The notes under the pieces were generated by a model. The model searched no databases, was not told the origin of the DNA, and saw nothing but the letters and a program-made list of their open reading frames with translations. A stretch of 64,000 bases of DNA, taken from Escherichia coli (GTDB taxonomy: Bacteria; Pseudomonadota; Gammaproteobacteria; Enterobacterales; Enterobacteriaceae). The stretch is taken from NCBI RefSeq assembly GCF_013315695.1, contig NZ_CP054355.1; one strand, 5' to 3'. A program made the translations under genes and the position numbers. How positions within the stretch are numbered: position 1 is the stretch's first letter; each line of letters starts with the position of its first letter. Below, piece after piece: positions 1 to 64,000 of the stretch.

Positions 1-7
1 AGGACCC

Positions 8-433
8 GTGCTGACGCGGGACATAGAACGGGTGCTGGAGCAAAGCGGGGAAGCCCCGGTCTACGGGCCAAACCTGCGCGCCTCCTGCCGTCGTCTGGAG
101 GATGCCGGCTGGCTGCGTACCCTGCGCGCTCCGAACCTGCAGCTGGCAGTGGAGCTGACGGACGCCGGCCGGGCCGTGGCACAGCCTCTGCTGCCCGCAG
201 GCGGCACTTCTGCCACTGATCTGGCGGTGGAGCTGAACGGCATAACGTATCAGGCCTGCCGTGGGGATTTTGTGGTGCGTCTCGACGGCAGCACCTGTCT
301 GCAGTTATGGAATAAAGAAGGCAGGGTGGTACGCCGGGAGGGCGATCCGCTGGAAGTGGCGCAGTGGCTGCAGGCCTGTCACGATGCAGGAATGGAGGTT
401 CGCGTACAGATAAATGAAAGTGCCGCTCCGTAA
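8..433 (+). CDS. hypothetical protein, 5'-partial (reading frame open to window start)
   Basis: ORF has no in-frame stop upstream of position 8; no recognisable motif. Confidence 0.3.
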   Translation: MLTRDIERVLEQSGEAPVYGPNLRASCRRLEDAGWLRTLRAPNLQLAVELTDAGRAVAQPLLPAGGTSATDLAVELNGITYQACRGDFVVRLDGSTCLQLWNKEGRVVRREGDPLEVAQWLQACHDAGMEVRVQINESAAP

Positions 434-452
434 GAACACGCCTGTGCACGGT

Positions 453-800
453 TTACACATCATCCCATGGTGGCAGCCGGTTAACTTTCCTGCGCCACCA
501 GTGGAAAGAGGCCATGAGCAGTCCGGACAAAAACCCCCCCGTGATACTTATAATAATGGCCTCACCTGCCACCATTCCTGACGGCCCCCAGTAGATAAAC
601 CACATTGCACATCCCCAGGAAATGCCCCATAAGCCCCCCGTCAGCACCGTGACCTGCCAGAACGGCATAAAGGGTAATGGCGGAAGCCGGATACCCAGCC
701 GCCAGAGAATACGCAGAAGAGGAGGGGCATAATTGCTCCGCCACATCTTTTTGCTGTCCATCAGGGCAATGGCCCGGGCTTTTTTCTGCTCAAAAGTCAC
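453..800 (-). CDS. small hydrophobic membrane protein, unknown function
   Basis: 115-aa ORF with Gly/Trp-rich hydrophobic segments typical of a 2-3 TM protein. Confidence 0.35.
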   Translation of the reverse strand: MTFEQKKARAIALMDSKKMWRSNYAPPLLRILWRLGIRLPPLPFMPFWQVTVLTGGLWGISWGCAMWFIYWGPSGMVAGEAIIISITGGFLSGLLMASFHWWRRKVNRLPPWDDV

Positions 801-928
801 AGGAGCACCTCCGTTCCATGATGTAAACGTGACACAGCTTATTGTTATTGATTATTATTATCATGCTGTGGTTATGTTGTCATGCATCAGTACACTGACA
901 AAAGTGCAAAAGAAAGGAAAACTGGCAG

Positions 929-1264
929 ATGAACAGAAAATATTATTTTAATAATATGTGGTGGGGATGGGTGACGGGGGGATATATGCTGTATATGTCA
1001 TGGGATTATGATTTTAAATACAGATTACTGTTCTGGTGTATTTCTCTCTGCGGAATGGTTTTGTATCCGGTTGCAAAATGGTATATTGAAGATACAGCTC
1101 TGAAATTTACCCGGCCTGATTTCTGGAACAGCGGTTTTTTTACTGATACACCTGGAAAAATGGGATTGCTTGCTGTTTATACGGGTACTGTTTTCATATT
1201 ATCTCTTCCGTTAAGTATGATATATATTCTTTCTGTTATTATAAAAAGGCTGTCTGTAAGATAG
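929..1264 (+). CDS. colicin Ia/Ib-type immunity protein (orphan; no colicin gene present)
   Basis: 111-aa hydrophobic protein (MNRKYYFNNMWWGW...IIKRLSVR) matching my recollection of the colicin Ia immunity protein; hairpin plus T-run immediately 3'. Confidence 0.5.
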   Translation: MNRKYYFNNMWWGWVTGGYMLYMSWDYDFKYRLLFWCISLCGMVLYPVAKWYIEDTALKFTRPDFWNSGFFTDTPGKMGLLAVYTGTVFILSLPLSMIYILSVIIKRLSVR

Positions 1265-2702
1265 ACAGCCTGTCTTATATTTTATTTAAATACCCCAGAA
1301 CTTATGCCACAAGAATTATCTAAAAGTTGCCGTTCTACTCCGTTAGTTTGTAGTTCTATCATAGTCTTATTAACTCGATCACGAGGTCTGTATGACGGGG
1401 AAGCTTGCGCTGTAAGATTATATGATAATGCACATATTGTAATGATAGTTGTTTTTATCTTTGTGTTTAATGTGAAAATTTTATAAAGCATATAATGTTC
1501 CCTATTTTTATTTTGTTTATAATTTATTGGTTGTATGTTAAATCTATCATAAGTCTAATGATTAAAATGGTTAGTGGTGTCAGGATTAGTGAAAATAAAG
1601 GATGTAATATGCTATTCTTTCTCTGTAAGTACTTGAGAATACTAAACCATAGTACAAGAATGATTATGTACATGTAGTGAGAATTGGAAAACATAGTTTC
1701 TTCCCGTGTTAATGAGAGTATGTGTTTTTATGTGGGGATATGTACACCCCATATAGATGTATTATGTTATATTTATAATATACCTCGGCAAAATAAAAGG
1801 ATTGTTATAGAAATAGGGAAGGCTATAAAAAAGCTTATATTAAGGTCTGTTTTCTTCTTAGAAAAATAATTCTTTGCTCTAATTATTATAGATGTAATCC
1901 CCCAAACAATAAAAAGAATGGAGCTGCTTGTAATTATTTGATATATCAAAATTGTTTTCCTCTATTTTTGTGTAGATAGATGTTAATGGCACTGGGTGCA
2001 TTTATTCGTAATTTCTTTTTCCATGCTGGGCCAGCAGGAGCATTTGAACAGAAACTTGATTAATCATGAAAACACATCACTTATCGAAGAAAAAAATATA
2101 AACTAACAGAATAACTATAGATGCAGGGAAAGCTAAGAATAAGCTTATAGCTGGGGCTGTTTTTTTGTTGAATTTCCAGTTTGTGACTCTGATTATTACA
2201 GCTATAGTCATCCAGACTATAATTAAAATAGAACTGCCATTGATAAAATCATATTTCAAAATAAATTCTCCTGTATTTGTCACTCAATCGGTGGTTTATG
2301 TGACTATATTCGCAAAAACTGGTCGCAGAAAAGTCCTGTTTTCAGCTTGGAAACCCGGTAATCAGAATAATGGATAGGGGAACAAAAATCTCTGTATAGA
2401 ACGCTCCATTGAGGGAGAGAAAACGTGTCATTTTGACCCGTTCGGTATTCAGAACACACAAAACCGATCGCGCATCGCTTTCGTGCATAGTTATGCAACG
2501 CGCTAAAAACGATTCTGACGCATTTTTCTGGTTCAGCCTGTGTTTCCTTGTCTTTTTGCGTTTTTTGCGTCAGAAAGCGACTGAGGGCGTTTTAAGGGGT
2601 ACGTACAACGGGAGTTATGGTAAATGGATCGGTTTTTCGGGAAGGATCGACAGGATTTGCCGTTGGGTGTAGTGTAAGCGACTGAAAAACAAACGCCCCT
2701 GA

Positions 2703-3401
2703 AATCATGTCCAGATCCGGCAGAACCAGCCTCATGCGCAGTTCTGGCTGGTTTTTGACGTTGATCGCGAGGGGGCAGCGATTGACTGGAGCGACCGGAA
2801 CGCTCCCGCGCCGAACATCACCGTAAAAAATCCTGTGAACGGTCATGCTCACCTGCTCTACGCGCTCAATATCGCCGTGAGAACCGCGCCGGACAGCTCG
2901 GTTAAGGCGCTGAAATACGCCGCTGCGATTGAACGTTCGCTGTGTGAGAAACTTTGTGCTGATGTGAACTACAGCGGACTGATTTGTAAAAATCCGTTCC
3001 ACCTGGAATGGCAGGTGATGGAGTGGCGAGAGGAAGCCTATACCCTCGATGAACTGGCTGATTATCTCGATTTGAGCGCCTCAGCGCGCCGTAGCATCGA
3101 TAAACATTACGGGATGGGGCGAAACTGCCACCTGTTCGAAATGACGCGCAAATGGGCTTACAGGGCGATTCGTCAGGGCTGGCCCGAATTCTCACAGTGG
3201 CTTGATGCCGTGATTCAGCGTGTCGAAATGTACAACGCATCGCTTCCCGTTCCGCTTTCACCGCCTGAATGTCGGGCTATTGGCAAGAGCATTGCGAAAT
3301 ACACGCACAGGAACTTCACGCCGGAAACTTTCGCACAGTATGTGGCTGATACGCACACATTAACGTACGTTTTCGTTCCATTGGCCCTCACCCCCCGATA
3401 A
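2703..3401 (+). pseudogene. ColE2-type plasmid Rep (primase-type initiator) remnant, lacking N-terminus and C-terminal DNA-binding region
   Basis: In-frame translation from the stop at 2700 gives ...FWLVFDVDREGAAIDWSDRNAPAPNITVKNP..NGHAHLLYAL..ICKNPFHLEWQ.., as remembered for ColE2 Rep; no ATG/GTG/TTG start before the GTG at 2835; protein ends early. Confidence 0.55.
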
Positions 3402-3637
3402 CGACCCAGGTAGCGCGCCGTATTCCCCCCGCCGGCCGTTTTCTTCGACATGTACATCAGGCGCGGAACTCATCGGGGCGCGGGAATGAAATCCCATTCA
3501 GACTCCGGATAGATTCAAGCAAGCCCACTTATCGTCAAAATCGGTGTTGCAAAAACGGGAGTGACCATAGATCCGTTTTCCAAGCGGACCCATAATATCG
3601 GCTGGTAAACATCACTCGCTAGTGCATTCTTTTTGTT

Positions 3638-3657
3638 GGTAATGATAATCATTTACA
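3638..3657. promoter_or_regulatory. Fur box upstream of cjrA
   Basis: ggtaatgataatcatttac closely matches the Fur consensus GATAATGATAATCATTATC. Confidence 0.6.
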
Positions 3658-3732
3658 TTCATTCTTTGATGTTTTATCATAATTAATGTTTTGTCAATAA
3701 ATATATGGAAACATATTGTTTCAGATGGGAAT

Positions 3733-4608
3733 ATGAGAAAGTTCATCCTTATTTCTATGATAACGTTAGCTAGTGTTAGTCTGGGAGCCTGCAGACAGAA
3801 TGTCACCATAAAGCAGGATGCGCCAGGGCAGAAAGCTTTCCTGACTGACGGGCAGATTTACGATTTGCACAGTGGCAAAATTATTTCTAGCAGCGAGCTT
3901 TTGGCGGATCTTGCTACCGCTCAACATCTTATTATTGGTGAAAAACACGATAATGCCGAGCATCATCAGATTGAGCTTTGGCTTATTCAAAATTTGCTCA
4001 TCCAGCGACCACAGGGGAGTGTGTTGCTTGAGATGTTGACGTCAGAGCAACAGCCCCGAGTTAACCAAGTTAAATGTTGGCTGAAAGATAATCCTGTGGT
4101 TCGAGATAGCCGTGTTCAGGAACTACTTAACTGGCAAAAAGGGTGGTCCTGGGAGATGTATGGCGACATCGTCATGCAGCTATTACGTGGGCCTTACCCG
4201 CTGCTCAATGCCAACATTGGCCGGGAGCAGATATTGGCACTGTACAAAAAAAACGAATTTCCTAAAGGAAAAAAATCCACTGCACCTGTGGTACAAGAAG
4301 CTCTGCGTGAAACCATCATATCTATGCATGAAGGCAACCTTGAAAGCCAGCAACTGACGTCAATGCTCTCTATTCAGCAGCAGCGGGATCGCTACATGGC
4401 CCGCCAGCTTCTGAGTGCCCCGGTACCGTCGTTGTTGATTGCAGGTGGTTATCACGCGTCAAAAAGCATGGGCGTACCGTTACACATGGAAGATCTTGCC
4501 ACCGGCACCCATCCAGTGGTGTTGATGCTTGCAGAAAAAGGAATGAACATCACAGTAGATCATGCTGACTACGTGTGGTTTGTAGCGCCAGATACAACAA
4601 AAAGGTAA
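3733..4608 (+). CDS. cjrA: ChaN-like haem/iron-binding lipoprotein (CjrA-like)
   Basis: Signal peptide with lipobox-like SLGAC; size and position 5' of a TonB homologue and a TonB-dependent receptor as in the cjrABC-senB cluster. Confidence 0.55.
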   Translation: MRKFILISMITLASVSLGACRQNVTIKQDAPGQKAFLTDGQIYDLHSGKIISSSELLADLATAQHLIIGEKHDNAEHHQIELWLIQNLLIQRPQGSVLLEMLTSEQQPRVNQVKCWLKDNPVVRDSRVQELLNWQKGWSWEMYGDIVMQLLRGPYPLLNANIGREQILALYKKNEFPKGKKSTAPVVQEALRETIISMHEGNLESQQLTSMLSIQQQRDRYMARQLLSAPVPSLLIAGGYHASKSMGVPLHMEDLATGTHPVVLMLAEKGMNITVDHADYVWFVAPDTTKR

Positions 4609-4615
4609 ACCATGG

Positions 4616-5392
4616 ATGATGAATATTCTCCACTTCTCACAGTCGGTAAAATGGAGCAGCTGGTTTATCTGTTCTCTACTGCTTCATGGACTGATTTTCC
4701 TTGCGTTTATCTGGCGTTTTTCCGAAGTTCAGCCCGCTATGTCTCCTGCACCGGCGATCATGCTGCAATGGGCAGAAATTATAGAGGCTCCTTCTTCTCC
4801 ACTTTCGCTTCCGGTGGGAATCGCTCAACAGGAGTCCGCAGTGACAGAAGAAAAGCAACAAACTGAGGACAGACAACAACGTCCTGTCACTGAAGACAGT
4901 GATGCAACCATTGAAATAACTAGGAAGAAAAAGTCATCCGATGGAGAAAAGAAAAAGACACGTCCACCTCGTAAGATAAAGGCTCAAACCAGCGACAGCA
5001 ACCCCACAGCCGTTTCCAGTAATGCTGCACCTCAGGCTCTGGTCGAATCGTCCCGTATTGCTGCGCCTTTTAACAGTGACTCAACAAAGCGAGATAATTC
5101 TGAGGCATCTTGGGAAAGCAGAGTAAAAGGCCACCTAAACCGTTATAAACGTTACCCTGGCGATGCCAGAAAACGTGCACGAACCGGCACAGCCGTCGTG
5201 ACTTTTACCGTAAACACGGAAGGCACTATTGTCAGTAGTTTCTTGGAAATCTCTTCAGGAACCTTTTCTCTTGACCGCGAAGCTATTGCTGTTTTAGAAC
5301 GCGCTCAACCACTTCCCAAACCACCGCCTGAAATATTGGAGGGAGGATTATTTAAAGTAAAAATGCCGATTACCTTTAAGTTGAAGGAGTAA
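4616..5392 (+). CDS. cjrB: TonB-family energy transducer (CjrB-like)
   Basis: N-terminal membrane anchor, charged linker, C-terminal TonB-like domain (..GTAVVTFTVNTEGTIV...PLPKPP); 258 aa. Confidence 0.65.
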   Translation: MMNILHFSQSVKWSSWFICSLLLHGLIFLAFIWRFSEVQPAMSPAPAIMLQWAEIIEAPSSPLSLPVGIAQQESAVTEEKQQTEDRQQRPVTEDSDATIEITRKKKSSDGEKKKTRPPRKIKAQTSDSNPTAVSSNAAPQALVESSRIAAPFNSDSTKRDNSEASWESRVKGHLNRYKRYPGDARKRARTGTAVVTFTVNTEGTIVSSFLEISSGTFSLDREAIAVLERAQPLPKPPPEILEGGLFKVKMPITFKLKE

Positions 5393-5560
5393 AGGGATAA
5401 TTGGCCGTTCAAGTTCATTTAACTGAAATTTAATTTTCATTTTTATGCTGAACATTTTATCAAACTTTTCCACTGTCAAAAAAATCAAAAAGACAGTAGA
5501 ACATAATTAATAAACAAATAGTTATACTTATCTTTATTAATATTATACCCAAGGAAATTT

Positions 5561-7822
5561 ATGAACGTTATAAAACTGGCTATCGGCTCAGGCATATTAT
5601 TGCTCAGCTGCGGTGCTTACTCACAATCCATCAGTGAAAAAACTAATTCCGACAAAAAAGGAGCGGCAGAATTCAGTCCGCTCAGCGTTTCTGTCGGGAA
5701 GACGACCAGTGAGCAGGAAGCTCTCGAGAAAACAGGCGCGACCAGTTCCCGGACAACGGACAAAAACCTGCAATCACTTGACGCAACAGTGCGTAGTATG
5801 CCTGGTACTTATACTCAAATAGATCCTGGTCAGGGAGCAATCAGTGTGAATATTCGAGGCATGAGCGGATTTGGTCGTGTAAACACTATGGTCGATGGTA
5901 TTACCCAGAGTTTTTACGGAACCTCTACCTCCGGAACAACGACGCATGGTTCAACTAACAATATGGCTGGCGTACTTATAGATCCTAACTTACTGGTAGC
6001 AGTTGATGTTACACGCGGTGACAGCAGTGGCTCTGAAGGGATCAACGCCCTTGCCGGTAGTGCAAATATGCGTACTATTGGCGTTGACGATGTAATATTT
6101 AACGGTAATACATATGGCCTTCGTTCACGTTTCTCTGTCGGTAGTAATGGGCTGGGACGCAGCGGAATGATCGCCCTTGGTGGAAAAAGCGACGCTTTTA
6201 CGGATACGGGAAGCATTGGCGTTATGGCTGCTGTGAGCGGCAGTTCTGTGTACTCTAATTTCTCAAATGGTTCTGGAATTAACAGCAAAGAGTTTGGTTA
6301 TGATAAATATATGAAGCAGAACCCCAAATCCCAACTGTATAAAATGGATATCAGACCAGACGAATTTAACAGCTTCGAACTTTCCGCTCGAACCTATGAA
6401 AATAAATTTACACGTCGTGATATAACCAGTGACGACTATTACATTAAATATCATTACACCCCTTTTTCTGAATTAATTGACTTTAACGTAACGGCCAGTA
6501 CCAGTCGCGGTAATCAAAAGTATCGTGATGGCTCGCTGTATACTTTCTACAAAACCTCAGCGCAAAATCGTTCTGACGCGCTGGATATCAACAATACCAG
6601 CCGGTTCACTGTCGCGGACAATGACCTGGAGTTTATGCTGGGCAGCAAACTGATGCGTACCCGCTATGACCGGACCATTCACTCAGCGGCGGGCGACCCG
6701 AAAGCGAATCAGGAATCGATCGAGAACAATCCGTTCGCACCCTCCGGCCAGCAGGATATTTCAGCGCTGTATACCGGGCTGAAGGTTACGCGCGGCATCT
6801 GGGAGGCAGATTTCAATCTCAACTACACACGTAACAGGATCACAGGGTACAAGCCCGCCTGCGATTCACGCGTTATCTGCGTGCCACAGGGTAGCTACGA
6901 TATTGACGATAAAGAGGGTGGCTTCAACCCTTCAGTTCAGCTTTCTGCTCAGGTAACACCATGGCTTCAGCCGTTCATTGGCTACAGCAAATCCATGCGC
7001 GCCCCGAACATCCAGGAGATGTTCTTCTCTAATTCAGGAGGCGCATCCATGAACCCATTCCTGAAGCCTGAACGTGCAGAAACCTGGCAGGCGGGTTTTA
7101 ACATTGATACCAGAGATTTACTGGTCGAACAGGATGCCCTGCGCTTTAAGGCTCTGGCGTACCGCAGCAGGATCCAGAACTACATCTACAGCGAGTCTTA
7201 TCTGGTTTGTTCTGGAGGTCGTAAATGCAGTCTGCCTGAGGTGATTGGCAATGGCTGGGAGGGCATTAGCGATGAATACAGCGACAATATGTACATCTAC
7301 GTTAACTCGGCAAGCGACGTTATCGCAAAGGGCTTCGAACTGGAGATGGATTATGATGCAGGTTTTGCTTTTGGCCGACTCTCTTTCAGCCAGCAGCAAA
7401 CAGACCAGCCAACCTCCATCGCCAGCACCCACTTTGGCGCAGGGGATATAACCGAACTGCCCAGAAAATACATGACGCTGGATACTGGTGTTCGCTTCTT
7501 CGATAACGCGTTGACCCTGGGCACTATCATAAAATACACAGGCAAGGCTCGTCGCCTGTCGCCTGATTTTGAGCAGGACGAACATACCGGCGCAATAATC
7601 AAACAGGATTTGCCGCAGATCCCAACGATTATCGATCTCTATGGTACTTACGAGTACAACCGCAACCTGACACTGAAACTTTCGGTACAAAACCTGATGA
7701 ACAGAGATTATTCGGAGGCGCTGAATAAGCTCAACATGATGCCAGGTCTTGGTGACGAGACCCACCCAGCCAATTCCGCGCGTGGCAGAACATGGATATT
7801 TGGCGGGGACATTCGTTTCTGA
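5561..7822 (+). CDS. cjrC: TonB-dependent outer-membrane receptor (CjrC-like)
   Basis: 753 aa, signal peptide, C-terminal ...GGDIRF ending in aromatic residue typical of TonB-dependent receptors. Confidence 0.7.
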   Translation: MNVIKLAIGSGILLLSCGAYSQSISEKTNSDKKGAAEFSPLSVSVGKTTSEQEALEKTGATSSRTTDKNLQSLDATVRSMPGTYTQIDPGQGAISVNIRGMSGFGRVNTMVDGITQSFYGTSTSGTTTHGSTNNMAGVLIDPNLLVAVDVTRGDSSGSEGINALAGSANMRTIGVDDVIFNGNTYGLRSRFSVGSNGLGRSGMIALGGKSDAFTDTGSIGVMAAVSGSSVYSNFSNGSGINSKEFGYDKYMKQNPKSQLYKMDIRPDEFNSFELSARTYENKFTRRDITSDDYYIKYHYTPFSELIDFNVTASTSRGNQKYRDGSLYTFYKTSAQNRSDALDINNTSRFTVADNDLEFMLGSKLMRTRYDRTIHSAAGDPKANQESIENNPFAPSGQQDISALYTGLKVTRGIWEADFNLNYTRNRITGYKPACDSRVICVPQGSYDIDDKEGGFNPSVQLSAQVTPWLQPFIGYSKSMRAPNIQEMFFSNSGGASMNPFLKPERAETWQAGFNIDTRDLLVEQDALRFKALAYRSRIQNYIYSESYLVCSGGRKCSLPEVIGNGWEGISDEYSDNMYIYVNSASDVIAKGFELEMDYDAGFAFGRLSFSQQQTDQPTSIASTHFGAGDITELPRKYMTLDTGVRFFDNALTLGTIIKYTGKARRLSPDFEQDEHTGAIIKQDLPQIPTIIDLYGTYEYNRNLTLKLSVQNLMNRDYSEALNKLNMMPGLGDETHPANSARGRTWIFGGDIRF

Positions 7823-7890
7823 TGACAATTTCCGCTAGGTTCAGACAATACGTTTTCTCTCTTATGTCAATTTTATTGCAGGAACGAAAA

Positions 7891-9066
7891 ATGAATATTT
7901 TCACTTTATCCAAAGCACCGCTATACCTGTTAATTTCACTATTTTTACCCACGATGGCCATGGCTATCGATCCACCTGAACGCGAACTTTCGCGATTTGC
8001 CCTGAAAACGAATTACCTTCAGTCCCCTGATGAAGGCGTCTATGAACTGGCGTTTGATAATGCCAGTAAAAAGGTGTTTGCAGCAGTCACCGATCGTGTA
8101 AATCGTGAAGCCAATAAAGGCTATCTGTATTCGTTTAATTCAGATTCGCTGAAAGTCGAAAATAAATACACGATGCCATACCGGGCATTTTCGCTGGCGA
8201 TAAATCAGGATAAACATCAGCTCTATATCGGACACACCCAGTCAGCGTCCCTGCGTATCAGTATGTTTGACACCCCAACCGGCAAACTGGTAAGAACCAG
8301 CGACAGGTTAAGTTTTAAAGCGGCAAACGCTGCAGATTCGCGTTTTGAGCATTTTCGCCATATGGTTTACAGCCAGGATTCCGATACCCTGTTTGTGAGT
8401 TATAGCAATATGCTGAAAACGGCCGAGGGCATGAAGCCTCTGCATAAGCTGTTAATGCTCGACGGGACGACGCTTGCCTTAAAAGGCGAGGTTAAGGATG
8501 CTTACAAAGGTACAGCGTATGGTCTGACGATGGATGAAAAAACACAGAAAATCTACGTTGGCGGAAGAGATTACATCAACGAAATTGATGCGAAAAATCA
8601 GACGCTGCTGCGTACCATCCCGTTGAAAGATCCGAGACCACAAATCACAAGTGTGCAGAATCTGGCGGTGGACTCCGCTTCTGACCGTGCCTTTGTGGTG
8701 GTATTCGACCATGACGATCGTTCCGGTACAAAAGATGGACTCTATATTTTTGACTTACGCGACGGTAAACAGCTTGGCTATGTGCACACAGGAGCCGGAG
8801 CTAACGCGGTGAAATACAATCCGAAATATAACGAACTGTATGTCACCAACTTCACTAGCGGCACCATCAGCGTAGTGGATGCCACCAAATACAGCATCAC
8901 CCGTGAATTTAACATGCCGGTCTACCCAAACCAGATGGTGTTGTCGGACGATATGGATACCCTTTACATTGGCATCAAAGAAGGCTTTAACCGCGATTGG
9001 GATCCTGATGTGTTTGTGGAAGGAGCTAAAGAACGTATTCTGAGCATTGATTTGAAAAAGTCGTGA
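7891..9066 (+). CDS. senB: SenB/TieB-like secreted protein with YVTN-type beta-propeller repeats
   Basis: About 391 aa from MNIFTLSK with signal peptide; repeated KIYVGG / ELYVTNFTSG / LYIGI motifs; position after cjrC as in cjrABC-senB. Confidence 0.5.
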   Translation: MNIFTLSKAPLYLLISLFLPTMAMAIDPPERELSRFALKTNYLQSPDEGVYELAFDNASKKVFAAVTDRVNREANKGYLYSFNSDSLKVENKYTMPYRAFSLAINQDKHQLYIGHTQSASLRISMFDTPTGKLVRTSDRLSFKAANAADSRFEHFRHMVYSQDSDTLFVSYSNMLKTAEGMKPLHKLLMLDGTTLALKGEVKDAYKGTAYGLTMDEKTQKIYVGGRDYINEIDAKNQTLLRTIPLKDPRPQITSVQNLAVDSASDRAFVVVFDHDDRSGTKDGLYIFDLRDGKQLGYVHTGAGANAVKYNPKYNELYVTNFTSGTISVVDATKYSITREFNMPVYPNQMVLSDDMDTLYIGIKEGFNRDWDPDVFVEGAKERILSIDLKKS

Positions 9067-9339
9067 TCGGGGGGAAAAAACATGGGATAAAAACTCCGTT
9101 ATTCCACTAAACTGGCCGGACTAGGAAAAGCAAACATCTCTGTCCTGCCGGTACGCCTGTTACGCCGCTCCATGAGGCTGAGGAATCTCCAGAAAACGAG
9201 ACAGGCACAGCATTGTACGATCAACTGATTTGTGCCAATAATTAAATGAAATCACAGCTATGCCTGTTCATGGGGTTCTAGGCCGGAACCCCAGATTTTT
9301 CCGATTGTTTGTTTTCTAACTGATTATTCAGTAGTTTTA

Positions 9340-9377
9340 GAGGGCTGACGCTCAGTGGAACGAAAACTCACGTTAAG
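9340..9377. repeat. Tn3-family 38-bp terminal inverted repeat-like sequence (isolated end)
   Basis: gagggctgacgctcagtggaacgaaaactcacgttaag closely resembles the Tn3 IR GGGGTCTGACGCTCAGTGGAACGAAAACTCACGTTAAG. Confidence 0.65.
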
Positions 9378-9406
9378 AGGTTTTGACTATGATAAAAGTC
9401 AAAGTA

Positions 9407-9443
9407 GGGGTGAGTTTGGATATGGAAATTATTGTACTATAAG
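9407..9443. repeat. Tn3-family-type IR-like 37-mer (copy A)
   Basis: GGGGTGAGTTTGGATATGGAAATTATTGTACTATAAG; GGGG...TAAG architecture; near-identical copy at 23728-23765 in the same orientation. Confidence 0.5.
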
Positions 9444-9588
9444 GAGAGCATGAAAAACCCTGGGGCAGTCACTGAATGAGGGACCAGCAGCGGTAAAATA
9501 ACCAGCATAATTTCTGCATGGTCGATTTTTATACCGTGACAGGCTGTTTTTTATACTTGCACCGATTCCCGGGCACACTTAGCCTGTG

Positions 9589-9865
9589 TCAGGCCGGCAT
9601 ATACCTCAGCAGACTGATATCCCGCGCGTTTTTCTTCAGCCCTGATACATTCAGCCCCGCAATGGCCCGGCGGTATACCATCCGGCCGCCGCACAGCACG
9701 CATTCGAACGGGTCACGACTCAGGAACTGTTTCACCATTTGTGCATAGCACACTTTCGCCACTGCTTCCGGTTTATCCATCCCCAGAGCACGGTACACCT
9801 GCGGCAGCTTCTCTCCACACACCCGGTTGGCAAGGAACCCGAAGTACCTCACCATCTTAAAAAAC
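9589..9865 (-). pseudogene. IS91-family-like transposase C-terminal fragment, N-terminally truncated by IS629
   Basis: ..VRYFGFLANR..CVLCGG.. resembles the C-terminal region of IS91/ISCR-type transposases; ORF abuts the IS629 end. Confidence 0.35.
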
Positions 9866-9919
9866 TGAACCGCCCCGGGAATCCTGGAGACTAAACTTCC
9901 TGAGAAAGAGGTAAACAGG

Positions 9920-10246
9920 ATGACTAAAAATACTCGTTTTTCCCCCGAAGTCCGTCAACGGGCAGTCCGTATGGTTCTGGAAAGTCAGGGCGAATATGAC
10001 TCACAATGGGCGACAATTTGTTCCATTGCCCCAAAGATTGGCTGTACACCGGAGACTCTGCGTGTCTGGGTACGCCAGCATGAGCGGAATACCGGAGGCG
10101 GTGATGGCGGGCTCACCACCGCTGAACGTCAGCGTCTGAAAGAGCTGGAACGTGAAAATCGTGAACTGCGCCGCAGTAACGATATCCTTCGCCAGGCTTC
10201 CGCTTATTTTGCGAAGGCGGAGTTCGACCGCCTCTGGAAAAAGTGA
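9920..10246 (+). CDS. IS629 transposase OrfA
   Basis: [19 protein letters not shown]... HTH/leucine-zipper OrfA of the IS3 family. Confidence 0.8.
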
Positions 10247-11133
10247 TGCCACTGCTGGATAAGCTGCGTAAGCTGTACGGGGTCGGACCGGTATGCAGTG
10301 AACTACATATTGCCCCGTCAACGTATTACCACTGTCAGCAACAGCGACATCATCCTGATAAACGCAGTGCCCGTGCGCAGCGCGATGACTGGCTGAAGAA
10401 AGAGATACTGCGCGTATACGATGGGAATCATCAGGTATACGGTGTGCGTAAAGTCTGGCGTCAGTTGTTACGGGAAGGAATCAGGGTAGCCAGATGTACA
10501 GTGGCGCGCCTCATGGCGGTTATGGGACTTGCCGGTGTTCTCCGGGGTAAAAAGGTCCGCACTACCGTCAGCCGGAAAGCCGTTGCCGCAGGCGACCGCG
10601 TAAACCGTCAGTTTGTGGCAGAACGTCCTGACCAGTTGTGGGTGGCTGATTTTACTTACGTCAGCACATGGCAGGGGGTCGTCTATGTGGCGTTCATCAT
10701 TGATGTGTTTGCCGGATACATCGTGGGGTGGCGGGTCTCATCGTCTATGGAAACGACATTCGTGTTGGATGCTCTGGAGCAGGCGTTATGGGCCCGTCGA
10801 CCGTCCGGCACGGTCCATCACAGTGATAAAGGTTCTCAGTATGTATCGCTGGCCTACACACAGCGGCTTAAGGAAGCCGGATTACTGGCATCAACAGGAA
10901 GTACAGGCGACTCGTATGACAACGCGATGGCGGAGAACATCAATGGTCTTTACAAAGCGGAGGTAATACACCGTAAGAGCTGGAAAAACCGTGCAGAAGT
11001 GGAACTGGCCACACTCACGTGGGTGGACTGGTATAACAATCGACGATTGCTGGAAAGGCTGGGCCATACTCCTCCGGCAGAAGCAGAAAAAGCTTATTAT
11101 GCTTCCATCGGAAACGATGATCTGGCAGCCTGA
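10243..11133 (+). CDS. IS629 transposase OrfB (DDE catalytic domain)
   Basis: IS3-family OrfB overlapping orfA in the -1 frame. Confidence 0.8.
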
Positions 11134-11175
11134 GTTCACAGATAAAACACTCTCCAGGAAACCCGGGGCGGTTCA

Positions 11176-11738
11176 CTTGGACTTAAATAGCTATAAACGT
11201 TTGTTGAATGGATGTATTTAGCGATAAAATCAGTATAAAAACCGTTATCAAAGAAGATGGACGTATACCCACCCAGACCATAGCTTTTAGTATCGCCATA
11301 ATAGCTGCCGCTCAGCTCTGCATTGGTACTTGTATGGGTAAATATTAAGCCAGTGTATAGCATTGCTGATTCAATTCTTATGCCTTTGTCTGCACCGAGT
11401 TGCAGGTGGTTGTATGTATTCTGATAACCGTCAGTGCCACTCCCCTGACCGAGCATATAGCGTCCCCAGACCCCGGCTTCTCCACTGTCGCGAATGTCCC
11501 CCATACGTTTATTGAGGTTATTCATTTCTGTAGAGAAAAGGCGGTAGCTGCTATTAGCAAAACTGGCCGCCGTACTGACTGCTTTTTTATCAGGCTCTGA
11601 GTTAAAGCCAATAATTGCCAGATTTGTACCGTTACCGTTATCACTAGTACCAAGTATCGGTGTTACGTTACTGAGCCCCGTTTTCTGGCTTATTGCCGAG
11701 AACATACTGAAATCGGTACCATCCGGTGCTTCAATTAG
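11176..11738 (-). pseudogene. autotransporter beta-barrel domain fragment trapped between IS629 and IS5
   Basis: Gly/Tyr/Ser-rich beta-strand-like sequence ending in aromatic residue; both ends cut by IS elements. Confidence 0.35.
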
Positions 11739-12934
<1,196 letters not shown>

Positions 12935-13569
12935 CTAAAGGCGTCTTTGGCTTCGGTCAGCGAACACTGCTGTTTTTCTTTGCAGGACGGTGAATCTTTG
13001 TAGTCCGTCATCTGCGCCAGCAGCTGATAGCTGTCGTCAAGCTGCATCTGGCTGCGCTCTTTTTCCATCGCCTGCACCGCTTTCTGGCTAAACGCCGCAG
13101 AGTCATCGGTGATCACCGGATTAAACGTTGGGTCCATCGTGCCCATTTTTTCCTGATGATGTACCGGAATGTCGCACCCAAGGAAAGCGCCGGTGATAAA
13201 GAATTGTGCCGTCGCAACGGTGCGTTGCAGACTGTTGGCATAGGTATATACCGTGTCCGGCGTCGGGCATTCGCCTGACGTGACCATCCCCAGCTCCGCC
13301 AGCCATTCTCGCATGTAGTGGCCCATATAAATTTCCAGCACACCGCCTTTCGTGGTGAGCTGCCCGCCGGGCACATCCCACTCCGGCCACTGATTCGGCG
13401 TGGACTGCTCCAGCACGCTGCCATTATTGGCCAACGGCGCGCGCAAGTTGTGTCGGCTCATCATCAACACTTGTTGCAGTTGATAACCTTCCGGCGTTGT
13501 CTGCGCTTGCGCGGCGGACGACAATAAAACAGCCCCTGCCACAGCGGCGGCGAGTATCAATTTTTTCAT
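12935..13569 (-). pseudogene. agp: glucose-1-phosphatase (histidine acid phosphatase) 5' fragment, truncated by IS5
   Basis: Signal peptide plus RHNLRAP (RHGxRxP) histidine acid phosphatase motif and Agp-like N-terminal sequence; reading frame runs into the IS5 end. Confidence 0.6.
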
Positions 13570-13690
13570 CCCTACAACCTCTTGTTGTTATCAATCCTCA
13601 TAGAGTGTGACAGAAATATGACATTTTTCCGGGAACGGTTTCGCAAAACGGGAGATTCCAGAAGATAACCGGCAGGTCAGCGTGTTCCGG

Positions 13691-14176
13691 TTACTCCGAG
13701 ATAAAAACCTCATACTTAATATTGCGGGCGCAATAAAAAGTGCCGTCCGTCAGATACAGTTCACGAAATCGCGTGTTATCAGAGATGTTGTCCAGCAGGG
13801 AACGTTCCGTATCGACAAATTCTTTTTGCACGCGGTAATGAACGGCGTTCTCCGTTTCAAAAGAGACATATTCCGTGGTGGCGTAGGGCTTATTTTTTGA
13901 TTTCACGTACACGATATATTGCACGGTACTGGCCGTCAGCCCCGTTTTCGCCGCGATCTCTTTGAGACTCAACGTCTCAGAGGCATAAAGCGCCTGAACC
14001 TGCGCTATGCGTCGGTGATTATACGCCGTCACCCGAAGGCTCAGTTTCAGCCGATAGGCCATATTCCGCACGGCGGTAATATTAGTGTGAAGCAGTTGCG
14101 CTATCTGCTCTGTCGTGAGGATGCCCGCGTTTTCCCGCAGAATCGCAAGGCTTTCGTCGTTCCAGATAAATGCCAT
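13691..14176 (-). CDS. putative DNA-binding protein with two helix-turn-helix-like segments
   Basis: 161 aa, no signal peptide; 25 bp downstream of the thioredoxin gene on the same strand. Confidence 0.4.
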   Translation of the reverse strand: MAFIWNDESLAILRENAGILTTEQIAQLLHTNITAVRNMAYRLKLSLRVTAYNHRRIAQVQALYASETLSLKEIAAKTGLTASTVQYIVYVKSKNKPYATTEYVSFETENAVHYRVQKEFVDTERSLLDNISDNTRFRELYLTDGTFYCARNIKYEVFISE

Positions 14177-14200
14177 TGGGTATCTCTCCGTACGCGTCGT

Positions 14201-14686
14201 TCATCGCGCCGCCAGGCGCGCAAACGTGGTCTCTAACTCAGACGGCTTACGCATACCCTGGTGTAGCTCCAGAACGCGTCCTTCGGAGTCAATCAGTACG
14301 GAGGTCGGCGTGCCGATCACCTGATAACGTTCCTGGGTAATGTTGAGCTGATCGCGCACCACCGGATAGGTTATCTGATGTTTTGCCAGCAGATCGTTGA
14401 TCCTGACCGTTTCAGGGTCGGTATTGACCGCCACAACCACCACTTTATCGCCCCATTTTTTGCTCAGCGCTTCCAGCGTGTCCATTTCCGCTAGGCACCC
14501 CCCGCATCCCGCAGACCAAAAATTCAGGTACACCGCCTTTCCTTGCCAGCGTTCAAGGCCTGACTCCTGGCCTTGCAGATCAAACGCCGCCAGCGCCGGG
14601 GCCGGTGCCCCGACCGCCAGCTTTTCTTCTTTACACCCGCTTATCAGGATCGCCGCCGCGAGTAACAGCACATTATGCCAGCGCAT
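14201..14686 (-). CDS. TlpA-like thiol:disulfide oxidoreductase lipoprotein
   Basis: Lipobox ILISGC; thioredoxin fold with CGGC active site (WSAGCGGC). Confidence 0.65.
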   Translation of the reverse strand: MRWHNVLLLAAAILISGCKEEKLAVGAPAPALAAFDLQGQESGLERWQGKAVYLNFWSAGCGGCLAEMDTLEALSKKWGDKVVVVAVNTDPETVRINDLLAKHQITYPVVRDQLNITQERYQVIGTPTSVLIDSEGRVLELHQGMRKPSELETTFARLAAR

Positions 14687-15368
14687 GTTGATTGGCCTCC
14701 TCACCCAGATATTTACCGTGTTGCAGCCGCAGAATACGGTCGGCAAACTGCCCAAGCGCAGGGTTGTGCGTCACCATCACAATCGTGCGCCCCTGACGAT
14801 GCAGATCGGTGAGCAGATCCAGCACCCGCTGCTCATTCTCTTCATCCAGGTTGCCCGTCGGTTCATCCGCGAAAATAACCGGCGGTTCGTTGACCAGCGC
14901 CCGGGCGATACACACACGCTGCTGCTCACCACCGGAAAGCTGGCTCGGCAGGTGCGTCACACGATGCCCAAGCCCTACCTGTTCCAGCACCTTCCTCGCC
15001 GCCGCTTCATCCACCACGCTGTGGTAATGCTGGGCGAGCATGATGTTTTCCAGCGCAGTTAAGAACGGGATCAAATGGAACTGCTGAAATACCAGGCCGA
15101 TTTTCTCGGCGCGAAAGCGACGGCGCCCCTCTTCATCCAGCGCGGCGGCATCGGTGCCATCAAGAAACACCTGCCCTTCCGTCGCCGTATCAAGGCACGT
15201 CAGAATATTCATCAGCGTGGTTTTACCAGAACCAGAAGCGCCCATAATGGCGACAAATTCACCCTGCGCAATGCGCAGATTAATGTCATCCAGGGCGGTA
15301 ACGTCACCGAACCGTTTGTATAAGTGGCGGGTTTCGATCGCCACCTGAGGGATATGCGTAACGGACAT
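14673..15368 (-). CDS. ABC transporter ATP-binding protein (MacB/LolD-type)
   Basis: Walker [10 protein letters not shown], signature LSGGEQQR, Walker [12 protein letters not shown]. Confidence 0.85.
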
Positions 15369-15372
15369 GGCG

Positions 15373-16533
15373 CTACTCTCCTTTCAGCACTTTAGCAGGC
15401 TCGACGCTTACCGCGCGTCGCACCGGAACAATCGCCGCCAGAATGGCGACCAGTAAAGACAACACCAGAGTAATGGGCAACACCGGCAGACGCAGTGAAA
15501 TGGCGGCATTAAACACCGTTAATCCCAACAGTTGCGCCAGCAAATATCCCAGCACCCAGCCGCACGCCACCGCCGCCAGCGCGATGATGCTGGTTTCCAG
15601 CAGAATTTGCCGCACGATATCGCCGTTGCTGGAACCAAGCGCTTTTTGCAGCGCAAACTCGCGCGCCCGCTCGCCGACAATCGCCATCAGCGTGGTATTC
15701 ACGCACAGCGAAGAGAGCGCCAGAATCACGATCGAGACCAGTCCCATCAGACCTTTAATTTTATCCAGCACCTGCCCTTCGGAAGCAGAGACCTTACGCA
15801 CCGGACGAATCTCCAGGTCAGGATACTGCGCCTGCAACCGGCTGGCATAGTTCTCCACCTGGCCGACATCGTTACTGACGCTCAGCAAGCCGTGGCTGAT
15901 TTTGCCCGGCTGATGCAGCCAGGCCTGCGCCACGTCGAGGCTGACGATCAGCATGTTGTCCGTCGCATCGCCAGACTCCACAATGCCTTTAATCTGCAAA
16001 TTCTTACGCTGATTGTGATCCACCAGCGTGATGCTGTCGCCCGGCTGCACGTTGAGGCGTTCCGCCAGTTTGACGCCGATCATCGCATTACGGTCGTCAA
16101 AACTAACGCCAATCCAGCTACCGGTGACCTGCCAGTACGGCACCAGTTTTTGCAGCGACTCGAACCACACGCCAACCATCACCACTTTTTCCAGCTCGGT
16201 ACGCGCCATGCCGTACAACCACGGACTGGCGCCATGCACCAGCCCCTGCGGCGCCTGATCGAGAATGCTCTGCAACTCCTGCTGCGGCATACTGGAACCG
16301 TGCCCCGGCCCGATGTAAAAATTCGCGCCGAAGGTGCGCAGTTCTTCGCTCATTTTGGTGTTAATGTCGAACCAGACGGCAGAAAGCGCCGTCACGATGG
16401 TCGCCCCCACCATCAGCGCGGCAAACACCACGCTGACCCGCTGAAAACGCAGACGCAGCGCCCGCCACACCAGCAGCCAGAGCATGGTACGTTTAGCGGC
16501 CATACAGCACCTCCACAGGATACAGCCGGGCAA
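15373..16533 (-). CDS. ABC transporter permease (FtsX/MacB-like)
   Basis: N-terminal TM, large periplasmic domain, C-terminal FtsX-type 3-TM bundle. Confidence 0.7.
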   Translation of the reverse strand: MPGCILWRCCMAAKRTMLWLLVWRALRLRFQRVSVVFAALMVGATIVTALSAVWFDINTKMSEELRTFGANFYIGPGHGSSMPQQELQSILDQAPQGLVHGASPWLYGMARTELEKVVMVGVWFESLQKLVPYWQVTGSWIGVSFDDRNAMIGVKLAERLNVQPGDSITLVDHNQRKNLQIKGIVESGDATDNMLIVSLDVAQAWLHQPGKISHGLLSVSNDVGQVENYASRLQAQYPDLEIRPVRKVSASEGQVLDKIKGLMGLVSIVILALSSLCVNTTLMAIVGERAREFALQKALGSSNGDIVRQILLETSIIALAAVACGWVLGYLLAQLLGLTVFNAAISLRLPVLPITLVLSLLVAILAAIVPVRRAVSVEPAKVLKGE

Positions 16534-17776
16534 TCCGCCGGGCCGGGAACCAGGTGCCGATCAACGCAATCAGTACCGCAATCACCAGTACGCACGGCAC
16601 CACAATCCAGGCAAAATTAAGCGGCGCGTCGAAGAGCATGACGCCAATCGCTTTCGCCAGCCCCCACCCGGCAATACATCCCAGCGCACCGCCAGCCAGC
16701 CCGCTGGACGCCGCTTCCAGGTAGAACAGCAGCATAATTTGCCACTGTCGCGCACCCAGCGCTTTCATCAAACCGATCTCTTTGGCGCGTTCCATAATGG
16801 TGCTGGTCATCAGCGAGGCGATCCCCATTGCGGAAGCCACCAGCGCCGCGACGGTAACGACCGCCATCAGCAACTGAATTTTATCGATCACCACCCCTTC
16901 GGACGCCGCGACCTGCCATACCGGGCGCACTTCCGCACCGGAAATCGCCTCTTCCAGCTGATGCGCGATCGACGACACATAGGCCGTGCAATACCAGAGG
17001 TCGTACTCTTCGGCATTGAGCGCGTCCAGGTTTTCCCGCGCGCGGCGGGACAGTTCGTTTTCCGGCACCGTCAGCGCCGAGACGCGAATCGCCTGCACTT
17101 TTCCGGGGAGCCCCAGCAGGTGCTGTACCGTGCTTAGCGGCATCACCAGTTGGTTATCTTCATCGCCGCCGCTGGAGAGGATACCGCTGACGGTGACCTG
17201 CACTGCTTCGCCTTCGGTACGTAATGTCAGCTTATCACCGGGTTTCCAGCCCATTTGCCGCGCCAGCGCGTGCCCGACTAAGGTCTGCGGCTCTGCGCCT
17301 GCGGGTTCCTGCGGCCAGTCGCCGGTCACCTGCCAGTATGGGCTGACCGTTTTCTGCCCCGTCTCATATCCCTCTTCATCAGGAATATCCACTGGCTGAC
17401 TGAAGAAAGTGCCCAGAATCCGCACTGGTTCTCCCTCCACGCTGGCTTCGCCGCCGAGCATCGGCGCAAACCCGACAATGTTGTTTCGCCAGAAGATATC
17501 TTTGATGTTCGGCAGCTCGGCTTCATCAAGAAAATCCTGACCGGAAAGCGGATTACTGCTCTCACTAAACAGCGCGGGCAGCGCAGCCTGTCCGGCGGGT
17601 TCAATCAAAATGTTCGCACCATAAGACTTCAGCTCTCTGGACATTTTGTCGCCGATATCAATGGACACCGCCAGCAGCGCCGAGATCAGGCTGGAGGCCA
17701 GAAAAACGGTGATTATCGCCAGCACTTTGCGGCGTAAATTGCGCCCCCAGGATTGTCGTAACATCCGCCACAGCAT
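16493..17776 (-). CDS. ABC transporter permease (FtsX/MacB-like), second copy
   Basis: Same architecture as the adjacent permease; overlaps it by about 40 bp. Confidence 0.7.
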   Translation of the reverse strand: MLWRMLRQSWGRNLRRKVLAIITVFLASSLISALLAVSIDIGDKMSRELKSYGANILIEPAGQAALPALFSESSNPLSGQDFLDEAELPNIKDIFWRNNIVGFAPMLGGEASVEGEPVRILGTFFSQPVDIPDEEGYETGQKTVSPYWQVTGDWPQEPAGAEPQTLVGHALARQMGWKPGDKLTLRTEGEAVQVTVSGILSSGGDEDNQLVMPLSTVQHLLGLPGKVQAIRVSALTVPENELSRRARENLDALNAEEYDLWYCTAYVSSIAHQLEEAISGAEVRPVWQVAASEGVVIDKIQLLMAVVTVAALVASAMGIASLMTSTIMERAKEIGLMKALGARQWQIMLLFYLEAASSGLAGGALGCIAGWGLAKAIGVMLFDAPLNFAWIVVPCVLVIAVLIALIGTWFPARRIARLYPVEVLYGR

Positions 17777-17778
17777 GA

Positions 17779-19158
17779 TTATTCCTCCCTCATGTCGGCA
17801 GGAACAAACTGCTCCGGCGTTTCACGGAAGCGTTCATAGTTAGCCTCTGACGAGAAGAACCAGGTCTTGCCGCCATAGCTGTATTTGTAATCGGCTGAGG
17901 TATTGGTCAACGTTGAACCATCGACCGGATCGGTCACTTTAATAGTCATGACCGTCGAGAAGTAGTTCACCCCTGTCGCCAGTTCTTTACCGGGGATCAC
18001 CAGCTCTTTTTCATCATTGTGCCAGTTTTCAATCGGCACCGGGTTACAGCCACCGGCCTTGCCGATAGACGGAATAAAAATATGCACTCCGCAGGCGACG
18101 CAGATAACCTGATTGCCCTCCATGACATAACCCTGATCGCCGCACAGCAGGCAGGCGTCGAACACCACGCCAAAACGCAGCTTGTCGGGATAGCGGTTAA
18201 TCACGAAGAAGCGCACCGCTTTGCCATCGTCCGCCACCCAGACGAAACGATGCAGTTTACCGTCACGAAGCTGTTCAACCGGCAGGCGCACCATGCCATC
18301 GCTCCCCAGCGTTACGGGCACGGCTTCAGAGAGTTGCGGCGGCTGCGAGGCCACTTTATCCCACCACAGTTGGCCTGCGATAACGACCACCGCGCAGCCG
18401 ATTGTGACCAACCACAGCCGCAAAGCGTTGCGACGCTGCGCCAGCGCCAGACGGTGAGCAATCGGTTCTTCGGTTTCCCGCGTCTGTCGAAAAGCCCGCA
18501 ACAGCGCCGGAAGCCAGCACAGCGCCAGGGCCAGCAGCAGCGCGGCTCCCGCCCAGTTATACAGCGCCGTGTTATTTGTGACTTTCGCCACGAAGCTCAG
18601 CAGTGATTTTCCCAGCGGAACAACCTGTAATTTCATCAGCAACAACAGCAGGTTGCCGCTCAGCGGCAGCCAGATCATCACCAGCAGAATCAGCGTTAAC
18701 GGCCAGTACAGGCCGCGAATACGCCGCAGCAGCATCGCGCAGAGTACGCCCGCCAGACAGAGGATCGCAAAAGCGAGAACGACGGCCGTCAGGTTTAACA
18801 GCAGGTCAGTATTCAGCACATGCGTACTGGTCAGCCCGCCCAGATTAGGGTCCAGCGCCCAATGGCGGGCAGCGCCGAAAATCAGAATCCCCTGCCACAG
18901 ATAGCGGATACGCGTTGAAGCCCACCAGAAACTGAGGACAAACAGCAGCGATACCATGACCTCCGCCCCAACCAGCAGCAGTTGTACCGGTTGGCTGCCG
19001 TGAATAAACAGTCCCGCCAGCACGCCGGCAATCAGCCCGGTCAGCAGCGTCCAGGTCAGCGGACGTAAAGAGGGAGGATCGTTTCGACTCCAGAGAACAC
19101 CGGAAAGAAGCGCAATGCAGAAAAAGACCTGTAGCGTCGTGACGAAAAAGTAACTCAT
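17779..19158 (-). CDS. polytopic membrane protein with C-terminal Cys-cluster and YHS-like domain (Cj1660-like)
   Basis: Multiple hydrophobic helices; C-terminal CLLCGD...CVACG...GGC and ..YGGKTWFFSS..ANYERF. Confidence 0.5.
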   Translation of the reverse strand: MSYFFVTTLQVFFCIALLSGVLWSRNDPPSLRPLTWTLLTGLIAGVLAGLFIHGSQPVQLLLVGAEVMVSLLFVLSFWWASTRIRYLWQGILIFGAARHWALDPNLGGLTSTHVLNTDLLLNLTAVVLAFAILCLAGVLCAMLLRRIRGLYWPLTLILLVMIWLPLSGNLLLLLMKLQVVPLGKSLLSFVAKVTNNTALYNWAGAALLLALALCWLPALLRAFRQTRETEEPIAHRLALAQRRNALRLWLVTIGCAVVVIAGQLWWDKVASQPPQLSEAVPVTLGSDGMVRLPVEQLRDGKLHRFVWVADDGKAVRFFVINRYPDKLRFGVVFDACLLCGDQGYVMEGNQVICVACGVHIFIPSIGKAGGCNPVPIENWHNDEKELVIPGKELATGVNYFSTVMTIKVTDPVDGSTLTNTSADYKYSYGGKTWFFSSEANYERFRETPEQFVPADMREE

Positions 19159-19261
19159 AACTTCGACTCTGTACGGCGGGTTGAATTAAGCGACGGGCAT
19201 ATGATCGGTCTGACCAACGCGCCAGAAGGGGGAATCCTCCTGGCGCGTTGGTTAGTCGGTT

Positions 19262-19792
19262 TTAGTTCAGACCGACATATTTAAACTCGTAGCTCACATC
19301 AAACGGTTTCCACCAGCGGCCTACGCCTGTTTCGCTGTCAGTATGGCGATGCATCCCGGCTTTTGACGGCGGTTCAATGTGGTAGGTCACTTTATAGTTG
19401 CCCACGCCCATCATTTTGATGTTCGCGCCATAGTGCGGGCCATCGCTGGCAACCATCGGCATGAAGGTGCCTTCCTGTTTTTCGCCCGTGTCGTTGTTGA
19501 CCAGGGTGTAGCTGATGGTCAGGTACGGGATCCATTCCCCTGCGCCAAAGCCGTTTTTATTGCCTTCTACAGCGTGGATATCCGCTTCAAGGTGAACATC
19601 GGCTTTTGCTGCCGGTAAGCCCATGCCGCGCGGTTCCATATCAATCGGTTGCAGGTAAACGGCCGCCAGCTCCATTTCATTCATGGTGACAGGCTCGCCT
19701 GCCGGGTACTCTTTAAAAGCAAACGCGGCTGGCGCAATGAAAATGCTGGCCATCACTGCGCTGGCAATCAGGGTTTTCTTCATGGTCATCAA
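19262..19792 (-). CDS. fetP: P19-family periplasmic iron-transport protein (FetP-like)
   Basis: 176 aa with signal peptide; immediately 3' of an FTR1 permease as in P19/FetP systems. Confidence 0.6.
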   Translation of the reverse strand: MMTMKKTLIASAVMASIFIAPAAFAFKEYPAGEPVTMNEMELAAVYLQPIDMEPRGMGLPAAKADVHLEADIHAVEGNKNGFGAGEWIPYLTISYTLVNNDTGEKQEGTFMPMVASDGPHYGANIKMMGVGNYKVTYHIEPPSKAGMHRHTDSETGVGRWWKPFDVSYEFKYVGLN

Positions 19793-19829
19793 ACGTATCC
19801 TCTCGTCTAAAACAACGGCTATACAACGA

Positions 19830-21776
19830 TTATGGGTTATTTTTTATCGTCTCCCCGGGAACCGCGCTTTTGCGCCGCATCACCCACAGCGCCACCAGCG
19901 CCGCGAGCAGCAATACGACCTGCGGTAACAACGTTTCCACGTAGGGATAAATCCCCAGCCAGCTGATTTCAGGGAAGCCGTTAATCAACGTAGGCTGGAA
20001 CAGTTTGCCTTCCACCAGTTCCAGAACGCCTTTGCCCGCAAAGACGAAGGCCATCAGATACATGAAACTGCCGGTAAACATAAAGAAGGGTTTCAGCGGC
20101 AGGCGCACCACTGAGTAACGCATCACCAGCCAGGCGAGCAGCAGCACCACGCAGCCAATCACAAAACCGGCGCCAATCGCCATATGGCCGGATACCGTGT
20201 TTGCATCGCCAATCAGAGCGTAATAGAACAGCACCGTTTCCGCCCCTTCGCGGTACACCGCCAGGAAGCTGGTCAGCCATAGTCCGACCAGGGAGCCTCG
20301 CGACAGGGAATGAGACAGTTTGCCTTCCAGCCAGGCTTTCCAGTGGCGCGCTTCCACTTTGGACAGCAGCCAGTAACTCATAAAGAACAGCATCACGACG
20401 GCAATCAGCATCGTTATGCCTTCCAGCAGTTCACGGCTGGCGCCGGAGTTAGTAAACAGCATCTGGAAGATAGCGGCGGTGATGACGCTGGCGATCAGCG
20501 CCACAATTACCGACTGACGAATAAGCGGCAGCTTATCCTGATGGTTGTTTTTCACCATGTAGGCCACGATTGCCGCAACAATCAGCAGCGCTTCCAGCCC
20601 CTCGCGCACGATGATCATCAGACTATAGAGCAGCAGACTCCACTGGGTTTCTTCGCCTTCGCCCAGCATCGTCACGGCTTTTTGCAGATCCTGCGCCAGC
20701 GCGCTGGCCTCTGCATTCAGGCGCTCAACCGGCTGACCGGCCTTCATCAGACTGACCAGGCGGGTAAAATACGCCTCCAGCGTGGTTTTAAATGCCGAAT
20801 CGCGAGAGCCGATTTTGTTTTCCATGCCGCTGGCTTCGAAGCGGTCGAAGTAGGTATCCTGGATATCCAGAATCGCATTCTTCGCATCGCCGCCCTGATA
20901 GCGCGCTATCGCGTCCTGAATGCTCTGGTTAATTCCCGTCGTCACCTCAGCCCAGTCGGTGCGGTTATTTCCCTCGTCCGCCGCCGGAATGTTGTCTGCG
21001 CTTTGCGCTGCGGCAACCTGCTGATCGTCACGGGTGGTTGGCAAGCCGGGTAAGATATCCTCGATATCCTGTAGCAGCGTAGTGACCTGATAGGAGACAT
21101 CGTTGAGATGGTCAGGTTGCGCGGTCAGCGCAATCAGGGATGAGAATTGTTGGTTAATGGAGGCGGCATCTTTTGCAGAACGGTTTTGTCTGAGGGACAT
21201 CTCCATCTCAGAGTTTTTAAAGCCCTGATAGTGCGCCTGTTGAACGTGCTGACTGGCAACGCTGTAATTCCCGGCCTGATATTCAGTGACCGCCTGCGCC
21301 AGCAGATCGTCGATCGTCCTGAAACTCTCCTGCCAGTGAACGGCAATGTCGTCCCTGGACAGCGCGTTGTGCTGCTCTTCGGCCACCAGACGATGTCCGC
21401 CATCCAGCACCGGTTCCACTTCGCGCAGTGCGGCTTTCAGCCAGTCAATGCGCGCCTGGACGTCAGCGAGCGGTTTTTTCTCGCCAATCATTCGACGGAT
21501 CTCGCCGAATGCGCTCTCCATCTCGTAACTTTTGCGCGCGGAAATGTTGATGCGGATCGGCCCTTCCAGGTTCTCGAACACCTCAAAATAGGCCATTTGT
21601 ACCGTGCGGCGCGCCTCGTCGGCATGCTGTTGCTGATAAAGTTCCGCTGTTTTATCAAGACGTTGCTCGATATCTTCAATCAAAGGCGCATAATTCGTCG
21701 ACGCCCAGACACTCATGCTTATAAACAAGCCAAAGAGAGTAACCAACAAAGAGTTACGGAAGTTACGCACGTGCAC
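19830..21776 (-). CDS. fetM: FTR1-family iron permease with large N-terminal periplasmic domain (FetM-like)
   Basis: 648 aa; two RExxE motifs (REGLE, REGAE) in the C-terminal membrane domain. Confidence 0.7.
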   Translation of the reverse strand: MHVRNFRNSLLVTLFGLFISMSVWASTNYAPLIEDIEQRLDKTAELYQQQHADEARRTVQMAYFEVFENLEGPIRINISARKSYEMESAFGEIRRMIGEKKPLADVQARIDWLKAALREVEPVLDGGHRLVAEEQHNALSRDDIAVHWQESFRTIDDLLAQAVTEYQAGNYSVASQHVQQAHYQGFKNSEMEMSLRQNRSAKDAASINQQFSSLIALTAQPDHLNDVSYQVTTLLQDIEDILPGLPTTRDDQQVAAAQSADNIPAADEGNNRTDWAEVTTGINQSIQDAIARYQGGDAKNAILDIQDTYFDRFEASGMENKIGSRDSAFKTTLEAYFTRLVSLMKAGQPVERLNAEASALAQDLQKAVTMLGEGEETQWSLLLYSLMIIVREGLEALLIVAAIVAYMVKNNHQDKLPLIRQSVIVALIASVITAAIFQMLFTNSGASRELLEGITMLIAVVMLFFMSYWLLSKVEARHWKAWLEGKLSHSLSRGSLVGLWLTSFLAVYREGAETVLFYYALIGDANTVSGHMAIGAGFVIGCVVLLLAWLVMRYSVVRLPLKPFFMFTGSFMYLMAFVFAGKGVLELVEGKLFQPTLINGFPEISWLGIYPYVETLLPQVVLLLAALVALWVMRRKSAVPGETIKNNP

Positions 21777-21790
21777 ACCGCCAAAGAATG

Positions 21791-21812
21791 CAAATGATAA
21801 TTATTATCATAT
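21791..21812. promoter_or_regulatory. Fur box upstream of the fetM-like operon
   Basis: aatgataattattatcat, near-palindromic match to the Fur consensus, about 15 bp upstream of the fetM start. Confidence 0.6.
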
Positions 21813-22062
21813 CTTTTTGTCGCGTTGTACATGACCTGGATCATAAAAATGTCAGCAGACGACAAGTTATGTAAATTTATTTCATCAAATCGTGATGAAC
21901 ACACACATTATGCGTTGATAAAAGGGACGTTATCTCCCTGTTTTTCTCATGGAATTAACGGCAAGGCAGGCGCGGTAACAGAGGAATAAATCCCCCTGCC
22001 GACAGTGATATTATTCATTATCGGCAGGCAGAAATAAAACGCGTTATTGCGTACAGCAATAT

Positions 22063-22824
22063 TCAAAGATTAAGGTTATTTCGATCGCTGGCAAGACGCT
22101 GTAAGAATTGACCATATCCCTGCGGCCCCATCCAGTAGTTAATACTTTTCTCAACGCCGGTTGATGTCAACGTCGCACCGGAAATACCGTCAACGGTATA
22201 TTCATCGGCATGTTCAGGTTTATCCTGTACTATTTTCAATGCAGGATGTCCGCTGTTATCTAATAATCGTTTCCCTGGCCACTGTTTGCGCCAGTTGGCG
22301 TCTTCCACCCTAGCCCCCAGAAACGGCGTTTCCCGTTGCTGATAATAATACAGATTTCTCACCGTACGACCGTCCAGCCCCAGAGCAAGAAACGCATGCA
22401 TCATGGATTTCGCGCCCTTACCGGTAACTGGAATGATAACCTGCTGAATTTCATTATTTTTATCTTTCACAAAGAACACATCCGCCACCGTACAGCGCTG
22501 ACGAACCTGCGCTGGGTCGCGTTCAGGGGCAAGTTTTTCACACTTCTGCCGCGCGGTGTCCGCGCTGCTGCCAGCCACCAGTTCGCCGGAATCTAAATTA
22601 ACATGGCGTTGAATAATATAACGATGATAGAGCGTTTCGACTGATTTTTTATCCTGGGTCTCTGATTTCATCAGGCCCGCAGCGTGTAAAATTGCCGCCT
22701 GTTTTTCCTCCTCTGTCGGCTCCGTCATTTCTCCCTGGAACAGCATAAACCATGCCGCCGCCGCAACAAAAATAAGGACACAAAGCACCATCATTGATGC
22801 AACAATAATTTTACCCTTGCGCAT
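22063..22824 (-). CDS. orphan NqrC/RnfG-type FMN-binding domain protein, membrane-anchored
   Basis: N-terminal TM; C-terminal ..VIIPVTGKG..SMMHAFLALGLDG..YYQQRETP..DGISGATLTSTGV.. as in NqrC flavinylation region; no other nqr genes nearby. Confidence 0.6.
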   Translation of the reverse strand: MRKGKIIVASMMVLCVLIFVAAAAWFMLFQGEMTEPTEEEKQAAILHAAGLMKSETQDKKSVETLYHRYIIQRHVNLDSGELVAGSSADTARQKCEKLAPERDPAQVRQRCTVADVFFVKDKNNEIQQVIIPVTGKGAKSMMHAFLALGLDGRTVRNLYYYQQRETPFLGARVEDANWRKQWPGKRLLDNSGHPALKIVQDKPEHADEYTVDGISGATLTSTGVEKSINYWMGPQGYGQFLQRLASDRNNLNL

Positions 22825-23035
22825 TGAATTGTTATCCCTGTCAAAATGGAAATCGAAAAAATCGCCTGAACGTATCACAGACTTTCATTCAATTAAAACA
22901 GATATGCCATTATCAATTCAGGTTTGCAACGTCAGGCAGCGGTAAAAAATAATAACTGGCGTCGGTAAAAAAGCAGCAAAAATAACAGAAAACACGCTCT
23001 CCGCTCGTTTTACACATCCTTACAATGGGTTAAAA

Positions 23036-23058
23036 AATGCCGGGTTTCCCCGGCACGC
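23036..23058 (-). terminator. Rho-independent terminator after scsD
   Basis: Minus-strand hairpin gccggggaaacccggc followed by a T-run. Confidence 0.55.
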
Positions 23059-23060
23059 TA

Positions 23061-23567
23061 TCAAAACATGGCTGCCCGCCACAGACGTAACTTCATGCCC
23101 CAGTAGCTGGTCCAGCCGCTGGTCGTAGTTACCACCTGCCCCTTCGACACCACCACCAGCGTTGGCGTGACGCTGATTTCCCAGTTTCGTGATATCTCAC
23201 CGCCGCTATCATTCACGACGGGGAACGTCACCCTTTTACGCGATAACCAGCGGGAAACCTCCCCGTCATTACCGGAACGCAGCGCGATGGTCATGACGCT
23301 CTCCCCTTCCGACTGCAAACGGGCGACATCCGGCGTGGTGAAACGGCAGATACCGCACCAGCTCGCCCAGAAGTAGAGCAGCACCGGGCGTTCTTCACTG
23401 ATCGACGCCAGCGTTACGGTTTCCCCGTCCAGCGTATGCAGCGGCGTGCTGTCAAACATGGCCGGCATCTGCGGAGAACGCCAGACATCCAGCAGGATTA
23501 TCACGCCAGCCAGCAGAACCAGTAAGATCGCGCCTTCACGCAGCCAGCGGCGCAGTTTACTGAGCAT
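23061..23567 (-). CDS. scsD: ScsD-like membrane-anchored thioredoxin-like protein
   Basis: 168 aa, N-terminal TM, WASWCGICR CxxC motif. Confidence 0.65.
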   Translation of the reverse strand: MLSKLRRWLREGAILLVLLAGVIILLDVWRSPQMPAMFDSTPLHTLDGETVTLASISEERPVLLYFWASWCGICRFTTPDVARLQSEGESVMTIALRSGNDGEVSRWLSRKRVTFPVVNDSGGEISRNWEISVTPTLVVVSKGQVVTTTSGWTSYWGMKLRLWRAAMF

Positions 23568-23727
23568 GGGCCACCGCCAGTTTTTCTTTCACCACCGCCT
23601 CAAGGGTCTCCCACGATACCGCGCCGGGGATCATCTCGTCGCCAATGATGGTTGCCGGCGTCCCCTGAACGCCAACCAGCCGGGCGAGTTGCAGATTGGT
23701 GCTCAACGTCTCCATGCTTTTCTCATC
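23557..23727 (-). pseudogene. scsC: ScsC (DsbA-like) C-terminal fragment, truncated at IR copy B
   Basis: ..GVQGTPATIIGDEMIPGAVSWETLEAVVKEKL.. typical DsbA-like C-terminus; overlaps the scsD start. Confidence 0.5.
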
Positions 23728-23765
23728 GGGGTCAGTTTGGATATAGAGAATTATTGTACTATAAG
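23728..23765. repeat. Tn3-family-type 38-bp IR-like sequence (copy B)
   Basis: GGGGTCAGTTTGGATATAGAGAATTATTGTACTATAAG; same orientation as copy A. Confidence 0.5.
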
Positions 23766-24318
23766 GACTTCCCCGGCATGTCAACGCCGGTGTTTACGGT
23801 TTCTGTCTGCACTATAGTAAAAAAATAAAGGGGAGAGACTGCGGTACTATAAACGATCATGATGAATCGTCATCGATTCGGACCCTGATGAAAGACGCTC
23901 GTGAGGCTCTAGTTCGTTAGTCGGGTACACTTGCCCTGTACAATAAGCAGATATACCTCACGGGGTCTAACCCTTTATCATCAACGAGTTGCAGATCAGA
24001 TGGTCATACAGCTTTGTACTTTAGCTGGCTGAGTACAACCTGAAATCATCACCGTAATGCAATGATGCCCAGCACAGTCTTGCATTTTTGGCAGCGATGG
24101 CAACAACAGCGCGCCAGTATCCTCTGCGTTCGACCAGTGAGCAGACCCAACGACTGAATAAATCAGTCCTTTTCTCCGCCCCGATCAGTACCGAGCGGGC
24201 ACCCTGAACCAGAAGTGTTCTCAGATACGAATCGCCAGCTTTCGTTATCCTGCCAAGCTTCGACTTTCCGCCGCTGCTGTACTGCGATGGTGTCAGTCCC
24301 AGCCAGGCTGCCAGCTGG
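23766..24318 (-). mobile_element. IS110/IS1111-family element 3' fragment (transposase C-terminus at about 24021-24318), truncated by IS26
   Basis: ..LAAWLGLTPSQYSSGGKSKLGRITKAGDSYLRTLLVQGARSV.. is an IS110-family C-terminal signature. Confidence 0.5.
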
Positions 24319-24687
24319 GGCACTGTTGCAAAGTTAGCGATGAGGCAGCCTTTTGTCTTATTCAAAGGCCTTACATTTCAAAAACTCTGCTTACCAGGCG
24401 CATTTCGCCCAGGGGATCACCATAATAAAATGCTGAGGCCTGGCCTTTGCGTAGTGCACGCATCACCTCAATACCTTTGATGGTGGCGTAAGCCGTCTTC
24501 ATGGATTTAAATCCCAGCGTGGCGCCGATTATCCGTTTCAGTTTGCCATGATCGCATTCAATCACGTTGTTCCGGTACTTAATCTGTCGGTGTTCAACGT
24601 CAGACGGGCACCGGCCTTCGCGTTTGAGCAGAGCAAGCGCGCGACCATAGGCGGGCGCTTTATCCGTGTTGATGAATCGCGGGATCT
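24319..24687 (-). mobile_element. IS26 partial copy (right IR plus 3' end of tnpA26), interrupted by the Tn3-family transposon
   Basis: IR ggcactgttgcaaa at 24319; ORF ends ...KGQASAFYYGDPLGEMRLVSRVFEM as in IS26 Tnp; identity stops at 24687. Confidence 0.8.
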
Positions 24688-24720
24688 GGGCTCCGTTTGG
24701 GAAACGGAAAATATTGTACG

Positions 24721-27708
24721 TTAAGGCTGTTTTTTGTACTGACTGACATCAACTGCTCGCAAAGGACGATACTTCCCTTCAGCCAGCTTCTTATTGTTTT
24801 TCCAGATATAGTCCCCTGTCAGATTAATGTGCTCCCAGCCCAGCGGAGACAAATGTGACAACAATTGCTCATTAATATGTAGCCCTTTCTTTTTCAGCAG
24901 GTTAATGGCGTTTTCTATATATACGGTATTCCACAAAGTGATTGCGGCAGTGAGCAGCGTAAGCCCACTGGCGCGGTAACTCTGGTTTTCAATACCACGA
25001 TCCCTTATTTCTCCCAGACGATGCATGAAGACAGCTCTGGCAAGGGCATTCCGGGCTTCCCCTTTGTTCAGACCTGCCTGAACCCTACGACGAAGCGCCG
25101 GATCGCGGAACCAGTCCAGCATGAACAGTGTTCGCTCAATACGACCAATTTCTCTTAACGCCTTAGCAAGGCCATTCTGTTTCGGATAACTGGTCAATTT
25201 TTTCAGCATCAGAGAAGCGGTCACTGTTCCCTGTTTTATTGAGGTCGCCAGTCTCAGAATTTCATTCCAGTGTATTTTTATCTCTTTGATATTCAGGGGG
25301 GTTGTGGAGATAATTGACTGTAGAGCAGGATAGTTATCAGCTTTACCTTGAATAAACAAACGTTTGTCATGCAGATCCCGGATCCTTGGGGCAAAAGCGA
25401 ATCCCAGCAGATGCATTAGTGCAAAAACATGCTCCGTGAAACCTGCTGTATCGGTGTAATGTTCCGTTATATCAAGGTCACTTTCGTGATACAGAAGACC
25501 ATCAAGTACGTGGGTGGAATCACGAACACGACTGATTACTTTGGTATAAAACGGACTATATTGATCTGAGATATGCGTATAAAACTGCACCCCAGGTTCC
25601 TGACCGTACTTCAAATTAACCTGACCGGCATAGCGCCCATGACTGCCAACCCTAAAATTCTGGCCGTCAGAGGATGAGGTGGAACCGTCTCCCCATAATG
25701 CCGCCAGCGGTCGTGACTTCTGGGCATTAACCAGTTCTGCCAGTGCAGCAGAGTACGTTTCATCACGGATGTACCATGCTTGTATGTTTTCCAGCGAAGC
25801 TCGTGTGGTTCCCGGACAGGACTCTGCCATTTTTTCCAACCCTAGATTGATGCCGTCCGCCAGGATAGTGGTTAGTAGTAAACGATTATCCTGAGGACGG
25901 ATTAGCGGATTCTTAAGATGAGTAAAATGTCGCGAGAAGGCAGTCCATCGCTCGACTTCATCAAGTATCTCTGTAATTTTGGGGTGCGGTAGCATGTTGT
26001 AAATCAGGTCGGCCAGGGGAGAGACTGTTGAAGGAACGCTGTTATCCAGTGGGGTGATCTTTACACCTTTATCTGAAATATCCACATCAGGAAGCTCCCC
26101 TGCGACAGCCATTGCGTTAACTTCCTCCAGACGGGAGGCCAGTAGAGTCAGTCTGGCATTAAGATAAGCCCCGCATTCTGTGCCAACAGGTAAATTTAAT
26201 AGGTTATTATTTAATAACTTTTCGAAATCATCGTTAGGCATAAGATAATCATCAAAGTTTTTGTAGCGCCGGGAGCCCCTGACCCAGATATCACCCGCCC
26301 GCAGCGCCCCCTTTAGCTCATTCATTGCGCAAATTTCATAGTATTGTCGGTCAATGCCTGAGGGGGTGACCACCATCTTTCTCCAGCTCTCAGGAATGAA
26401 ATCCAGTGGTGCCGATGCAGGAACCTTTCGTAGCTGTTTACGGTACATATCACGAATAGTTTCAAGGGCATCATTAAGCGGCAACGCTGCCGAAGTGGCT
26501 CTCAGTTGCAGGGCCGATAGAAAACGAAAAGAATATTTGCGCAATGTACTGAATTTTTCGGTAATAAGATGAAGCGGCTCAAAATTATCCTTACGTGCAA
26601 GAAGCTTTGTTTCCTCCAGACTGGCGACAAAATCGTCCCACGGTAACACTCGTTCAATAGCAGACAGAGGATCTTCGCCTGCATTGCGTGCATCCAGGAT
26701 AGCCTGGCCAACAGAAACATACTGACGTAACTTTTGCTGTATCAACTTGCCCGTTTTCTGAAGACGCTCAGCCTGCTGATGTTTTGCCCGACTGAACATG
26801 CTGCCTAGAATACGTTCATGCAGTTCTATAATTTCATCAATGATTGTGGCTCTGGCCTCAGTCAGTACACAGACCATCGTTGCGTATCGACGAGCAGGGG
26901 AAAAATCAGCCAGATCGCGACTGCTCATTTTGCGGCCCTCACGCGCGAGTTTCAGCAATCGGTTCTGGTGAACGGTTCTCTCCACTCCTTCCGGCAGCGC
27001 CAGAGCTTCAATAGCGTTAAGGCGGTCAATGTGTTGCAGGACATTCTTTCCATTGATTTTCCCTGGAGGTTGAAGCAGCCACGTCAAACGGGATATTTGT
27101 TTTTCATTTGTCACCAACAGGGCATCAAGCGCAGATTTATGCGTGATATCAAGGTGCGCATTCAGCGTTGTATACACCGTTTTATCACCCAGTGTCATTG
27201 CTTCTGCACAGGTACGTTCCAGAACATCAATGCCTGGAATAATAATTCGCTGTTGATGCAGGTACTTTAGTAACTCCTCTGCGATAAGTATGCCTCTGTC
27301 CGTTCTGGTAGACAGAGGGAGCAGATGCCGGATACATTCTTTCTGAAGTGCACCGTTAAAGGCTTTCAGTTCAAGATATCGATAAAGTTCCCTCATATGC
27401 TCACGTCTGGTGGTATCACGACCGGAAACGTATTCCTGCCAAAGTTCTGCTGATAACTTAAGTCGAGCGCCAATGGTTTTTAGCAATTTTGCGGGTGGGG
27501 ATGATTTTTTATCCGGGGCAAACCCAATACTTTTCAGATAACAGAGAAGAACGGCAAAACCAAACCGGCTGGCAGGTTTACGGTGAGCATTGATAATTGC
27601 CAGATCCTGCTCACTGAAATACGTCATTCGAGTCAGTGTTAACTCATCGTCTGGCAATGCCAGTAATGATTCTCTTTCCGATAGAGAAAGAATCTGCCTC
27701 CTTGCCAT
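24721..27708 (-). CDS. tnpA: Tn3-family transposase TnpA
   Basis: 995 aa; stop codon lies inside the terminal IR as in Tn3-family elements. Confidence 0.8.
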   Translation of the reverse strand: MARRQILSLSERESLLALPDDELTLTRMTYFSEQDLAIINAHRKPASRFGFAVLLCYLKSIGFAPDKKSSPPAKLLKTIGARLKLSAELWQEYVSGRDTTRREHMRELYRYLELKAFNGALQKECIRHLLPLSTRTDRGILIAEELLKYLHQQRIIIPGIDVLERTCAEAMTLGDKTVYTTLNAHLDITHKSALDALLVTNEKQISRLTWLLQPPGKINGKNVLQHIDRLNAIEALALPEGVERTVHQNRLLKLAREGRKMSSRDLADFSPARRYATMVCVLTEARATIIDEIIELHERILGSMFSRAKHQQAERLQKTGKLIQQKLRQYVSVGQAILDARNAGEDPLSAIERVLPWDDFVASLEETKLLARKDNFEPLHLITEKFSTLRKYSFRFLSALQLRATSAALPLNDALETIRDMYRKQLRKVPASAPLDFIPESWRKMVVTPSGIDRQYYEICAMNELKGALRAGDIWVRGSRRYKNFDDYLMPNDDFEKLLNNNLLNLPVGTECGAYLNARLTLLASRLEEVNAMAVAGELPDVDISDKGVKITPLDNSVPSTVSPLADLIYNMLPHPKITEILDEVERWTAFSRHFTHLKNPLIRPQDNRLLLTTILADGINLGLEKMAESCPGTTRASLENIQAWYIRDETYSAALAELVNAQKSRPLAALWGDGSTSSSDGQNFRVGSHGRYAGQVNLKYGQEPGVQFYTHISDQYSPFYTKVISRVRDSTHVLDGLLYHESDLDITEHYTDTAGFTEHVFALMHLLGFAFAPRIRDLHDKRLFIQGKADNYPALQSIISTTPLNIKEIKIHWNEILRLATSIKQGTVTASLMLKKLTSYPKQNGLAKALREIGRIERTLFMLDWFRDPALRRRVQAGLNKGEARNALARAVFMHRLGEIRDRGIENQSYRASGLTLLTAAITLWNTVYIENAINLLKKKGLHINEQLLSHLSPLGWEHINLTGDYIWKNNKKLAEGKYRPLRAVDVSQYKKQP

Positions 27709-27874
27709 ATAGTTATCCTTGTTAATTATTTAGTACGTTATTTTTGATGAAAAGGTTATTGCATAAGGGTACACCCTGATGCGAGATATAAAATGTGACC
27801 TCATACAAATAATGACATAACCTATATGCGATAGAATATATGCAACAACCTAAATGCGACAATGCGGTGAAAAA
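27709..27874. promoter_or_regulatory. res site / divergent promoter region between tnpA and tnpR
   Basis: AT-rich intergenic region with repeated atgcga-containing subsites. Confidence 0.5.
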
Positions 27875-28516
27875 ATGTTCATCAGAGCTTATTTAAGGGC
27901 GTCAACAGAAGATCAGTTTGCAGATCGAGCAAAAGAGATGCTGGAACAGTTCGTCCAAGAACGGGGGCATAAAATTGCCAGTTATTATCGGGAGAACATA
28001 AGCGGTACAAAACTTGACCGTCCGGAACTGAAACGCTTACTGATGGACAGTCACCGTAATGATATTTTGCTGGTCGAGCAGATAGACCGCCTGACCCGAC
28101 TGAGTAACAGCGACTGGATAACGCTGAAAAAGCAGATAGAACAACACGAACTGCGGATTGTCAGTCTGGATGTTCCAACATCATGGCAAGCCCTGTCAGA
28201 TAAAGATCCTTCACAATCAGATCCGATTACCCGCGCAGTGATAACTGCAATAAATAATATGCTTATAGACCTGATGGCCGCGATGTCGCATAAGGACTGG
28301 CTGAGTCGTCGCCAACGCCAAAAACAGGGAATTGAACGAGCTCATACGTTGGGTAAATACCGGGGAAAACAGGCCGATCAGGAACGTCATCAGAAAGTGT
28401 TGTACTACAGACAAGTAAAAAAACTCAGCATTAGAGAAACAGCAGATGCAACGGGCTACAGCACTTCGCAGGTTTGTCGCATTCAGGCTCTCTATAAAGA
28501 GGTTAAACCTGATTAA
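27875..28516 (+). CDS. tnpR: serine recombinase (resolvase TnpR-like)
   Basis: MFIRAYLRASTEDQ N-terminal serine-recombinase motif. Confidence 0.7.
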   Translation: MFIRAYLRASTEDQFADRAKEMLEQFVQERGHKIASYYRENISGTKLDRPELKRLLMDSHRNDILLVEQIDRLTRLSNSDWITLKKQIEQHELRIVSLDVPTSWQALSDKDPSQSDPITRAVITAINNMLIDLMAAMSHKDWLSRRQRQKQGIERAHTLGKYRGKQADQERHQKVLYYRQVKKLSIRETADATGYSTSQVCRIQALYKEVKPD

Positions 28517-28959
28517 AAAACAGCCTTAACGTACAATATTTTCCGTTTCCCAAACGGAGCCCTGCTAGCCTTTTCGTAATCATGCCATTGGAGATCATCT
28601 GGATTGATGTTAGGCATGACGTCTTGGCTGTAAAGCAAAAAATCAAGTGAGTCATCCATGATCTTCTCAAAACGCTTACTGCGGTTGTTTCTGTCACTAA
28701 TAGAGCCCGCCTGATACCACCTTTCCGACAACTGCCGATATCGAAGGAAGTGCTCATCCTCTTTCAGTTGATGAAACTGGTTCCTGATTTGTGCATCAAG
28801 CCGAATTGCCAGACCAGTAAAATCAGGTAACACAACCTTATGAGGGGCATTTTTGGGAGAAATCAGAGAAATGAATTCAGAAACCTGCATATCCTTGCTC
28901 TGAGGCCCGTAACGTTTATCAGAGCGGCGGGTGCCAATAAAAAAGCTTTCAATCGTCAT
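28513..28959 (-). CDS. hypothetical protein; 3' end replaced by Tn3-family IR sequence
   Basis: 148-aa ORF whose last ~16 codons are encoded within the transposon IR. Confidence 0.3.
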   Translation of the reverse strand: MTIESFFIGTRRSDKRYGPQSKDMQVSEFISLISPKNAPHKVVLPDFTGLAIRLDAQIRNQFHQLKEDEHFLRYRQLSERWYQAGSISDRNNRSKRFEKIMDDSLDFLLYSQDVMPNINPDDLQWHDYEKASRAPFGKRKILYVKAVF

Positions 28960-29006
28960 GATTTACCATATTAATCAGTATGTTACTCATTTATGTGTGT
29001 ATGAGG

Positions 29007-29171
29007 TTACATGTAGTACAGATGTAAAACCGGCGTAAGCCGGTGCGTTCGTCCGAAATAACCAATCCGTTCGTCCAGTTCAATGGCTGCTATCAGGTTC
29101 TGCTCCGCAATGTATTCACGAATGCGCTTCCTGTCCTGGCTGGCCAGCATGGTCCAGAATATCTCCATCAT
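29007..29171 (-). pseudogene. ParE/RelE-family toxin, truncated after about 37 residues (55-aa ORF)
   Basis: MMEIFWTMLASQDRKRIREYIAEQNLIAAIELDERI matches the ParE/RelE N-terminal helix pattern, then diverges and stops; 4-bp overlap with the upstream antitoxin. Confidence 0.45.
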
Positions 29172-29437
29172 TTACCGGCAACCTTCCTGCTCATTTCATC
29201 TCGCCATGCTGCAGCAGAGGATTCGACCATGTCATGGGGAAGTACATCGCCGTGCTCGAGTTGCTGACGTCCTGCCTCAACCTGGTCACGGAACCAGGTA
29301 TTATGCTGCCGTTCAACGGTCTGACGCATAAAATCCCGGATTAACTGAGAGCCATTACGGTCCATGCTTTTTGCAGCGGCCATAAAAGCATCCTTCAGTT
29401 CAGCGTCGATTCTTAAACTCATATTAACCTGTGCCAT
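29168..29437 (-). CDS. ribbon-helix-helix antitoxin (RelB/DinJ/ParD-like)
   Basis: N-terminal MSLRIDAELKDAF... RHH signature; translationally coupled to the toxin remnant. Confidence 0.55.
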   Translation of the reverse strand: MAQVNMSLRIDAELKDAFMAAAKSMDRNGSQLIRDFMRQTVERQHNTWFRDQVEAGRQQLEHGDVLPHDMVESSAAAWRDEMSRKVAGK

Positions 29438-29459
29438 TTATCACCTCGTCATTACTACG

Positions 29460-29476
29460 TATATACACAGTATATA
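29460..29476. promoter_or_regulatory. palindromic operator candidate upstream of the antitoxin
   Basis: Perfect palindrome tatatacACAgtatata 23 bp upstream of the antitoxin start. Confidence 0.4.
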
Positions 29477-29639
29477 ACGATTCAGACATCGTCACCAGGA
29501 TATGCCGCGTCAGCGGCATGGAAGGCGGCACGCTGTGGTTACATGTGATACCGGAGTAAAACCGCCGAAGCCCGGCGTCAGCCGATACTGATTGATAGAT
29601 TTCACCTTACCCATCCCCAGCCCTGCCAGACCATACCCG

Positions 29640-29880
29640 CTTTCAGCCATGAGAGAGCTTCTGTGCGCGGTCGGAGTGGTCCCGACGAGGGTTTACCCGA
29701 AGTCGGGGCGTATCTCCGCGTTAGCGGGCCGTGAGGGCCGCTTACGAGCGTGTACTGAGAACTTCCAGCGAGAAGACTGACAGCGATGATGATGTAGTTA
29801 CAACATTCATAATTAAAAGCGACTCTGTTCCGGCCCTTCGGGCCGGGGCGGGGCCGCTTTTCAGTTATGAGGGAGGGGCT
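29640..29880. other. structured non-coding element X, candidate single-strand initiation (G-site-type) priming signal downstream of oriR
   Basis: Several hairpins (ccggcccttcgggccgg); shares gtcccgac...ggccgtSagggccgcttacgagcKtgta with element Y at 60560-60730. Confidence 0.35.
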
Positions 29881-29999
29881 TTGTTGTTTCGGTTCTGCGC
29901 TGGACCGGGGTTTTCCTGGTGGTTGTATTTGAGTGTTGTAACTAAAATGGCTCCGGTCGGGGCCCGCCGCTTGCGGTGGGAGGTGCATATCTGTCTGTC

Positions 30000-30350
30000 C
30001 ACAGGACAGGCAATGAACAGGTTTTCTTTTTAAATGAATGTAATTAAGTAGTTTAAAGGAGATATAAACAGGTGTTTAAAAGATACATTGCACCCTGTAA
30101 CGCTGGCGGCTGGCGCTTTATGAGGTGAACGGTTGTAACCTTATCGGGAAGTCCCTTGCAGTTTAATGTGGATAAGCACAATTACCCGTCTGTGAGGCGT
30201 ATTTTGTATTAAAAACAGGGGGAACCGGATGCACCTGAAGGTGGATGGTGAGGTTATTTTTTGTATGTGGTGCTGATTTTTTGTGCACTGGCGGGCTTCA
30301 GGCGTGCGGAAGCCTCCGGCGCGTGCCGGATTATTCTGAGGAGGTCACTT
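30000..30350. other. IncFII origin region (oriR) downstream of repA1
   Basis: Position directly 3' of repA1; DnaA box tgtggataa at 30167-30175. Confidence 0.5.
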
Positions 30351-31208
30351 TCAGGGGGAAGCTGTAGCCAGCCGGCTGTAATTGCGGTTACGTGACAGAA
30401 TCATGCGCTCCTTCACACGACGCTCCACTTCGCGTTTTACCGTCTCACCATTAGCAGTAAAGCGCCCTTCCGAGATTTCACGCGTCAGCTGCCGTTTCAC
30501 CAGGGTGACGATATCCTGACGTTCCCTGTTCGCATCACGACGCGCACGGGCACGTTTTATTCCACGGGACTTAAGCTCTGTCTGGTAACTGCGGAAACGC
30601 TCACGCACAAAACGCCAGGCTTTCGCTATTAGTTCATCCATACCCAGGGTATCCAGCCCCTGTTTTTTGCGCTGTCTGTTTTCCCATTCAACACGACTGC
30701 GGCGCGCAGCTGCCACTGCATCCTCAGACACATCAAGGGCAGCAAACAGAGCCGGTGTGAACGTGATATCGGTCGGAATGTAGCACCCGATAAGCGGGTC
30801 ATATTCCGTCTGGTAGGTAATCAACCCCAGCTCTGACAGGAACGTCAGGGCACGGGTGGCACGAGTGATGGAGAGTTTTCCTGCACCGGACTCTGTCGCC
30901 AGTCCGCACTCAATGGCCAGCGTGGTGATGGAGCACTGGACGCGGTTGGCCAGCGGGTCATAGTGGAAACACAGCCCCTGCAGGAGCGCATCAATAGCCC
31001 GTCGACGCAGCACCGGTGGCATGCGTCGACGCAGACCACGCGAACGGGCATGCGCCACATGAATGGCGAAATCAAAACGGGAGGTGAAGCCCACCGCCTT
31101 TTCCATCAGTTTTTCGCAGAACTTCAGCGTTCCGGCACCTTTACGGGGTGTAAACACCGGATTCGGGTTCTTTACCTGGCGGTAATACGTTTGGTGAAGA
31201 TCAGTCAC
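30351..31208 (-). CDS. repA1: IncFII replication initiator RepA1
   Basis: 285 aa from a GTG start, [19 protein letters not shown]...RLATASP, as remembered for R100/R1 RepA1. Confidence 0.85.
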
Positions 31209-31295
31209 ACCATCCTGCACTTATGTTGCACAGAAGGAGTGAGCACAGAAAGAAGTCTTGAACTTTTCCGGGCATATAACTATACTCCCCGCATA

Positions 31296-31386
31296 GAGCA
31301 ACAGCTTCTATGCAGTTTCTTGTTAGCCCCGGTAATCTTTCCTACTCGCCAAAGTTGAAGAAGATTATCGGGGTTTTCGCTTTTCT
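31296..31386 (+). ncRNA. copA: CopA-like antisense RNA of the IncFII replicon (approximate)
   Basis: Plus-strand stem-loop ccccggtaatctt...aagattatcgggg followed by ttttcgctttt, between repA2 and repA1. Confidence 0.45.
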
Positions 31387-31519
31387 GGCTCCTGTAAATC
31401 CACATCAGAACCAGTTCCCTGCCACCTTACGGCGTGGCCAGCCACAAAATTCCTTAAACGATCAGCAATCTATCACGCACACCAGAAACAGGCAAGAATG
31501 TGATGTCGCTACATTTTAG

Positions 31520-31768
31520 TTAGCTAAAAGCACTCTTCTGCTTTATCAGTTCGGCAATCATCTCAGCCTGGGTAACGCCCTCAGCTTCACACATCACCTG
31601 CAATTGCGCTTTTAACGCAGCAGGAATGAACACTCTGAGTTCTTTATGTGTAGCTCGTTTTCTTGCCAGGGATGCCTGCTGACGTTCTGCAAGCGTCAGA
31701 GGATTACCTTTTCTGTATGCTCGCTTTGTACCTGATGAGGAAGTCACTGCATTTTCTGTCTGCGACAT
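31520..31768 (-). CDS. repA2: IncFII copy-number repressor RepA2/CopB
   Basis: 82-aa basic protein immediately upstream of the copA/repA1 region. Confidence 0.75.
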
Positions 31769-31934
31769 CTCGCCTCCTCAATACTCAAACAGGGATCGTT
31801 TCGCAGAGGATACTACAGTTTTTTGAAATCAGCGACTTGAGAATTGTGACGAAGATCTGTGTTGGCGCACAAATCAACGGGGATTACTGTCGTTTAATGT
31901 GATTTAAACTGTGAAATAGTATGGTTTTCAGTTA

Positions 31935-32015
31935 TGGAAACGCCGGGAGCGGGGAAAACTTGCTTTTTCCCGTTTCCGGGGTTGGACAACTGAGCAACGC
32001 GAAGGCGTCAGCTAC
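31935..32015. repeat. ~80-bp repeated element, copy 1 (upstream of repA2)
   Basis: ggaaacgccgggag...ccggggttggacaacTgagcaacgcgaAggcgtcagc; second copy at 44645-44745. Confidence 0.55.
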
Positions 32016-32598
32016 GATGTTCCGGGGACTGCTGATCAGCCCCTGTTGTATTCAGCCATTCTCCGGTCATCTGCAGCAGTTTTCTGGCATCGTGGCTTCT
32101 GAGCAACGGAATACCAGCCTGCCTCAGAACCTCTTCCAGAAGAATATCCCGGCGTCTGCGTTCCGGTCGTAAATGGCTGGCATCATCCAGCTCTACTGCT
32201 GCAACAATACTGAACGAACGCCGCTCAACGATAACCACATCAACATGCCACTGAGACACCATCCTGAATAACTGCCACCACTGGCGTGATCGTGGCCGGA
32301 TATTCCCGTTCAGCTGGACGATATCCGCGACCCGTACCTGCGGACACAGATACCACCGCTTCATATCCACAATTCTGAACAGTCCTTTCATAAAACTGAC
32401 TTCCCTTTCTGTCAGCAGCGTCTTCTGACGTTGCCAGTATTCACCGCCGGACAGTATTCGCTCTGCATCACCGGTCCGTATACCTGCCGCATGCAACTGC
32501 ATCAGCAAAGGAGAATGCTGATTTACACTTCTGAGGATAATCCGGATAAGTAACGCTGCAATAATCAGAACAATGAGAATAAAAATAATCAGCTTCAT
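32008..32598 (-). CDS. membrane-anchored protein (DUF2726/NERD-like), unknown function
   Basis: 196 aa, N-terminal TM helix; domain assignment from memory only. Confidence 0.4.
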   Translation of the reverse strand: MKLIIFILIVLIIAALLIRIILRSVNQHSPLLMQLHAAGIRTGDAERILSGGEYWQRQKTLLTEREVSFMKGLFRIVDMKRWYLCPQVRVADIVQLNGNIRPRSRQWWQLFRMVSQWHVDVVIVERRSFSIVAAVELDDASHLRPERRRRDILLEEVLRQAGIPLLRSHDARKLLQMTGEWLNTTGADQQSPEHRS

Positions 32599-32635
32599 TG
32601 TTTATCTGCTCCTGGTAATTAATTATTCTGAATTA

Positions 32636-32845
32636 TTACCTTACATATTTCCATATCTCTTTTGGTATCCTGTCATATAACTTTCCGGTGATTAATTCCG
32701 CTAACCGGTGGTCTGCTGCTGAATTAAATGATTCACGTTCACTGGTTGATAAACTGTCTCTGTTTTTATGAATAATTTTTTCCAGCGTATTGACTGATGA
32801 ACATCGCCGTAACTGATACAGCCATTCCTGTTTTGTTTTTGCCAT
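32636..32845 (-). CDS. hha: Hha/YmoA-family modulator
   Basis: ..YQLRRCSSVNTLEKIIHKNRDSLS...FNSAADHRLAELITGKLYDRIPKEIWKYVR aligns with Hha. Confidence 0.7.
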   Translation of the reverse strand: MAKTKQEWLYQLRRCSSVNTLEKIIHKNRDSLSTSERESFNSAADHRLAELITGKLYDRIPKEIWKYVR

Positions 32846-32890
32846 TTTTATTCCCGCTGAGAACAGATGAATGATAAGATTGCCAGCGCT

Positions 32891-33352
32891 TTATTTACGG
32901 TGTCTCCATATCCAGGGGGGAACCGGATCAGCATCTGACCAGAGCCCACGTTTTTGTTGTCTGGCTTCGTTCTGAAAGACAGGCAGCACGGGATCTGTGT
33001 TGTACTGCTCATATACCCAGGCAGCCCCGGCCCGGACCATAAACTGATTAACATTCATTCCGTCTGGTGCATAAACCTGCCCGAGAATACGGCCATAACG
33101 ATCTCGCTGAAAATATGTGACGGTAACCGTTTTTCCTGCAACCAGTGATTTCATCATGTCCGTTGACCACCGGCCATAATCCTGTTTCTTTTCCGGTGCA
33201 TCAATATTTACCAGCCTGATCCGCACCGCCTTCCGTGAGTCCATGACCTCGATGGTATCACCGTCCAGTACACGAACAACCCGTCCATGAATATCTGCAG
33301 ACAATACCGGCCATGAAAAGATAAATAATACCAGTGGAATATATTTCATCAT
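32891..33352 (-). CDS. secreted thermonuclease-family (SNase-like) nuclease
   Basis: Signal peptide then ..LVNIDAPE.. and ..YGRxL.. staphylococcal-nuclease-like motifs. Confidence 0.6.
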   Translation of the reverse strand: MMKYIPLVLFIFSWPVLSADIHGRVVRVLDGDTIEVMDSRKAVRIRLVNIDAPEKKQDYGRWSTDMMKSLVAGKTVTVTYFQRDRYGRILGQVYAPDGMNVNQFMVRAGAAWVYEQYNTDPVLPVFQNEARQQKRGLWSDADPVPPWIWRHRK

Positions 33353-33596
33353 GTTATTCTCCATATCAGATAAATGGCACCTGTATTTCAGGCATCCTGA
33401 ACATTGCAGCACACAATGAATAACACCTTGTTTTGTGAAATAAATCACAAAATATAAAATCTCGACTTAATACGGAAAAAACTCTGTGCTACTCAGAACT
33501 GTACGGTCATACTGCCCGACCGGATATTAAAAAAAGCAAATCTCATGCATTATTCAGCCTTCTGAATCCCTGGAGTAATGAAGGCTGCTTTTTTCG

Positions 33597-33818
33597 TTAC
33601 ACCCTTCCCCGGCTGCGCCGGTGGCAGTGTTCAGCCCTTTTTCGGGCAAACTGCTGCCAGTCTGTCCGGGGCGCAACACCGGCAGCCCGTCGCCATGCTT
33701 CTGCCGCTTCCATCCAGCGTCCACTGACCTCCAGAATAACGGCCCGGCTTCCGGCACGCTGCCAGCGCCAGACCTGACCGTTCCGTGAACTGTTTCTGAA
33801 TCCATTCATCTTTATCAC
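33597..33818 (-). CDS. small Arg/Trp-rich hypothetical protein
   Basis: 73-aa ORF; weak support. Confidence 0.2.
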   Translation of the reverse strand: MIKMNGFRNSSRNGQVWRWQRAGSRAVILEVSGRWMEAAEAWRRAAGVAPRTDWQQFARKRAEHCHRRSRGRV

Positions 33819-33911
33819 TCCTCTTTAACCCGTCAGTATTATGGTGTTAAATAATCTACTGAATTGGCTTCCTTTCGGGTACGGAAGTTATTTCCTTTTA
33901 AGCCTTATTTC

Positions 33912-33942
33912 CCTGCCTCCTCTCTGATGGAGGCTTTTTTTT
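33912..33942 (+). terminator. Rho-independent terminator (plus strand) abutting the finO 3' end
   Basis: gcctcctctctgatggaggc hairpin followed by T8. Confidence 0.55.
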
Positions 33943-34501
33943 ATTTCTCATCAAGCACGGCCTGAAGTTCTGCCTTTATCCGGTTCTGGCGGCGGATTTT
34001 ATCCAGACGCGCTGCCGCATACGCTTCCTCCTCCTGAGAAATATGCTCCGTCACATACCCTTCCGTGTCATACCGGCAGGCACCGGCTTTCATGGCACAC
34101 AGATAGCTTTCTGAACGGGTGATGGCCTTCAGCGCCCTGCGCAGTTTTTTATGCGAGAGCGGGATATTCCGCTGCGCCACGTCTTCCAGTAACACGTCCC
34201 GGATACCGCAGGCCAGAAGTCGGGGTGTGTCACCGTCAAATAATCCCGGCCACCAGGGTTTCAGGGTGTTCACGGCCTCATCCAGCGAGGGCAGGTTCAG
34301 ATAAATGGACAGCGCCTGTCTGGCCTGCGCTTTTTTTGCTGTCAGCTCTGCTTCCCGGGCAGCCTTCTCCGCCAGTTTCTGCTTTTTCACCTTCCATTTT
34401 GGTGGCGTGGTGACATTGATGATGGTTTTCCGGCTCCGGGTCGGTGTTTCCCCTTCCGTTTTCCGTTTCAGTGTCAGTACCGGTCGTTTCTGCTCTGTCA
34501 T
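33941..34501 (-). CDS. finO: fertility inhibition protein FinO (intact)
   Basis: 186 aa, [25 protein letters not shown]... Confidence 0.85.
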
Positions 34502-34603
34502 GATTGCCCTGACCTTTGTGAAAATATGTCCTCCAGGTCGTTGAAACTACTCACTATGATATTAAGCTGACCTCAACGACCTCTGACATATTAATACCGA
34601 CAA

Positions 34604-35464
34604 TTAAAGATGTTTTTTAAACCATTGCGTCTGTACTGCCGCCACACGTTCAAAAAACGCGCCTTCATAAATATCATAATGGCATGCGTCAGCTTCCTCG
34701 TATAATTCCTTAGTACCAGAAGCAACAGCATCATATAAGGCTTTTCCCTGTTCTGGTGGATTAACACTATCCTGGCCGGCAATAACAATCAAAACTGGGC
34801 ACTGTACTTTGGCTGCGCTCTCTGCCGGTTTATATTGCAACGTCTCCATAACCGTAAGGAAAGGTATTTTTATATCCATTTCAGGATACTGACCTTTTAC
34901 CTTCTCGAAGAATACCTTTGATTCATTATCACTCAGTACCCGGGTAACCCCCACAAACATCTCTTTCCCGGTGTTTTTCTTCTTCTCTGCCATTTTATTC
35001 AGCGTGGACAGAAAAGACGCTCTCTCCGATTCATTCATCTCTCCGGTAACCAGAACATCACCGTCAGCAAAAGCCAGCTGGCTGACAATACATTTTACGC
35101 GTTGGTCCTGCGCAGCTGCACTGAAGACATGCCCCCCTCCCAGCGATGTTCCCCATAACCCAATACGCTGATTATCAATACATTCCTGCTTTTCTGCCCA
35201 ATTGATAACTGAAATAATATCTTCGGTCTGCATTGCAGGAACCAGACGCCCTCGTTCTCCATCACTCTCACCGAATCCTCGATAATCAAAAGTAATCGTT
35301 GCGAATCCTGCTTCTGTAAAGGCATTCGCAAAGCAAGGGAGCAGAACATTCCTGATACCGCAAAACCCATGGCATAAGATAATCAAAGGATGTTTTATAT
35401 TTCCTTCAGGAACACGAAATGTCAGGGCAATACCTTCAGAGAGTTTGTGATCCGTAATTTTCAT
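34604..35464 (-). CDS. alpha/beta-hydrolase fold protein
   Basis: GxSxG nucleophile elbow (GTSLGG), HG oxyanion motif; between traX and finO. Confidence 0.6.
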   Translation of the reverse strand: MKITDHKLSEGIALTFRVPEGNIKHPLIILCHGFCGIRNVLLPCFANAFTEAGFATITFDYRGFGESDGERGRLVPAMQTEDIISVINWAEKQECIDNQRIGLWGTSLGGGHVFSAAAQDQRVKCIVSQLAFADGDVLVTGEMNESERASFLSTLNKMAEKKKNTGKEMFVGVTRVLSDNESKVFFEKVKGQYPEMDIKIPFLTVMETLQYKPAESAAKVQCPVLIVIAGQDSVNPPEQGKALYDAVASGTKELYEEADACHYDIYEGAFFERVAAVQTQWFKKHL

Positions 35465-35522
35465 AAATATCCTGTGTTATGTTGTTTATTAATAATCAGA
35501 ATCAGCGTCAGTATCATACCAG

Positions 35523-36269
35523 TCACAACGCCAGAACGCCCAGCACAGCCAGATGACAGGCGTAGAATACCGGGAAAAAATCCCCGGGCCAGAAACGGGG
35601 TAATGATTTTCCTGCACACGACACCAGACCAACGGTCAGCACCGTCATTACAAGACCGGCCACCGCCGCTGCATCACTGGAGGCAAGGTTAAGTGCCGGA
35701 ATAACGGCCAGCAGGCATGCAAGCAGCGCCAGACGTTCCGCTCTGTCTTCCGCCCGGTACAGTCGGTAACTGACCGCCAGCATCAGCAGCCCGGCAATGC
35801 CGTAACTGGTGCCGGACAAAGGCCCCCACAGGGCCATCAGAAGAATGGCCGCTGCTGTACGCCACCCACTGCGCGTTTCACACCACGTCAGCACCTGTGC
35901 CGCCACTGCAAAGGCAAACAGGATATTCCCCTCATACCAGGGAAAGCCGGCCAGATAATATGCGAACTGGGCAATAATTCCCCATCCCCACAGCCGGTTA
36001 ATGGCCGGTTGCCGGATATGCGCATGACGGGACAGATTCAGCCCCCACACCAGGGCAAACAGCGGAAAGGCTCCTCGCCCGGCCAGAAACATCCATTCCT
36101 GCTTCAGCTGGAATATCAGATTGATGTGGTCCAGTACCATCAGCACCAGCGCCACCGTTTTGATGATATCCCGCTGTCCGGGTGACCAGACCAGAAACGA
36201 CTGCAACCAGGTATCGGTCCGTGCAGCCAGTGAATCGTTACGTGTCGTGTTCGTGTTATCCGTTGTCAT
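35523..36269 (-). CDS. traX: F-pilin acetylase TraX
   Basis: 248 aa from MTTDNTNTTRNDSLAARTDTWLQ...; the longer listed ORF is an upstream extension overlapping traI. Confidence 0.8.
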   Translation of the reverse strand: MTTDNTNTTRNDSLAARTDTWLQSFLVWSPGQRDIIKTVALVLMVLDHINLIFQLKQEWMFLAGRGAFPLFALVWGLNLSRHAHIRQPAINRLWGWGIIAQFAYYLAGFPWYEGNILFAFAVAAQVLTWCETRSGWRTAAAILLMALWGPLSGTSYGIAGLLMLAVSYRLYRAEDRAERLALLACLLAVIPALNLASSDAAAVAGLVMTVLTVGLVSCAGKSLPRFWPGDFFPVFYACHLAVLGVLAL

Positions 36270-36288
36270 CAGTGTTTGTCTTCCTGTA

Positions 36289-39200
36289 TCAGTCTCCGCC
36301 CAGGGTTTTCTCTTTCTGCAGGTCACGAACCATATCCCGCTCCATCTGCTGCAGACGCTCCTGCAGCAGATTTTCCCGGGCAACCTCCCGGACCGCTTCC
36401 CGCTCCCGTTGTGATTCACGCAGCACACTCTCCGGCAGTGCGGTTTCCCGTTCAGATATGGCAGACCGGTCACGCTCCTGTCCGGCAATATCCCTGACAG
36501 CCAGCTCTGTTTTGCCATCCGGCAGGTCAGGTTTGTTCTCTGCCATTTTCCTGACAATTTCATCTGCGCGGCGTTCCGTTTCACGGCGGATGGCCTCTTC
36601 AGCCTGCCGCTGTGCCAGTACCTCTGCCGTGACCGGTTCGCCATTTCCGGCCCCCGGCTGGACGCTGTTATCCGGGATATCCCCCCACACGCGGCCACCG
36701 GTGATGGCACCGGGATTCCACGGACGACCTTCACCGGCAATTCTCACCACCACACCGCTGTCAGGATTATCACGGGCAATCCGGACGCCATCCTGCATAT
36801 TATCAGCCAGCAGGCTCTCTCCGTTACGGCTGCCCTGCAGGGCCACGAACTGCGCATCCCCGCTGCCTTTCACCCGTCCTTCACCACTGAATCCCCGCAG
36901 CCCGTTTCCGTCATCCGTGGTCAGTGGGTTCAGCCAGATACCAGCTGACTTGCCGTTACGGTCAAACGCCGGCAGTGCCACATACGGCTGCGGATATTTA
37001 CGTCCCGGTGCAATAAACCGTGCAGGGCTGTCTCCCCCGGCCAGCCCTGCCTGACGGAGAACGGCACGGCCTGCCGCCACGTCCCGCAGTTCCCGTGCCG
37101 TACTGAACAGCCGCTGCGCATTCATGACCTCCCGGTCCGGTTTCGGCTCCAGCACATCGTGGGCAGTTCCTTTCTGTACGGCATTGTTAATGGCATCCGT
37201 CCAGCCCTGACGGTTATCGGTGTACACCTGCACATGCTGCTTCATACGCGACAGGGCCACGTAGGCTGACTCAAAGCCGGCCATCAGTTTCCGGTTACCT
37301 TCCGTGCCTTCAAGCGCGATGGCAAAGGTTTCACTCGCCCCCTGCGCACCGTGGGCGGTGATGGCATAAGCCAGGTCAATATGTTGCTCTGCCCGCTCCT
37401 GGCCGGGGCGAATCACCCGGGTCTGCTGTCCGTCTGACAGCGTGACACTGTCACCGGAAACCGCTGTCACCGTCCAGACGCTGTTGGCCACATAACCGCG
37501 CTCCCGGTCACTCTTCGTGAAGCGCATCCGGTCGCCGGTCCCCACCCGGATTTTGTCCGGGGTGTACAGTGTGACACCTTCAGCCACCGCCTCCCGGGGC
37601 GAAATCAGCCGCGTGTTACCTTCCGCATCCTCCAGGGTTATCAGCCCGTCATCCTTGCTGATACCGGCAATCCGGTGATACACACTATCCACCAGGGCAA
37701 GGGCATCCGGGTTATTCTCCCAGGTGGAGAGACGACGCAGCTCCCCGTCACGTATATTCGCTGTGTTCAGGACAGGCACCATGACCTGCTCTTTCCCCAG
37801 CTCACCGGCCTTTTCCCGTGCATCATGAATCATGCTGTTCAGTACGCGCCGGTCCTCATTCAGGTGCGTGACAATCAGCGTCTGCTCCCGTGCTTCCGGT
37901 GTCCTGCCGGTATAGTCGCGGACAATGGCTTCATACAGTGTCATGGGGACATCCGGAAAAGTCTCACCTTTCAGCATCGCCTTCTGCTGCGCTTCTGCCA
38001 GTTTCGCTTCCTGGCTGTGACTGAACTCCGTCACGGAGTGCTCCGGTGCCCATGCGCCCTCCTGACGGGGAACCTGAGACGGTTTCACACTCTCAAGCCC
38101 GGACAGTGCCCTTTCCACATCCCGGTTAATCAGGCTGTATACCGCCTCCCGCAGTTCCGGCGTCTGACGCACAATCTCCTTCATGATGACCACATCGGCA
38201 GCACTGCGCGTCTGCTGGAGACGGAAAGGCTGACCGGGCGCGATGGCCTGCAGCTGGTCCGTGTCACCACTGGCCACGGCACGACCGCCACCGGCCGCAA
38301 TCAGGGCGTATGCCCGTGCCATGTCGGTATTGCCCACCATTGAGCTCTCATCGAGCAGGAACAGCGTGTTGCTGAAATCCGGCGTTTCTCCGCTGCGCTG
38401 CTGCAGCTGCGTGTCATGCAGAAAGGACGCCAGCGTCTGTGCATCCACGCCGGCGCTGCGCATCTCACCGACCGCACGGTGCGTGGGCCCCAGCCCCACA
38501 ACTCGGGGACGCTCACTCGCCGGCAGCATGTTCACGGCTGACATCACCGCCCGGAACTGTGTGGTCTTACCCACACCGGCATAACCCTGTACCACCGTGA
38601 AACGGTCGGACGTTTCCAGTATCATACGGGTGGCGGCACGCTGTCCCGACGTTAACGTCTCCATGAGTTCGCCGGGTACTCTCTCCATCAGCGGCGTGAC
38701 CGCCTCCTTACCTTCGAGAATATGGCGAAGAATACTTTTTTCTGCCTCATACGACGCACGGGAAACCAGCAGGCCTGTGCCATAGCCTTTTGCCACATCC
38801 ACATACAGTAAGTCACCGCGTTTTATCTGCGCATTGATTTCCCCTCCCAGTTCAGTAAAACCGGTTCCTTCTGCAGCAAACGACTTCGCCTCTGTCAGCA
38901 GGTCCACCATGCTGAAGGCCAGGTTTTTACTTTCCAGCACAGGAAGGGCCAGATGAATGGCCTGCTGTGCCGGCGTGTGCAGCCCGGTTTTCTGCAGACT
39001 GATAGCGGTTTCCAGCGATGTCTCACCGGCCCGCGCCTTTATCTGCTCAGAAACCACCGTAAAGGAGGGATGGCGGGCAAGTTTTTCCGCAGTACGGGTT
39101 TCATCCAGTGAGGAATACAGCCGGACATCACGACCGCTGCGGGCCAGACCGTTCAGGGTGGCGTTGTCCATTGCCATCTGTGTGACGGAGGCAAACACCG

Positions 39201-41559
39201 TCGCACTGTCACTGACGGAATGCCCGGGCGTTTCCACCCAGCCGTTCTCCAGCTTCAGTGCCGTGAACGGTGAATCAGCCACAGGCAGGGTGGCCGGTTC
39301 AGCCCGCCCCGGCACAACAACCGTCATCGCATCTTCACTGACGGATGCCACCTGCAGGCGGTCACCGCCGGAGACGCGGAGTCCGGGAATTTTCCCTGTC
39401 ACCCTCAGTCGCTCGCCGTCTGCCACCGGCATTTTTTCCGGCCGGAACAGCGACCAGCTGCTGTCCAGGGAGGAAATACGCACCACCTGCGTTTCGCCCT
39501 GCGCATCCCGCAGGGTCAGGCTGTGACTCTGCGCCGTCACCCGGTCGATAACATAGCGGTCATGACTGCGTGTCTCCGGGTTCCACTGCTCCATCACCAT
39601 CCCCGGTCGGTACATATCCCGCAGATAACGGCTCCGGCTGTCCAGCCAGACCGGTGACAGGGCGGTCATGGTCACCTCCGGGTGTCCGAGCACGCCCTGT
39701 GTTTTCAGCTCACTGCGAATGGCCTGTGTCAGTATGGCCTGTTCCCGTACCCCGCTGACCTGTGCCACGCTCTCTTCTCCGGCTTTCACGCTGGCCGCAA
39801 AATCTCCGGCCAGCCGGTCATAGCGGACATTCCGGTCCGGTTCACTGATGATGGTTGCCGGTCGCTGTTCTCCGCCCTGCCAGCGATACGTGTTCACCCC
39901 GGTATCCTTCATGGCCATCAGCGCACTGCCTGTACCGGTTCGCTGCCCGCTGTCGGTTATCAGGACCTGTACGTTATGACGTGCGGCACCGTCCAGCAGG
40001 GTTAACGTCTCTTTCAGGGAGAGTTTTTCGCCCTGGTCGACGATAACAGTACTGCCCGGCGTGAAGACCATGCCCTCCTGCAGCTGACGACGTCCGGTTA
40101 TCAGCTCACCGGACAGCCGTTCATCCTGCTTCAGGTTCATCTGCGAGCGACGGTCAGCAGCGATAATCTGCACCTCCCGCCCCTGCTCCCGGGCCATCAT
40201 GACCAGTTCAGCCACCCGCTCACGCTGCCCGGCTGCACCGCCCTGCCCGGACACAATGGCCAGCGACGGACGGTCCTGTGCCAGAACACTGACCGCATCG
40301 CTGTAACCAGCCGTCCGGGGGACACTTTTCTCCGGATGTACGGTCACCCGGTTCTGTTTCATGATGTCACGACTGAGTGCCCGGACGGACAGCTCATCGA
40401 GCACATGAATTCCTGATGTGAACAGCCCCTTCTCACGGTCGAGGGGGATAAGCTGCTCACGGCTGATGGCCTCATCGATACCGGCGCGTGCCCGTTCAAT
40501 CACACCATTTTCCGGCGGCAGTATGCCGACCGTCCTGGCCAGCACGTCCGTATACGTGAACTGCACTTTTCGTTCACTTAATCCGGCAATCGCCTGTGTC
40601 ACCGCCTGCTGCACATCCGGCCCGTCCTGTGAAGCAGGCCCGGGCGCCTGCGTGCGGATCTCCGCACGCTGATCCGCCGCGTCACGATATGCCCGGATGT
40701 CGAACCCGGTTTCCTTCAGCGTCTGCATCCATTCAGCCATTCTGATTTCCGGATCGACGTGCTGTTTGGATTTACGCGTATCCAGTGCCGCCACATCCCG
40801 GGATTTCAGCGAGGCGTCTTCCCCGACGGCCTCCCGGATAGCCTGTGAGCGTCCGGAAAAGGCCTCCACCGGTACGCCCGGCATCTCCCACATACCGTGC
40901 TTACCCACCACTTCGGTTTCATAGCCCAGCGCCTCAACCTGCTCTTTCAGTTTTTCCCGGTAGAGCCTGCCAAAGGCAATCTGATTAGCGTACACATTCT
41001 CAATGAACCCCGTTTTCCCCACTTTGTCACTGCTCAGTGTCTTCCACTCACCGTTATGCTGCGTGACATTAGCCACCACCGCATGCGTGTGTAACTGTGG
41101 TTCCTGATCGCGACTGGTGTCGTGGTTAAACAGTGCCATCACCAGATTACCGGTCAGCACCGTTTCTGACTGTCCGTCCGTCATCACCCGTGTGGAGGCC
41201 AGCGCCTCCACCTGACGAACAGCAAAGTCCACGGCCTGGTTATGTGCATCAATCAGGCGCTTATCGCCACCTAACATGGCCATCATGGAGACACTTTTGG
41301 GGGCGGAGAAGGTCAGGTCGTAGCCGGGACGATGCTTATTACTGCCATCCTGCATGCGGCTTAGATCCGCTCCGTCCGGCAGCCTTCCCTCCAGAAGACG
41401 GGTAAAAACATCCTTATCGACACTGCCCTGCAGTCCCAGCTGTTCAGCCCCCCTGCCGGCCCAGCGTTCTCCCATGCTGCCCAGTACATAGTAATTATCC
41501 TTGTCGGTATAATAGTTACCGGCACTTCCGGCCGATCTGACCTGCGCGATACTCATCAT
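36289..41559 (-). CDS. traI: relaxase/helicase TraI
   Basis: 1756 aa, N-terminal relaxase and helicase Walker motifs. Confidence 0.9.
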   Translation of the reverse strand: MMSIAQVRSAGSAGNYYTDKDNYYVLGSMGERWAGRGAEQLGLQGSVDKDVFTRLLEGRLPDGADLSRMQDGSNKHRPGYDLTFSAPKSVSMMAMLGGDKRLIDAHNQAVDFAVRQVEALASTRVMTDGQSETVLTGNLVMALFNHDTSRDQEPQLHTHAVVANVTQHNGEWKTLSSDKVGKTGFIENVYANQIAFGRLYREKLKEQVEALGYETEVVGKHGMWEMPGVPVEAFSGRSQAIREAVGEDASLKSRDVAALDTRKSKQHVDPEIRMAEWMQTLKETGFDIRAYRDAADQRAEIRTQAPGPASQDGPDVQQAVTQAIAGLSERKVQFTYTDVLARTVGILPPENGVIERARAGIDEAISREQLIPLDREKGLFTSGIHVLDELSVRALSRDIMKQNRVTVHPEKSVPRTAGYSDAVSVLAQDRPSLAIVSGQGGAAGQRERVAELVMMAREQGREVQIIAADRRSQMNLKQDERLSGELITGRRQLQEGMVFTPGSTVIVDQGEKLSLKETLTLLDGAARHNVQVLITDSGQRTGTGSALMAMKDTGVNTYRWQGGEQRPATIISEPDRNVRYDRLAGDFAASVKAGEESVAQVSGVREQAILTQAIRSELKTQGVLGHPEVTMTALSPVWLDSRSRYLRDMYRPGMVMEQWNPETRSHDRYVIDRVTAQSHSLTLRDAQGETQVVRISSLDSSWSLFRPEKMPVADGERLRVTGKIPGLRVSGGDRLQVASVSEDAMTVVVPGRAEPATLPVADSPFTALKLENGWVETPGHSVSDSATVFASVTQMAMDNATLNGLARSGRDVRLYSSLDETRTAEKLARHPSFTVVSEQIKARAGETSLETAISLQKTGLHTPAQQAIHLALPVLESKNLAFSMVDLLTEAKSFAAEGTGFTELGGEINAQIKRGDLLYVDVAKGYGTGLLVSRASYEAEKSILRHILEGKEAVTPLMERVPGELMETLTSGQRAATRMILETSDRFTVVQGYAGVGKTTQFRAVMSAVNMLPASERPRVVGLGPTHRAVGEMRSAGVDAQTLASFLHDTQLQQRSGETPDFSNTLFLLDESSMVGNTDMARAYALIAAGGGRAVASGDTDQLQAIAPGQPFRLQQTRSAADVVIMKEIVRQTPELREAVYSLINRDVERALSGLESVKPSQVPRQEGAWAPEHSVTEFSHSQEAKLAEAQQKAMLKGETFPDVPMTLYEAIVRDYTGRTPEAREQTLIVTHLNEDRRVLNSMIHDAREKAGELGKEQVMVPVLNTANIRDGELRRLSTWENNPDALALVDSVYHRIAGISKDDGLITLEDAEGNTRLISPREAVAEGVTLYTPDKIRVGTGDRMRFTKSDRERGYVANSVWTVTAVSGDSVTLSDGQQTRVIRPGQERAEQHIDLAYAITAHGAQGASETFAIALEGTEGNRKLMAGFESAYVALSRMKQHVQVYTDNRQGWTDAINNAVQKGTAHDVLEPKPDREVMNAQRLFSTARELRDVAAGRAVLRQAGLAGGDSPARFIAPGRKYPQPYVALPAFDRNGKSAGIWLNPLTTDDGNGLRGFSGEGRVKGSGDAQFVALQGSRNGESLLADNMQDGVRIARDNPDSGVVVRIAGEGRPWNPGAITGGRVWGDIPDNSVQPGAGNGEPVTAEVLAQRQAEEAIRRETERRADEIVRKMAENKPDLPDGKTELAVRDIAGQERDRSAISERETALPESVLRESQREREAVREVARENLLQERLQQMERDMVRDLQKEKTLGGD

Positions 41560-43784
41560 CAGAAATCATCTCCCGGCTCAACATCCTCCCCACGCTCCCG
41601 GTGCACATTAATGTTCACCTCTTCACGACGCTGCATCTGCTGCTGGATGTCCGGATGATTTTCCTGTTGCCATGCCTCATAAGCGGCCATATCCACCACT
41701 TCACCGGATTCACTGATCCCGGGTGGCAGTTGCTGTTCCATCTCTTCTTCCGGTTTCATTTTCAGCTCCTGCTCGATCCCCCCTGCCGGAACACTCACAC
41801 CTGCATCTGACTTCTTATCATTGATGACAGAAGACACTGGCTGTTGTGGCTGTTGTGGCTGTTGTGGCTGTTGTGGCTGTTGTGGCTGTTGTGGCTGTTG
41901 TGGCTGTTGTGGCTGTTGTGGCTGTTGTGGCTGTTCAGCCTGAGTCACATCTTCTCCGGAGGCAACCTCCGGTTCAAAGAGGCTGGCCATCTGACGACCT
42001 TCTGCTTCCCTTGCGGCAAGTACGGCACTCAGACGGTTCTCCATTTCCGGGTTGATGTCACGCGGAATAAACTCCGGAGCGACCTTCGGTCGTGCCTGAT
42101 ATTTCAGAGAGAGTTTGACTGCCGGATACGGTCCGGGCAGAGTGACATAGCAGGTCAGATCCGGCAGAGACTGAATGTCGGAATAACTGACCAGCGTCTG
42201 ACGCTCCATATCCTTACCGGTCGATACCCCGTCACGTACCGGGTCAGCACCGTAGGAATACTGCTCGCTGGCTTTCAGGTGCTCTTTCTCACCAATCTCA
42301 CCGGCAGCGAACTCTGCAATCTTATGGCTCGGGGAACGGAAAAAAGCACGGGTGTTCATGACGTCAAACAGCGTGGCCGCCGCTTTCTCACCGTAGATAT
42401 CTTCCAGCTGGGCATAGGACTGGATACCAAACACATAACAGCCACCGAACTTACGGGCTTCCGGCAGGATCTCCACCAGGTCCGGCAGTTTGTGTAACGT
42501 GGGTAACTCGTCACAGAAAAACCACACACGACGGTTACGGTTTTCTCCCATTGCCAGCAGACCACGAATGGCAATGGACAGCCACATGGAGATCACCGGC
42601 TTCAGGGAGGCATGGGTGTCGGCGTTCGACGAAATAAACAGCCAGCCGTTTTTCTGATCTTCCCGGACACCACGCATCCAGTCACGGATGGTAAAAGACT
42701 CACCGTTATGCTCAATCCCCTGCAGGTAACGGATGGCTTTCACGTAGTTGGTCAGCACAGCACGGATGGAAATCGCCGTTTTCTCAATTTTCTCTTCCAC
42801 CAGGTTGGCTGCCGGTGAATTACGCAGGAAGGTACGCAGTTTTTCAATTTTGATGGAAAGCAGTGTGTCCACCAGTTTGCTGTAGCTGCGGTTGGGGTCA
42901 TTACGCATCAGGTACGCCGCTTCCGCAAAAATGGTACGTCCTGAACCCTGCCAGAACGGGTCCTCTTTTGTACCCATAGGGATCAGAGTATTTGCGGTAT
43001 TATCAAAATCCGGCTGTGTCAGGCACTCCTTCCACAAATCCCATGCGGCACAGCGGGCATCCAGCGGATTCAGGATTTTATCGATGGAGGGATCATAGTA
43101 ACTTTTAACAAATTCCCCTGAACGGTCATAAATCACCACCATATCACCGCGCTGACGGGCATAGTTGGCCAGACGACGGATAACCTCCGACTTACCGGCC
43201 CCGACCGTGCCGTGCAGACAGAAGTTCTGGATTTCGGAATCCCGGATAATCGGCAGGTCGCCAATCCGGATATCGGAGTCCTTGCCGTCTTTTTTCAGCA
43301 TCCGGGCCACTTCTTTCGGGTTATCCGTCAGCTGACGCCCGCCGGTCACCTCATTTTCACTCTGCTGTTTCCCCTGATGCCCCAGAATCCAGGAGACAAC
43401 AAAGAAGGTGATCAGGCAAATAACCAGGGCCACGACAGACGCCAGAACGAATGCAGACCATAGCTGCTCTCCGCACCAGATCATATATTTATCATGCAGT
43501 ACCTGGGCAGCGTTCATCCGGAAGGTTTTGCCGTAATACTGGATCTCATAGACCGGCTGGGATTTTATTAAATCCCGCATGCCTTCCAGTGACGTACACC
43601 ACCAGTAAATACAGCCGTTGATAAACGTCTGCCAGCTTATTTTTACCCATAAGACCAGACCAATGAGGATCCAGAAAAAAATAAACAGGCAGTAAAGCAT
43701 GATATTGGCGATCTGGCTGAACATGCGGATACGCATGGACGCAATCTGACCGCCCTGGGTCATATCCTTTGCGTTAAAACTCAT
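41559..43784 (-). CDS. traD: type IV coupling protein TraD
   Basis: 741 aa, N-terminal TMs, Walker [10 protein letters not shown]-terminal (QQP)10 repeat. Confidence 0.9.
41841..41930. repeat. perfect 9-bp tandem repeat x10 (ctgttgtgg) encoding the (QQP)n tract of TraD
   Basis: Counted directly in sequence. Confidence 0.9.
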
Positions 43785-43834
43785 GATGAAACTCCGGGAA
43801 AATCTGGAACAGGGCAGAAAAGGATGATGTGGGG

Positions 43835-44572
43835 TTAATTCACAGAAACAGACCAGGTGTACCCTGTATGCCGGTGGTGATGCCCGCCTGCAGTCCTGCC
43901 GGAAGAGACCTTCTCTGTAACAATGTCAGTCAGGCGCAATACTTCAGACCAGTCACTCCCATGCGGAAACTGGATCTGAATAAAAAGGCGTACCCGTTCA
44001 CGGTGATCCAGAACTGTGTCCGGTTCATAAAAACGGCCACTGTCAGGAGAAACACAGGACGTTTTATTGATGAGATCATACTTATCGGCAGGAGACTGCG
44101 ATGAAATCGCCCAGGTGATATTCTCCGCCTGGTGGCCATCAATACGACTGCTCCCCGGCGTCCATGCAATTTCCTGCGCACTCGCCACGATGATCTCCCT
44201 GGAAACTTCAGCCAGCTTTCTGGGTGTACAGAATACCGGTGCCAGCACACACAGGGACAACAAATTACAGCTGACCGCCTCCGGTTTAAGCAAATTGCTC
44301 CCGGATTTTTCAGGAAAAGATATTTTTGTCAGTATTTCAGTTAATTCCTTATGCCTGAGAGAATTAATAAAGTACATGATAAGCATCATGAGAAACAATA
44401 TAACAATAAGCCCTCCGATAACCACTAAAAGGTCAGTATCAATATTATTGCTGTACAGATAGTCTTTAGTGGTCACTGTATTATCCTGTATCACCGGGGG
44501 GTATTCAGTTACAGGCTTCTCAGTAAATTGATTATTCTCACCAACATATTCAGCGATATTGTCTGATGTCAT
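43835..44572 (-). CDS. hypothetical single-pass membrane protein inserted between traT and traD
   Basis: ATG at 44572 preceded by GGAGAAAG; one TM helix ([22 protein letters not shown]); no recognisable domain. Confidence 0.5.
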
Positions 44573-44644
44573 AATGACTTTCTCCGGAAGATCCCGGCTT
44601 CGCCGGCAACACTTCACGGTCGCACAAAGAATTTGCACAACCGC

Positions 44645-44745
44645 TCAGTGTTTTCATATTTATTTCGGAAACGCCGGGAGGTGACAAAATTTATTTTGTT
44701 ACATCCCGGGGTTGGACAACGAGCAACGCGAGGCGTCAGCAAGGA
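44645..44745. repeat. ~80-bp repeated element, copy 2 (between traT and the extra gene)
   Basis: Conserved flanks shared with 31935-32015, different internal hairpin. Confidence 0.55.
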
Positions 44746-44774
44746 GGCCGGTCAGATCAGCCTCCTGACGAGGT

Positions 44775-45506
44775 TCAGAGAATATTTGCGATTGATTTGG
44801 CCAGTTGGTCTTCGAGAACAGGCTTCGCCTCTTCAAATTTCAGGTTAACCTTGTTCGCATTTGAAACCACACGGGTCTGGTATTTATGCTGGTTACCTGT
44901 TTCAGTACTGGTCTGAATTTTCGCACCTGATGTGCCCTGACGCAGGGCGGCAACATTATCCGTTGTCACCGTTGCCTTAGTACGCTCTGCAATCTGTACA
45001 TCCGTGATCATGGTATAGTTCACATCTTCCACCATCGCATCTGCAGCCATACCCACCAGACCAGCAGCAAGGCCTACACCGAGTGTGGCACCGGCAGAAT
45101 TTGAGTTATAGCCGGTAATACCGGCACCTAACGCTGCACCAACAGCTGCGCCTTCATAACCACGGTTCAGCCATCCCTGAGACTCCCGCAGATCCATCTT
45201 ATCAGCCTTCAGCACATTCGCCTGAATCCAGTAGTAGGCTTTATCCGGAGAAGTCACCACCTGATATCCTTTTGCTTTCACAGCATCAGCAATTTTGCCC
45301 TGCAGCCCACTCATGTCTTTATCAGACGTGTTTTTGATCTGCAGAAATACCGTGCGTTCGCTGGCGGGTTCAAGCCAGATGGTCTCACTCATCTGAGTCT
45401 TCACCTCAAGGTTACGCTTCTTGATTGCTGTGCTCATCGCACCACACCCTGAAAGGGCCAGAGTGGAACTGACCAGTGCAACCATCATCAATTTTTTTGT
45501 TTTCAT
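44775..45506 (-). CDS. traT: surface exclusion lipoprotein TraT
   Basis: 243 aa, lipobox LSGC, matches F TraT. Confidence 0.9.
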
Positions 45507-45519
45507 CCAAAATATCCTT

Positions 45520-46029
45520 TTAACTAACAGACTCTTTTTTGAATAGTCCTATTACTGAGGCTATAGCTGAGAGATTATAACGATTTATATCTATGGTATA
45601 CACCAAGAAAAATAATATGAATGTAATCATTAGTGCAAAAACATATAAGATAGAATGCATAAACGAAACCATAGAAAAAACAATCAAAAACAACAAAATA
45701 TATGTCTTACTCTTAGAATACATAAAATTTATTATTTTTGAATCCTTTCTGAAACTATCAGGAATCGCAAGGTATAACATCATTCCATTTGTAATAGCCA
45801 CAAAAAGCAGGAACCCCATCATTCCACTAGCACATATATCAAAGCCAACATCCCTGACATCACTTTTAACCGATACTAAACGCAGAAAAGTTGGCCATAA
45901 TAAAACCCATAAAAACACATAAGTTCCCGGCTTTATGACTTGTAATAATGATGGGATATTAACACCCTCTACAGAGAGTACCTCCTTTAGTTTCTGCATC
46001 TCCATTTTTATATCATAGTGAGTGATCAT
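45520..46029 (-). CDS. traS: entry exclusion protein TraS
   Basis: AT-rich hydrophobic 169-aa ORF between traG and traT. Confidence 0.65.
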
Positions 46030-48851
46030 AATGGCCCCTTCAATCGTTCTTTCTTATCATCCACCATCTGTTTTAACGCATCTTCAGACGGTGTTGGCAT
46101 TAATTTCTGTCGTTTATTTTCTTCATTATATCTGTTGTTTTGCTGAATTTCTTCCTGTTTGTGATTATTTTTTAACTCTGAATATTGTCTGTCTACAATA
46201 TTTTCTTCGCCATGAATACTATTCTGAGTATCTCCGATATTCCCTTTATATTCTGTGACCATATTATCAACCTGATGTTTTACATCATTACGGATATTAC
46301 TGTCCTGCGTTCTTTGATCAATAATGACCTGATGCCCCTGATGGTCAGCAATAATATCCTGGCTGCCACCACCCGAAGGTACGCTCTCCATTCCTTTACC
46401 AATATCCCCACGGGATTCACGCCAGGCATTATCAACACCAGGCTGTACCTGTTCCTGCACAAAAGACCACGCCATAGCCCGACGGCGTTCTGCAATCTCC
46501 GGCGAACTGGTATTTGTCAGAATAGCTTCTGCATCCTGCGGTGCGCGTTTCATCACATACTGTGCAAACTGTTGCGACAAGTCTTCACTCATCTGCCCGC
46601 TCATGCTTTCAGTACGGGAGGCCATTTCCGCATATTCATGGCTGCGGGTCATATTCGTCGTGTACTGGTCGTAACTCTGTTTTGCTGAGTTCAGGGCTGC
46701 AGACAACTGGTCCACGCGGGAATCGGCATTATTGTCAGTATGGCTGCCGGATTCACTGACTTTGCGACTGGTAAAGTAATCGCTGGCCTCTTTAAAGTCC
46801 TTACTGGCTTTAGCATCGATATCATGGCGAGCATCATGGGTAGCCCTGCTGCCACTACTTGCTGAATGTGAGTCATCATCCGTTGCATCCAGGCTCCCCT
46901 TAAATCCACCTCTGATGCCTACCCCACCACCAACACCAAGAATTTTAGGTTTAACCCCCCATTCAGCATGAGCATCAGCATACATTCCACCAGATAGCCT
47001 GGTACTTGTTGATGCCAGTTCCTGAGTCGCCTGCTCATTACTGATATTATGCGCCTTCGCATAGCTTTCCACTGCACTGCGCATACGGCTGGCCATCATG
47101 GAGTCCTGTGCGCTCATCGTGCTGTCAGCACCACCTGTGACAGAATCACTGCTCCCCCGGTTAGAACCAAACTGGCTGAGCGAGTTCCAGGCACTGGCAA
47201 TACTGCTGCTGAACCCATGCAGGGCGCTTTCTGCTCTGTTCGACGCCTCCCGGGCCATTTCCTGTTGTGCCGCTGCAATCTGACGCGTTGCATTGATACC
47301 AACCGGTAACCGGGACATCGCCCCGCTCGCATCCATCACCATATTACCGTCACGGGTCTGTGTGGCAGTTGCGCCACTGCCGGTCTGGTACATCATCTGA
47401 CCAAACGACGTGGTGCTGTTGGTGCTCCAGCTGAAGCCGTTCACGTTTTCCGTCTGCATGTTGCCGTAGGAGTAATTACCGTCAACCACACTACCTGCCG
47501 CACTGGCAGTCGGGCTGATAGCAGAGGAAGCGAAATGGCTGTACACGCTGGAAAAACCTGCGCCAAGGCCTTTTACCATCATCCATGACAACGGGGGTAT
47601 CATGACAGATATATATCCGGCAGTGGACGCCAGGTCGGAGTATTTCAGCTGTATCTGAGAGAGTTCAGAGAGCACGACCGGTGCACCATTCTGCTTTGCA
47701 TAGAATGTCATGGCACTGTTCAGAATGGCATACAGCAACGGCCAGGTCTGGAACCACATCAGAGCAAACACATAGCCTCTCAGAACAGACAGCGTCAGTC
47801 TGTTGAAGACAGCCGCCAGTACCAGGAGCGGGAAGATACCAATGGTAATGCCCACCAGAATGGTCTGCACCATCGGCAGGTTTCGCATCAGCACATGACC
47901 AATGGAGACATGTGCCAGACGCTGTTTCTCCATTGACGAAGTCGTGGCCAGACTGACCAGGCTGGCGGTATCACCGTTACGGGCTGCATTACTGGTGATA
48001 CCCTCTTTCAGGGCATTCATGGTGACGTTCTGGCGCATAATATGACTGGCAGACTGGCTGGAGCCGTAGAAATAACTGTAACTGTCACTCACCAGTTGCC
48101 TGAATAACAGGTCCGGGTCCGGTCTGCCGCCAAATATCTGCTGCACATAATAATGCCAGGTCTTGCCTCCCGTCTTTGTATCGAGATTCAGCCTGTCTTT
48201 CAGCGTGACCGACGCATCTTTACAGGTTATGAAATTATTATTGCTGTCATAAACGCCCCGTAGCGGGCTGGGCCGGGAAAAAATCAGCGTGTAGGGGTCA
48301 CCGGAGGCCATCAGGTCTTCCAGCGTGTATTTGTGGTTCAGGTAAATATCCCCCAGCACGCAGTTCTGGACGTAGTCCTGAAACAGATTGATGATTTCCG
48401 GATTCCGGGACAGAAAATCGGTGCTTTTCACAATCAGGTTCGCCCCGAACAGCATGCCTGTCTTGCTGTAGGTGGCGCTGTCAGGCTGGGTGAATATCAT
48501 CTCGTAACTGGCCACCATTGCATGCCCGATACGGGTCGTCAGTGAAAGTGGCATCGCCAGTCCGACCGGCACATTATCCACCCGGTGAACTTTGACCAGG
48601 TCACTGTTATCAATAATCTGCACCGATGTACGGACATTAACCAGCAGGCTGATAAGCACAAACACGGCCACCCAGCCCAGCAAATCCATCACGTTGTGCC
48701 GCTGTACCCACATCACGGCCACCGCGAGAACAGACAATGTGAGCGCAATTTTTTCGATGGAATCCCACGTCCGGGTCCCCATAAAGGCGGCAATGGCGTT
48801 CAGGTTATTGCTTAACCACTCACCACCGGCAATCACATAGACTTCATTCAC
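46026..48851 (-). CDS. traG: mating-pair stabilisation protein TraG
   Basis: 941 aa, polytopic N-terminus, position. Confidence 0.85.
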   Translation of the reverse strand: MNEVYVIAGGEWLSNNLNAIAAFMGTRTWDSIEKIALTLSVLAVAVMWVQRHNVMDLLGWVAVFVLISLLVNVRTSVQIIDNSDLVKVHRVDNVPVGLAMPLSLTTRIGHAMVASYEMIFTQPDSATYSKTGMLFGANLIVKSTDFLSRNPEIINLFQDYVQNCVLGDIYLNHKYTLEDLMASGDPYTLIFSRPSPLRGVYDSNNNFITCKDASVTLKDRLNLDTKTGGKTWHYYVQQIFGGRPDPDLLFRQLVSDSYSYFYGSSQSASHIMRQNVTMNALKEGITSNAARNGDTASLVSLATTSSMEKQRLAHVSIGHVLMRNLPMVQTILVGITIGIFPLLVLAAVFNRLTLSVLRGYVFALMWFQTWPLLYAILNSAMTFYAKQNGAPVVLSELSQIQLKYSDLASTAGYISVMIPPLSWMMVKGLGAGFSSVYSHFASSAISPTASAAGSVVDGNYSYGNMQTENVNGFSWSTNSTTSFGQMMYQTGSGATATQTRDGNMVMDASGAMSRLPVGINATRQIAAAQQEMAREASNRAESALHGFSSSIASAWNSLSQFGSNRGSSDSVTGGADSTMSAQDSMMASRMRSAVESYAKAHNISNEQATQELASTSTRLSGGMYADAHAEWGVKPKILGVGGGVGIRGGFKGSLDATDDDSHSASSGSRATHDARHDIDAKASKDFKEASDYFTSRKVSESGSHTDNNADSRVDQLSAALNSAKQSYDQYTTNMTRSHEYAEMASRTESMSGQMSEDLSQQFAQYVMKRAPQDAEAILTNTSSPEIAERRRAMAWSFVQEQVQPGVDNAWRESRGDIGKGMESVPSGGGSQDIIADHQGHQVIIDQRTQDSNIRNDVKHQVDNMVTEYKGNIGDTQNSIHGEENIVDRQYSELKNNHKQEEIQQNNRYNEENKRQKLMPTPSEDALKQMVDDKKERLKGPL

Positions 48852-50230
48852 AGCGTGCTCCCTCCGAAGTGATAGTTGTTCTGGTAACGGCTGAGCATGC
48901 GGGCGGAAAGCTGCTGGCGCATGTAGCTCATCTGACGGTCAACAACCAGCAATGCATCCTGCTGGACCTTTACCTGCCCCTGGAAAACCGCAATCTGTTG
49001 CTGTGCCTGATTCAGATTCTCCAGCACACTGTCCAGCACGGTCTGTGGATAGTTCCCGGTGGCAATCATGGCCCGGGCCTGCTGAAGCAGTTCCTGAATG
49101 TACTGGAGCATGATGTCGTAGCCGATATAGTCCGTCAGCTGGTAAACCACGCTGCTGGACACACCGAGCATCTGCGGGTCAATAAGATATTTAAAGACGG
49201 GGACGGTGGTGCTGGAAATGAAGCCTTTTTCCCTGTCATCCAGTGGAGTATCACTCACCGCTTTATTCTGAATACTGGTGAGCAGTTTTGTAATCTGTGA
49301 TTTCAGGGCTTTATCCCGGGCGATGGTCACATTTGCATCCGCCACCACCTTCAGACACTTGTCCGAATCGTTGCAGTGATAAACTTTTGCCGTTCCCCCC
49401 TCCATAATCGCCCGGAGGATATCGCGGTCAGTGGTACGCGCCGGCAGGGGGGTAATCTCGCTGTCTTCCCCAAAAATCAGCGTACCGGTGAGCGTCATAA
49501 TAAATTCTTTCAGTTCTTTGTTACCATCAAGCATCCTGTTTTTGGACAGCGAGTCCCAGATGATATTGATGTTCTTCAGCACCCGTTCCTTATCTTTGTC
49601 ACTGGCCTTGTCACGAACAGACGATGACTGTCCTCCGACCGTGCAGCCCTGACGGGACGCGGCCCAGTCAGCAAAAATATTGCTCTCACCGGCAATGTCC
49701 TGACAGACCTTCTGCTGTGACACCTGAGTCTGAGGAAATAATCCTCCGACAATCCCCTGCGCCACCTGACAGGAGCTGAGGTTCATACTGTTAATGTCGC
49801 TTGCCATTTTCTGCAGGAAGTCTTTTGCGGTTTTGATTTCCGGCACCGTTGCCTGCAGGGCAAGGTCAAAAAAGTAACCGGCAGCGTTGCTCATAATCTG
49901 CTTAACAAAACGCTGCAACTGATCGCCATTAATAAAACTGAACGAGCCGAGATAGGCGTCGATGCCGCCACATCCGGCATTGATATCCGGCAGCGTCATG
50001 GAAATCAGCTGGATATTTTTGACCTGGGTGCGGGCATACAGGGAGCCACCATAGGCATACCCGGCGGCCTGCCCCTGCCAGACGCCCGGTTGTGTGGTAT
50101 TGGAAGCAAATCCCAGCTTATTAAAGAACTGATTCATGTCGCTGTTCACATCCGCTGACGCTGCGGGTGTGACCGTCAGTAAAGCGGCACAAAGAACCAG
50201 AAGAGGTTTAATGCGAAGCATTATTGCCAC
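48848..50230 (-). CDS. traH: pilus assembly protein TraH
   Basis: 460 aa with signal peptide, position. Confidence 0.85.
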   Translation of the reverse strand: MAIMLRIKPLLVLCAALLTVTPAASADVNSDMNQFFNKLGFASNTTQPGVWQGQAAGYAYGGSLYARTQVKNIQLISMTLPDINAGCGGIDAYLGSFSFINGDQLQRFVKQIMSNAAGYFFDLALQATVPEIKTAKDFLQKMASDINSMNLSSCQVAQGIVGGLFPQTQVSQQKVCQDIAGESNIFADWAASRQGCTVGGQSSSVRDKASDKDKERVLKNINIIWDSLSKNRMLDGNKELKEFIMTLTGTLIFGEDSEITPLPARTTDRDILRAIMEGGTAKVYHCNDSDKCLKVVADANVTIARDKALKSQITKLLTSIQNKAVSDTPLDDREKGFISSTTVPVFKYLIDPQMLGVSSSVVYQLTDYIGYDIMLQYIQELLQQARAMIATGNYPQTVLDSVLENLNQAQQQIAVFQGQVKVQQDALLVVDRQMSYMRQQLSARMLSRYQNNYHFGGSTL

Positions 50231-50633
50231 CCTCCCTTAATTTGTTCTCCCGGCGCATACGGCGTTTCAGCCGGAATATTCTGATCCCCCCGTTTATTAA
50301 TTCATTTAAAGGGTTCCTGACGTATACGATAAGAAATCCACCTGCAAACGCCCATAACGTATACGGAATGACATACATCAGGATGTTCCACATATAACGA
50401 AAATTATTTAATTCCGGGTCAGCTTTCCACGAATCAATACAGGCATCAAAAATACTATGCATAATCACCCATAAAAAAGTTCCGGCAGCAACGAACACAA
50501 AAAACAGATCAAAATATATATCAGAAACCCTGCGTTCATAATCATAATCCCGTTTAGTTTTTCTGTTTTTTAGTTCCGCATCATTTCTTTTTTCTTTCAT
50601 TATAAGTTTCCTCTGATATTTCCGATGATTCAT
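50208..50633 (-). CDS. trbF: TrbF (start uncertain)
   Basis: Small membrane protein between trbJ and traH. Confidence 0.55.
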   Translation of the reverse strand: MNHRKYQRKLIMKEKRNDAELKNRKTKRDYDYERRVSDIYFDLFFVFVAAGTFLWVIMHSIFDACIDSWKADPELNNFRYMWNILMYVIPYTLWAFAGGFLIVYVRNPLNELINGGIRIFRLKRRMRRENKLREGGNNASH

Positions 50634-50961
50634 TCAGGCCGTTCATGCGGCTGTAATATATTTCAGACACCGAAATCCATCCCACAATTGCCCCCACAAA
50701 AAACACAACAGAAACAGAAAAGGTAAGACACAGCGAAACGACAATTTCCACAGGGCTGGCGGGATAAAAAAGCCCCTGACGGATAAAGGGGATATTCAGG
50801 CTGACGATTATTCCCGTCGCGATGCCGGATATTCCGGCAATGAGTAACACCACCTGCTTATTTCGTACCTTTTTCCTCTCCGTACATCTGCAGAACGGTA
50901 TCCATCCGCGCCATAAAACTGGCGGCATCCGTTGCCCCCTGCAAAAGCGGTAATGCCTCAA
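50581..50961 (-). CDS. trbJ: TrbJ (start uncertain)
   Basis: Small membrane protein between trbB and trbF. Confidence 0.5.
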   Translation of the reverse strand: MRHYRFCRGQRMPPVLWRGWIPFCRCTERKKVRNKQVVLLIAGISGIATGIIVSLNIPFIRQGLFYPASPVEIVVSLCLTFSVSVVFFVGAIVGWISVSEIYYSRMNGLNESSEISEETYNERKKK

Positions 50962-51403
50962 GTGTGTTGACGTTGACCAGGAAGGTGGTCGGTGTGGCCA
51001 CCGGGATATTCGGGAAGAAGGTCTGCATCACGTCCGGTGGCACCGGTAATGCTTCCGGAAAGGCGGTATCCCCCTGACCATCCAGGGTGTAGGGAAAAAC
51101 GGAAAAGCCGTACTGCTGTGCCAGCTGTTTCAGTACCGGGTCAAACTGGTGACAGTAAGGGCAATGCCCCTGCATAAACAGCACCACCTTCCAGTCGGCC
51201 AGGTTAACCTGCCTGCCGTTGCTGAGGCGGAACCAGCGGGGAGCCGGCTTTTCTGTTCTGGCTGATGTGTCTGCTGCCGGTTGTGCAGGCTGCACGGCCA
51301 TACCCTGCGGATTCCAGAGTCGTTCAATTTCATCCCGGGTGGAGGCCTGCACACCTGTGGCCATCATCAACAAAATGACCGGCAGTAATTTAGTGAGAGA
51401 CAT
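50858..51403 (-). CDS. trbB: periplasmic thiol:disulfide isomerase TrbB
   Basis: 181 aa, signal peptide, CPYC active site. Confidence 0.8.
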   Translation of the reverse strand: MSLTKLLPVILLMMATGVQASTRDEIERLWNPQGMAVQPAQPAADTSARTEKPAPRWFRLSNGRQVNLADWKVVLFMQGHCPYCHQFDPVLKQLAQQYGFSVFPYTLDGQGDTAFPEALPVPPDVMQTFFPNIPVATPTTFLVNVNTLEALPLLQGATDAASFMARMDTVLQMYGEEKGTK

Positions 51404-51674
51404 GTCCGCCCTCCTGCTGCCCTTCCATCATGGCCTGTTGCCTGGCTTCCAGTGCCTCACGCTCTTCCAGGCTGACACGTGCAATCCATGCATCCAGCAC
51501 CTGGTATGCGCCGAACAGCACAAGGATGGCCGCAATCAACTCCGCCAGAAAAAAAGCCATCCAGGGTTTGCTGTAAACAAGACGGGCGACGATATGAAAC
51601 CAGACACCCAGGGAAAATACCCACATTCCCGTAATATCAAGCCGTGGTAAAGAGAATCTGCGTTTACTTATCAT
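51390..51674 (-). CDS. traQ: pilin chaperone TraQ
   Basis: 94 aa membrane protein, position. Confidence 0.75.
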   Translation of the reverse strand: MISKRRFSLPRLDITGMWVFSLGVWFHIVARLVYSKPWMAFFLAELIAAILVLFGAYQVLDAWIARVSLEEREALEARQQAMMEGQQEGGHVSH

Positions 51675-51754
51675 GTTAAACTCCGGTTATTATTTACATG
51701 AGAGTATTCATGTCTGTAATATTCGCGTTTGTGTGATATTAATCAGAGGTACAA

Positions 51755-52090
51755 ATGAAAAAGTTATCTTTTAAAGAAAAACTGGAAATAGTGAGAAACA
51801 TCATAAGAGAGTCATTATCAGGTAATGCGGCTTTTGCTTTACTGGTGTATTCATTATTGCACTCCCTCCCCATTAAAACCTTTGCTGATTTATTTGTGAC
51901 GATACTGTTATTTATAGCGATTATCGCTGTTGTGATATGGCTATTTCTAATCATCTATGTTTATTTTTGTGAGTTATTCAGAAGTCACTGGATAGCAGTC
52001 TGGTTTATCCTCTGGTCTGTGGTAATCAACCTCACTATTGGATTTGGCATTTATGACAAATTAGCACCAGTCATTTCACTAATGAAATAA
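51755..52090 (+). CDS. artA: anti-tra-strand membrane protein ArtA-like
   Basis: Hydrophobic ORF on the opposite strand between traQ and trbA, as in F. Confidence 0.5.
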   Translation: MKKLSFKEKLEIVRNIIRESLSGNAAFALLVYSLLHSLPIKTFADLFVTILLFIAIIAVVIWLFLIIYVYFCELFRSHWIAVWFILWSVVINLTIGFGIYDKLAPVISLMK

Positions 52091-52412
52091 TAAAAAACCA
52101 CATCACTCCAGACCATATGGCTGACAACATAATACAAACAAACATCCTTCTGAAACTGTCAAACTTCGTGATAACTGGTATGGTACTGACTGCCATTGAA
52201 ACAACCGGTACGGCACACTGATTCATAACCGCACCACAAAGAAACAAGAAATTATCTGGCAGCATACATACACTTATGACATTTACTACAAAGAAGACAA
52301 ACGAGCTCAGCAGATAAACTCCTTTATTATTTGGTCCTGTAAAGAAATAACCAACAACCCCCACGATAAACAGGCTGGCACCTGTAAAAAAACACAAATC
52401 CCCTGTATGCAT
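52071..52412 (-). CDS. trbA: TrbA
   Basis: 113-aa membrane protein between traF and traQ. Confidence 0.65.
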   Translation of the reverse strand: MHTGDLCFFTGASLFIVGVVGYFFTGPNNKGVYLLSSFVFFVVNVISVCMLPDNFLFLCGAVMNQCAVPVVSMAVSTIPVITKFDSFRRMFVCIMLSAIWSGVMWFFIISLVK

Positions 52413-52425
52413 ATATAACCTTTGG

Positions 52426-53199
52426 TTAAAAATTCGGTTTAAAATCTTCAGAAACGTTCAGGAACTGTTTTGCCAGGTCGTCCTGTGAAATAAAGCCGTA
52501 TGATAACGGGCGAACACTGCCCTGTTTCGGGTCAACCAGCATCATGGCCGGGAAATATTTCACACCGAGGCGCTGCGCCTGCCCCTGGTCAGTCCGGGAA
52601 TCCGGCAACAGCGGATTAATCACGCCATCCACGGAAACGGGAATAACACTCAGACCATAGGTATCCCTGAAGCCATTAATGACCTGCGCCAGTTGCCCGT
52701 CGATGGGGTCCTGCCCCCGGTAAAAGAACATGATGCCGTAGTGTTCAGCCAGTTTCGCAATGGCCTGTCGCTGCTGCGCCTGGTCTGCCGCCAGCTGGTT
52801 CCGGACCGTGCCGTTGTAATGGCTGTACTGCAGGTTATAGTCCAGTTCGGGATGCGCCAGCATGGCTTTTTTGGCGCTCATGGTGAAAAGCCCGGCCTGC
52901 TGAGTCCAGTAATTCTGCAGCCGGAAATATTTCACAAAATTATCCACGCCGGGATACAGAATAGCTTCGTACAGCGCCCGCTTTGTTGCCGTCTGCAGCG
53001 CGGTCAGTTTCTGCATAATGTCCGGCTCCTGACGGGGGGCTGCAGGTACTGGTTTATTTTCTTTTTCCTTCGGATTTATTTTCTCGTTATACCACTGCCA
53101 GCCTGCATCTTTTCCTGACGCCGGAAAAATAAAGCAGCAGAGTAACAGTGGCAGTAATGCTTTATTCATCTTCATTCCTTTCATCACTTTTTCTTTCAT
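52426..53199 (-). CDS. traF: pilus assembly protein TraF (thioredoxin-like)
   Basis: Signal peptide; position and size (about 247 aa from MNKALL). Confidence 0.8.
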   Translation of the reverse strand: MKEKVMKGMKMNKALLPLLLCCFIFPASGKDAGWQWYNEKINPKEKENKPVPAAPRQEPDIMQKLTALQTATKRALYEAILYPGVDNFVKYFRLQNYWTQQAGLFTMSAKKAMLAHPELDYNLQYSHYNGTVRNQLAADQAQQRQAIAKLAEHYGIMFFYRGQDPIDGQLAQVINGFRDTYGLSVIPVSVDGVINPLLPDSRTDQGQAQRLGVKYFPAMMLVDPKQGSVRPLSYGFISQDDLAKQFLNVSEDFKPNF

Positions 53200-53422
53200 C
53201 AGGTTTCTGCAGGTCAGTCAGGGCAGAAAAACAAAAATACAGAATAAACAGAAGCACACCGGAGTAAAGGATAACGAAAGCAGCAGCAAGCATCTCACCT
53301 GCAGTGGTTTCTTTTACCGTATCCCACGACCAGATAATTACCGGGGAAATGACAAACGCTGTAATCAAAAGCCGGATAAGAAAATCAATAAAACGGTTCG
53401 ACGTGAATATGACTTTCATCAT
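53162..53422 (-). CDS. trbE: TrbE
   Basis: 86-aa membrane protein between traN and traF. Confidence 0.65.
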   Translation of the reverse strand: MMKVIFTSNRFIDFLIRLLITAFVISPVIIWSWDTVKETTAGEMLAAAFVILYSGVLLFILYFCFSALTDLQKPDERKSDERNEDE

Positions 53423-53445
53423 TTCCCCCGGTTATTTTCCATACC

Positions 53446-55296
53446 TTACTGTCCTGCCTGTTTCAGCTGGTCAGCAATCTGCTCTTTCACTTTCTGCGTC
53501 AGAACGCCACTGTCCGGGATTTTCTGGTTATTCATCAGGTCTTCGTAGAAGTTAGTGAAATCCAGTCTGTCGAACTGAATTTTCTGCAGCTCATCAACCG
53601 TAATCCCCCGACAGTCAGGATGCTTCGCACGGCCAAAACTGATACGCAGCTGACCGTTGCGCCCCTGCTGCTGGACTATCTGCGCCAGCTTCGAATCAAA
53701 CTGACAGTAGCTGCGTTTTTTCTGCAGACAGACACCCAGCACTTTCTTCGAACAGAACTCTCCGACACTGACGGTCAGTTTGTTTGATTTTGCTTTAGCC
53801 AGGGCCTTTTCATCACTGCTGCATTTGGCCAGCCCGATATCCTGTCCCCAGCCGCTGTCCTTACAGCAGTTGCTGTATCCGGCTGCAGCCTTCTTACAAA
53901 ATTTCGCCTGACCGGTGAAAGCACGGACATCCACCCCGTTCAGCGCCGCAACATCCTTACCTGCTGCGGCCAGTGCCGCCAGCTGAGAAACGGCTTCGGC
54001 AAAATCATTACTCTGCCCGCTCTGAGCCTTATCACATTCGCCATCGAGACAGAAGACGTCTCCCCCACAGACCATCACTTTCCCGGATGTTTTTGACTCG
54101 CAGGAGTACGTGGCGTACTCATGCAGACAGGTTCCCTCATCGGAATAAAACGCGCACTGACGTGAGGCCAGCGTACAGGCCGGATTATCGACATATTTCT
54201 GACAGGTGCCGTTATCTGCGGACTGAGTGACATATTTATCCCGGTATGCCCAGCATGCCTGTGTGATGTTCCAGGGTTTACCTTCCATCACTCCGGTTTT
54301 CGTACCACCCGGCTCTGAACACTCAGTGCCTGTCAGCACGCCATCCGCTTTATTAAACGGACAACTCTCCACCCACTCCACCCGGGGAACCCATTCTTTA
54401 TCACGGACCTTCATCCTGAGTTTCAGCGTAAAGGTGGAAGCACCACTGACAAGCGATTCATAGACTTTCCTGTCACCATTCCCGTGCGGGAGGCAATTAC
54501 CGTTAGCAGTACAGCCACTACCGGTCAGAACCTGCCCCTGTGTCACCTGCAAACCTGTCGCCCCGGACAGGGGGTAAGTATCCGACTGCCCGTTTGCCAG
54601 GCCGACATTAAAGGTTGTATTCATGAAGGTATAACGGGAGTTCAGGAAGAAAAAAGCGGCGTATACAGACAATGATGCACTTTCCACTGTACCGGTTACC
54701 GGAGCCGTGACACTGAACACCAGTTTCAGCCCGTTCATACTGAACCGGAACTGTGAGTGCGGTATCGTCACTTCACGATATTCATCCGTGTATTTCCAGT
54801 CCCCGGTGATACTGGCAGTCCGTGTGCAGTACTCCTCCACCATCGTGTCCCGCTCACAGGTATAGTTTGTGAACTCACTGCGGTTTATCTGCTGCGCACT
54901 GCACTGCTGCCCGGTGTTTCCCACAATGCTGTCAGCCCGGTTCACCACATCCCTGCCGGTCTGAATGAACGGTGCATCCGGTGACAGAATGTCTTTCGGC
55001 TTGTTCATGAAGGACTCTGTGATGGTTTTTCCGGTTTCACCGGTCGCCCATTCCGTGGTGCCGTCATTTTTCAGGCCGCCATCCCCGCCGGCAGTCACGC
55101 CACCGTAATATTTTGTCTCGTCCGGATTCGCGTTATAGCTGGGGATACTCTCCTGTGGCTTAAAGCCCTGAATACTGCCTGTACCCTGCCCCTGAATCTG
55201 ACGGGCAAAATCAGAACCGGCCCGGTAATCACTGTTGCTGTCAGCCTGTGCCATGCCGGCAACCAGAGCCAGTATCAGAGGTAAAATACGTTTCAT
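53446..55296 (-). CDS. traN: mating-pair stabilisation outer-membrane protein TraN
   Basis: 616 aa, Cys-rich, signal peptide. Confidence 0.85.
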   Translation of the reverse strand: MKRILPLILALVAGMAQADSNSDYRAGSDFARQIQGQGTGSIQGFKPQESIPSYNANPDETKYYGGVTAGGDGGLKNDGTTEWATGETGKTITESFMNKPKDILSPDAPFIQTGRDVVNRADSIVGNTGQQCSAQQINRSEFTNYTCERDTMVEEYCTRTASITGDWKYTDEYREVTIPHSQFRFSMNGLKLVFSVTAPVTGTVESASLSVYAAFFFLNSRYTFMNTTFNVGLANGQSDTYPLSGATGLQVTQGQVLTGSGCTANGNCLPHGNGDRKVYESLVSGASTFTLKLRMKVRDKEWVPRVEWVESCPFNKADGVLTGTECSEPGGTKTGVMEGKPWNITQACWAYRDKYVTQSADNGTCQKYVDNPACTLASRQCAFYSDEGTCLHEYATYSCESKTSGKVMVCGGDVFCLDGECDKAQSGQSNDFAEAVSQLAALAAAGKDVAALNGVDVRAFTGQAKFCKKAAAGYSNCCKDSGWGQDIGLAKCSSDEKALAKAKSNKLTVSVGEFCSKKVLGVCLQKKRSYCQFDSKLAQIVQQQGRNGQLRISFGRAKHPDCRGITVDELQKIQFDRLDFTNFYEDLMNNQKIPDSGVLTQKVKEQIADQLKQAGQ

Positions 55297-55772
55297 TTCC
55301 CGGAATCTCCTTTCCCTGCCAGTAAATCATGAGCCACCTGCCGGCAGTCACCCGTGGCGGCCACTTTCTCCAGCGCCAGGCCGACCCGCAGGTTTCCCCG
55401 GATGATGTCGTATCCCTGACTGCAGAACACCACCAGTGCCGGTACACTGCGAATGCCGTACTGTGAAAACAGCGTCGGGTCGATCTGAACACCATCAGTC
55501 GCGCCGTCTTTCACCAGGGACAGCACGGCTTCAGCGGTGGTCTTCAGGTCATTGTTCACCATGCCCCGCAGTGTGGCCGGAATACCGTAGTGCCGGGTTT
55601 CGCCCAGCATCCGTTTCAGCCCCTCTTCGGGAATGGAAAACGACACAAAATACAGGGCACCCTGCCGGGGTTTCCCGTCCTGCGAAGCCTGCTGTTTACG
55701 AACCAGCTCATCCAGAAAATGGTTATCTGAACGCTGAAGGGGGTTTTCCAGCACCTGTTTCTCCGCCCAGGC
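55293..55772 (-). pseudogene. trbC: TrbC, 5'-truncated by IS1
   Basis: Reading frame runs open into the IS1 left end at 55773. Confidence 0.65.
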
Positions 55773-55827
55773 GGTGATGCTGCCAACTTACTGATTTAGT
55801 GTATGATGGTGTTTTTGAGGTGCTCCA

Positions 55828-56103
55828 GTGGCTTCTGTTTCTATCAGCTGTCCCTCCTGTTCAGCTACTGACGGGGTGGTGCGTAACGGCAAAAGCACCG
55901 CCGGACATCAGCGCTATCTCTGCTCTCACTGCCGTAAAACATGGCAACTGCAGTTCACTTACACCGCTTCTCAACCCGGTACGCACCAGAAAATCATTGA
56001 TATGGCCATGAATGGCGTTGGATGCCGGGCAACAGCCCGCATTATGGGCGTTGGCCTCAACACGATTTTACGTCACTTAAAAAACTCAGGCCGCAGTCGG
56101 TAA
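55828..56103 (+). CDS. insA: IS1 InsA
   Basis: 91 aa, [23 protein letters not shown]... Confidence 0.9.
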
Positions 56104-56525
56104 CCTCGCGCATACAGCCGGGCAGTGACGTCATCGTCTGCGCGGAAATGGACGAACAGTGGGGCTATGTCGGGGCTAAATCGCGCCAGCGCTGGCTGTT
56201 TTACGCGTATGACAGGCTCCGGAAGACGGTTGTTGCGCACGTATTCGGTGAACGCACTATGGCGACGCTGGGGCGTCTTATGAGCCTGCTGTCACCCTTT
56301 GACGTGGTGATATGGATGACGGATGGCTGGCCGCTGTATGAATCCCGCCTGAAGGGAAAGCTGCACGTAATCAGCAAGCGATATACGCAGCGAATTGAGC
56401 GGCATAACCTGAATCTGAGGCAGCACCTGGCACGGCTGGGACGGAAGTCGCTGTCGTTCTCAAAATCGGTGGAGCTGCATGACAAAGTCATCGGGCATTA
56501 TCTGAACATAAAACACTATCAATAA
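56022..56525 (+). CDS. insB: IS1 InsB (expressed as InsAB' by frameshift)
   Basis: 167-aa ORF in the -1 frame relative to insA. Confidence 0.85.
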
Positions 56526-56540
56526 GTTGGAGTCATTACC

Positions 56541-57248
56541 AAAGTCCGGGTCATTACGACGTTTAATCAATTCATCTGCAACGAGGAAACTGGTATCACT
56601 GGATGCCATGCGCAATGCACTCATTGCAGCTTTCGTAACTGAAGACACACCAATGCCAGAATTACCATGAATGGCACTTACAGAGTCAAATTGACCAACG
56701 ATAACACCAACATCAAGCGTAGTGCCGCCAATATCAACTACCAGCGATTTTTCGAACTGACCAACTTTATCCACGACCAGACGAGAAAACACAGCTGGCA
56801 ATGATTCAGGCATCACATCAACGTGTTCAATGGTGAAAACATCGCCTTTATTAAGACGAATCGGCCTCATTAAATTCTCAATTTTACGCTGAATGTTGAG
56901 TTCATTTTTTTGACACTCTTTCGTATAGAACTCACTGATAGGCAAAGTCACAGTCAATGATACAGGCTGAGGCGCTAATCCACTATTCAGTAAAGCGTGA
57001 TGCACAGCTAACAGGTTAACATCCGTATATTGATACTCAATATGAGTCGTAAGAATAGATTGGTTGCTAACTTCATCATACGTGTATTTTTTACCATCCA
57101 GTTCATAGTTAAATGTCTGGCGAATTCCTAACCCGTCAACCTTCCATCCATGACGAAATGAGTTTTGCGACAACGACTTACAGATTTTCCCATTATCATT
57201 CCATGCCAACTTGATTGTTGTTGAACCATCATCGCAGTATACGTTCAT
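56541..57248 (-). pseudogene. parM: actin-like segregation ATPase ParM/StbA, 3'-truncated by IS1
   Basis: N-terminal ..DDGSTTIKL.. actin-fold phosphate motif; frame reads into the IS1 right end; no parR follows. Confidence 0.65.
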
Positions 57249-57476
57249 CTATAGCCCCTTAAATACTCAATCTGAGTAAATCATTGTTTCTGGTTGCAAG
57301 GTAATACTCAATTTGAGCACCATCATAGTTATGAAATCACAAAACACAAGTATTATTTATTACATCACATGGCACACTTCACATTTCATACTTCATAAAT
57401 ATGAACACATATTGACACCTCAGGTTACCGTGTCAAAATATCATCATACTTCACACATCACATTTATGAGGTTGCA
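57249..57476. promoter_or_regulatory. parC-like centromere/promoter region shared by divergent par genes
   Basis: Direct repeats (atactcaatYtgag x2; acttcaca-type repeats) between the divergent parM and parA starts. Confidence 0.5.
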
Positions 57477-58121
57477 ATGATTACTGTAGTTGGTGGGAAC
57501 AAAGGTGGTTCAGGGAAAACTACCATTGCATCAAACCTGGCTATTGCTCTCGCAAATAAAGGAAGGGAAGTCTGCCTGTTAAACGGAGATCTACAACGAA
57601 CAGCCGCAAAACATCATGCGGAACGAGAAGCTGCAGGACTGTTACCAGCAATAACCCTTGTTGAGAAATTTGATAACCTGACACAAACACTACAGGCTCT
57701 GAATGAAAAGTTCGATGATGTAATAGTGGATGTCGCAGGAAGAAACTCAAAGGAATTCATAACGAGTGGAGTTGTCGCACATCAAATAATTGCGCCACTA
57801 CAGTGTTCTCAACCAGATCTGGATACTCTTACAGAACTAGAACAACAGATAGACGCAATGCGTAACCTTAACCCGGAACTTAAGGTTTATTGTTTACAAA
57901 GTATGGCAACAACCAATCCGGTTTTGAGGGGAAATGAGAGAAAAGAATTCCTTGAATATCTTGAAGAATTCCCAACAATTCAAGTCCTTGATTCAGTTAT
58001 TTGTTTCAGAAAAGTCTATCGCGATTGCATGAGCAACGGCACCGGTGTAGTAGAAACGAACAATACAGCAGCCAAAGCAGAAATTGAACATTTAATGAAT
58101 GAGGTATTTGGCCCATGGTGA
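57477..58121 (+). CDS. parA: ParA-family partition ATPase (small type Ib, pB171 par2-like)
   Basis: Deviant Walker A GGNKGGSGKTT; 214 aa. Confidence 0.75.
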   Translation: MITVVGGNKGGSGKTTIASNLAIALANKGREVCLLNGDLQRTAAKHHAEREAAGLLPAITLVEKFDNLTQTLQALNEKFDDVIVDVAGRNSKEFITSGVVAHQIIAPLQCSQPDLDTLTELEQQIDAMRNLNPELKVYCLQSMATTNPVLRGNERKEFLEYLEEFPTIQVLDSVICFRKVYRDCMSNGTGVVETNNTAAKAEIEHLMNEVFGPW

Positions 58122-58390
58122 AGAAACCCAGCCAGCAAGCATTAAACAGAGCTGCAGTTACGGTAGAACAAGCAGAGGCTCTGGCTCAGCGCCTTGCGGA
58201 TAAACCATACGGCGCGCCGGAAAAACCCGAACCAGAAAAACAATGTCGGACGACAATCTCTCTTGGTGAAAGCATGCTTGTCACAATAGAAGATCTGGCA
58301 TTGAGGAATAAACGCAATGGTAAAGATCCAAAAAATGTAAGTGCCATCGTCAGAGTAGCCCTTGAGCAATACTTAAAAACACTAACGTAA
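58115..58390 (+). CDS. parB: small centromere-binding partner (ParB/ParG-like)
   Basis: 91-aa ORF overlapping the parA stop (ATGGTGA). Confidence 0.55.
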   Translation: MVKKPSQQALNRAAVTVEQAEALAQRLADKPYGAPEKPEPEKQCRTTISLGESMLVTIEDLALRNKRNGKDPKNVSAIVRVALEQYLKTLT

Positions 58391-58527
58391 TAATCAATAA
58401 GTTATTACTTATGAAATCACACTTGTGAATTCATACTGTTTAAGCACCCTTGCATACAAGAGATCACATATTGCAGTGGTCTCTTTTTTTACAGAATAAA
58501 TCACAATTCATAATTATGATTTATGAA
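58391..58527. promoter_or_regulatory. second centromere-like repeat region (parC2-like)
   Basis: ttatgaaatcaca and aatcacaattcataattatgatttatgaattatg repeats; the former also occurs in 57249-57476. Confidence 0.4.
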
Positions 58528-59337
58528 TTATGCGTGTCTGTTTTTCAGCATTGTGACCGCATCGGACTCAGGCATCGAAAACTGCACCCGGTGCCGTGCA
58601 GCCACATCCAGCGCAAACACCTTCGTGTAGACCTCCGTTGAGCTGATGGACTTATGCCCCATCAGGCTCTGCAGGACCTTCAGTGGTATACCGGCATACA
58701 GCATGTGCATCGCATAGGAATGGCGGAACGTATGTGGCGTGACCGGGACAGAGAACGTCACACCGTCAGTAGCAGCGGCGGCAACCGCCTCCCCAATCCA
58801 GGTCCTGACCGTTCTGTCCGTCACTTCCCAGATCCGCGCTTTCTCTGTCCTGCCTGTTCGTTTATTACGCCGTTCCAGAGGAATTTTCAGTGTTGCCACC
58901 ATCGTCTGCAGCTGACTGACGTACCAGGAGTCGGAGAGCGGAACCAGCCGGTGAGTCTGCTGTCCGGCAGGCGTTCTTCCTGCCGTCCTGGCGGCTTTTT
59001 CGGTCCGCTGCTTCAGAGTGGCCAGCTGCACAAACGGATACGGAGGCGCGAGCGAAAAATCCCCCCGCGTCAGCGCCAGTGCTTCATTAATGCGCGCACC
59101 GGTGTTCCACAGTGTGGCCAGCAGCATCTTGCGGCGCAGATCCGGGACGTAATGGAGCAGGGCACTCACTTCCGGAGCCAGCAGATATTTCGGCAGTTCA
59201 TCATGAACCATCGACATCTGGCGAAGTGCCAGAGCTGCCGGATAATCAATGACAACAGGAAGTTGTGGAGACTGTCCGGCAGAATAAACTGCCGGTACCC
59301 TGGCTGCAGACTGGCTGTGTATAACGGAGCCTGACAT
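58528..59337 (-). CDS. resD: tyrosine site-specific recombinase ResD (multimer resolution)
   Basis: 269 aa with C-terminal R..HxxR..Y catalytic pattern; adjacent to ccdB as in F. Confidence 0.75.
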   Translation of the reverse strand: MSGSVIHSQSAARVPAVYSAGQSPQLPVVIDYPAALALRQMSMVHDELPKYLLAPEVSALLHYVPDLRRKMLLATLWNTGARINEALALTRGDFSLAPPYPFVQLATLKQRTEKAARTAGRTPAGQQTHRLVPLSDSWYVSQLQTMVATLKIPLERRNKRTGRTEKARIWEVTDRTVRTWIGEAVAAAATDGVTFSVPVTPHTFRHSYAMHMLYAGIPLKVLQSLMGHKSISSTEVYTKVFALDVAARHRVQFSMPESDAVTMLKNRHA

Positions 59338-59863
<526 letters not shown>

Positions 59864-60559
59864 AGTACACCTCTTTTTGACATACTTCGGGTATGCATAT
59901 AAGTATATATTATTATGATGCAAAAATCAGCGCGCAAATACACATACTGTTATCTTACTTTTAGTAAGCCTTATTTATTTTACCTTGCGTTATGTTAACC
60001 AATAAAAATCAAAATCTGACTTATAAAAACAAACCGTAATTATCGCATTCCCGTTTCCGTCAGATCCGACTTTCATTAATATCACAACTTTCCGGAAGTG
60101 TACCACGCTGAGAAAATCATCATATCACTGTTTTCCGCCCCTGCGCGGCGCATCACAGGTCAGGGAGATGGCACAACATATAGTGTAATTAACAGCTAAA
60201 TTCAGCACTACATGTTGTGCTGACGGGAGATGGCGCTGTGCGGCGGGAGAGGAAGATCCGTGACTACCTTTTTTCGGATCTTATTAGTGTAGAAGAACGA
60301 TTGTTGCGGTGAGGGGATTATTGCTTAGGAAGCAAAATTCAAAACTGACTAAGCCAGAAATAGCAACAACAAGATAAGGAAATTTTCCCCCTCAGCCCCT
60401 GCATGCCGTGAGGGGGAGCAACTACCCAACTACAGTTTTCATTTTATGATACGTCTTCACTAGGTAATACCTGTGAACTGACAGAGTCTTTACGGAATGT
60501 ATGGCGGACCTAAATTTGATCCCTGAAAACTGTCAGCGCTGCGAGGACGAAGAAAGTAT

Positions 60560-60730
60560 TACGGCTAAAGCCGTAATACCTCCCCATCCAGCTTCAAGCT
60601 ATGTAGAAACTTATGTGGGTAGAGCAGTCCCGACAGGGCAGTACCGCATTGACAGGCCGTCAGGGCCGCTTACGAGCTTGTATGACAAGGGGGGCCTAGC
60701 GAATTATTGTACGGTAAGCCTTTTTTGAAC
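60560..60730. other. structured non-coding element Y (diverged homologue of element X)
   Basis: Shares ccccatcc...cttYtgtg...gtcccgac...ggccgtcagggccgcttacgagcttgta with 29640-29770. Confidence 0.35.
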
Positions 60731-61054
60731 AGCCTTACCTATTGCTATAGAGGGGAACTCCTACGTTATACGCCGCTTTCAGGGGATTCGACCTTAATGA
60801 GACAACTCAAATATGATCGACAACTTAAACGCGATAGTTGCTGATAAAATCAATCCATTACGCGTTTCAATTGATTAAATAATGCACTTAATGTACAAAA
60901 ATTCCCGATCTCAAAACTGAACCCTAAAGATACCAGGCATCTCCCCCAGGAAGCGCCCTCATGCGTTTTCCTGTTCCGCCCCTGCCACCTACCTTCTGTT
61001 ACATACTTGTTGTATTATTGTTTTTGTTTTCAATCCCCAAGGAGACGTCGCTAT

Positions 61055-61222
61055 ATGACTGTGCGGGAGACAGAGGAAAACATTGAACAAATCTTCCCTG
61101 AGCTTTCGAACTTAATTGATATTATTAATAAATGGCTTTCCCATGGAAACATTGATCCTGAACTGGCACACTTCATCATTTATCTTCTTGATTACCTAAC
61201 CACCACACACAAAAGCATATAA
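61055..61222 (+). CDS. small acidic protein (55 aa), unknown function
   Basis: ATG preceded by AAGGAG at -10; followed by a terminator. Confidence 0.4.
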   Translation: MTVRETEENIEQIFPELSNLIDIINKWLSHGNIDPELAHFIIYLLDYLTTTHKSI

Positions 61223-61332
61223 AAAATTTCCTTGCACATCCATTTTTTTGCGAATATTATTATTCCTGCTGAATATGATTCAATATCGCACGCTACTCAT
61301 CCATCCCAGGATAATGAGTTCATAGGTTGAAG

Positions 61333-61360
61333 TCTCAACACCCCCACTACGGGGGTGTTT
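61333..61360 (+). terminator. Rho-independent terminator
   Basis: acacccccactacgggggtg hairpin followed by T8. Confidence 0.6.
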
Positions 61361-61488
61361 TTTTTACCAATAAACACAAATCACACCATCGCCATACTCT
61401 GTTTGCCAGACATCGATTGGTAAATATGCGTAACTCGCTATAATACAAAAAGAAAAATCAGAACCAGAAACCAGTTTCCAGATAAAAA

Positions 61489-61513
61489 ACACCCTCCCGA
61501 AGGAGGGGACAGA
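61489..61513 (-). terminator. Rho-independent terminator (minus strand)
   Basis: ccctcccgaaggaggg hairpin preceded by an A-run on the plus strand. Confidence 0.5.
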
Positions 61514-62047
61514 CACATTCATATTTCCCAAAACAGGAATTTTTATTTTTATGACGCATTAATGAAGTTACTTCATCTCCAGTAGATTAACTTCATTTAA
61601 AGTGGCGATCAATCATATTTATTACGACTCTAAACTATTACAACAACCACAATAAGATATCACCTCAAATATAAAAGATAATTCTTACAAAAACGTTCCG
61701 AAAACAAAAAATACAGATAAACACCAATTAATTCAGAGCAATCTATTGCGAAGAATCAGAGTAACAGGGCCCCATGATATAATCATGGGGCCCTGTTGCT
61801 TTTACAGATGTAAAAACGACCAATCATTTAACATCTGTTATCGGCACCGCCCCGGACGGGTTCGGCGCAAATATGGTATGGTACCAGCCCGGCAATTCAC
61901 CTGCCGTGCAATCTGACGAAGCAGTACCGGCGTATGCAGATATATCGTCCAGACATATCTGCCGCATTCAGGCGGTGAGTAAAGCCTTCTCTCTCAAAAG
62001 AGGAGCAACAGTTATCCACAGATTCTGGGGATAACTGCGAAAAGAAT

Positions 62048-62188
62048 ATGTGCCAGGAAAGTCGGCTCCCGGGAAAAAGACCGCTGGCGGCGCACCTGCT
62101 GGATACGAAAGCTGAGCTGAAAGGATCCCGGGAGGACGTCCGTAAACTTCAGTCCCTGGCCCGTCATGACGGGAAGGCGAAAAAGTGA
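62048..62188 (+). CDS. small basic ORF (46 aa) coupled to the downstream ORF
   Basis: Stop TGA overlaps the GTG start of the next ORF (GTGA); weak RBS. Confidence 0.25.
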   Translation: MCQESRLPGKRPLAAHLLDTKAELKGSREDVRKLQSLARHDGKAKK

Positions 62189-62826
62189 ATGCGGACACCT
62201 GGACCCGCCTGCAGGCCTTCCGACATGCTCTGGAGCTGACTTCCTGTGAGGCTTCTCTCACCGCCGGGTATGATCACCTGAAGGATTTCCCGGCCGGTTG
62301 CAGCGAGCTGGCCAGCCAGACGCTGACTGATTATCTGACGGAAGACGGCAGCAACCTGTACTCCTGTATTGTCGGTATGCAGTGGGATAATGGTCCTGGC
62401 AGATACGGCCACGTCATTGCCGACCCTGCCAGGGACTATATCGACCTAACCCTTGATCAGTTTCCAGGCTATCATAACCGGATTGTGGCAGAGCCCGTTG
62501 AGTCCGGCGGACAGCTCGCGGCAGACCTCAACAGGGAGCCTGCCATCAGTACAGCTGATGGAATAGTGGCCAGCCCATCAGATAAGGTTAATTACATTAC
62601 TGAACAGAAAAATCGCCAGCCAATGGTGATCATTACAGAATGTTACAAGCTGATCAGAATGACGGCAAGATTTATACCAATGTGCCAGTCATCTCAACTC
62701 TTCCAGCACCAGGTATTCCCTCGCTTATTTATCATTTCAGACGTTGGCTCCTGCAGTTTGTCCAGGAACACCTTAGATCGTTTAGCTACTGACTGGAAGG
62801 TGACACTGTCCATCCTGTCGCTATAG
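62185..62826 (+). CDS. hypothetical protein (up to 213 aa; C-terminal extent uncertain)
   Basis: N-terminal 160 aa look protein-like with several Cys and a GHVIAD segment; convergent overlapping ORF on the other strand. Confidence 0.3.
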   Translation: MNADTWTRLQAFRHALELTSCEASLTAGYDHLKDFPAGCSELASQTLTDYLTEDGSNLYSCIVGMQWDNGPGRYGHVIADPARDYIDLTLDQFPGYHNRIVAEPVESGGQLAADLNREPAISTADGIVASPSDKVNYITEQKNRQPMVIITECYKLIRMTARFIPMCQSSQLFQHQVFPRLFIISDVGSCSLSRNTLDRLATDWKVTLSILSL

Positions 62827-64000
62827 GGCTTGATATAAACCTGGCAGGCAAGGGATCTGGTTAACTCCTTTCCTTCAATAAAGTGTTTGAAGATCCAGAG
62901 ATACGTATCCACAAGCTCCAGCCCTGTACTCTGTGTCCCCGACTGGAAGACCTGCGGTTCAGCTGGTATTTCCATTACATCCATGACCGGTGTCTGCGCA
63001 GCAGTGCCTGTCATCAGGATCCTGTCACTCTTTCGACCGACAGATTATGGCATACAGTTGGGCTCGTAAGATCCAGAGTCAATAACTGACAGGGTTTATT
63101 CTGTCATCCTCCGGCAGCAAAGGCATATACGATATTCACTTATTTTGTCGGTCCAACGGCTTTTTACAGTAGCTCGTTTTGCCCAACTGATGCTACAGCT
63201 CTTTGGTTTGCTTCATCACGGATATCAGCTCCGACACAGGCACAGCTGACTGGTTGCAACGTCTGCACTTCTCTGGACCTGAAACGTCAATTATCAGGAT
63301 TCTGACGATTAGTCTTAAGACTGTCGGTAAATTAAGTGATGCCAGTTGTCAGGATATTCATGGAGCCAGTCTGCATGCGCCTCTGGCGTTGAGACAAACA
63401 TATGAAGTGTATTTCGGATATGACTGTACGCTCAGGAAGTACGGCAGATTCCGTCAAAAATTACCTGTAAAGACAGACTTCAGAAAAAACAGTGCTCGCC
63501 GCAGACCGGTGACCGGGCGAAGCCCGCGAACCGGCGAGGAAGCGCAATATATCTGTAGTTACAGTGAGCAGGTACGCCCTGAAGCCTTCATAATCGGTAG
63601 TGTATGTTGTTTTTCCGGAATGATTTATCCACATATCCAGAGGCCCGATCCAGTAAACAGATCCATGAATGATCAACAAAGGATCCATTAAAGATCCCCA
63701 TATCGCTGCAAACCTTGTCACTCATGGGCCGGGACCACGTTCACATAAGCTGTGGCATGTTATGGATAAACTGTAACAGGTTCATGATAAGCTGTATTCA
63801 GTAATGCATATACTGAAGTAAGTTAATGACATAAACTATGGTCAGTACGCCAGACTCAGTTGTTAAATACAGACTGCAGGTTTTTCTTCAGTCAGTTGAC
63901 GGGGTTCTGACACACGATTTTCTGTTTATTCTTTTACTGTCCACAGGCAGGAGGCTTTCTGGAAAACGAAAATTCAGACATCAAAAAACTGTTCGGCGAG

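Follow-up and report, generated by a model that had tools for sequence, protein, structure and literature searches.

A 9-bp tandem repeat of variable copy number in the traD gene of an Escherichia coli IncF plasmid

The traD region and its tandem repeat

The window (the whole stretch of DNA that was analysed, 64 kb in length) is from an E. coli IncF plasmid. About 25 kb around the repeat described here display a typical F-like tra operon with the gene order of pU15A_B, a 69.5-kb plasmid from an E. coli urine isolate. This is the closest plasmid record in PLSDB and is about 98% identical. The traD gene is directly upstream of traI, and the stop codon of traD and the start codon of traI share one nucleotide at position 41559. 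The features at the locus are:

41559–43784, minus strand: traD, F-type type IV coupling protein, 741 aa (open reading frame list, Pfam, NCBIfam)
36289–41559, minus strand: traI, relaxase/helicase, 1756 aa (open reading frame list and annotation of the homologous plasmid pU15A_B)
41562–42065, minus strand: C-terminal extension of TraD, residues 574–741, past the TrwB-like ATPase domain and with no solved homologue
41838–41935, minus strand: perfect 9-bp tandem array of 10.9 copies, unit CAACAGCCA on the minus strand, which is TGGCTGTTG on the plus strand
41838–41933, minus strand: codons for TraD residues 618–649, QP(QQP)10 (translation and codon listing)
41844–42497, plus strand: antisense open reading frame of 217 aa that starts with an LLW repeat (open reading frame list only)

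The TraD amino acid sequence matches the NCBIfam model NF010254 over residues 1–741 with 1671.6 bits (cutoff 1221) and TIGR02759 with 834.2 bits (cutoff 521). Pfam domains are found at residues 32–128 (TraD_N), 172–561 (TrwB_AAD_bind) and 419–541 (TraG-D_C), and a Walker A motif, GTVGAGKS, is present in the translated sequence. Both model scores are above the curated cutoffs, and by these sequence models the gene is correctly identified as an F-type traD.

Tandem Repeats Finder shows a single 9-bp array at 41838–41935, with 10.9 copies, 100% matches, no indels and a score of 196. Direct reading of the sequence agrees with this and displays perfect head-to-tail 9-bp units. Read on the minus strand, the tract consists of CAG CCA and then ten times CAA CAG CCA, in frame within the open reading frame 41559–43784, and it encodes a stretch of 32 residues (positions 618–649 of the 741-aa TraD). 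An earlier note on this DNA had reported a perfect in-frame 9-bp repeat in traD. The repeat is real, and positions 41841–41930 given there are exactly ten units within 41838–41935. The ten full units hold, but the length of 90 bp does not, as a partial eleventh copy brings the tract to 98 bp. The codons CAA and CCA are rare outside the repeat: in the rest of traD, CAA is found 2 times versus 33 for CAG, and CCA once versus 24 times for CCG.

Only one other tandem array with a score of at least 50 is present in the 64 kb, at 18492–18543. It has an 18-bp unit in 2.8 copies, is imperfect (82% matches), and lies inside a minus-strand open reading frame at 17779–19158 (459 aa) that gave no NCBIfam family match. 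Because this sole other array is imperfect, a chance origin of the 9-bp array in traD is not realistic.

The DNA of the tract has a minimum free energy of −2 kcal/mol, with z = 0.09 relative to shuffled sequence, and instability promoted by a hairpin is thereby ruled out. As the tract has no hairpin potential, simple out-of-register pairing suffices to explain changes in its length. An Rfam search showed no family overlapping the tract on either strand. The antisense open reading frame at 41844–42497 is rejected as a gene; it is fully antisense to the conserved traD and is a by-product of the repeat, and an equivalent was annotated in none of the homologous records fetched.

A 267-aa open reading frame on the minus strand (43835–44638) is found between traT and traD. 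It gave no NCBIfam family match, and its counterpart in pU15A_B is annotated as a hypothetical protein. Six Rfam matches at gathering score are present in the window, all on the plus strand and none overlapping the repeat:

10201–10317, plus strand: ALIL pseudoknot (Rfam)
31293–31382, plus strand: CopA-like RNA (Rfam)
33516–33700, plus strand: AS-pc02 (Rfam)
38634–38710, plus strand: AS-traI (Rfam)
48047–48132, plus strand: AS-traG (Rfam)
61268–61359, plus strand: UptR (Rfam)

Outside the tra region, positions 1–29500 hold cargo that is unlike that of pU15A_B, which has a microcin B17 cluster:

5561–7822: open reading frame of the TonB-dependent haem receptor family
7792–9066: YncE-like propeller
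11807–12787: IS5 transposase
15373–17776: two FtsX/LolCE-like ABC permeases
19830–21776: Ftr1/EfeU-like iron permease fusion
24721–27708: Tn3-family transposase

Copy number of the repeat among plasmids

The repeat is a known element that has already been published, both as the “QQP motif” and as a 9-bp variable number tandem repeat (VNTR) of F-like traD genes. The QQP motif of the TraD extension was described as variable in length, with QPQQP (5 residues) in F and 23 residues in R1 (Lang 2011, Mol Microbiol, PMC3245843). The gene, the position in the C-terminal extension and the Gln-Gln-Pro repeat are all as in the window. In the Salmonella virulence plasmid pSLT, a “9 bp VNTR in traD” displayed 5–19 repeats in 220 isolates by PCR fragment sizing, with 5–10 repeats within one genotype, while all 105 clade I isolates had one repeat (Hiley 2019, PMC6459517). 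In hybrid S. Enteritidis plasmids, 2–14 repeats encoding QPQ were reported (Ogunremi 2020, PMC7311658). The Salmonella traD VNTR resembles that of the window in having a 9-bp unit of Gln and Pro codons near the C-terminus, and its single-unit alleles are stable. It differs in host and plasmid lineage, the window being from an E. coli IncF plasmid, and the likeness concerns unit length, encoded residues and position.

Copy number was surveyed with a query from which the tract had been removed and 400 nt of each flank joined, so that the ranking of matches is independent of copy number. An earlier query that included the repeat was dropped because its ranking favoured alleles with at least 10 units. 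A protein search with the C-terminal 178 aa was unfit for a census of copy number, as it was dominated by fragments (69 matches scored from 8000 candidates). The flanks-only query matched 4022 plasmid records in PLSDB. Of 5426 complete E. coli genomes, 2814 contain the flanks.

The best 60 of the 4022 records by flank similarity (≥98.8% identity) carry 3–27 units, with 20 distinct values, a median of 11.5 and a peak at 8–13 units. Fifty-eight of these 60 plasmids differ in length from the window by whole multiples of 9 bp. Both exceptions (H109 and H118) are explained outside the tract, by a 1-bp deletion in a run of six G and by an alignment that ends at the edge of the record. Three records, L001, L006 and L004, are free of differences over 780 nt of flank but have 27, 9 and 3 units, respectively; compared with each other, they show no mismatch to about 1000 nt. 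In a systematic sample of complete E. coli genomes, the length differences are multiples of 9 bp in 41 of 41 records that have no insertion between traD and traI, with nominal counts of 1–25 units. Seventeen records were fetched and their tracts parsed, and the parsed counts equalled the span-based counts wherever both existed. The intact traD loci in the fetched records are annotated at 720–792 aa.

Thus the hypervariable copy number that the earlier note had proposed is borne out, both by the range of 3–27 units in the 60 plasmids with the nearest flanks and by the 27, 9 and 3 units between identical flanks. The description of the tract as “expanded” is valid relative to the QPQQP of classical F; within its own lineage it is not, since 10 units lie close to the median (11.5; range 3–27). 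Compared with the motif lengths given by Lang 2011, the window has 32 residues, and the census reaches 27 units (83 residues) and adds variation among plasmids with identical flanks.

All units are identical within tracts of 19, 20, 22 and 27 units. The lineage of the window is built of CAACAGCCA (CCA-type units). Plasmids of E. coli, Klebsiella and Salmonella contain a second lineage, built throughout of CAACAGCCG (CCG-type units). The single-QQP-unit alleles of F type have the same span, 1539 nt, in 11 of 11 sampled records.

A second 9-bp indel is found at 41964–41972, upstream of the QQP tract by about 30 nt. A single CCGGAGGTT (EPEVASG) is present here in the window, and the CCG lineage has an imperfect duplicate, CCGGATGTG CCGGAAGTT (EPDVPEVVSG). 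Because of this indel, counts derived from spans are off by one unit in CCG-lineage alleles. In the classical F-type single-unit alleles (E. coli hits H177–H189 and L008), the toxin-antitoxin genes vapBC separate traD from traI, and a few records with vapBC have longer tracts, with spans of 1584–1620. The window has no insertion at this site, its traD and traI sharing 1 nt.

The flanks of the window tract resemble two different groups of records. Upstream of the tract the window is the same as L007 and L010 (0 of 546 nt differ), and downstream it is the same as L001 and L003–L006 (0 of 500 nt differ). It differs from the L007/L010 group downstream, and from the L001/L003–L006 group upstream.

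The tract also affects how traD is represented in databases. Logan short-read contigs (L018–L022) break inside the tract, and in 5 of 5 places the partial traD starts 3 nt from the contig end. Many “partial TraD” protein entries, among them P0015, P0018, P0049 and P0056, begin or end in or beside the QQP run, and one of these, P0015, represents 304 member sequences. A run of six G (C6 on the plus strand) is located at 41778–41783, and the same −1 change in it is found in two records that are not related, L016 (E. coli plasmid pLH50-c-D) and L009 (an E. albertii plasmid). The change shifts the reading frame of traD about 50 nt past the tract, and traD is absent from the gene tables of both records. 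It could be a real inactivation or a homopolymer sequencing error.

Position of the repeat relative to the TraM-binding tail

Solved TrwB structures cover only residues 160–573 of TraD, and the repeat is located past this region. The C-terminal extension is described in the literature as unstructured and 150–200 residues long (Lang 2011, PMC3245843). The earlier note had placed the repeat in the C-terminal region of TraD, and it does sit within the extension. Three further features of this part of the protein are:

41763–41957, minus strand: predicted disordered linker that holds the repeat, TraD residues 610–674 (AlphaFold2)
41562–41675, minus strand: last 38 residues of TraD (704–741), the TraM-binding tail (sequence, with the mapping taken from the literature)
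41562–41585, minus strand: last 8 residues of TraD, DVEPGDDF (sequence)

AlphaFold2 was run on TraD residues 564–741. Positions 47–111 of this fragment gave a pLDDT below 50 and no secondary structure, with helices predicted on both sides; the alignment was shallow (10 sequences), and a low pLDDT of this kind is weak evidence of disorder. Distant F-like TraD proteins (44%–54% identical here) have an unalignable segment rich in Pro, Ala and Gln at the position of the repeat, with conserved blocks flanking it. Variable Pro/Gln-rich linkers are found in other type IV coupling proteins and in bacterial surface or secretion proteins, where a disordered low-complexity tether connects a catalytic body to a short docking motif. 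The resemblance to these is a general one, and in the distant F-like TraD proteins compared here the P/A/Q-rich segment is not repetitive.

In F TraD, binding to TraM is reported to map to the 8 terminal residues (positions 710–717), and in published chimeras a swap of just these residues switched plasmid specificity. For R1 TraD, TraM binding is reported to need no more than the 38 residues at the C-terminus (Beranek 2004, as cited in a later paper). The tail of the window TraD has the features listed in the literature for the TraM-binding tail, i.e. it is acidic and has a Gly turn and an aromatic end. The repeat ends at residue 649, which is 92 residues before the C-terminus and 54 residues upstream of the 38-residue tail. 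It is therefore outside the 8–38 C-terminal residues that bind the tetramerisation domain of TraM. The earlier note had described the region of the repeat as that which contacts the relaxosome. The repeat itself is not the mapped contact, being 54 residues upstream of it. The QQP tract is a spacer upstream of the docking motif, and not the contact itself.

In 15 intact alleles with 1–27 units, the part of TraD after the tract always has 92 residues and always ends with DVEPGDDF, with just one Q/H difference within the last 50 residues. This constancy over 1–27 units means that repeat number varies independently of the known determinant of specificity. The suggestion that copy number could tune transfer specificity is thus unsupported, as neither DVEPGDDF nor its 92-residue distance from the tract changes in these 15 alleles.

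Origin and meaning of the length variation

The variation is probably a frame-preserving length polymorphism, driven by slippage, of a tolerant and disordered linker, and it is probably roughly neutral. We infer both that slippage is the main mutational process and that the changes in length are nearly neutral. During replication, the nascent and template strands may re-pair out of register across identical units, and whole units would then be gained or lost. Unequal recombination between two alleles would likewise add or remove whole 9-bp units. Since the unit is three codons long, every product is in frame and just the number of QQP tripeptides changes. The disordered proline-rich spacer would join the hexameric ATPase body (to about residue 573) to the acidic tail that docks with TraM at oriT. 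A spacer of this type may tolerate large changes in length, which would allow copy number to drift fast, from 1 to at least 27 units, with the rest of the gene constant.

The purity of the units and the presence of codons that are rare elsewhere in traD fit a recent amplification of one DNA unit, and not codon-by-codon selection. The single-unit alleles look stable, in line with the threshold that slippage is expected to show. The peak at 8–13 units could reflect weak stabilising selection and not mutation dynamics alone. With its perfect short tandem repeat in a coding region and its presumed strand slippage, traD resembles the phase-variable contingency loci. It differs from these in that a 9-bp unit never shifts the frame, and all traced changes in the tract are in frame with no on/off switch. 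Phase variation is rejected on this basis: the unit is 9 bp, all traced tract changes are multiples of 9, and the annotated traD loci are intact at 720–792 aa.

That the apparent variation in length is an artefact of assembling or sequencing a low-complexity tract is extremely improbable. The short-read contigs that end within the tract, the many database entries that are fragments starting or stopping there, and the homopolymer frameshift near the tract in two records are what such an artefact would be expected to leave. Exact multiples of 9 bp were nevertheless found in 58 of 60 and in 41 of 41 complete, mostly circularised records, and PCR fragment sizing independently gave 5–19 repeats in 220 isolates (Hiley 2019, PMC6459517). 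In addition, the window tract is just 98 bp, which is under a typical read length. A change in length by whole units could instead come mainly from recombination between alleles, by unequal crossing-over or gene conversion. Hybrid tracts do occur. In one plasmid (L002, LR890662.1), 17 CCA-type units precede 6 of the CCG type, and the flank is of the CCA lineage upstream and of the CCG lineage downstream; another (L016, NZ_CP100504.1, pLH50-c-D) has its flanks arranged alike around 5 CCA-type units and 1 CCG-type unit. The window is itself a mosaic, with a breakpoint interval (−16 to +201, positions 41733–41949) that spans the tract. By comparison of tract and flank sequences, the traD mosaics L002 and L016 point to probable crossovers inside the tract, and these two hybrid alleles imply that slippage is not the sole process and that recombination also reshapes the tract. 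As the main source of the changes in length, however, recombination is very unlikely. L001, L004 and L006 have pure tracts between identical flanks with no visible exchange with a different allele, a pattern that slippage within a single molecule accounts for more readily, and pSLT was judged to be vertically transmitted and yet has 5–19 copies (Hiley 2019, PMC6459517).

An adaptive reading is also to be weighed, according to which a longer or shorter QQP spacer would let the six TraD tails reach further or less far, and so engage TraM tetramers at oriT together more or less well, or would change the exploitation of TraD by R17-type phages. Slippage would in that case offer the plasmid a quick, reversible adjustment of transfer efficiency or of its sensitivity to phage. 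The tract is suitably placed, between the ATPase body and the TraM-binding tail, and the interaction of a single TraD tail with TraM is described in the literature as weak and as presumed to rely on avidity and a flexible tail. Lang 2011 (PMC3245843) lists QQP length among the differences between F and R1 that are possibly behind the plasmid-specific R17 phenotypes, attributes to the C-terminal extension a possible role in the different behaviour of F and R1 toward this phage, and proposes that phage have driven the diversification of TraD. The copy-number distribution also has a mode and is not flat. Against this, classical F, the reference conjugative plasmid, has one unit, and near-identical plasmids with an intact traD have 3–27. 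Specificity maps to the last 8 residues, which are invariant with repeat number, and literature searches found no experiment linking traD repeat number to a phenotype and no isogenic comparison. Tuning of this kind is therefore judged unlikely. A bolder form of the proposal, in which spacer length is a selected and rapidly reversible knob on the capture of the relaxosome through TraM at oriT or on the use of TraD by male-specific RNA phage, and in which crossovers in the tract would in addition shuffle the ATPase and TraM-tail halves of traD, is likewise unlikely. If tuning were true, plasmid populations would hold a standing variation, made by slippage, in transfer rate or in phage sensitivity. 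An effect of length on transfer or phage sensitivity would give plasmids a simple way to adjust their spread, but nothing here points in this direction.

With slippage in a tolerant linker as the preferred reading, the additions made here to what has been published are modest: the range to 27 units, the variation between identical flanks, the two lineages of units, the recombinant tracts, and the effect on short-read assembly. Their importance is mainly practical. Small-k Logan assemblies that break in the tract give rise to many of the “partial TraD” entries and can make an intact traD appear truncated. The tract changes faster than point substitutions accumulate, and it is thus a sensitive marker for IncF plasmids that are otherwise identical and a poor one for deep relationships. 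The range of lengths also shows how much change the tether between the ATPase and the TraM-docking tail of TraD can take.

Follow-up and report, generated by a model that had tools for sequence, protein, structure and literature searches.

We analyzed a 64,000-nucleotide stretch of E. coli DNA (the window) and focused on an open reading frame that lies between the transfer genes traT and traD. The tra operon of the window is oriented along the minus strand. The ORF list and the sequence place the coding region at 43835-44572 on the same strand, with an ATG start at 44572-44570 and a TAA stop at 43837-43835, and the product is a protein of 245 amino acids. Nine nucleotides 5' of the ATG, the minus-strand sequence contains the Shine-Dalgarno motif GGAG (44582-44585). 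The upstream neighbor is traT (44775-45506, minus strand) and the downstream neighbor is traD (41559-43784, minus strand), which starts 50 nt past the TAA stop; both assignments come from the ORF list and the annotation of plasmid R100. A GTG start farther upstream, which would give a product of 267 amino acids, was rejected because homologs share the N-terminus MTSDNI and RefSeq takes the ATG. Within the 64,000-nt window there is no second copy (paralog) of the gene, and we found no Rfam match in 43500-45000. The original prediction had described a single-pass membrane protein of 245 amino acids with its own ribosome binding site, and the ORF, the GGAG motif and one hydrophobic helix (see below) are all in agreement with that description.

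Directly past the traT stop, RNA folding revealed a GC-rich, terminator-like hairpin without a U-tract (44742-44766, minus strand). The hairpin is conserved in F, and the 121-nt region that holds it has an RNA folding z-score of -3.7. The 3' region of traT also contains one copy of a repeat of about 77 nt (44667-44740, minus strand), with an inner hairpin at 44670-44713. A blastn search within the window placed the second copy at 31936-32012 on the minus strand, at the 3' end of a gene for a DUF2726-domain protein (32008-32598, minus strand) whose last 5 nt it overlaps, and across 77 nt the two copies share 80.5% of their positions (E = 6e-12). The DUF2726 gene was assigned from the R100 annotation of the corresponding region, and its product has an N-terminal hydrophobic stretch. 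Among both copies and the copy in F, the sequence of the hairpin stem differs with pairing maintained, and the flanks GTTGTCCAACCCCGG and CCCGGCGTTTCC are conserved. Past traT, the repeat also occurs in R100, in F with 86% identity, and in a pSLT-like plasmid with 81%, and the last two are without the ORF. As these two plasmids have the repeat and not the gene, we conclude that the first copy belongs to the conserved 3' region of traT and is no part of the downstream gene. The element of about 80 bp that had been noted upstream of the gene is real, but the idea that the gene is tied to it was dismissed, because F carries the repeat and not the ORF. The repeat is possibly of interest as a 3'-end element.

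A stretch of 1,101 bp that spans the gene matches R100 (NC_002134) and many other IncFII plasmids at 100% DNA identity. In the RefSeq record of R100, a 245-residue coding sequence in the matching position is annotated as "hypothetical protein" (WP_000199905.1), and this is the protein encoded in the window: the same protein in the same slot between traT and traD, with no difference. Two further proteins (P0001 and P0002) are 97-99% identical to the R100 protein, and the members of the cluster number in the thousands. AlphaFold DB titles for the family read either "YhfA" or "Conjugative transfer protein". A report on pEntH10407 entered a truncated copy as "conserved hypothetical protein YhfA", and described an ORF homologous to YhfA of R100 and the absence of a similar ORF from F (PMC2762410). 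We found no functional study of yhfA in the searchable literature, where the gene is mentioned only in that report. Given this earlier naming, the R100 annotation and the identity of the DNA, the gene cannot be called unrecognized, as it had been. It is very probably the conserved yhfA gene of the tra operon and no novel cargo. We conclude that the arrangement in the window is the standard one of R100, already known and ordinary for the window itself. The chromosomal YhfA of E. coli is a protein of the OsmC family and is separate from the plasmid YhfA, which has no OsmC match in Pfam or the PDB. The name YhfA holds no functional information.

A tblastn search of PLSDB detected YhfA in 1,931 of 72,556 plasmids, and the protein was full-length in 1,794 of them (93% of copies). 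Among complete E. coli genomes, 1,209 of 5,426 (22%) carry yhfA, always annotated as hypothetical, and 1,397 of the 1,401 copies in these genomes are plasmid-borne. Pairwise dN/dS was 0.30 relative to an ortholog of 88% identity and 0.25 relative to one of 85% identity (E. fergusonii and E. coli plasmids). When the same two orthologs were used, the ratio was 0.21-0.27 for the C-terminal 145 codons and 0.33-0.50 for the first 100 codons. Because dN/dS is 0.25-0.30 and 1,794 of the 1,931 PLSDB copies are intact, we conclude that the ORF is evidently a genuine gene and no chance frame.

YhfA is predicted to have an N-terminal tail, a transmembrane helix, and a folded C-terminal domain. The tail (codons 1-46; 44435-44572, minus strand) is acidic, with a net charge of -6, and hypervariable, and it is predicted to be disordered (pLDDT below 50) and periplasmic. 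The single transmembrane helix (codons 47-72; 44357-44434, minus strand) coincides with a hydropathy maximum of 3.2 (Kyte-Doolittle, 19-residue window), and AF2 models a continuous helix over residues 46-85. The conserved alpha/beta domain (codons 101-245; 43838-44272, minus strand) is predicted to be cytoplasmic, to run through beta-alpha-beta-beta twice, and to carry the motifs PG-x-[SN]-R-x-D, a conserved W, and GG-x6-GY[TS][WF]. A weaker hydrophobic stretch at residues 101-115 was modelled as a buried beta-strand and no second helix. The tail, with its charge of -6, has 2 lysine or arginine residues, and the 28 residues past the helix have 5; the same asymmetry is present in the two other branches of the family (see below). 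Applying the positive-inside rule to this distribution, we infer that YhfA probably spans the inner membrane once, with the tail in the periplasm (N-out) and the domain of about 145 residues in the cytoplasm (C-in). Cysteines in the C-terminal domain differ between branches in number and position, and this variable content agrees with a cytoplasmic location. Because its conserved domain is predicted to lie in the cytoplasm, the protein is unlikely to act in envelope modification, a role that had been raised for it.

The full-length AF2 model consists of a disordered segment (residues 1-45), the long helix (46-85) and the folded C-terminal domain. For the domain alone, an alignment of 11 sequences from three branches yielded a model with a pLDDT of 79.9 and a pTM of 0.79; four of the five models fell between 76.8 and 79.9 and the fifth was at 60.7. 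The modelled topology is beta-alpha-beta-beta, a disordered loop, and beta-alpha-beta-beta. Searches with the query and with the other branches found no domain match in Pfam, NCBIfam, PADLOC, PHROGs or PDB sequences, which bears out the earlier statement that no domain could be assigned. The query matched no family of PHROGs v4 and, at E-values up to 1, no family of PADLOC-DB v2; the lone marginal match to PADLOC-DB v2 was that of a 230-residue relative and fell in its transmembrane region (E = 0.0058). Pfam gave no match for seven members of the family, with TraS (PF10624) and TraT (PF05818) included among the models. With no PADLOC match, phage defense, another of the roles suggested at the outset, is unsupported. 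Beyond the family, a Foldseek search of AFDB50 returned only uncharacterized proteins, with E-values of 2e-6 to 6e-4 and 10-16% identity. This cluster, from Pantoea, Enterobacter, Citrobacter, Kosakonia, Phytobacter and Pseudomonas syringae, may contain remote relatives of the C-terminal domain; its proteins are all unannotated, and several are longer than YhfA (up to 447 amino acids).

A phmmer search of 1.84 billion representative proteins returned 53 matches, each of which was YhfA itself or a fragment, and two profile searches added only a 230-residue E. coli branch and a Klebsiella branch. Profile searches covering 5.8 billion proteins gave 200 members, all called hypothetical and without a Pfam domain of their own; the few Pfam matches among them were chimeric or fused calls, and the members with a named source were solely from Escherichia, Salmonella, Klebsiella or Serratia. 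A profile scan of species-representative genomes found two loci, on a Lachnospiraceae MAG contig and on an Acinetobacter contig, which are probably stray E. coli plasmid sequence.

The Klebsiella branch is a 229-residue protein of IncFIIK and pKpQIL-like plasmids (WP_013023831.1, WP_004198206.1) with the same slot, architecture, motifs and mosaic N-terminal variation as YhfA. It is about 21-23% identical to YhfA and was missed by single-sequence HMMER, and hhalign aligned it to the YhfA profile over residues 89-243 with a probability of 96.2% (E = 2.5e-9). Its hosts are Klebsiella and Serratia plasmids, and 2,188 of its 2,323 PLSDB records are from Klebsiella. In the third branch, the 230-residue E. 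coli protein is encoded in the same traT-traD region, with a DUF2726 gene parting it from traD. Two F-like plasmids (E. coli and E. marmotae) have this order, one with the homolog and the DUF2726 gene and the other with the same pair plus vapBC. Some Klebsiella contigs have the order traG-traS-ORF-traD with traT missing. In one E. coli plasmid the ORF is next to traD, traS and traT are unannotated there, and an unrelated hypothetical gene and a reverse-oriented gene for a metal-binding-domain protein are in their place.

We found a family member in the tra operon, on the traD side of traT or traS, in the window, R100, three further loci (L005, L006 and L011) and IncFIIK plasmids, and the gene adjoins traD in most loci. 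The acidic tail, one transmembrane helix, a basic linker and the twofold beta-alpha-beta-beta domain with its motifs recur throughout, and 18 columns of the C-terminal domain are invariant across the three branches at an overall identity of about 21-29% for distant homologs. The gene had been proposed to be inserted cargo, and this view does not fit a slot filled by homologs in three deeply diverged F-like lineages. Because three diverged branches sit at one locus in three tra backbones, parsimony favors long residence over three independent insertions, and the family is more simply explained as a long-standing resident of the tra operon that was lost in the F and pSLT lines. The gene is thus a conserved component of the operon, in three lineages, but not a characterized one.

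To survey the gap, we searched PLSDB with the ORF plus 400 bp of each neighbor, traD and traT, as the query. The query matched 4,166 records, 1,743 of which had the full R100 arrangement, and in a spread sample of 60 records from the survey about 40% had an F-type gap of about 252 bp. The record of F (NC_002483) has the end of traT at 89551, the start of traD at 89804 and no annotation in between, confirming the original prediction that F runs from traT directly to traD, across a geneless gap of 252 bp. Global alignment of F with the window showed that the first 190 bp or so 3' of traT are conserved and that homology returns at the ribosome binding site of traD. The segment between (approximately 43795-44591, minus strand; ORF plus ribosome binding site, about 800 bp) is absent from F, which has an unrelated sequence of about 55 bp there. 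The pSLT-like plasmid also lacks yhfA, and the first 181 bp or so after its traT are common with the window. Neither the F gap nor the pSLT-like gap has remnants of the yhfA ORF, and we therefore dismissed remnants as proof of a deletion; the choice between loss and gain is one of parsimony only, and loss in the F and pSLT lines is a parsimony argument and no demonstration.

With F and the pSLT-like plasmid lacking it, yhfA is not a gene of all self-transmissible F-like plasmids. The gap of other F-like plasmids holds TPR and small hypothetical genes, or an unrelated lipoprotein-like ORF. Frameshifted YhfA forms of 213 amino acids are numerous among assemblies, and some plasmids have annotated IS elements at the locus or next to it; for these reasons the gene is dispensable in many settings. 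We conclude that yhfA is a non-essential gene in the distal portion of the transfer operon of F-like plasmids.

When the operon of the window was compared with that of IncFIIK plasmids, TraT was 85% identical, TraD 70% and TraI 68%, as against 22% for YhfA. The tail and helix (the first 85-100 residues or so) occur in several essentially unrelated types, in the R100 and IncFIIK branches alike, and in both branches unrelated N-terminal types sit on nearly identical C-terminal domains. Loci L016 and L017 are identical to locus L018 in the TraG C-terminus (100%) and TraS (100%) and nearly so in TraD (99%), whereas the N-terminal part of the ORF product is 46% identical and the C-terminal part 80%. 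Conversely, locus L009 compared with L018 has 61% identity in the TraG C-terminus, 27% in TraS and 100% in TraD, and here the two parts of the ORF product are 42% and 94% identical. On these comparisons we dismissed the possibility that the N-terminal allele tracks the exclusion type set by TraS and TraG. Which tail and helix allele yhfA has does not depend on the alleles of TraS/TraG and TraD that flank it. Because the ORF alleles vary where TraG, TraS and TraD match, yhfA appears to be an island of recombination-driven diversity of its own. The GC content is 36.7% in the first 300 nt of yhfA and 51.6% in the remainder (31.8% in traS), and this split within the gene is consistent with a mosaic origin. 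Taken together, a conserved cytoplasmic domain joined to a recombining, hypervariable and exposed tail is suggestive of the pattern of specificity or conflict genes.

Published RNA-seq of the IncFIIK plasmid pBIC1a includes a hypothetical gene between traT and traD, with an RPKM of 8 for this gene, 231 for traS, 282 for traT, 7 for traD and 10 for traI (PMC6286996). We identified the hypothetical gene (NZ_CP022574, 35457-36146) as a member of the YhfA family, 92% identical to the homolog at locus L009. Because its RPKM is close to that of traD and traI and about 30-fold below that of traS and traT, we group it with the distal transfer genes, as a value for one IncFIIK homolog in a repressed plasmid and not for R100.

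Considering the level of the pBIC1a homolog, similar to that of traD, and the conserved hairpin after traT, we infer with low confidence that cells competent for transfer may transcribe yhfA along with traD and traI. YhfA might then act next to the coupling protein TraD, on the cytoplasmic side of the membrane, a step that we also propose with low confidence. The conserved C-terminal domain would be tethered in the cytoplasm by the basic linker, the variable tail would be the part of YhfA that faces a variable partner, and the protein could serve as an accessory or specificity factor in a DNA-transfer step or in plasmid competition. F transfers efficiently without yhfA, and F TraD is 94% identical to TraD of the window; thus, yhfA cannot be required for TraD. 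The proximity to traD may merely mark where the operon tolerates extra genes, as with DUF2726, vapBC and TPR genes elsewhere. We regard an accessory or specificity role at the coupling-protein end as possible but doubtful. The whole of our best explanation, that the gene is yhfA of R100 and a conserved accessory tra gene beside TraD, is put forward tentatively.

An alternative that we consider possible, if again doubtful, is that yhfA is a third exclusion or conflict determinant acting in the plasmid-carrying recipient or target cell, where the periplasmic tail would recognize an incoming component, either of the transfer machinery of a related plasmid or of a pilus-dependent phage, and the domain in the cytoplasm would stop its entry or establishment. 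The gene is located within the hypervariable zone for exclusion, made up of the TraG C-terminus, traS and traT. The unrelated tail and helix alleles, recombined between near-identical backbones, are typical of specificity and conflict genes; YhfA evolves at the speed of TraS, given its 22% identity compared with 85% for TraT; and the low GC content of its first 300 nt resembles that of traS. However, exclusion genes have to be expressed in every plasmid-bearing cell, and the IncFIIK homolog is expressed about 30-fold below traS and traT. In addition, the type of tail is independent of that of TraS or of the TraG C-terminus (L005 included), the protein matches neither the Pfam models of TraS and TraT nor a PADLOC defense model, and the N-terminal dN/dS of 0.33-0.50 never exceeds 1. 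Exclusion had been among the roles originally proposed. The hypervariable, exposed tail encoded beside traS and traT fits that proposal, but the transcription of the homolog at the level of traD and the lack of co-variation with TraS and TraG do not.

We also considered that yhfA is a decaying or selfish passenger, without current function, in a permissive gap of the operon. F and pSLT-type plasmids manage without the gene, its divergence is very fast, the 213-residue frameshifted forms are many and accompanied in some plasmids by IS elements at or beside the locus, and unrelated genes fill the same gap in other plasmids. These observations have to be set against a dN/dS of 0.25-0.30, the 93% of PLSDB copies that are intact, an architecture and 18 invariant residues that were kept at only about 21-29% identity, and a structure prediction for the domain that is confident and self-consistent. 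We consider a passenger without function very unlikely.

It is also very unlikely that yhfA forms a module with the gene of a membrane-anchored, nuclease-like DUF2726 protein, the two genes being adjacent in some plasmids and apart in R100 and the repeat marking a rearrangement. In favor of this reading, the homolog is directly followed by DUF2726 in the two E. coli and E. marmotae plasmids; the DUF2726 protein of R100 and the window, with its hydrophobic stretch near the N-terminus, is 40% identical to the third-branch partner; and the second repeat copy is at the 3' end of its gene (32008-32598). Against it, DUF2726 genes occur in more than 5,000 PLSDB plasmids, far above the count for yhfA, IncFIIK plasmids have the yhfA homolog without an adjacent DUF2726 gene, the repeat lies past traT in F, which is without yhfA, and neither protein matches PADLOC models. 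In view of the more than 5,000 plasmids, we dismissed a specific link between the two genes as unsupported.

Returning to yhfA as a conserved accessory gene, the interest is general and not specific to the window. In E. coli and Klebsiella, genes for antibiotic resistance and for virulence travel mainly on F-like plasmids, whose transfer operon ranks with the most thoroughly studied systems of bacterial genetics. About 4,000 PLSDB plasmids and 22% of complete E. coli genomes carry a member of the YhfA family, yet it is still called "hypothetical protein", and yhfA is among the commonest genes of F-like resistance plasmids and has no recognizable fold. This neglect likely arose because the reference plasmid, F, is without the gene. 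We think it unlikely, but worth stating, that the family represents an unrecognized functional class, namely factors of specificity or conflict that sit in the inner membrane and combine a new cytoplasmic fold with a swappable periplasmic tail that defines compatibility groups. If this were true, YhfA could, for instance, serve as a third determinant of exclusion or influence which DNA the coupling protein TraD accepts, and such a class would be present in about one in five sequenced E. coli and in most Klebsiella IncFIIK resistance plasmids.

Among known systems, PifC of F, FipA of pKM101 and Osa of pSa are plasmid-encoded, non-essential fertility-inhibition factors that are thought to act at coupling proteins. 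Their likeness to YhfA lies solely in the role proposed here, as none of our searches found similarity in sequence or fold to PifC, FipA or Osa. TraT (PF05818) is different from YhfA, which has no Pfam match, signal peptide or lipobox. The closer comparison is with the entry-exclusion proteins TraS of F and Eex of SXT/R391, which are small, fast-evolving inner-membrane proteins with discrete specificity alleles. YhfA is like them in operon region, fast evolution and discrete alleles. It differs in that its alleles ignore those of TraS and TraG and that its homolog is expressed at the level of traD and not of traS. TraS belongs to PF10624 and has several transmembrane helices, whereas YhfA has no PF10624 match and combines one helix with a folded cytoplasmic domain of 145 residues.

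The traS gene of the window (45520-46029) is very AT-rich, with a GC content of 31.8% compared with 49-60% in the adjoining genes. It shares only 26-29% identity with traS of F and with traS of an E. fergusonii plasmid, the TraT of which is 100% identical. The R100 copy of traS is labelled merely "hypothetical protein" in RefSeq. Two E. coli plasmid loci (L006 and L011) have no traS annotated downstream of traG, and in its place stands a reverse-oriented gene of approximately 102 aa (L006 58-369; L011 2661-2969), which in L006 is annotated with a heavy-metal-binding domain. L006 also has a 262-aa hypothetical gene in the expected traT position. Some IncFIIK-type tra operons on Klebsiella contigs (L014-L018) have the order traG, traS, yhfA homologue and traD, without any traT. 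Because the yhfA homologue is present and traT is absent in those Klebsiella plasmids, we conclude that traT is more dispensable there at this locus than the yhfA homologue. In L019, other small ORFs occupy the region past the yhfA homologue.

In several otherwise identical plasmids from PLSDB and RefSeq (H1, H2, H81 and H241), the annotation places IS26 or ISVsa5 inside or next to traT-yhfA-traD, and the match to the region is broken up by these elements. In NZ_CP010174, approximately 830 bp split the yhfA match itself, with IS26 annotated beneath. Frameshifted YhfA forms of 213 aa are present in many assemblies. Elsewhere in the window, a perfect 48-nt inverted repeat (24688-24735 and 28515-28562) has arms separated by 3,779 nt, which probably mark the two termini of a transposable element.

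A repeat of approximately 77 nt was found in three copies, two in the window (44667-44740 and 31936-32012) and one in F (L004 2582-2667). Its hairpin is bracketed by the conserved flanks GTTGTCCAACCCCGG ... CCCGGCGTTTCC, and stem pairing is kept in all three copies despite differing stem sequence. RNA folding of the tested stretches containing the repeat gave z-scores of -3.3 to -4.8. A search of Rfam returned no match at the copy at 44667-44740. Each of the two copies in the window is situated at the 3' end of a gene on the minus strand, traT in one case and a DUF2726 gene in the other. In F-like plasmids, the repeat may represent an element of the 3'-end or terminator type.

The DUF2726 domain-containing protein (window 32008-32598, minus strand; R100 annotation) is 196 aa long and has an N-terminal hydrophobic stretch resembling a transmembrane helix. 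More than 5,000 PLSDB plasmids carry DUF2726 genes. In two other IncF plasmids (L002 and L003), a relative with 40% identity immediately follows the yhfA homologue in the interval from traT to traD.

In L003, which is from E. marmotae, a vapBC toxin-antitoxin pair is located between DUF2726 and traD. In F (L004 4967-5592), RefSeq annotates the same pair between traD and traI but in the opposite orientation; neither R100 nor the window has a gap between these last two genes. Within the window traD, a perfect 9-bp tandem repeat (41838-41942) encodes the (QQP)n tract close to the C-terminus of the protein; seven 51-nt stretches taken in 9-nt register show 100% identity. The protein has 741 aa in the window compared with 738 aa in R100, and therefore repeat number is variable among otherwise near-identical plasmids.

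Follow-up and report, generated by a model that had tools for sequence, protein, structure and literature searches.

An IS1 element that stands between a conjugation gene without its start and a partition gene without its end raises the question of whether it was simply inserted there or marks a place where DNA was lost, and of what such a loss would mean for the plasmid concerned. We addressed this question for a 64-kb stretch of Escherichia coli DNA (“the window”), the relevant features of which are collected in Table 1.

Table 1. Features of the window at and around the IS1 joint.
Feature	Position	Strand	Description
Distal tra block	33941-55296	-	All genes full length
traS allele	45520-46029		Different allele, after the traG patch
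Divergent traG patch	46117-48616	-	~282 differences in 2.5 kb from siblings with the identical joint
trbC, 3' fragment	55293-55772	-	159 codons and stop; TrbC residues 54-212 of 212; NF010290
Left 9-bp flank	55764-55772		CGCCCAGGC; unlike right flank
IS1 (IS1A-like)	55773-56540	+	Intact, 768 bp; insA and insB' open
insA	55828-56103		Open; match to NCBIfam NF033558 (IS1 transposase model)
insB'	56022-56525		Open; match to NCBIfam NF033558
Right 9-bp flank	56541-56549		AAAGTCCGG; unlike left flank
parM, 5' fragment	56541-57248	-	236 of 323 codons; ParM residues 1-236
Repeat-rich intergenic region upstream of parM	57249-57476	.	Retained
ParA-like ATPase (214 aa) and ribbon-helix-helix protein (91 aa), divergently transcribed	57477-58390	+	

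The identity of the element, the only IS1 in the window, could be settled from its own features. Its size and its terminal inverted repeats (GGTGATGCTGCC... and ...GGAGTCATTACC), which match at 18 of 23 positions, are those of the IS1 family (~768 bp, with imperfect termini of ~23 bp); its two reading frames also match IS1 zinc-ribbon models, and the motif TTAAAAAAC corresponds to the A6C site at which insA and insB' are joined by a -1 frameshift in this family. There is no 9-bp direct target duplication around it, as CGCCCAGGC on one side faces AAAGTCCGG on the other, and neither a second IS1 nor a further copy of either flank 9-mer, which would be signs of inversion or cointegration, is found in the window. 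The second IS1 of E. coli AF3 plasmid 2 (NZ_OZ547118.1, 82.3 kb) served as a positive control for this check and has a perfect 9-bp duplication, CGCGCAATA. The missing duplication is what one would expect to find after a rearrangement, and speaks against a simple insertion but not against the identity of the element as IS1.

Both neighboring genes are cut at the element. TrbC has lost its first 53 codons, the N-terminal export signal among them, and ParM its last 87; the StbA_N domain of ParM is complete and its C-terminal domain (PF21523) is represented by positions 3-75 of 159 only, the open frame continuing into IS1 as far as 56460 to give a chimeric ORF of 262 aa. No parR was found in the window, and IS1 sits where p89_MLI108-3 (NZ_CP117004.1), pEC14_114 and pCE10A (NC_017647.1) carry this gene. 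The unmatched flanks, the cut trbC, the cut parM and the missing parR had all been noted in a first-pass annotation, and each of these readings holds. A type II ParMRC system comprises a complete ParM and a downstream gene for the ParR adaptor, neither of which is present here, and the ParMR system is predicted to be dead. A further component of such a system is parC, a centromere made of iterated repeats that lies upstream of parM. The retained intergenic region upstream of parM, which also borders the divergent ParA-like gene, contains degenerate direct and inverted repeats and probably holds a promoter and a putative centromere/operator. The genes for the ParA-like ATPase and the ribbon-helix-helix protein form a candidate second, intact partition module beside parM, in which case parMR would not have been the sole module of this kind.

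On the other side of the joint, the tra region is represented by its distal part, in the order traN, trbE, traF, trbA, traQ, trbB, trbJ, trbF, traH, traG, traS, traT, an orf, traD, traI, traX, a hydrolase gene and finO. The 15 distal genes from traN to traI are free of internal stops, traI, traD and traG included, and the block as a whole lacks its upstream promoter region (traJ/PY). Siblings of the plasmid have decayed traG, traH, traN and traF, unlike the intact distal genes seen here. When 24 proteins of the proximal Tra set and the leading region served as tblastn queries against the window, the trbC fragment (residues 52-212) was the only match, with traA, traL, traE, traK, traB, traV, traC, traW and traU all absent; the genes traM to traU are missing from the entire window, and blastn matched no part of it to the oriT region taken from an F-like reference plasmid. 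Of what defines a self-transmissible F-type (MOBF/MPF_F) plasmid, the window thus has the relaxase TraI, the coupling protein TraD and the distal Mpf genes traN, traF, traH and traG, and is without oriT in cis, the pilin and the core pilus-assembly genes. These searches bear out the first-pass annotation, according to which everything from oriT to trbC is absent from the window, which can therefore specify neither an oriT nor a pilus despite intact traI, traD and traG. Since oriT, pilin, pilus-assembly genes and the traJ/PY promoter are missing from the window, a transfer-deficient plasmid is predicted, which to judge from its gene content is expected neither to transfer itself nor to be mobilised in cis, and to be inherited vertically.

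Comparison with related plasmids indicates how this arrangement came about. The closest likeness is to the family of pUTI89, pEC14_114 and pRS218, IncFIB/FII virulence plasmids of ExPEC of ~114 kb that carry cjrABC-senB. The backbone is 99.8-100% identical to this family (cjrABC-senB, the iron-uptake cluster, ccdAB, resD, the ParA-like module and parM), traH to trbC is ~99.7% identical, and gene order and orientation are equal on both sides of the joint. However, pEC14_114, typed as conjugative, still has the 37.2 kb that separate trbC from parM; in addition, the window departs from it by an inverted cjr-senB segment, a Tn3-family insertion, another FII repA allele and another traG-traS allele. 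In pEC14_114 the sequences that flank the IS1 belong to a single uninterrupted region, where they are equally oriented and separated by 37,212 bp, with breakpoints between 53893 and 53894 and between 91105 and 91106. The parM side is 99.9-100% identical to pEC14_114, and the 7 kb adjoining the joint on the tra side (48617-55772) is ~99.7% identical to its tra region, with ~23 differences; the high identity on both sides means that both stem from the same plasmid family, and because the flanks are collinear and co-oriented in pEC14_114, the IS1 marks a deletion. An intact IS whose flanks are collinear and co-oriented in an undeleted relative is also what is expected after an adjacent deletion. 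The junction had already been taken for a deletion of the proximal tra genes and the parM 3' end, rightly so, but on this alignment the loss is larger than was stated: the 37,212 bp comprise, besides the parM 3' end, parR, oriT, traM-traU and the first 53 trbC codons, also umuDC, an SLT gene and the leading region with ardA, ssb, a parB-like gene, psiB, psiA and hok.

Our preferred reading, to which we assign a probability of roughly 0.65, is that the IS1 is the scar of an IS1-anchored adjacent deletion in an IncFIB/FII virulence plasmid of the pUTI89/pEC14_114 type. An IS1 would have lain at parM, or moved into it, such that its IRR end adjoined AAAGTCCGG; intramolecular transposition from the IRL end, mediated by the transposase (“adjacent deletion”), would then have joined IRL to a target in trbC, with loss of the ~37 kb between parM and trbC and of the 9-bp duplication while the IS itself stayed intact; in sister plasmids, the same IS1 would later have gone on to rearrange DNA on its IRL side. 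Classical IS1-promoted adjacent deletions were reportedly described by Reif and Saedler in 1975 for the gal region. As here, such deletions keep the IS intact, with one end fixed, the other joined to new DNA, and no duplication; they differ in having been seen experimentally, whereas both the transposase dependence and the order of events proposed here are deduced from comparative sequence. IS copies without a duplication have been ascribed either to adjacent deletion or to IS-IS recombination, and adjacent deletions are nested, growing stepwise, with inversion as an alternative outcome (PMC11708052).

Such variation at one end only is what related plasmids display. The IS1-parM joint occurs with three different IRL flanks, namely trbC, the orf between traT and traD, and mcbC. 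The second of these is found in AF3 plasmid 2, which has an identical IS1, shares the IS1-parM joint over 8,228 bp at 99.99% identity, and has the same backbone, with the cjr-senB segment oriented as in the window. Its IRL flank, by contrast, is at pEC14_114 coordinate 102618, 11.5 kb further into tra, which makes for a nested deletion of 48.7 kb; its traD is frameshifted, and it carries modules for colicin and microcin B17 that are lacking from the window. No second tra region is present in this fully sequenced sibling. In a metagenome contig the IS1-parM joint is followed by mcbC, of the microcin B17 operon, inverted relative to AF3 plasmid 2, which is the arrangement that intramolecular transposition produces when it results in an inversion. 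One end that keeps its flank while the other has nested endpoints in relatives is the pattern of adjacent deletion, and the common joint with its differing left flanks points, as far as sequence comparison goes, to repeated one-ended IS1 rearrangements. Against the adjacent deletion we counted the want of intermediates, there being no IS1 in parM with AAAGTCCGG on both sides and none elsewhere in the interval. The 15 intact distal genes are also slightly unexpected in a long-dead operon, and were counted against it as well.

The same deletion could have arisen by RecA-dependent recombination between an IS1 copy in trbC and a second, direct copy in parM, leaving a single hybrid IS1. We consider this unlikely, but a serious competitor, as sequence alone fits either route: the observed anatomy is exactly what it predicts, down to the intact IS1, the collinear borders and the flanks that do not match; recombination between IS copies is on record as a source of absent duplications (PMC11708052); and IS1 is abundant in these plasmids, with a second copy in AF3 plasmid 2 and another in traH of a sibling. 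However, two extra insertions would be needed, each with its own 9-bp duplication, and the flanks in AF3 plasmid 2 and at mcbC would require more insertions still, each of which would have had to recombine with the one copy in parM. A simple insertion would give a joint of ACCTGCCGAACAAAGTCCGG with GGTGATGCTGCCAAC in parM, or of GTTGGAGTCATTACC with CGCCCAGGCTTTCAGCTGAT in trbC, and PLSDB, the complete E. coli genomes and the 24 longest contigs with the chimeric ParM ORF yielded no record of such an insertion at one or the other of these sites.

It is far less probable, indeed very doubtful, that IS1 merged two replicons, an FIB virulence plasmid without tra and a conjugative FII plasmid of foreign origin, with the joint inside the trbC of the latter, so that the “missing” genes never lay beside parM and might be located elsewhere. 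This replicon fusion was suggested by the tra block, which over 20 kb is ~96-97% identical to pEC14_114 and AF3 plasmid 2, as against 99.9-100% for the FIB backbone, and by the FII repA region, which is 94.4% identical to pEC14_114. However, a 500-bp sliding comparison confined the divergence to traG and beyond, and a foreign origin of the tra block was rejected; the 7 kb abutting IS1 are of the pUTI89 type, and siblings with the identical joint have a pUTI89-type traG. Moreover, a fusion would have to account for a window without a second IS1 and without the proximal half of trbC, and for the presence of parM, leading region, oriT and tra in this very order and orientation in pEC14_114. The divergent traG-traS patch is a recombination tract inside the tra remnant, and in an exact-allele look-up the TraG sequence of the window was found elsewhere only in plasmids with full-length trbC. 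One might suppose that the distal tra block is no mere debris but has been kept for its use to a plasmid without oriT, through exclusion and serum resistance (TraS/TraT), through TraI/TraD acting in trans, or as 20 kb of homology that would allow such a plasmid to recombine with F plasmids entering the cell and to be passed on by conduction, the traG-traS patch being the trace of one such event; we regard this as a long shot.

That two IS1-bounded contig ends were misjoined through the repeat, as might be imagined with IS1 being multicopy in E. coli and the whole junction finding no match in PLSDB or the complete RefSeq E. coli genomes, can be dismissed almost entirely, since the full parM'-IS1-'trbC-traN arrangement recurs in six or more independent NCBI assemblies (54-95 kb per contig or record), its left (trbC-IS1) joint also in a metagenome contig, and the joint is therefore real. 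Two of the contigs or records with the identical joint measure 74.7 kb. When the halves of the junction were compared with the same two collections, the right half alone was matched, in AF3 plasmid 2. We had considered that the joint might be unique to one plasmid, and rejected this: exact-protein look-ups show it to be common in other public assemblies, where the two diagnostic joint ORFs turn up in 154 and 799 indexed blocks. The joint is a widespread lineage marker, not a private event. Our search of the literature for this specific joint found only general statements on tra-less derivatives of pUTI89 and on adjacent deletions.

Loss of tra in this family is by no means confined to the joint described here. 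Independent losses of tra and/or the leading region near the same parMR locus are seen on related backbones, in pCE10A, RCS93_pI (NZ_LT985309.1) and p89_MLI108-3, with an IS at each joint examined. They differ in the element and its position: pCE10A has an IS3-family element between traI' and an intact parR, RCS93_pI an IS5-family element between the traD-proximal orf and the leading region, and p89_MLI108-3 has IS1SD between traJ' and 'umuC. The senB plasmids of ST1193 are further tra-deleted relatives, and senB plasmids without tra, thought to be derived from pUTI89, have already been published (PMC9769970). The event is thus of an ordinary kind, common plasmid decay in a family for which loss of tra was known; the practical value of the finding is modest, and it makes no open question testable.

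The two exact joints are easily searched and can be used as lineage markers. The case also calls for caution in automated mobility typing, as this plasmid retains a MOBF relaxase and a coupling protein; RCS93_pI is without any Mpf gene, yet PLSDB lists it as “conjugative.” With parMR predicted to be out of action, the stability of the plasmid would rest on the ParA-like/ribbon-helix-helix module, ccdAB and resD. Having neither oriT nor pilus genes nor a leading region, a widespread sublineage of pUTI89-type ExPEC virulence plasmids is predicted to be confined to vertical inheritance.

The IS1 joining the remnants of parM and trbC, the only copy of this element within the 64-kb window, carries the frameshift motif TTAAAAAAC. 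Its 9-bp flanks, CGCCCAGGC on one side and AAAGTCCGG on the other, read exactly as the first-pass annotation gave them; they are unlike each other and thus no duplication, and neither 9-mer recurs within the window. As a control, a second IS1 copy on the closest sibling plasmid (E. coli AF3 plasmid 2, NZ_OZ547118.1; here AF3p2) is bordered on both sides by a perfect 9-bp duplication, CGCGCAATA. Both flanking genes are cut, as had been claimed: trbC has lost its first 53 codons, and parM retains a full StbA_N domain together with only positions 3-75/159 of the ParM C-terminal domain, its frame continuing for 81 nt within IS1 to give a chimeric ORF of 262 aa. The gene that follows parM in relatives, parR, is absent.

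Features of the IS1 joint and of other regions of the window
Feature	Coordinates	Strand	Description
IS1, complete	55773-56540		768 bp; begins GGTGATGCTGCCAACTTACTGAT; terminal repeats match at 18/23 positions
insA	55828-56103		open; matches NCBIfam IS1 transposase model
insB'	56022-56525		open; matches NCBIfam IS1 transposase model
'trbC remnant, left of IS1	55293-55772	-	TrbC residues 54-212/212 (NF010290, positions 54-212)
parM' remnant, right of IS1	56541-57248	-	ParM residues 1-236/323
Repeat-rich spacer	57249-57476		between parM and ParA-like gene
ParA-like ATPase and ribbon-helix-helix protein	57477-58390	+	214 aa and 91 aa; divergent from parM
Recombination patch, traS and traG	45520-48616		continuing towards 31700
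IS26 remnant	24319-24688		adjoins ~4.8-kb insert; region 24319-29494
agp-like glucose-1-phosphatase gene, truncated	12826-13569	-	profile positions 1-217/413; adjoins IS5-family element

On its parM side the window is 99.9-100% identical to the pUTI89/pEC14_114/pRS218 family of IncFIB/FII virulence plasmids, among which pEC14_114 is an undeleted relative. Read from right to left in the orientation of the window, pEC14_114 has parM, parR, umuDC, IS elements, a leading region (DNA methylase, ardA, the ssb region, a parB-like gene, psiB and hok), the SLT gene, oriT, traM to traU, trbC and traN, and the entire stretch from parM to traN is oriented as the two flanks are in the window. The breakpoints fall between positions 53893 and 53894 and between 91105 and 91106 of pEC14_114, so that 37,212 bp are missing, a count that takes in two IS elements perhaps absent from the direct ancestor. 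Loss of the proximal tra genes and of the 3' end of parM is therefore borne out, and the extent of the deletion had been understated, since it also takes parR, umuDC and the leading region.

A complete F-like tra region used as reference aligned by blastn to positions 35600-55772, stopping exactly at the IS1 boundary; the rest of trbC, traU to traM, oriT, the SLT gene and the leading region had no match anywhere in the window. When 24 proximal proteins were compared with the window by tblastn, residues 52-212 of TrbC gave the only match, and the oriT/nic region, used as a short-word query, returned chance 13-14-mers only. These searches uphold the earlier statements that everything from oriT to trbC is absent from the window and that this region, in which no oriT, traU-traM or whole trbC was detected, cannot specify a pilus or an oriT. 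Also in keeping with that description, traI, traD and traG are intact, being among 15 distal genes (traN to traI) of full length with zero internal stops; traX and finO are open too. Several siblings carrying the joint show the decay of the tra remnant expected for genes no longer functioning: traG and traF are split, traH is split or broken by an ISL3-family element or another IS1, and traN is broken by an IS3-family element.

The whole joint was not found in PLSDB or in complete RefSeq E. coli genomes. An exact-sequence index of a public assembly collection lists the chimeric ParM ORF in 154 blocks and the cut TrbC ORF in 799. The full arrangement, parM'-IS1-'trbC-traN, recurs in GCA_900448625.1 (on a contig of 74,762 bp that matches the window at 99.91% across 12.8 kb), GCA_000351945.1, GCA_964044285.1, GCA_964046385.1, GCA_964049465.1 (74,708 bp) and GCA_964047195.1, and the left joint (IS1-'trbC) also on a metagenome contig. 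This recurrence excludes an assembly artefact; the joint is real and widespread, and is usable as a lineage marker. We found no paper describing this exact joint.

IS1 makes 9-bp duplications and promotes adjacent deletions, classical behaviour reportedly described by Reif and Saedler in 1975, among others. The IS1 of AF3p2 shows 0 differences from that of the window, and the IS1-parM joint is shared (8,228 bp at 99.99%); the IRL flank of AF3p2 lies in an orf between traT and traD (pEC14_114 coordinate 102618), and its 48.7-kb deletion fully encloses that of the window. On an ENA metagenome scaffold (ERZ28660104, scaffold_1001, positions 6709-12637) the same IS1-parM joint leads into the microcin B17 operon (mcbC to mcbG); the mcbC-side flank is 100% identical to AF3p2 yet inverted relative to it, and the scaffold is an IS1-associated inversion derivative. 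One fixed IS1 end at parM, with partners opposite that vary by nested deletion and inversion, points to repeated intramolecular IS1 transposition, which would produce an adjacent deletion, with inversion as the alternative outcome. A missing duplication is usually put down to adjacent deletion or IS-IS recombination, and adjacent deletions often enlarge stepwise (PMC11708052). The same end sequence is predicted by RecA recombination between two IS1 copies that had inserted independently, a less likely origin for the deletion; it requires additional events, and its precursor was not found.

Identity of the whole tra block to pEC14_114 and AF3p2 is only ~96-97%, and no plasmid in PLSDB exceeds 98.4% over the 24-kb distal block (31700-55772). 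Given the low identity, a fusion between unrelated plasmids, with a foreign tra block, was considered at first, a reading removed by a 500-bp sliding comparison: over 48617-55772 only ~23 positions distinguish the window from pEC14_114, and the differences crowd in traG (46117-48616) and carry on beyond it. Against siblings with the identical IS1 joint, the traG patch holds ~282 differences in 2.5 kb; these siblings have pUTI89-type traG and a TraS of 159 aa, as against a TraG of 941 aa and a different, 169-aa TraS allele in the window, whose exact TraG is found elsewhere only in plasmids with full-length trbC. The two genes are the specificity pair for entry exclusion. From the confinement of the divergence to traG and beyond, and from the pUTI89-type traG of the siblings, it follows that the tra remnant has recombined with another F-like plasmid and that the IS1 joint formed inside the pUTI89 family. 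The IncFII repA/copA region (29495-31475) is 94.4% identical to pEC14_114 and 94.8% to AF3p2, with adjoining backbone at >99.8%; it is a different FII allele, consistent with a recombination tract from traG through the replicon.

Other rearrangements lie further from the joint. The cjrABC-senB segment lies in the opposite orientation to that of pEC14_114 (window 1-10328 against 12614-23761) and in the orientation of AF3p2, the inversion boundary consisting of IS3-family and IS5-family (ISKpn26-like) elements at ~9859-12900. The truncated agp-like gene is probably a chromosomal fragment on the plasmid. The ~4.8-kb insert beside the IS26 remnant, absent from pEC14_114, carries genes for a Tn3-family transposase of 995 aa and a 220-aa serine resolvase, as well as a 148-aa ORF that matches no family; no resistance genes were noticed in the scanned ORFs.

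Lacking oriT, the plasmid would be neither nicked nor transferred, with or without a helper plasmid, and lacking traA, traL, traE, traK, traB, traV, traC, traW, traU and a functional trbC it would build no pilus. The distal tra genes are predicted to have lost their main promoter, with traJ and the promoter upstream of traY. ParMR is presumably dead; the ParA-like/ribbon-helix-helix pair, whose ATPase scores under the cut-off of NF041546 and has MipZ and CbiA matches, has the look of a second partition module (type Ib-like) and could make up for it, and upkeep would probably fall to this pair together with ccdAB and resD, all retained. On AF3p2, which is fully sequenced, the proximal tra genes are nowhere on the plasmid. 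If the window lies wholly inside a replicon of ~74.7 kb, like the 74,762-bp contig and the 74,708-bp record with the joint, ~10.7 kb would lie beyond the window, whereas oriT to trbC takes up ~13.5 kb. Three sibling records (L022-L024) end at base 64000 of the window, and in longer siblings (L019-L021) the RepFIB rep gene begins one base after the equivalent position; the window is probably the final 64 kb of a plasmid record rotated to start at repB, so that the part of the replicon outside the window would start with RepFIB.

Relatives have lost tra genes independently near the same locus, with an IS at each deletion joint: an IS3-family element between traI' and parR in pCE10A, an IS5-family element between a traD-proximal orf and the leading region in RCS93_pI (NZ_LT985309.1), and IS1SD between traJ' and 'umuC in p89_MLI108-3. 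Given these losses, and the published ST1193 senB plasmids without tra, thought to be pUTI89-derived (PMC9769970), the window's deletion is ordinary: both the type of event and the plasmid family are known, and it is already in many public sequences. RCS93_pI is typed as "conjugative" (PLSDB/MOB-suite) though it has none of the genes running from traT to oriT and no pilus (Mpf) genes, an overcall due to its retained relaxase; relaxase-based mobility typing will likewise overcall plasmids such as that of the window.

Follow-up and report, generated by a model that had tools for sequence, protein, structure and literature searches.

A probable IS1-associated deletion in a pB171-type double partition locus of an Escherichia coli plasmid leaves the ParA/ParB arm complete

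A 64-kb stretch of the Escherichia coli contig NZ_CP054355.1 (the window), representing part of a plasmid, was analyzed and most probably (about 93%) carries the double par locus of the pB171/pUTI89/pRS218-type IncF plasmids, in which an IS1-associated deletion would have destroyed the type II arm (par1) and left the ParA/ParB arm (par2) with its arrays parC1 and parC2 untouched. Genes were called from the sequence and a reading of its open reading frames, together with Pfam domains. From left to right the order is traN, trbC remnant, IS1, parM', parC1, parA, parB, parC2, resD, ccdB and ccdA (Table 1), with parM' (start 57248, minus strand) and parA (start 57477, plus strand) diverging from start codons 228 bp apart. 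The span 57249–58527, delimited in a sequence-only reading as a pB171-like double partition locus with one arm decayed, frames parC1, parA, parB and parC2 almost exactly; parC2 reaches slightly beyond 58527, overlapping the stop codon of resD.

Table 1. Features of the partition locus and its surroundings, in window coordinates
Feature	Position	Strand	Remarks
traN	53446–55296	minus	
trbC remnant	55293–55772	minus	Lacks first 53 codons; left flank of IS1; Pfam TrbC_Ftype
IS1	55773–56540	plus	768 bp, at deletion junction; terminal inverted repeats; IS1A in sibling record
parM' (par1 actin-like ATPase)	57248->56541	minus	Codons 1–236 of 323
parC1	57249–57476		228-bp shared intergenic region, AT-rich, centromere and promoter; 100% identical to pRS218
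Two direct repeats AATACTCAAT(C/T)TGAG	57262–57276 and 57303–57317		Candidate ParR sites
Cluster A of parC1	57322–57405		ParB-type hexamers, 7-bp register, both orientations
P2	57412–57439	plus	Candidate parAB promoter, between clusters A and B
Cluster B of parC1	57443–57470		ParB-type hexamers directly 5' of parA start codon
parA	57477–58121	plus	214 aa, type Ib partition ATPase
parB	58115–58390	plus	91 aa, ribbon-helix-helix centromere-binding protein
parC2	58391–58534		AT-rich; hexamer clusters 58409–58436 and 58500–58527, single copy at 58463
Terminator-like hairpin	58458–58492	plus	10 pairs, then T-run; inside parC2, 3' of parB
resD-type tyrosine recombinase	58528–59337	minus	Convergent with parB; Pfam Phage_integrase; site-specific integrase in sibling
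ccdB	59338–59643		Sibling annotation
ccdA	59645–59863		Sibling annotation

The retained segment (window 56542–58527, 1986 bp) matches pRS218, pEC14_114, pUM146, pSE15 and many other plasmids at 100% identity, and has matches in 1531 PLSDB records. The architecture is intact in pRS218 (stbB-parM <> parA-parB-resD-ccdBA), the ParR of which is identical at 129 of 130 residues to PDB 2JD3, the ParR of pB171 (PMC3074162). ParA of the window is an exact match to UniRef100 Q0H055, the accession for pB171 ParA in a 2026 NAR survey (PMC13245405). The double par locus of the EPEC adherence-factor plasmid pMAR7 (NC_010862) is 99.5% identical to that of pRS218. Likeness to pB171, which had been proposed from the letters of the window, is thus upheld by way of the proteins and of pRS218: parM and parA diverge around one shared cis region and the proteins are near-identical to those of pB171. 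Only one of the two arms is complete, and the locus is therefore a truncated derivative rather than a full member of the family.

The ParA/ParB arm has the features of a type Ib system. ParA is a small (~200-aa class) ATPase with a deviant Walker A motif (KGGSGKTT, residues 9–16), P-loop Pfam matches of the ParA/MinD/MipZ type and no N-terminal helix-turn-helix, and among solved structures it matched those of the ParF/ParA kind (for ParF, 4dzz and 5u1g, E ~1e-7). The start of parB, directly 3' of the ATPase gene, overlaps the end of parA by 7 nt, and its small product carries an RHH_1 domain over residues 45–88, scoring 21.7 bits and so exceeding the cut-off of 20.5 by a small margin. The source name of the ParB UniRef cluster is CopG-family regulator, and searching ParB against PDB sequences gave chance matches only, with no relative of solved structure. 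Both proteins are 100% identical to copies in many plasmids, in agreement with the description of this arm as type Ib and intact.

Two arrays of short repeats accompany these genes. The 64-kb window contains exactly two copies of the 13-mer TTATGAAATCACA, one at 57329 and one at 58409, with 0.09 copies expected by chance and two or more copies in 0 of 100 shuffles. The unit underlying these repeats is the hexamer WTCAYA, i.e., (A/T)TCA(C/T)A, of which the 228-bp parC1 holds 11 (shuffle mean 2.6, maximum 8) and the 144-bp parC2 holds 9 (shuffle mean 1.3, maximum 6). The observed count of either array was matched in none of 5000 dinucleotide-preserving shuffles, the density over the whole window is 2.45 per kb, and a sliding scan ranked parC1 and parC2 first and second for hexamer density in the window. 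Within the clusters the hexamers lie mostly at multiples of 7 bp from one another and in both orientations, and the distal cluster of parC2 (58500–58527) is palindromic and overlaps the stop codon of resD. The sequence-only reading had placed a repeat region shared by parM and parA/parB between them and a second array with the same motif after parB, and both are seen here.

Between the two clusters of parC1 lies a single strong promoter-like site, the candidate P2, reading TTGACA, a 16-nt spacer and TG-CAAAAT, with 10 of 12 consensus matches and an extended −10 TG. A consensus scan of the minus strand gave no sigma-70 promoter for par1; by eye a weak TTGAGT-17-AACAAT is possible, and no claim is made for it. 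An Enterobacter plasmid carries a double par locus with the same gene order that is 74% identical overall, and in this locus the hexamer arrays are kept far better than the surrounding intergenic DNA, cluster B being nearly invariant. The enrichment, the 7-bp spacing, the embedded candidate promoter and the conservation in this divergent locus agree with arrays that act as centromere and operator in type Ib systems, and the 9 hexamers and shared 13-mer of 58391–58534 agree with the second centromere found 3' of parB in pB171-type loci.

It should also be noted that the distal part of parC2 (58454–58560) consists of the hairpin, the T-run and a near-perfect palindrome (ATAAATCACAATTCATAA / TTATGATTTATGAATTAT) over the resD stop codon. 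Copies ~95% identical to it stand beside resD-like integrase genes in PLSDB plasmids with no other match to the par2 query, e.g., NZ_CP024852.1, and the segment is missing from the Enterobacter double par locus. It may be either a part of the resD module or a parC2 remnant kept by plasmids devoid of par genes.

The divergent arm is truncated, as had been noted. The remnant parM' corresponds to codons 1–236 of the 323-codon parM of pRS218 and is 100% identical to it, with no substitutions in 708 nt, and its open frame runs for 26 codons into IS1, to 56460. Pfam matches comprise StbA_N (E = 1e-64) and, for the ParM C-terminal domain, model positions 3–75 of 159 only. The last 87 residues, making up the C-terminal third of the actin fold, are absent, including the conserved GGGA adenosine-binding loop identified by alignment with R1 ParM, so that the complete actin-fold ATPase of a type II system is lacking. 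Searches of the 64-kb window with tblastn and blastn found neither ParR nor the ParM C-terminus, nor any further gene resembling parA or parM, and the ParR adaptor gene expected 3' of parM is accordingly missing from this part of the plasmid. Within the window the ParA-type system is thus the only complete one, as first proposed. Because ParM has lost these residues and ParR is missing, par1 is taken to be unable to segregate DNA; judging from its sequence, a ParM' stub without its adaptor cannot be expected to make a working ParMRC machine.

Near the start of parM, AATACTCAAT(C/T)TGAG occurs twice (57262 and 57303), in agreement with the "two 10-bp direct repeats" of the known locus, and these copies are candidate ParR sites that would now be orphaned. 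A third putative ParR repeat, GATACTCAATATGAG, with 2 mismatches, was seen at 57032–57046, ~200 bp into the reading frame of parM. The 23-nt block around it is unchanged in the Enterobacter locus of 74% identity, and the repeat may be a further ParR site within the gene or no more than a conserved coding stretch (HIEYQY).

The parM breakpoint falls exactly at the end of IS1, the sole copy of this element in the window, which is flanked by CGCCCAGGC and AAAGTCCGG without a target-site duplication. The two flanks lie 37.2 kb apart on the map of pRS218, the BLAST match on the far side ending at position 38113, 159 nt inside trbC (37954–38592). In comparison with pRS218, the 3' end of parM, stbB (parR), the imp genes, the leading region (ssb, hok), traM to traU and the first 53 codons of trbC are missing. 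A junction of this kind is what an IS1-associated adjacent deletion or IS1-mediated recombination leaves behind, as opposed to slow decay, and the loss of par1 is recent, rare and the outcome of a single event. The arm reported as decayed is indeed lost, and it is the notion of gradual decay that misleads, the surviving parM being unmutated next to a single IS1-associated deletion of ~37 kb. Gradual decay of par1 was rejected on account of the 708 nt of parM without substitutions. An inversion in place of a deletion was also considered and was rejected on the grounds that the window holds no second IS1, no parR and no 3' end of parM.

On the map of the F plasmid, oriT lies just upstream of traM. 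By analogy with this map, since oriT is not an annotated feature of pRS218, oriT would have been lost too. Loss of traM to traU together with that of oriT would make the replicon very likely non-transferable, and the plasmid is therefore regarded as very likely transfer-dead on the strength of its gene content. The remaining tra genes (trbC' to traI; tra region 41838–55772) are only ~97% identical to pRS218 and the par region is 100% identical, which points to a mosaic backbone for which pRS218 is not the direct parent.

The full segment from parR to parB was matched by 1008 PLSDB records, of which 997 contain 80% or more of the double locus; the two arms are nearly always kept together. Among the PLSDB matches listed for the IS1-parM junction, none covered at least 80% of it, and the junction is read as absent from PLSDB because a full-length match would rank first. 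Among 5426 complete E. coli genomes a single one has it, on plasmid NZ_OZ547118.1 (the sibling), which came from a blood culture in the UK and in which PGAP calls the same parM fragment a pseudogene, "missing C-terminus." The trbC-IS1 junction was found in no other complete genome, and the other IS1 flank of the sibling lies near traD, not in trbC. These differing flanks suggest that IS1 deletions followed one another, each extending to one side, or that IS1 mediated recombination with another tra backbone. The sibling is 97.5% identical to the window over 34725–37293 (window 41838–44287). No other partition genes are annotated in the 82 kb of NZ_OZ547118.1, and the annotated relatives of the other parts of the window show none either.

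The left part of the window (1–24688) encodes iron uptake functions (a TonB-dependent receptor, ChaN, an FTR1-type permease and an ABC transporter) and senB/tieB, together with a colicin-E1-family immunity gene and many IS fragments. This content is typical of ExPEC virulence plasmids of the pUTI89/CE10 type, and its best match, at 99.8% identity, is to two plasmids of UK bloodstream isolates.

Three other explanations were weighed against that of a deletion which spared a working par2. One is that par2 no longer segregates the plasmid, with the arrays serving as ParB operators only and persistence depending on killing by ccdAB, on resD, on copy number or on a partition system outside the window. 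Both ccdAB and resD directly adjoin par2, and in pUTI89 the parA and parAB mutants kept the plasmid rather stably, with loss, of ~1%, seen only in the parB single mutant (PMC9800825). However, the stability of the parAB mutant was recorded in a plasmid that still had par1, unlike this one; moreover, parA, parB, parC1 and parC2 are 100% identical to copies in many plasmids and ParA is that cited for pB171, which makes an inactive par2 very unlikely. Less likely again is an assembly artefact, by which the contig would have been joined wrongly at a repeated IS1 and the plasmid in the cell would carry an intact par1. IS1 is indeed highly repeated in E. coli, with a median of ~10 places per genome, and a mis-join would suit the absence of the trbC-IS1 junction from complete genomes and that of the IS1-parM junction from the PLSDB matches listed. 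Against it, the identical IS1-parM junction is present in the independent complete assembly NZ_OZ547118.1, where parM is a pseudogene too, and the window holds one IS1 copy only, with no trace of parR or of the parM 3' end. As no other sequence shows the trbC-IS1 junction, the left side could in principle be misassembled, and par1 would still not be restored.

The third explanation takes the AT-rich repeats for replication iterons, or for a recombination site of the resD/RepFIA module, in place of centromeres. It can draw on the finding that plasmids lacking parAB also carry distal parC2 (58454–58560) next to resD-like integrase genes, but parC1, which is far from resD, is filled with the hexamer of parC2 too, on both sides of the parAB promoter, the arrays are conserved together with the par genes in the divergent Enterobacter locus, and no replication initiator gene adjoins them, so that this possibility is close to negligible. 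The deletion of par1 from a double par locus with par2 left complete is thus retained as the best explanation.

The mechanism expected of par2 is that of published work on pB171 and pUTI89, carried over to this plasmid. Like pB171, pUTI89 has both par types, and the loss of its parB destabilizes the plasmid and raises the expression of stbA (parM) 16-fold; on a mini-R1 plasmid, parAB stabilizes better than stbAB (PMC9800825). By analogy, RHH dimers of ParB would bind the (A/T)TCA(C/T)A arrays of parC1 and parC2 cooperatively, ParA-ATP would sit on the nucleoid and the ParB/parC complexes would stimulate its ATPase. The resulting ParA dynamics would space the plasmid copies evenly over the nucleoid, providing a copy for each daughter cell. 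ParB is also expected to autoregulate the parAB promoter, because this promoter lies between the two hexamer clusters of parC1, and to repress the divergent par1 promoter. With par1 presumably unable to segregate DNA, its two repeats in parC1 would be orphan sites. Given the truncated ParM and the missing ParR, inheritance is predicted to rest on par2, along with multimer resolution by the adjacent resD and addiction by ccdAB.

The system itself is already known, of textbook standing, and nearly unchanged in ~1000 sequenced plasmids; nothing in it is mechanistically new, and the truncation alone is rare. Its importance hardly goes beyond correct annotation, namely that parM is here a pseudogene made by IS1 and that parR is gone. 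At most it provides a natural background with par2 alone, in which one could ask why both arms persist in nearly all carriers. A wider reading, considered unlikely, is that this plasmid and NZ_OZ547118.1 are natural par1-null derivatives in which par2, ccdAB and resD are enough for a large IncF virulence plasmid in bloodstream E. coli, with the type II arm serving mainly in transfer and its leftovers possibly interfering. If so, the event that took par1 would also have removed oriT and half of the tra operon, which would fit a type II arm kept in ~99% of carriers mainly for conjugative transfer and not for vegetative segregation; a role in conjugative transfer has been reported for ParM/ParR of R1 (PMC4949242). 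What remains of par1, namely the ParR sites and the ParM' stub, could then exert incompatibility or interference against incoming pB171-type plasmids.

Comparison with known systems places the locus as follows. Like delta/omega of pSM19035 and parFGH of TP228, par2 pairs a small Walker ATPase with a small RHH protein that acts as centromere binder and repressor in those systems, although the protein sequences are only remotely related. Its sites (57322–57470 and 58409–58527), with a TCAC/TCAT core, both orientations and spacings that are mostly multiples of 7 bp, resemble the unspaced WATCACW heptads of omega (PMC2441792), a resemblance in sequence that may serve as a lead and is not put forward as homology. 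As regards parMRC of R1, the full-length ParM of pRS218 aligns to R1 ParM over residues 2–295 (E = 4e-76), whereas ParM of the window ends 87 residues short and stands without its adaptor ParR. The closest likeness is to pB171, with which the locus shares the divergent parM and parA, a shared region of ~230 bp, a ParA of 214 aa and an RHH ParB of 91 aa, the hexamer arrays 5' of parA and 3' of parB and the two direct repeats upstream of parM; it differs from pB171 in that IS1 interrupts parM after codon 236, parR is deleted and par2 alone is complete. To the IncFIB/FIIA ExPEC virulence plasmids of the pUTI89/pRS218/pEC14_114 type it is identical over the 1986 bp retained, with the same neighbors resD, ccdB and ccdA, but those plasmids have parM, parR, a leading region, oriT and the full tra operon, where the plasmid described here has ~37 kb replaced by one IS1.

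Follow-up and report, generated by a model that had tools for sequence, protein, structure and literature searches.

A probable relic of an IncFII-family priming signal in the backbone of an F-like plasmid

A 64,000-nucleotide stretch of an Escherichia coli plasmid (NZ_CP054355.1), called the window below, contains two homologous copies of a short non-coding element, which we refer to as X and Y. X is intact and lies beyond an IncFII-type origin of replication. Y is probably a non-functional fossil of the same kind of post-origin priming signal. It is homologous to X, has lost the structure and the genomic context of the intact elements, shows no conservation at the protein level, and has decayed further in some related plasmids. 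Judged from its sequence, Y has probably lost its function and is most likely inert at present. Elements of this kind are already known from the G site of plasmids R1 and R100; Y is an unannotated, degenerate member in a well-known plasmid, ordinary plasmid debris rather than a new element.

In intact replicons, such as those carrying X and its R100 counterpart, about 100 nt of one strand would fold into a three-helix junction located 600 to 760 nt beyond the rep stop codon. Once the origin is unwound, the folded single strand, situated past the origin and a pair of ter sites, would prime synthesis of the leading strand. In R1, the host primase DnaG alone primes at the G site. Y would have descended from such an element through two or three deletions and through substitutions that abolished helices P1 and P2 and weakened P3. 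It would now be carried along in the F-type backbone between unrelated modules, without rep, origin, or ter. The features on which this reading is based are listed in Table 1.

Table 1. Positions of the main features in the window
Feature	Position	Strand	Basis or remark
Copy X, intact family member with three-helix junction	29652..29757	+	model R1, ssDNA fold
ter core GTTGTAACTA, between oriR and X	29795..29804	-	
ter core GTTGTAACTA, second of the inverted pair	29935..29944	+	
DnaA box TTATCCACA of the IncFII-type origin	30167..30175	-	perfect
IncFII-type repA1	30351..31220	-	stop codon 620 nt from the core of X
CopA RNA	31293-31382		Rfam
resD	58528-59337	-	
ccdB and ccdA	ccdA 59645-59863	both -	
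Y module (left hairpin and decayed core), 152 nt	60534..60685	+	limits of flank homology
Perfect 10-bp hairpin GTATTACGGC-TAAA-GCCGTAATAC	60556..60579		folding, self inverted match, alignments
Decayed core of the family element	60604..60685	+	covariance model, alignment, pair table, fold
Preserved 3' block GGCCGTCAGGGCCGCTTACGAGCTTGTAT	60653..60685	+	P3 loop, P3 3' arm, and P1 3' strand
Breaks in colinearity with F	61731-61729 and 63020-63340		about 73 F bases missing at the first

The intact copy X and its family

The DnaA box and both ter cores lie between repA1 and X, and X comes first beyond the second ter core. These two cores were the only matches to GTTGTAACTA in the window, where 0.04 matches were expected by chance. 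As single-stranded DNA, X folded with an energy of -27.2 kcal/mol on the + strand (z = -4.0, with none of 200 shuffled sequences folding as well), as compared with z = -1.5 on the - strand. A nearly identical copy is present in R100 at 90263-90368, on the strand opposite to repA and 600 to 700 nt beyond that gene. In its location past the DnaA box and both ter sites, in its distance from repA, and in its near-identity to the R100 sequence, X resembles the G site of R1 and R100.

Masai and Arai reportedly found in 1989 that the leading strand of R1 needs no priming protein other than primase and starts at a "G site" situated some 400 bp downstream of oriR, and Jiang et al. are said to have placed, in 1993, the leading-strand start of NR1 near the 3' end of repA4. 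R1 replication runs from oriR away from repA. If replication in the window leaves oriR in the same direction, the fork would move leftward and the + strand would be the template of the leading strand. X would then fold on the very strand that templates the leading strand, as a priming signal requires. We take X to be the R1/R100 G site, that is, the primase-dependent start of the leading strand; the label comes from the literature, and the position was computed. The assignment draws on the position of X, on these reports, and on one sentence of a review, according to which both ter sites of R1 lie between oriR and the start of leading-strand replication (PMC10331603). The repA4 region, which spans the stretch that contains X, was identified by transposon mutagenesis as essential for the maintenance of pEC958 (PMC4398462).

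Relatives of X were collected by scanning one genome per species for GCCGCTTACGAGCNTGTA. The scan returned 40 loci, about 25 of which were true relatives; the other 15 or so were chance 17-mer matches in unrelated phyla and were dropped upon inspection of their flanks. Twenty-four relatives, all of them on plasmids of Enterobacterales (Pectobacterium, Shimwellia, Hafnia, Erwinia, Enterobacter, Klebsiella, Raoultella, and others), could be aligned over about 100 nt, and RNAalifold returned a three-helix junction as their consensus structure. Its helices are P1, in which TGCGCG pairs with CGTGTA; P2, a long bulged hairpin of the form CGGAG..CCCGAC..GGN-loop-NCC..GTCGGG..CTCCG; and P3, GTTAGCGGGCC-GTNA-GGGCCGCTTAC.

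In the alignment of 25 sequences, 98.5% of the cells were in standard pairs, and four pairs covaried, with compensatory changes in 23 cells. Neither the covariation score nor the paired percentage was reached in any of 500 shuffled alignments, and sliding the pairing partners by 1 to 3 columns reduced the paired fraction to 32-50%. The covariation corresponds to about four independent events and is thus supportive rather than overwhelming. Because several of the pairs are G-T wobbles, the fold is specific to the + strand.

In the eight loci with available flanks, X included, the rep stop codon was 609-757 nt from the core, and rep was on the opposite strand. The rep genes at family loci encoded either an IncFII RepA (70-98% identity) or a related 358-aa Rep, and a CopA-like RNA or the I-complex repBA pseudoknot (PK-repBA) was found near intact members. 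Members of the family are thus markers of the site that follows the origin in replicons of the IncFII and I-complex types. The sequence GTGTA-CTG was present in X and in nine close relatives and absent from the other members.

No match to Rfam 15 was obtained at X or Y at the gathering scores. When the threshold was relaxed to E <= 10, Y still had none, and the one match near X, 28 nt beyond it, was at chance level (E 3.2). None of the inspected records had an annotated feature over the family element, the PLSDB tables covering almost only protein-coding genes. The family has a three-helix model backed by covariation and a tightly kept position relative to rep, and it could serve to mark origins and the direction of replication. 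This model and the positional rule belong to X, not to Y; they are perhaps of modest practical use.

Homology of Y to X and its decay

The preliminary description of this DNA placed a second copy of a structured element at 60560-60730. A second copy is indeed there. A local alignment of 60560-60760 with 29600-29800 scored 56 (z = 16.5); among 1,000 dinucleotide shuffles, the mean score was 16.7, with a standard deviation of 2.4 and a maximum of 31, and none reached 56. X was the best-scoring site for Y on either strand of the whole window. In a blastn comparison of 60300-60900 with the window, 60644-60682 matched 29716-29754 with 85% identity and an E value of 1.4e-6. The gapped local alignment extended over 60583-60688 and 29631-29761, and MAFFT also aligned the two copies. 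The indels that had been noted between them were seen as gaps of 1, 3, 1, 1, and about 20 nt, because of which a gapless repeat finder missed the pair that blastn and Smith-Waterman alignment detected.

The homology is narrower than was originally thought. It is limited to 60596-60685 (29635-29757 on the side of X), whereas the remainder of the described span, 60686-60730, belongs to an unrelated module of about 240 bp. The boundaries of the fragment as a whole could be set from related plasmids. On the left, a diverged homologue of the flank in plasmid L060 stops at 60530, and homology to the Klebsiella locus L006 begins at 60534; on the right, homology to a ColE1-like module starts at 60686, which puts the edge at 60685/60686. 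The resulting Y module appears, from these homologies, to be an imported fragment of the post-origin region of an IncFII-family replicon. Two loci, L004 and L006, are intermediates that align with both X and Y. The 10-bp hairpin in the left part of the module also precedes the intact element in the Klebsiella-type loci L006 and L052; therefore, Y probably came from such a lineage and subsequently suffered three deletions.

The word "structured" describes the ancestry of Y, since its family folds and covaries, but not Y itself. A covariance model, R1, built without X and without Y, gave Y 13.3 bits (E 0.32), as opposed to 123.5 bits (E 1e-27) for X. In the window, the model matched nothing besides these two copies, and in F, a chance match as weak as that of Y was found elsewhere in the plasmid. 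The single-stranded fold of Y was no better than those of its shuffles, the z score being +0.2 for the + strand and -0.1 for its complement; the scores of L006 and L004 were -2.7 and -2.2, respectively.

All three helices are affected. P1 has a 4-nt deletion. In P2, about 20 nt that make up the 3' strand of its inner part are gone, and two of the five outer pairs are broken. P3 has lost 3 of 10 pairs to uncompensated mismatches in its 5' arm. The changes that break the outer P2 pairs and the P3 pairs are confined to the 5' side, and most of the broken pairs in the pair table of the family are due to Y. Out of 75 near-invariant columns of the family, Y retains 44, has altered 13, and lacks 18. 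Unlike the G site of R1 and R100, Y has two of the three helices missing and the other weakened, adjoins neither a rep gene nor an origin, and has a model score no higher than noise, although it is homologous to X.

The surroundings of the intact elements are missing as well. Within 1 kb of Y, a scan of the window detected neither a rep gene nor a DnaA box nor a ter site; the nearest rep gene is that of RepFIB, more than 3 kb off and with its start beyond position 64000. No CTG start triplet occurs 3' of the block within about 75 nt, up to 60760. F retains, immediately to the right of Y, 9 nt (GTCTGGATA) that are deleted here and contain a CTG 17 nt downstream of Y. Near-identical plasmids have 8- or 9-nt indels at 60700, the right edge of Y. 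In the metagenome contig L053, the core of Y has an internal deletion of 37 nt and a 1-nt change in a run of G, and in E. coli LGMV01000155 (L054), an IS element is inserted at about 60590, some 15 nt to the left of the core. Both variants are a sign that Y tolerates disruption.

The decay of Y is uneven along its length. In the preserved 3' block, 19 of 20 near-invariant columns are matched by Y, versus 25 of 55 in the 5' part. This asymmetry would not be expected from uniform neutral decay. The block is unvarying in all 25 family members, and in three lineages, represented by X, by L014, and by Y and L004, its 3' edge is the exact point at which the flanks part. The asymmetry could reflect continued selection on a primer-template or recognition block, gene conversion by which a co-resident intact copy renewed the block, or recombination inside the block. 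With its ruined helices and intact 3' block, Y can be viewed as a natural "mutant" that suggests which part of the element to test first.

One use of the preserved block would be priming. The main rival to the fossil reading, unlikely if not implausible, is that the + strand of Y continues to act as a single-strand initiation signal, primed by DnaG or through PriA by way of the preserved 30-nt block and residual small hairpins. Such a signal could serve RepFIB/RepFIA replication or the synthesis of the complementary strand on the transferred strand. F has several ssi signals, five of them reportedly mapped by Nomura et al. in 1991; the family-sense strand of Y in F is opposite to the tra genes and would be the strand that is transferred; and a perfect hairpin stands 25 nt upstream of the core. 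Together with the retention of the block, these points speak for activity. They are outweighed, in our assessment, by the loss or weakening of all three family helices, a model score indistinguishable from noise, a fold that shuffled sequences equal, the missing CTG, the distance to the nearest rep gene, and the natural variants that have lost 37 nt or have been cut by an IS element.

A stronger version of this idea would make the invariant 30-nt block GGCCGTNAGGGCCGCTTACGAGCNTGTA, and not the hairpins, the real determinant of recognition and the primer template. Y would then retain minimal priming activity on the strand that F-type plasmids transfer, and it might be one of the ssi signals of F. 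We regard this as distinctly unlikely; if true, it would explain why only the block escaped decay.

The block might alternatively be a double-stranded site, bound by a protein or used in recombination, or it might be gene converted with a co-resident intact copy and act as a portable crossover point between replicons. Its identity in 25 of 25 members and the divergence of the flanks at its 3' edge are compatible with this explanation. Y, of the X-like subtype, and L004, of the I-complex subtype, have the same right-hand module, and this sharing, combined with the divergence at the edge, is the pattern expected from recombination within the block. However, no known binding motif was recognized in it, base pairing and a primer-template role account for its invariance in intact members, and the block, being identical everywhere, carries no direct trace of conversion tracts. 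We therefore consider a site of this kind very unlikely and favor the interpretation of Y as a fossil.

Comparison with known priming signals

The oric of phage G4, the prototype of a primase-only signal, is comparable in concept: hairpins form on single-stranded DNA covered by SSB, and a start triplet comes after them. In X, a CTG stands 9 nt after the last helix, as compared with 4 nt after stem-loop I in G4, but this triplet is not conserved across the plasmid family. The G4 signal consists of three independent hairpins, whereas the plasmid elements form a junction. A BLAST search of 50,697 phage records produced no match, model R1 had none in the G4 genome, and a MAFFT alignment with the G4 oric yielded scattered identities only. 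Given the negative outcome of both the phage BLAST search and the R1 model search, membership in the G4-type oric class was rejected.

Frpo is likewise a structured single-strand signal of F-type plasmids, one that starts RNA synthesis; its hairpins mimic -35 and -10 boxes, and it is found in the leading region next to ssb and psiB (bioRxiv 10.1101/2023.02.15.528439). In contrast, the stems of X and Y contain no promoter-like hexamers, and both copies lie by replicons rather than in the leading region. A Frpo-type reading of Y is unlikely.

The ssiA of F, next to ori2 (PMC4398462), and the ssi of ColE1 (PMC5935869) are, like the family described here, non-coding hairpin signals near origins that start DNA synthesis on single strands. 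These primosome assembly sites of the PhiX174 type differ from it in that they depend on PriA, and they have no consensus in common. A model search linked neither X nor Y to ColE1 or to the ori2 region of mini-F. Y is not ssiA itself, which is located between resD and repE. Nor is it part of oriV-1/rfsF of F, since the homology to RepFIA ends at 60281.

The plasmid backbone around Y

The plasmid in the window is an IncF plasmid, similar to F and of the pUTI89/pUM146 type. A segment of 401 bases around Y was found at 95-100% identity in 362 plasmid records, nearly all from Escherichia, and Y did not vary among these plasmids. This invariance says little because the flanks are conserved to an equal degree, and the divergence among the 362 carriers was too small for footprinting to be informative. 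F itself has an identical Y at 40686-40775 on the minus strand of NC_002483. The covariance model found no intact member of the family in F, as the RepFIC replicon of that plasmid is truncated after tap.

Y was previously described as lying upstream of ccdA. Its start is indeed about 740 nt from that of ccdA, but no relation to this gene was evident. The homology to the RepFIA/ccd segment of F stops at 60281, leaving Y outside, and the sequence from 60265 to 64000 is colinear with F 41106-37621, upstream of RepFIB, at about 98-99% identity and with two short breaks (Table 1). The pif operon of F, about 4.8 kb long, is deleted in the window plasmid. Y is near ccdA because of this deletion, and nothing else ties it to ccdA. 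At 60265-60281, the two F segments (the F 45922 side and the F 41106 side) are joined with an overlap of 17 nt. The joint may have arisen by site-specific recombination involving rfsF and ResD or by recombination at short homology.

It is highly improbable that Y is a transcribed RNA element, be it a small RNA or a cis-acting regulator of ccdAB or other neighbors. Small RNAs are common in this plasmid: the Rfam matches in the window comprised CopA, three tra antisense RNAs, and UptR (61268-61359), with CopA 31 kb and UptR 0.6 kb from Y. The fold of the family would also accept G-U pairs and is strand specific. On the other hand, Y does not fold and resembles nothing in Rfam even under the relaxed threshold, and neither a promoter-like site upstream nor a terminator on the + strand was found. 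Y is outside the ccd/oriV-1 homology, in F it is separated from ccdA by the pif operon, and the intact members of the family track origins rather than particular genes. Readings of Y as a terminator or a promoter were discarded for want of supported sites.

Y overlaps an open reading frame of 75 codons with an ATG start (60501-60728, + strand), which had been judged to be probably not coding. The frame exists and is almost certainly a chance open frame without a coding role. Searches of Pfam and NCBIfam with the frames over X and Y identified no family. A search of 5.8 billion proteins with the 75-aa translation returned 16 proteins, all from this same locus and 53 to 114 aa long, among them frameshifted read-throughs, a deletion of 4 residues, an internal deletion that switches the frame, and an N terminus fused to an IS element. 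Plasmids that are more than 95% identical have indels of 8 nt and of 37+1 nt inside the frame. The core common to the two copies is read in different frames, as GREGRLRAC in the ORF over X (29592-29780, + strand) and as RPSGPLTSL in that over Y. The RefSeq annotations of pUM146 and F contain no gene here.

Across the family, loops have one-nucleotide indels and substitutions cluster at base pairs where they compensate one another, which is the reverse of what a coding sequence would show. That the frame encodes a small protein, its likeness to X being incidental, is barely credible. It has an ATG-started run of 75 codons to its credit and is predicted by some gene callers in metagenomes and in a few genomes. 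Against it stand the single-locus origin and ragged ends of its database matches, their frameshifts, deletions, and IS truncation, the 8-nt and 38-nt indels that break the frame, the different frame over X, the silence of RefSeq, and the lack of a promoter-like site upstream. Recognition of Y as a probable fossil thus removes a spurious 75-aa gene candidate, together with a supposed regulatory element linked to ccdA.

The DNA to the right of Y has a different origin. The non-coding module at 60686-60925, about 240 bp long, has 76% identity with sequence that precedes rop in a ColE1-like plasmid of 4 kb (NZ_CP034954, 1747-1987); in a plasmid of Citrobacter freundii, the module is fused to the end of an intact family element. 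Its resemblance to the Xer core is weak and it has no alignable similarity to the cer site of ColE1, an identification that was consequently rejected. Next to the module, 60925-60993 corresponds, in antisense orientation, to part of the 3' domain of a ColE1-type RNA II and is 84% identical to ColE1 1048-1116. It appears from this match to be a relic of a ColE1-like replicon in the F backbone. The F/pUTI89 backbone is thus, in this part, a patchwork of replicon debris, in which the probable G-site relic is followed by the module that ColE1-like plasmids also have and by the piece of ColE1 RNA II.

Elsewhere in the window, perfect inverted repeats of 48 nt (24688-24735 and 28515-28562) surround a segment of 3.8 kb, at the end of which is a gene for a serine recombinase (27854-28516). 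By blastn, the arms of this repeat share ATTGTACGTTAAGGC with the start of the module at 60686-60925, and by eye they look like the right end of that module. The arms may be a recombinase site or the end of a transposon.

UptR, beyond the RNA II fragment, is a full-length Rfam match of 123.6 bits with a strong terminator at its end. It is preceded by a 55-aa ORF (61056-61222), which is annotated by RefSeq in F.

The tra operon (46026-57300) apparently ends at about 57.3 kb; traG, traH, and several other tra ORFs precede this point, and a parA-like gene at 57477 comes directly after them. Given this end point, oriT and the tra genes closest to the promoter could be absent or located elsewhere in the plasmid. 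Also within the tra region, about 11 to 15 tandem copies of the 9-nt unit TGGCTGTTG occupy 41820-41960. This array may correspond to Gln/Pro repeats in a tra gene that is encoded on the opposite strand.
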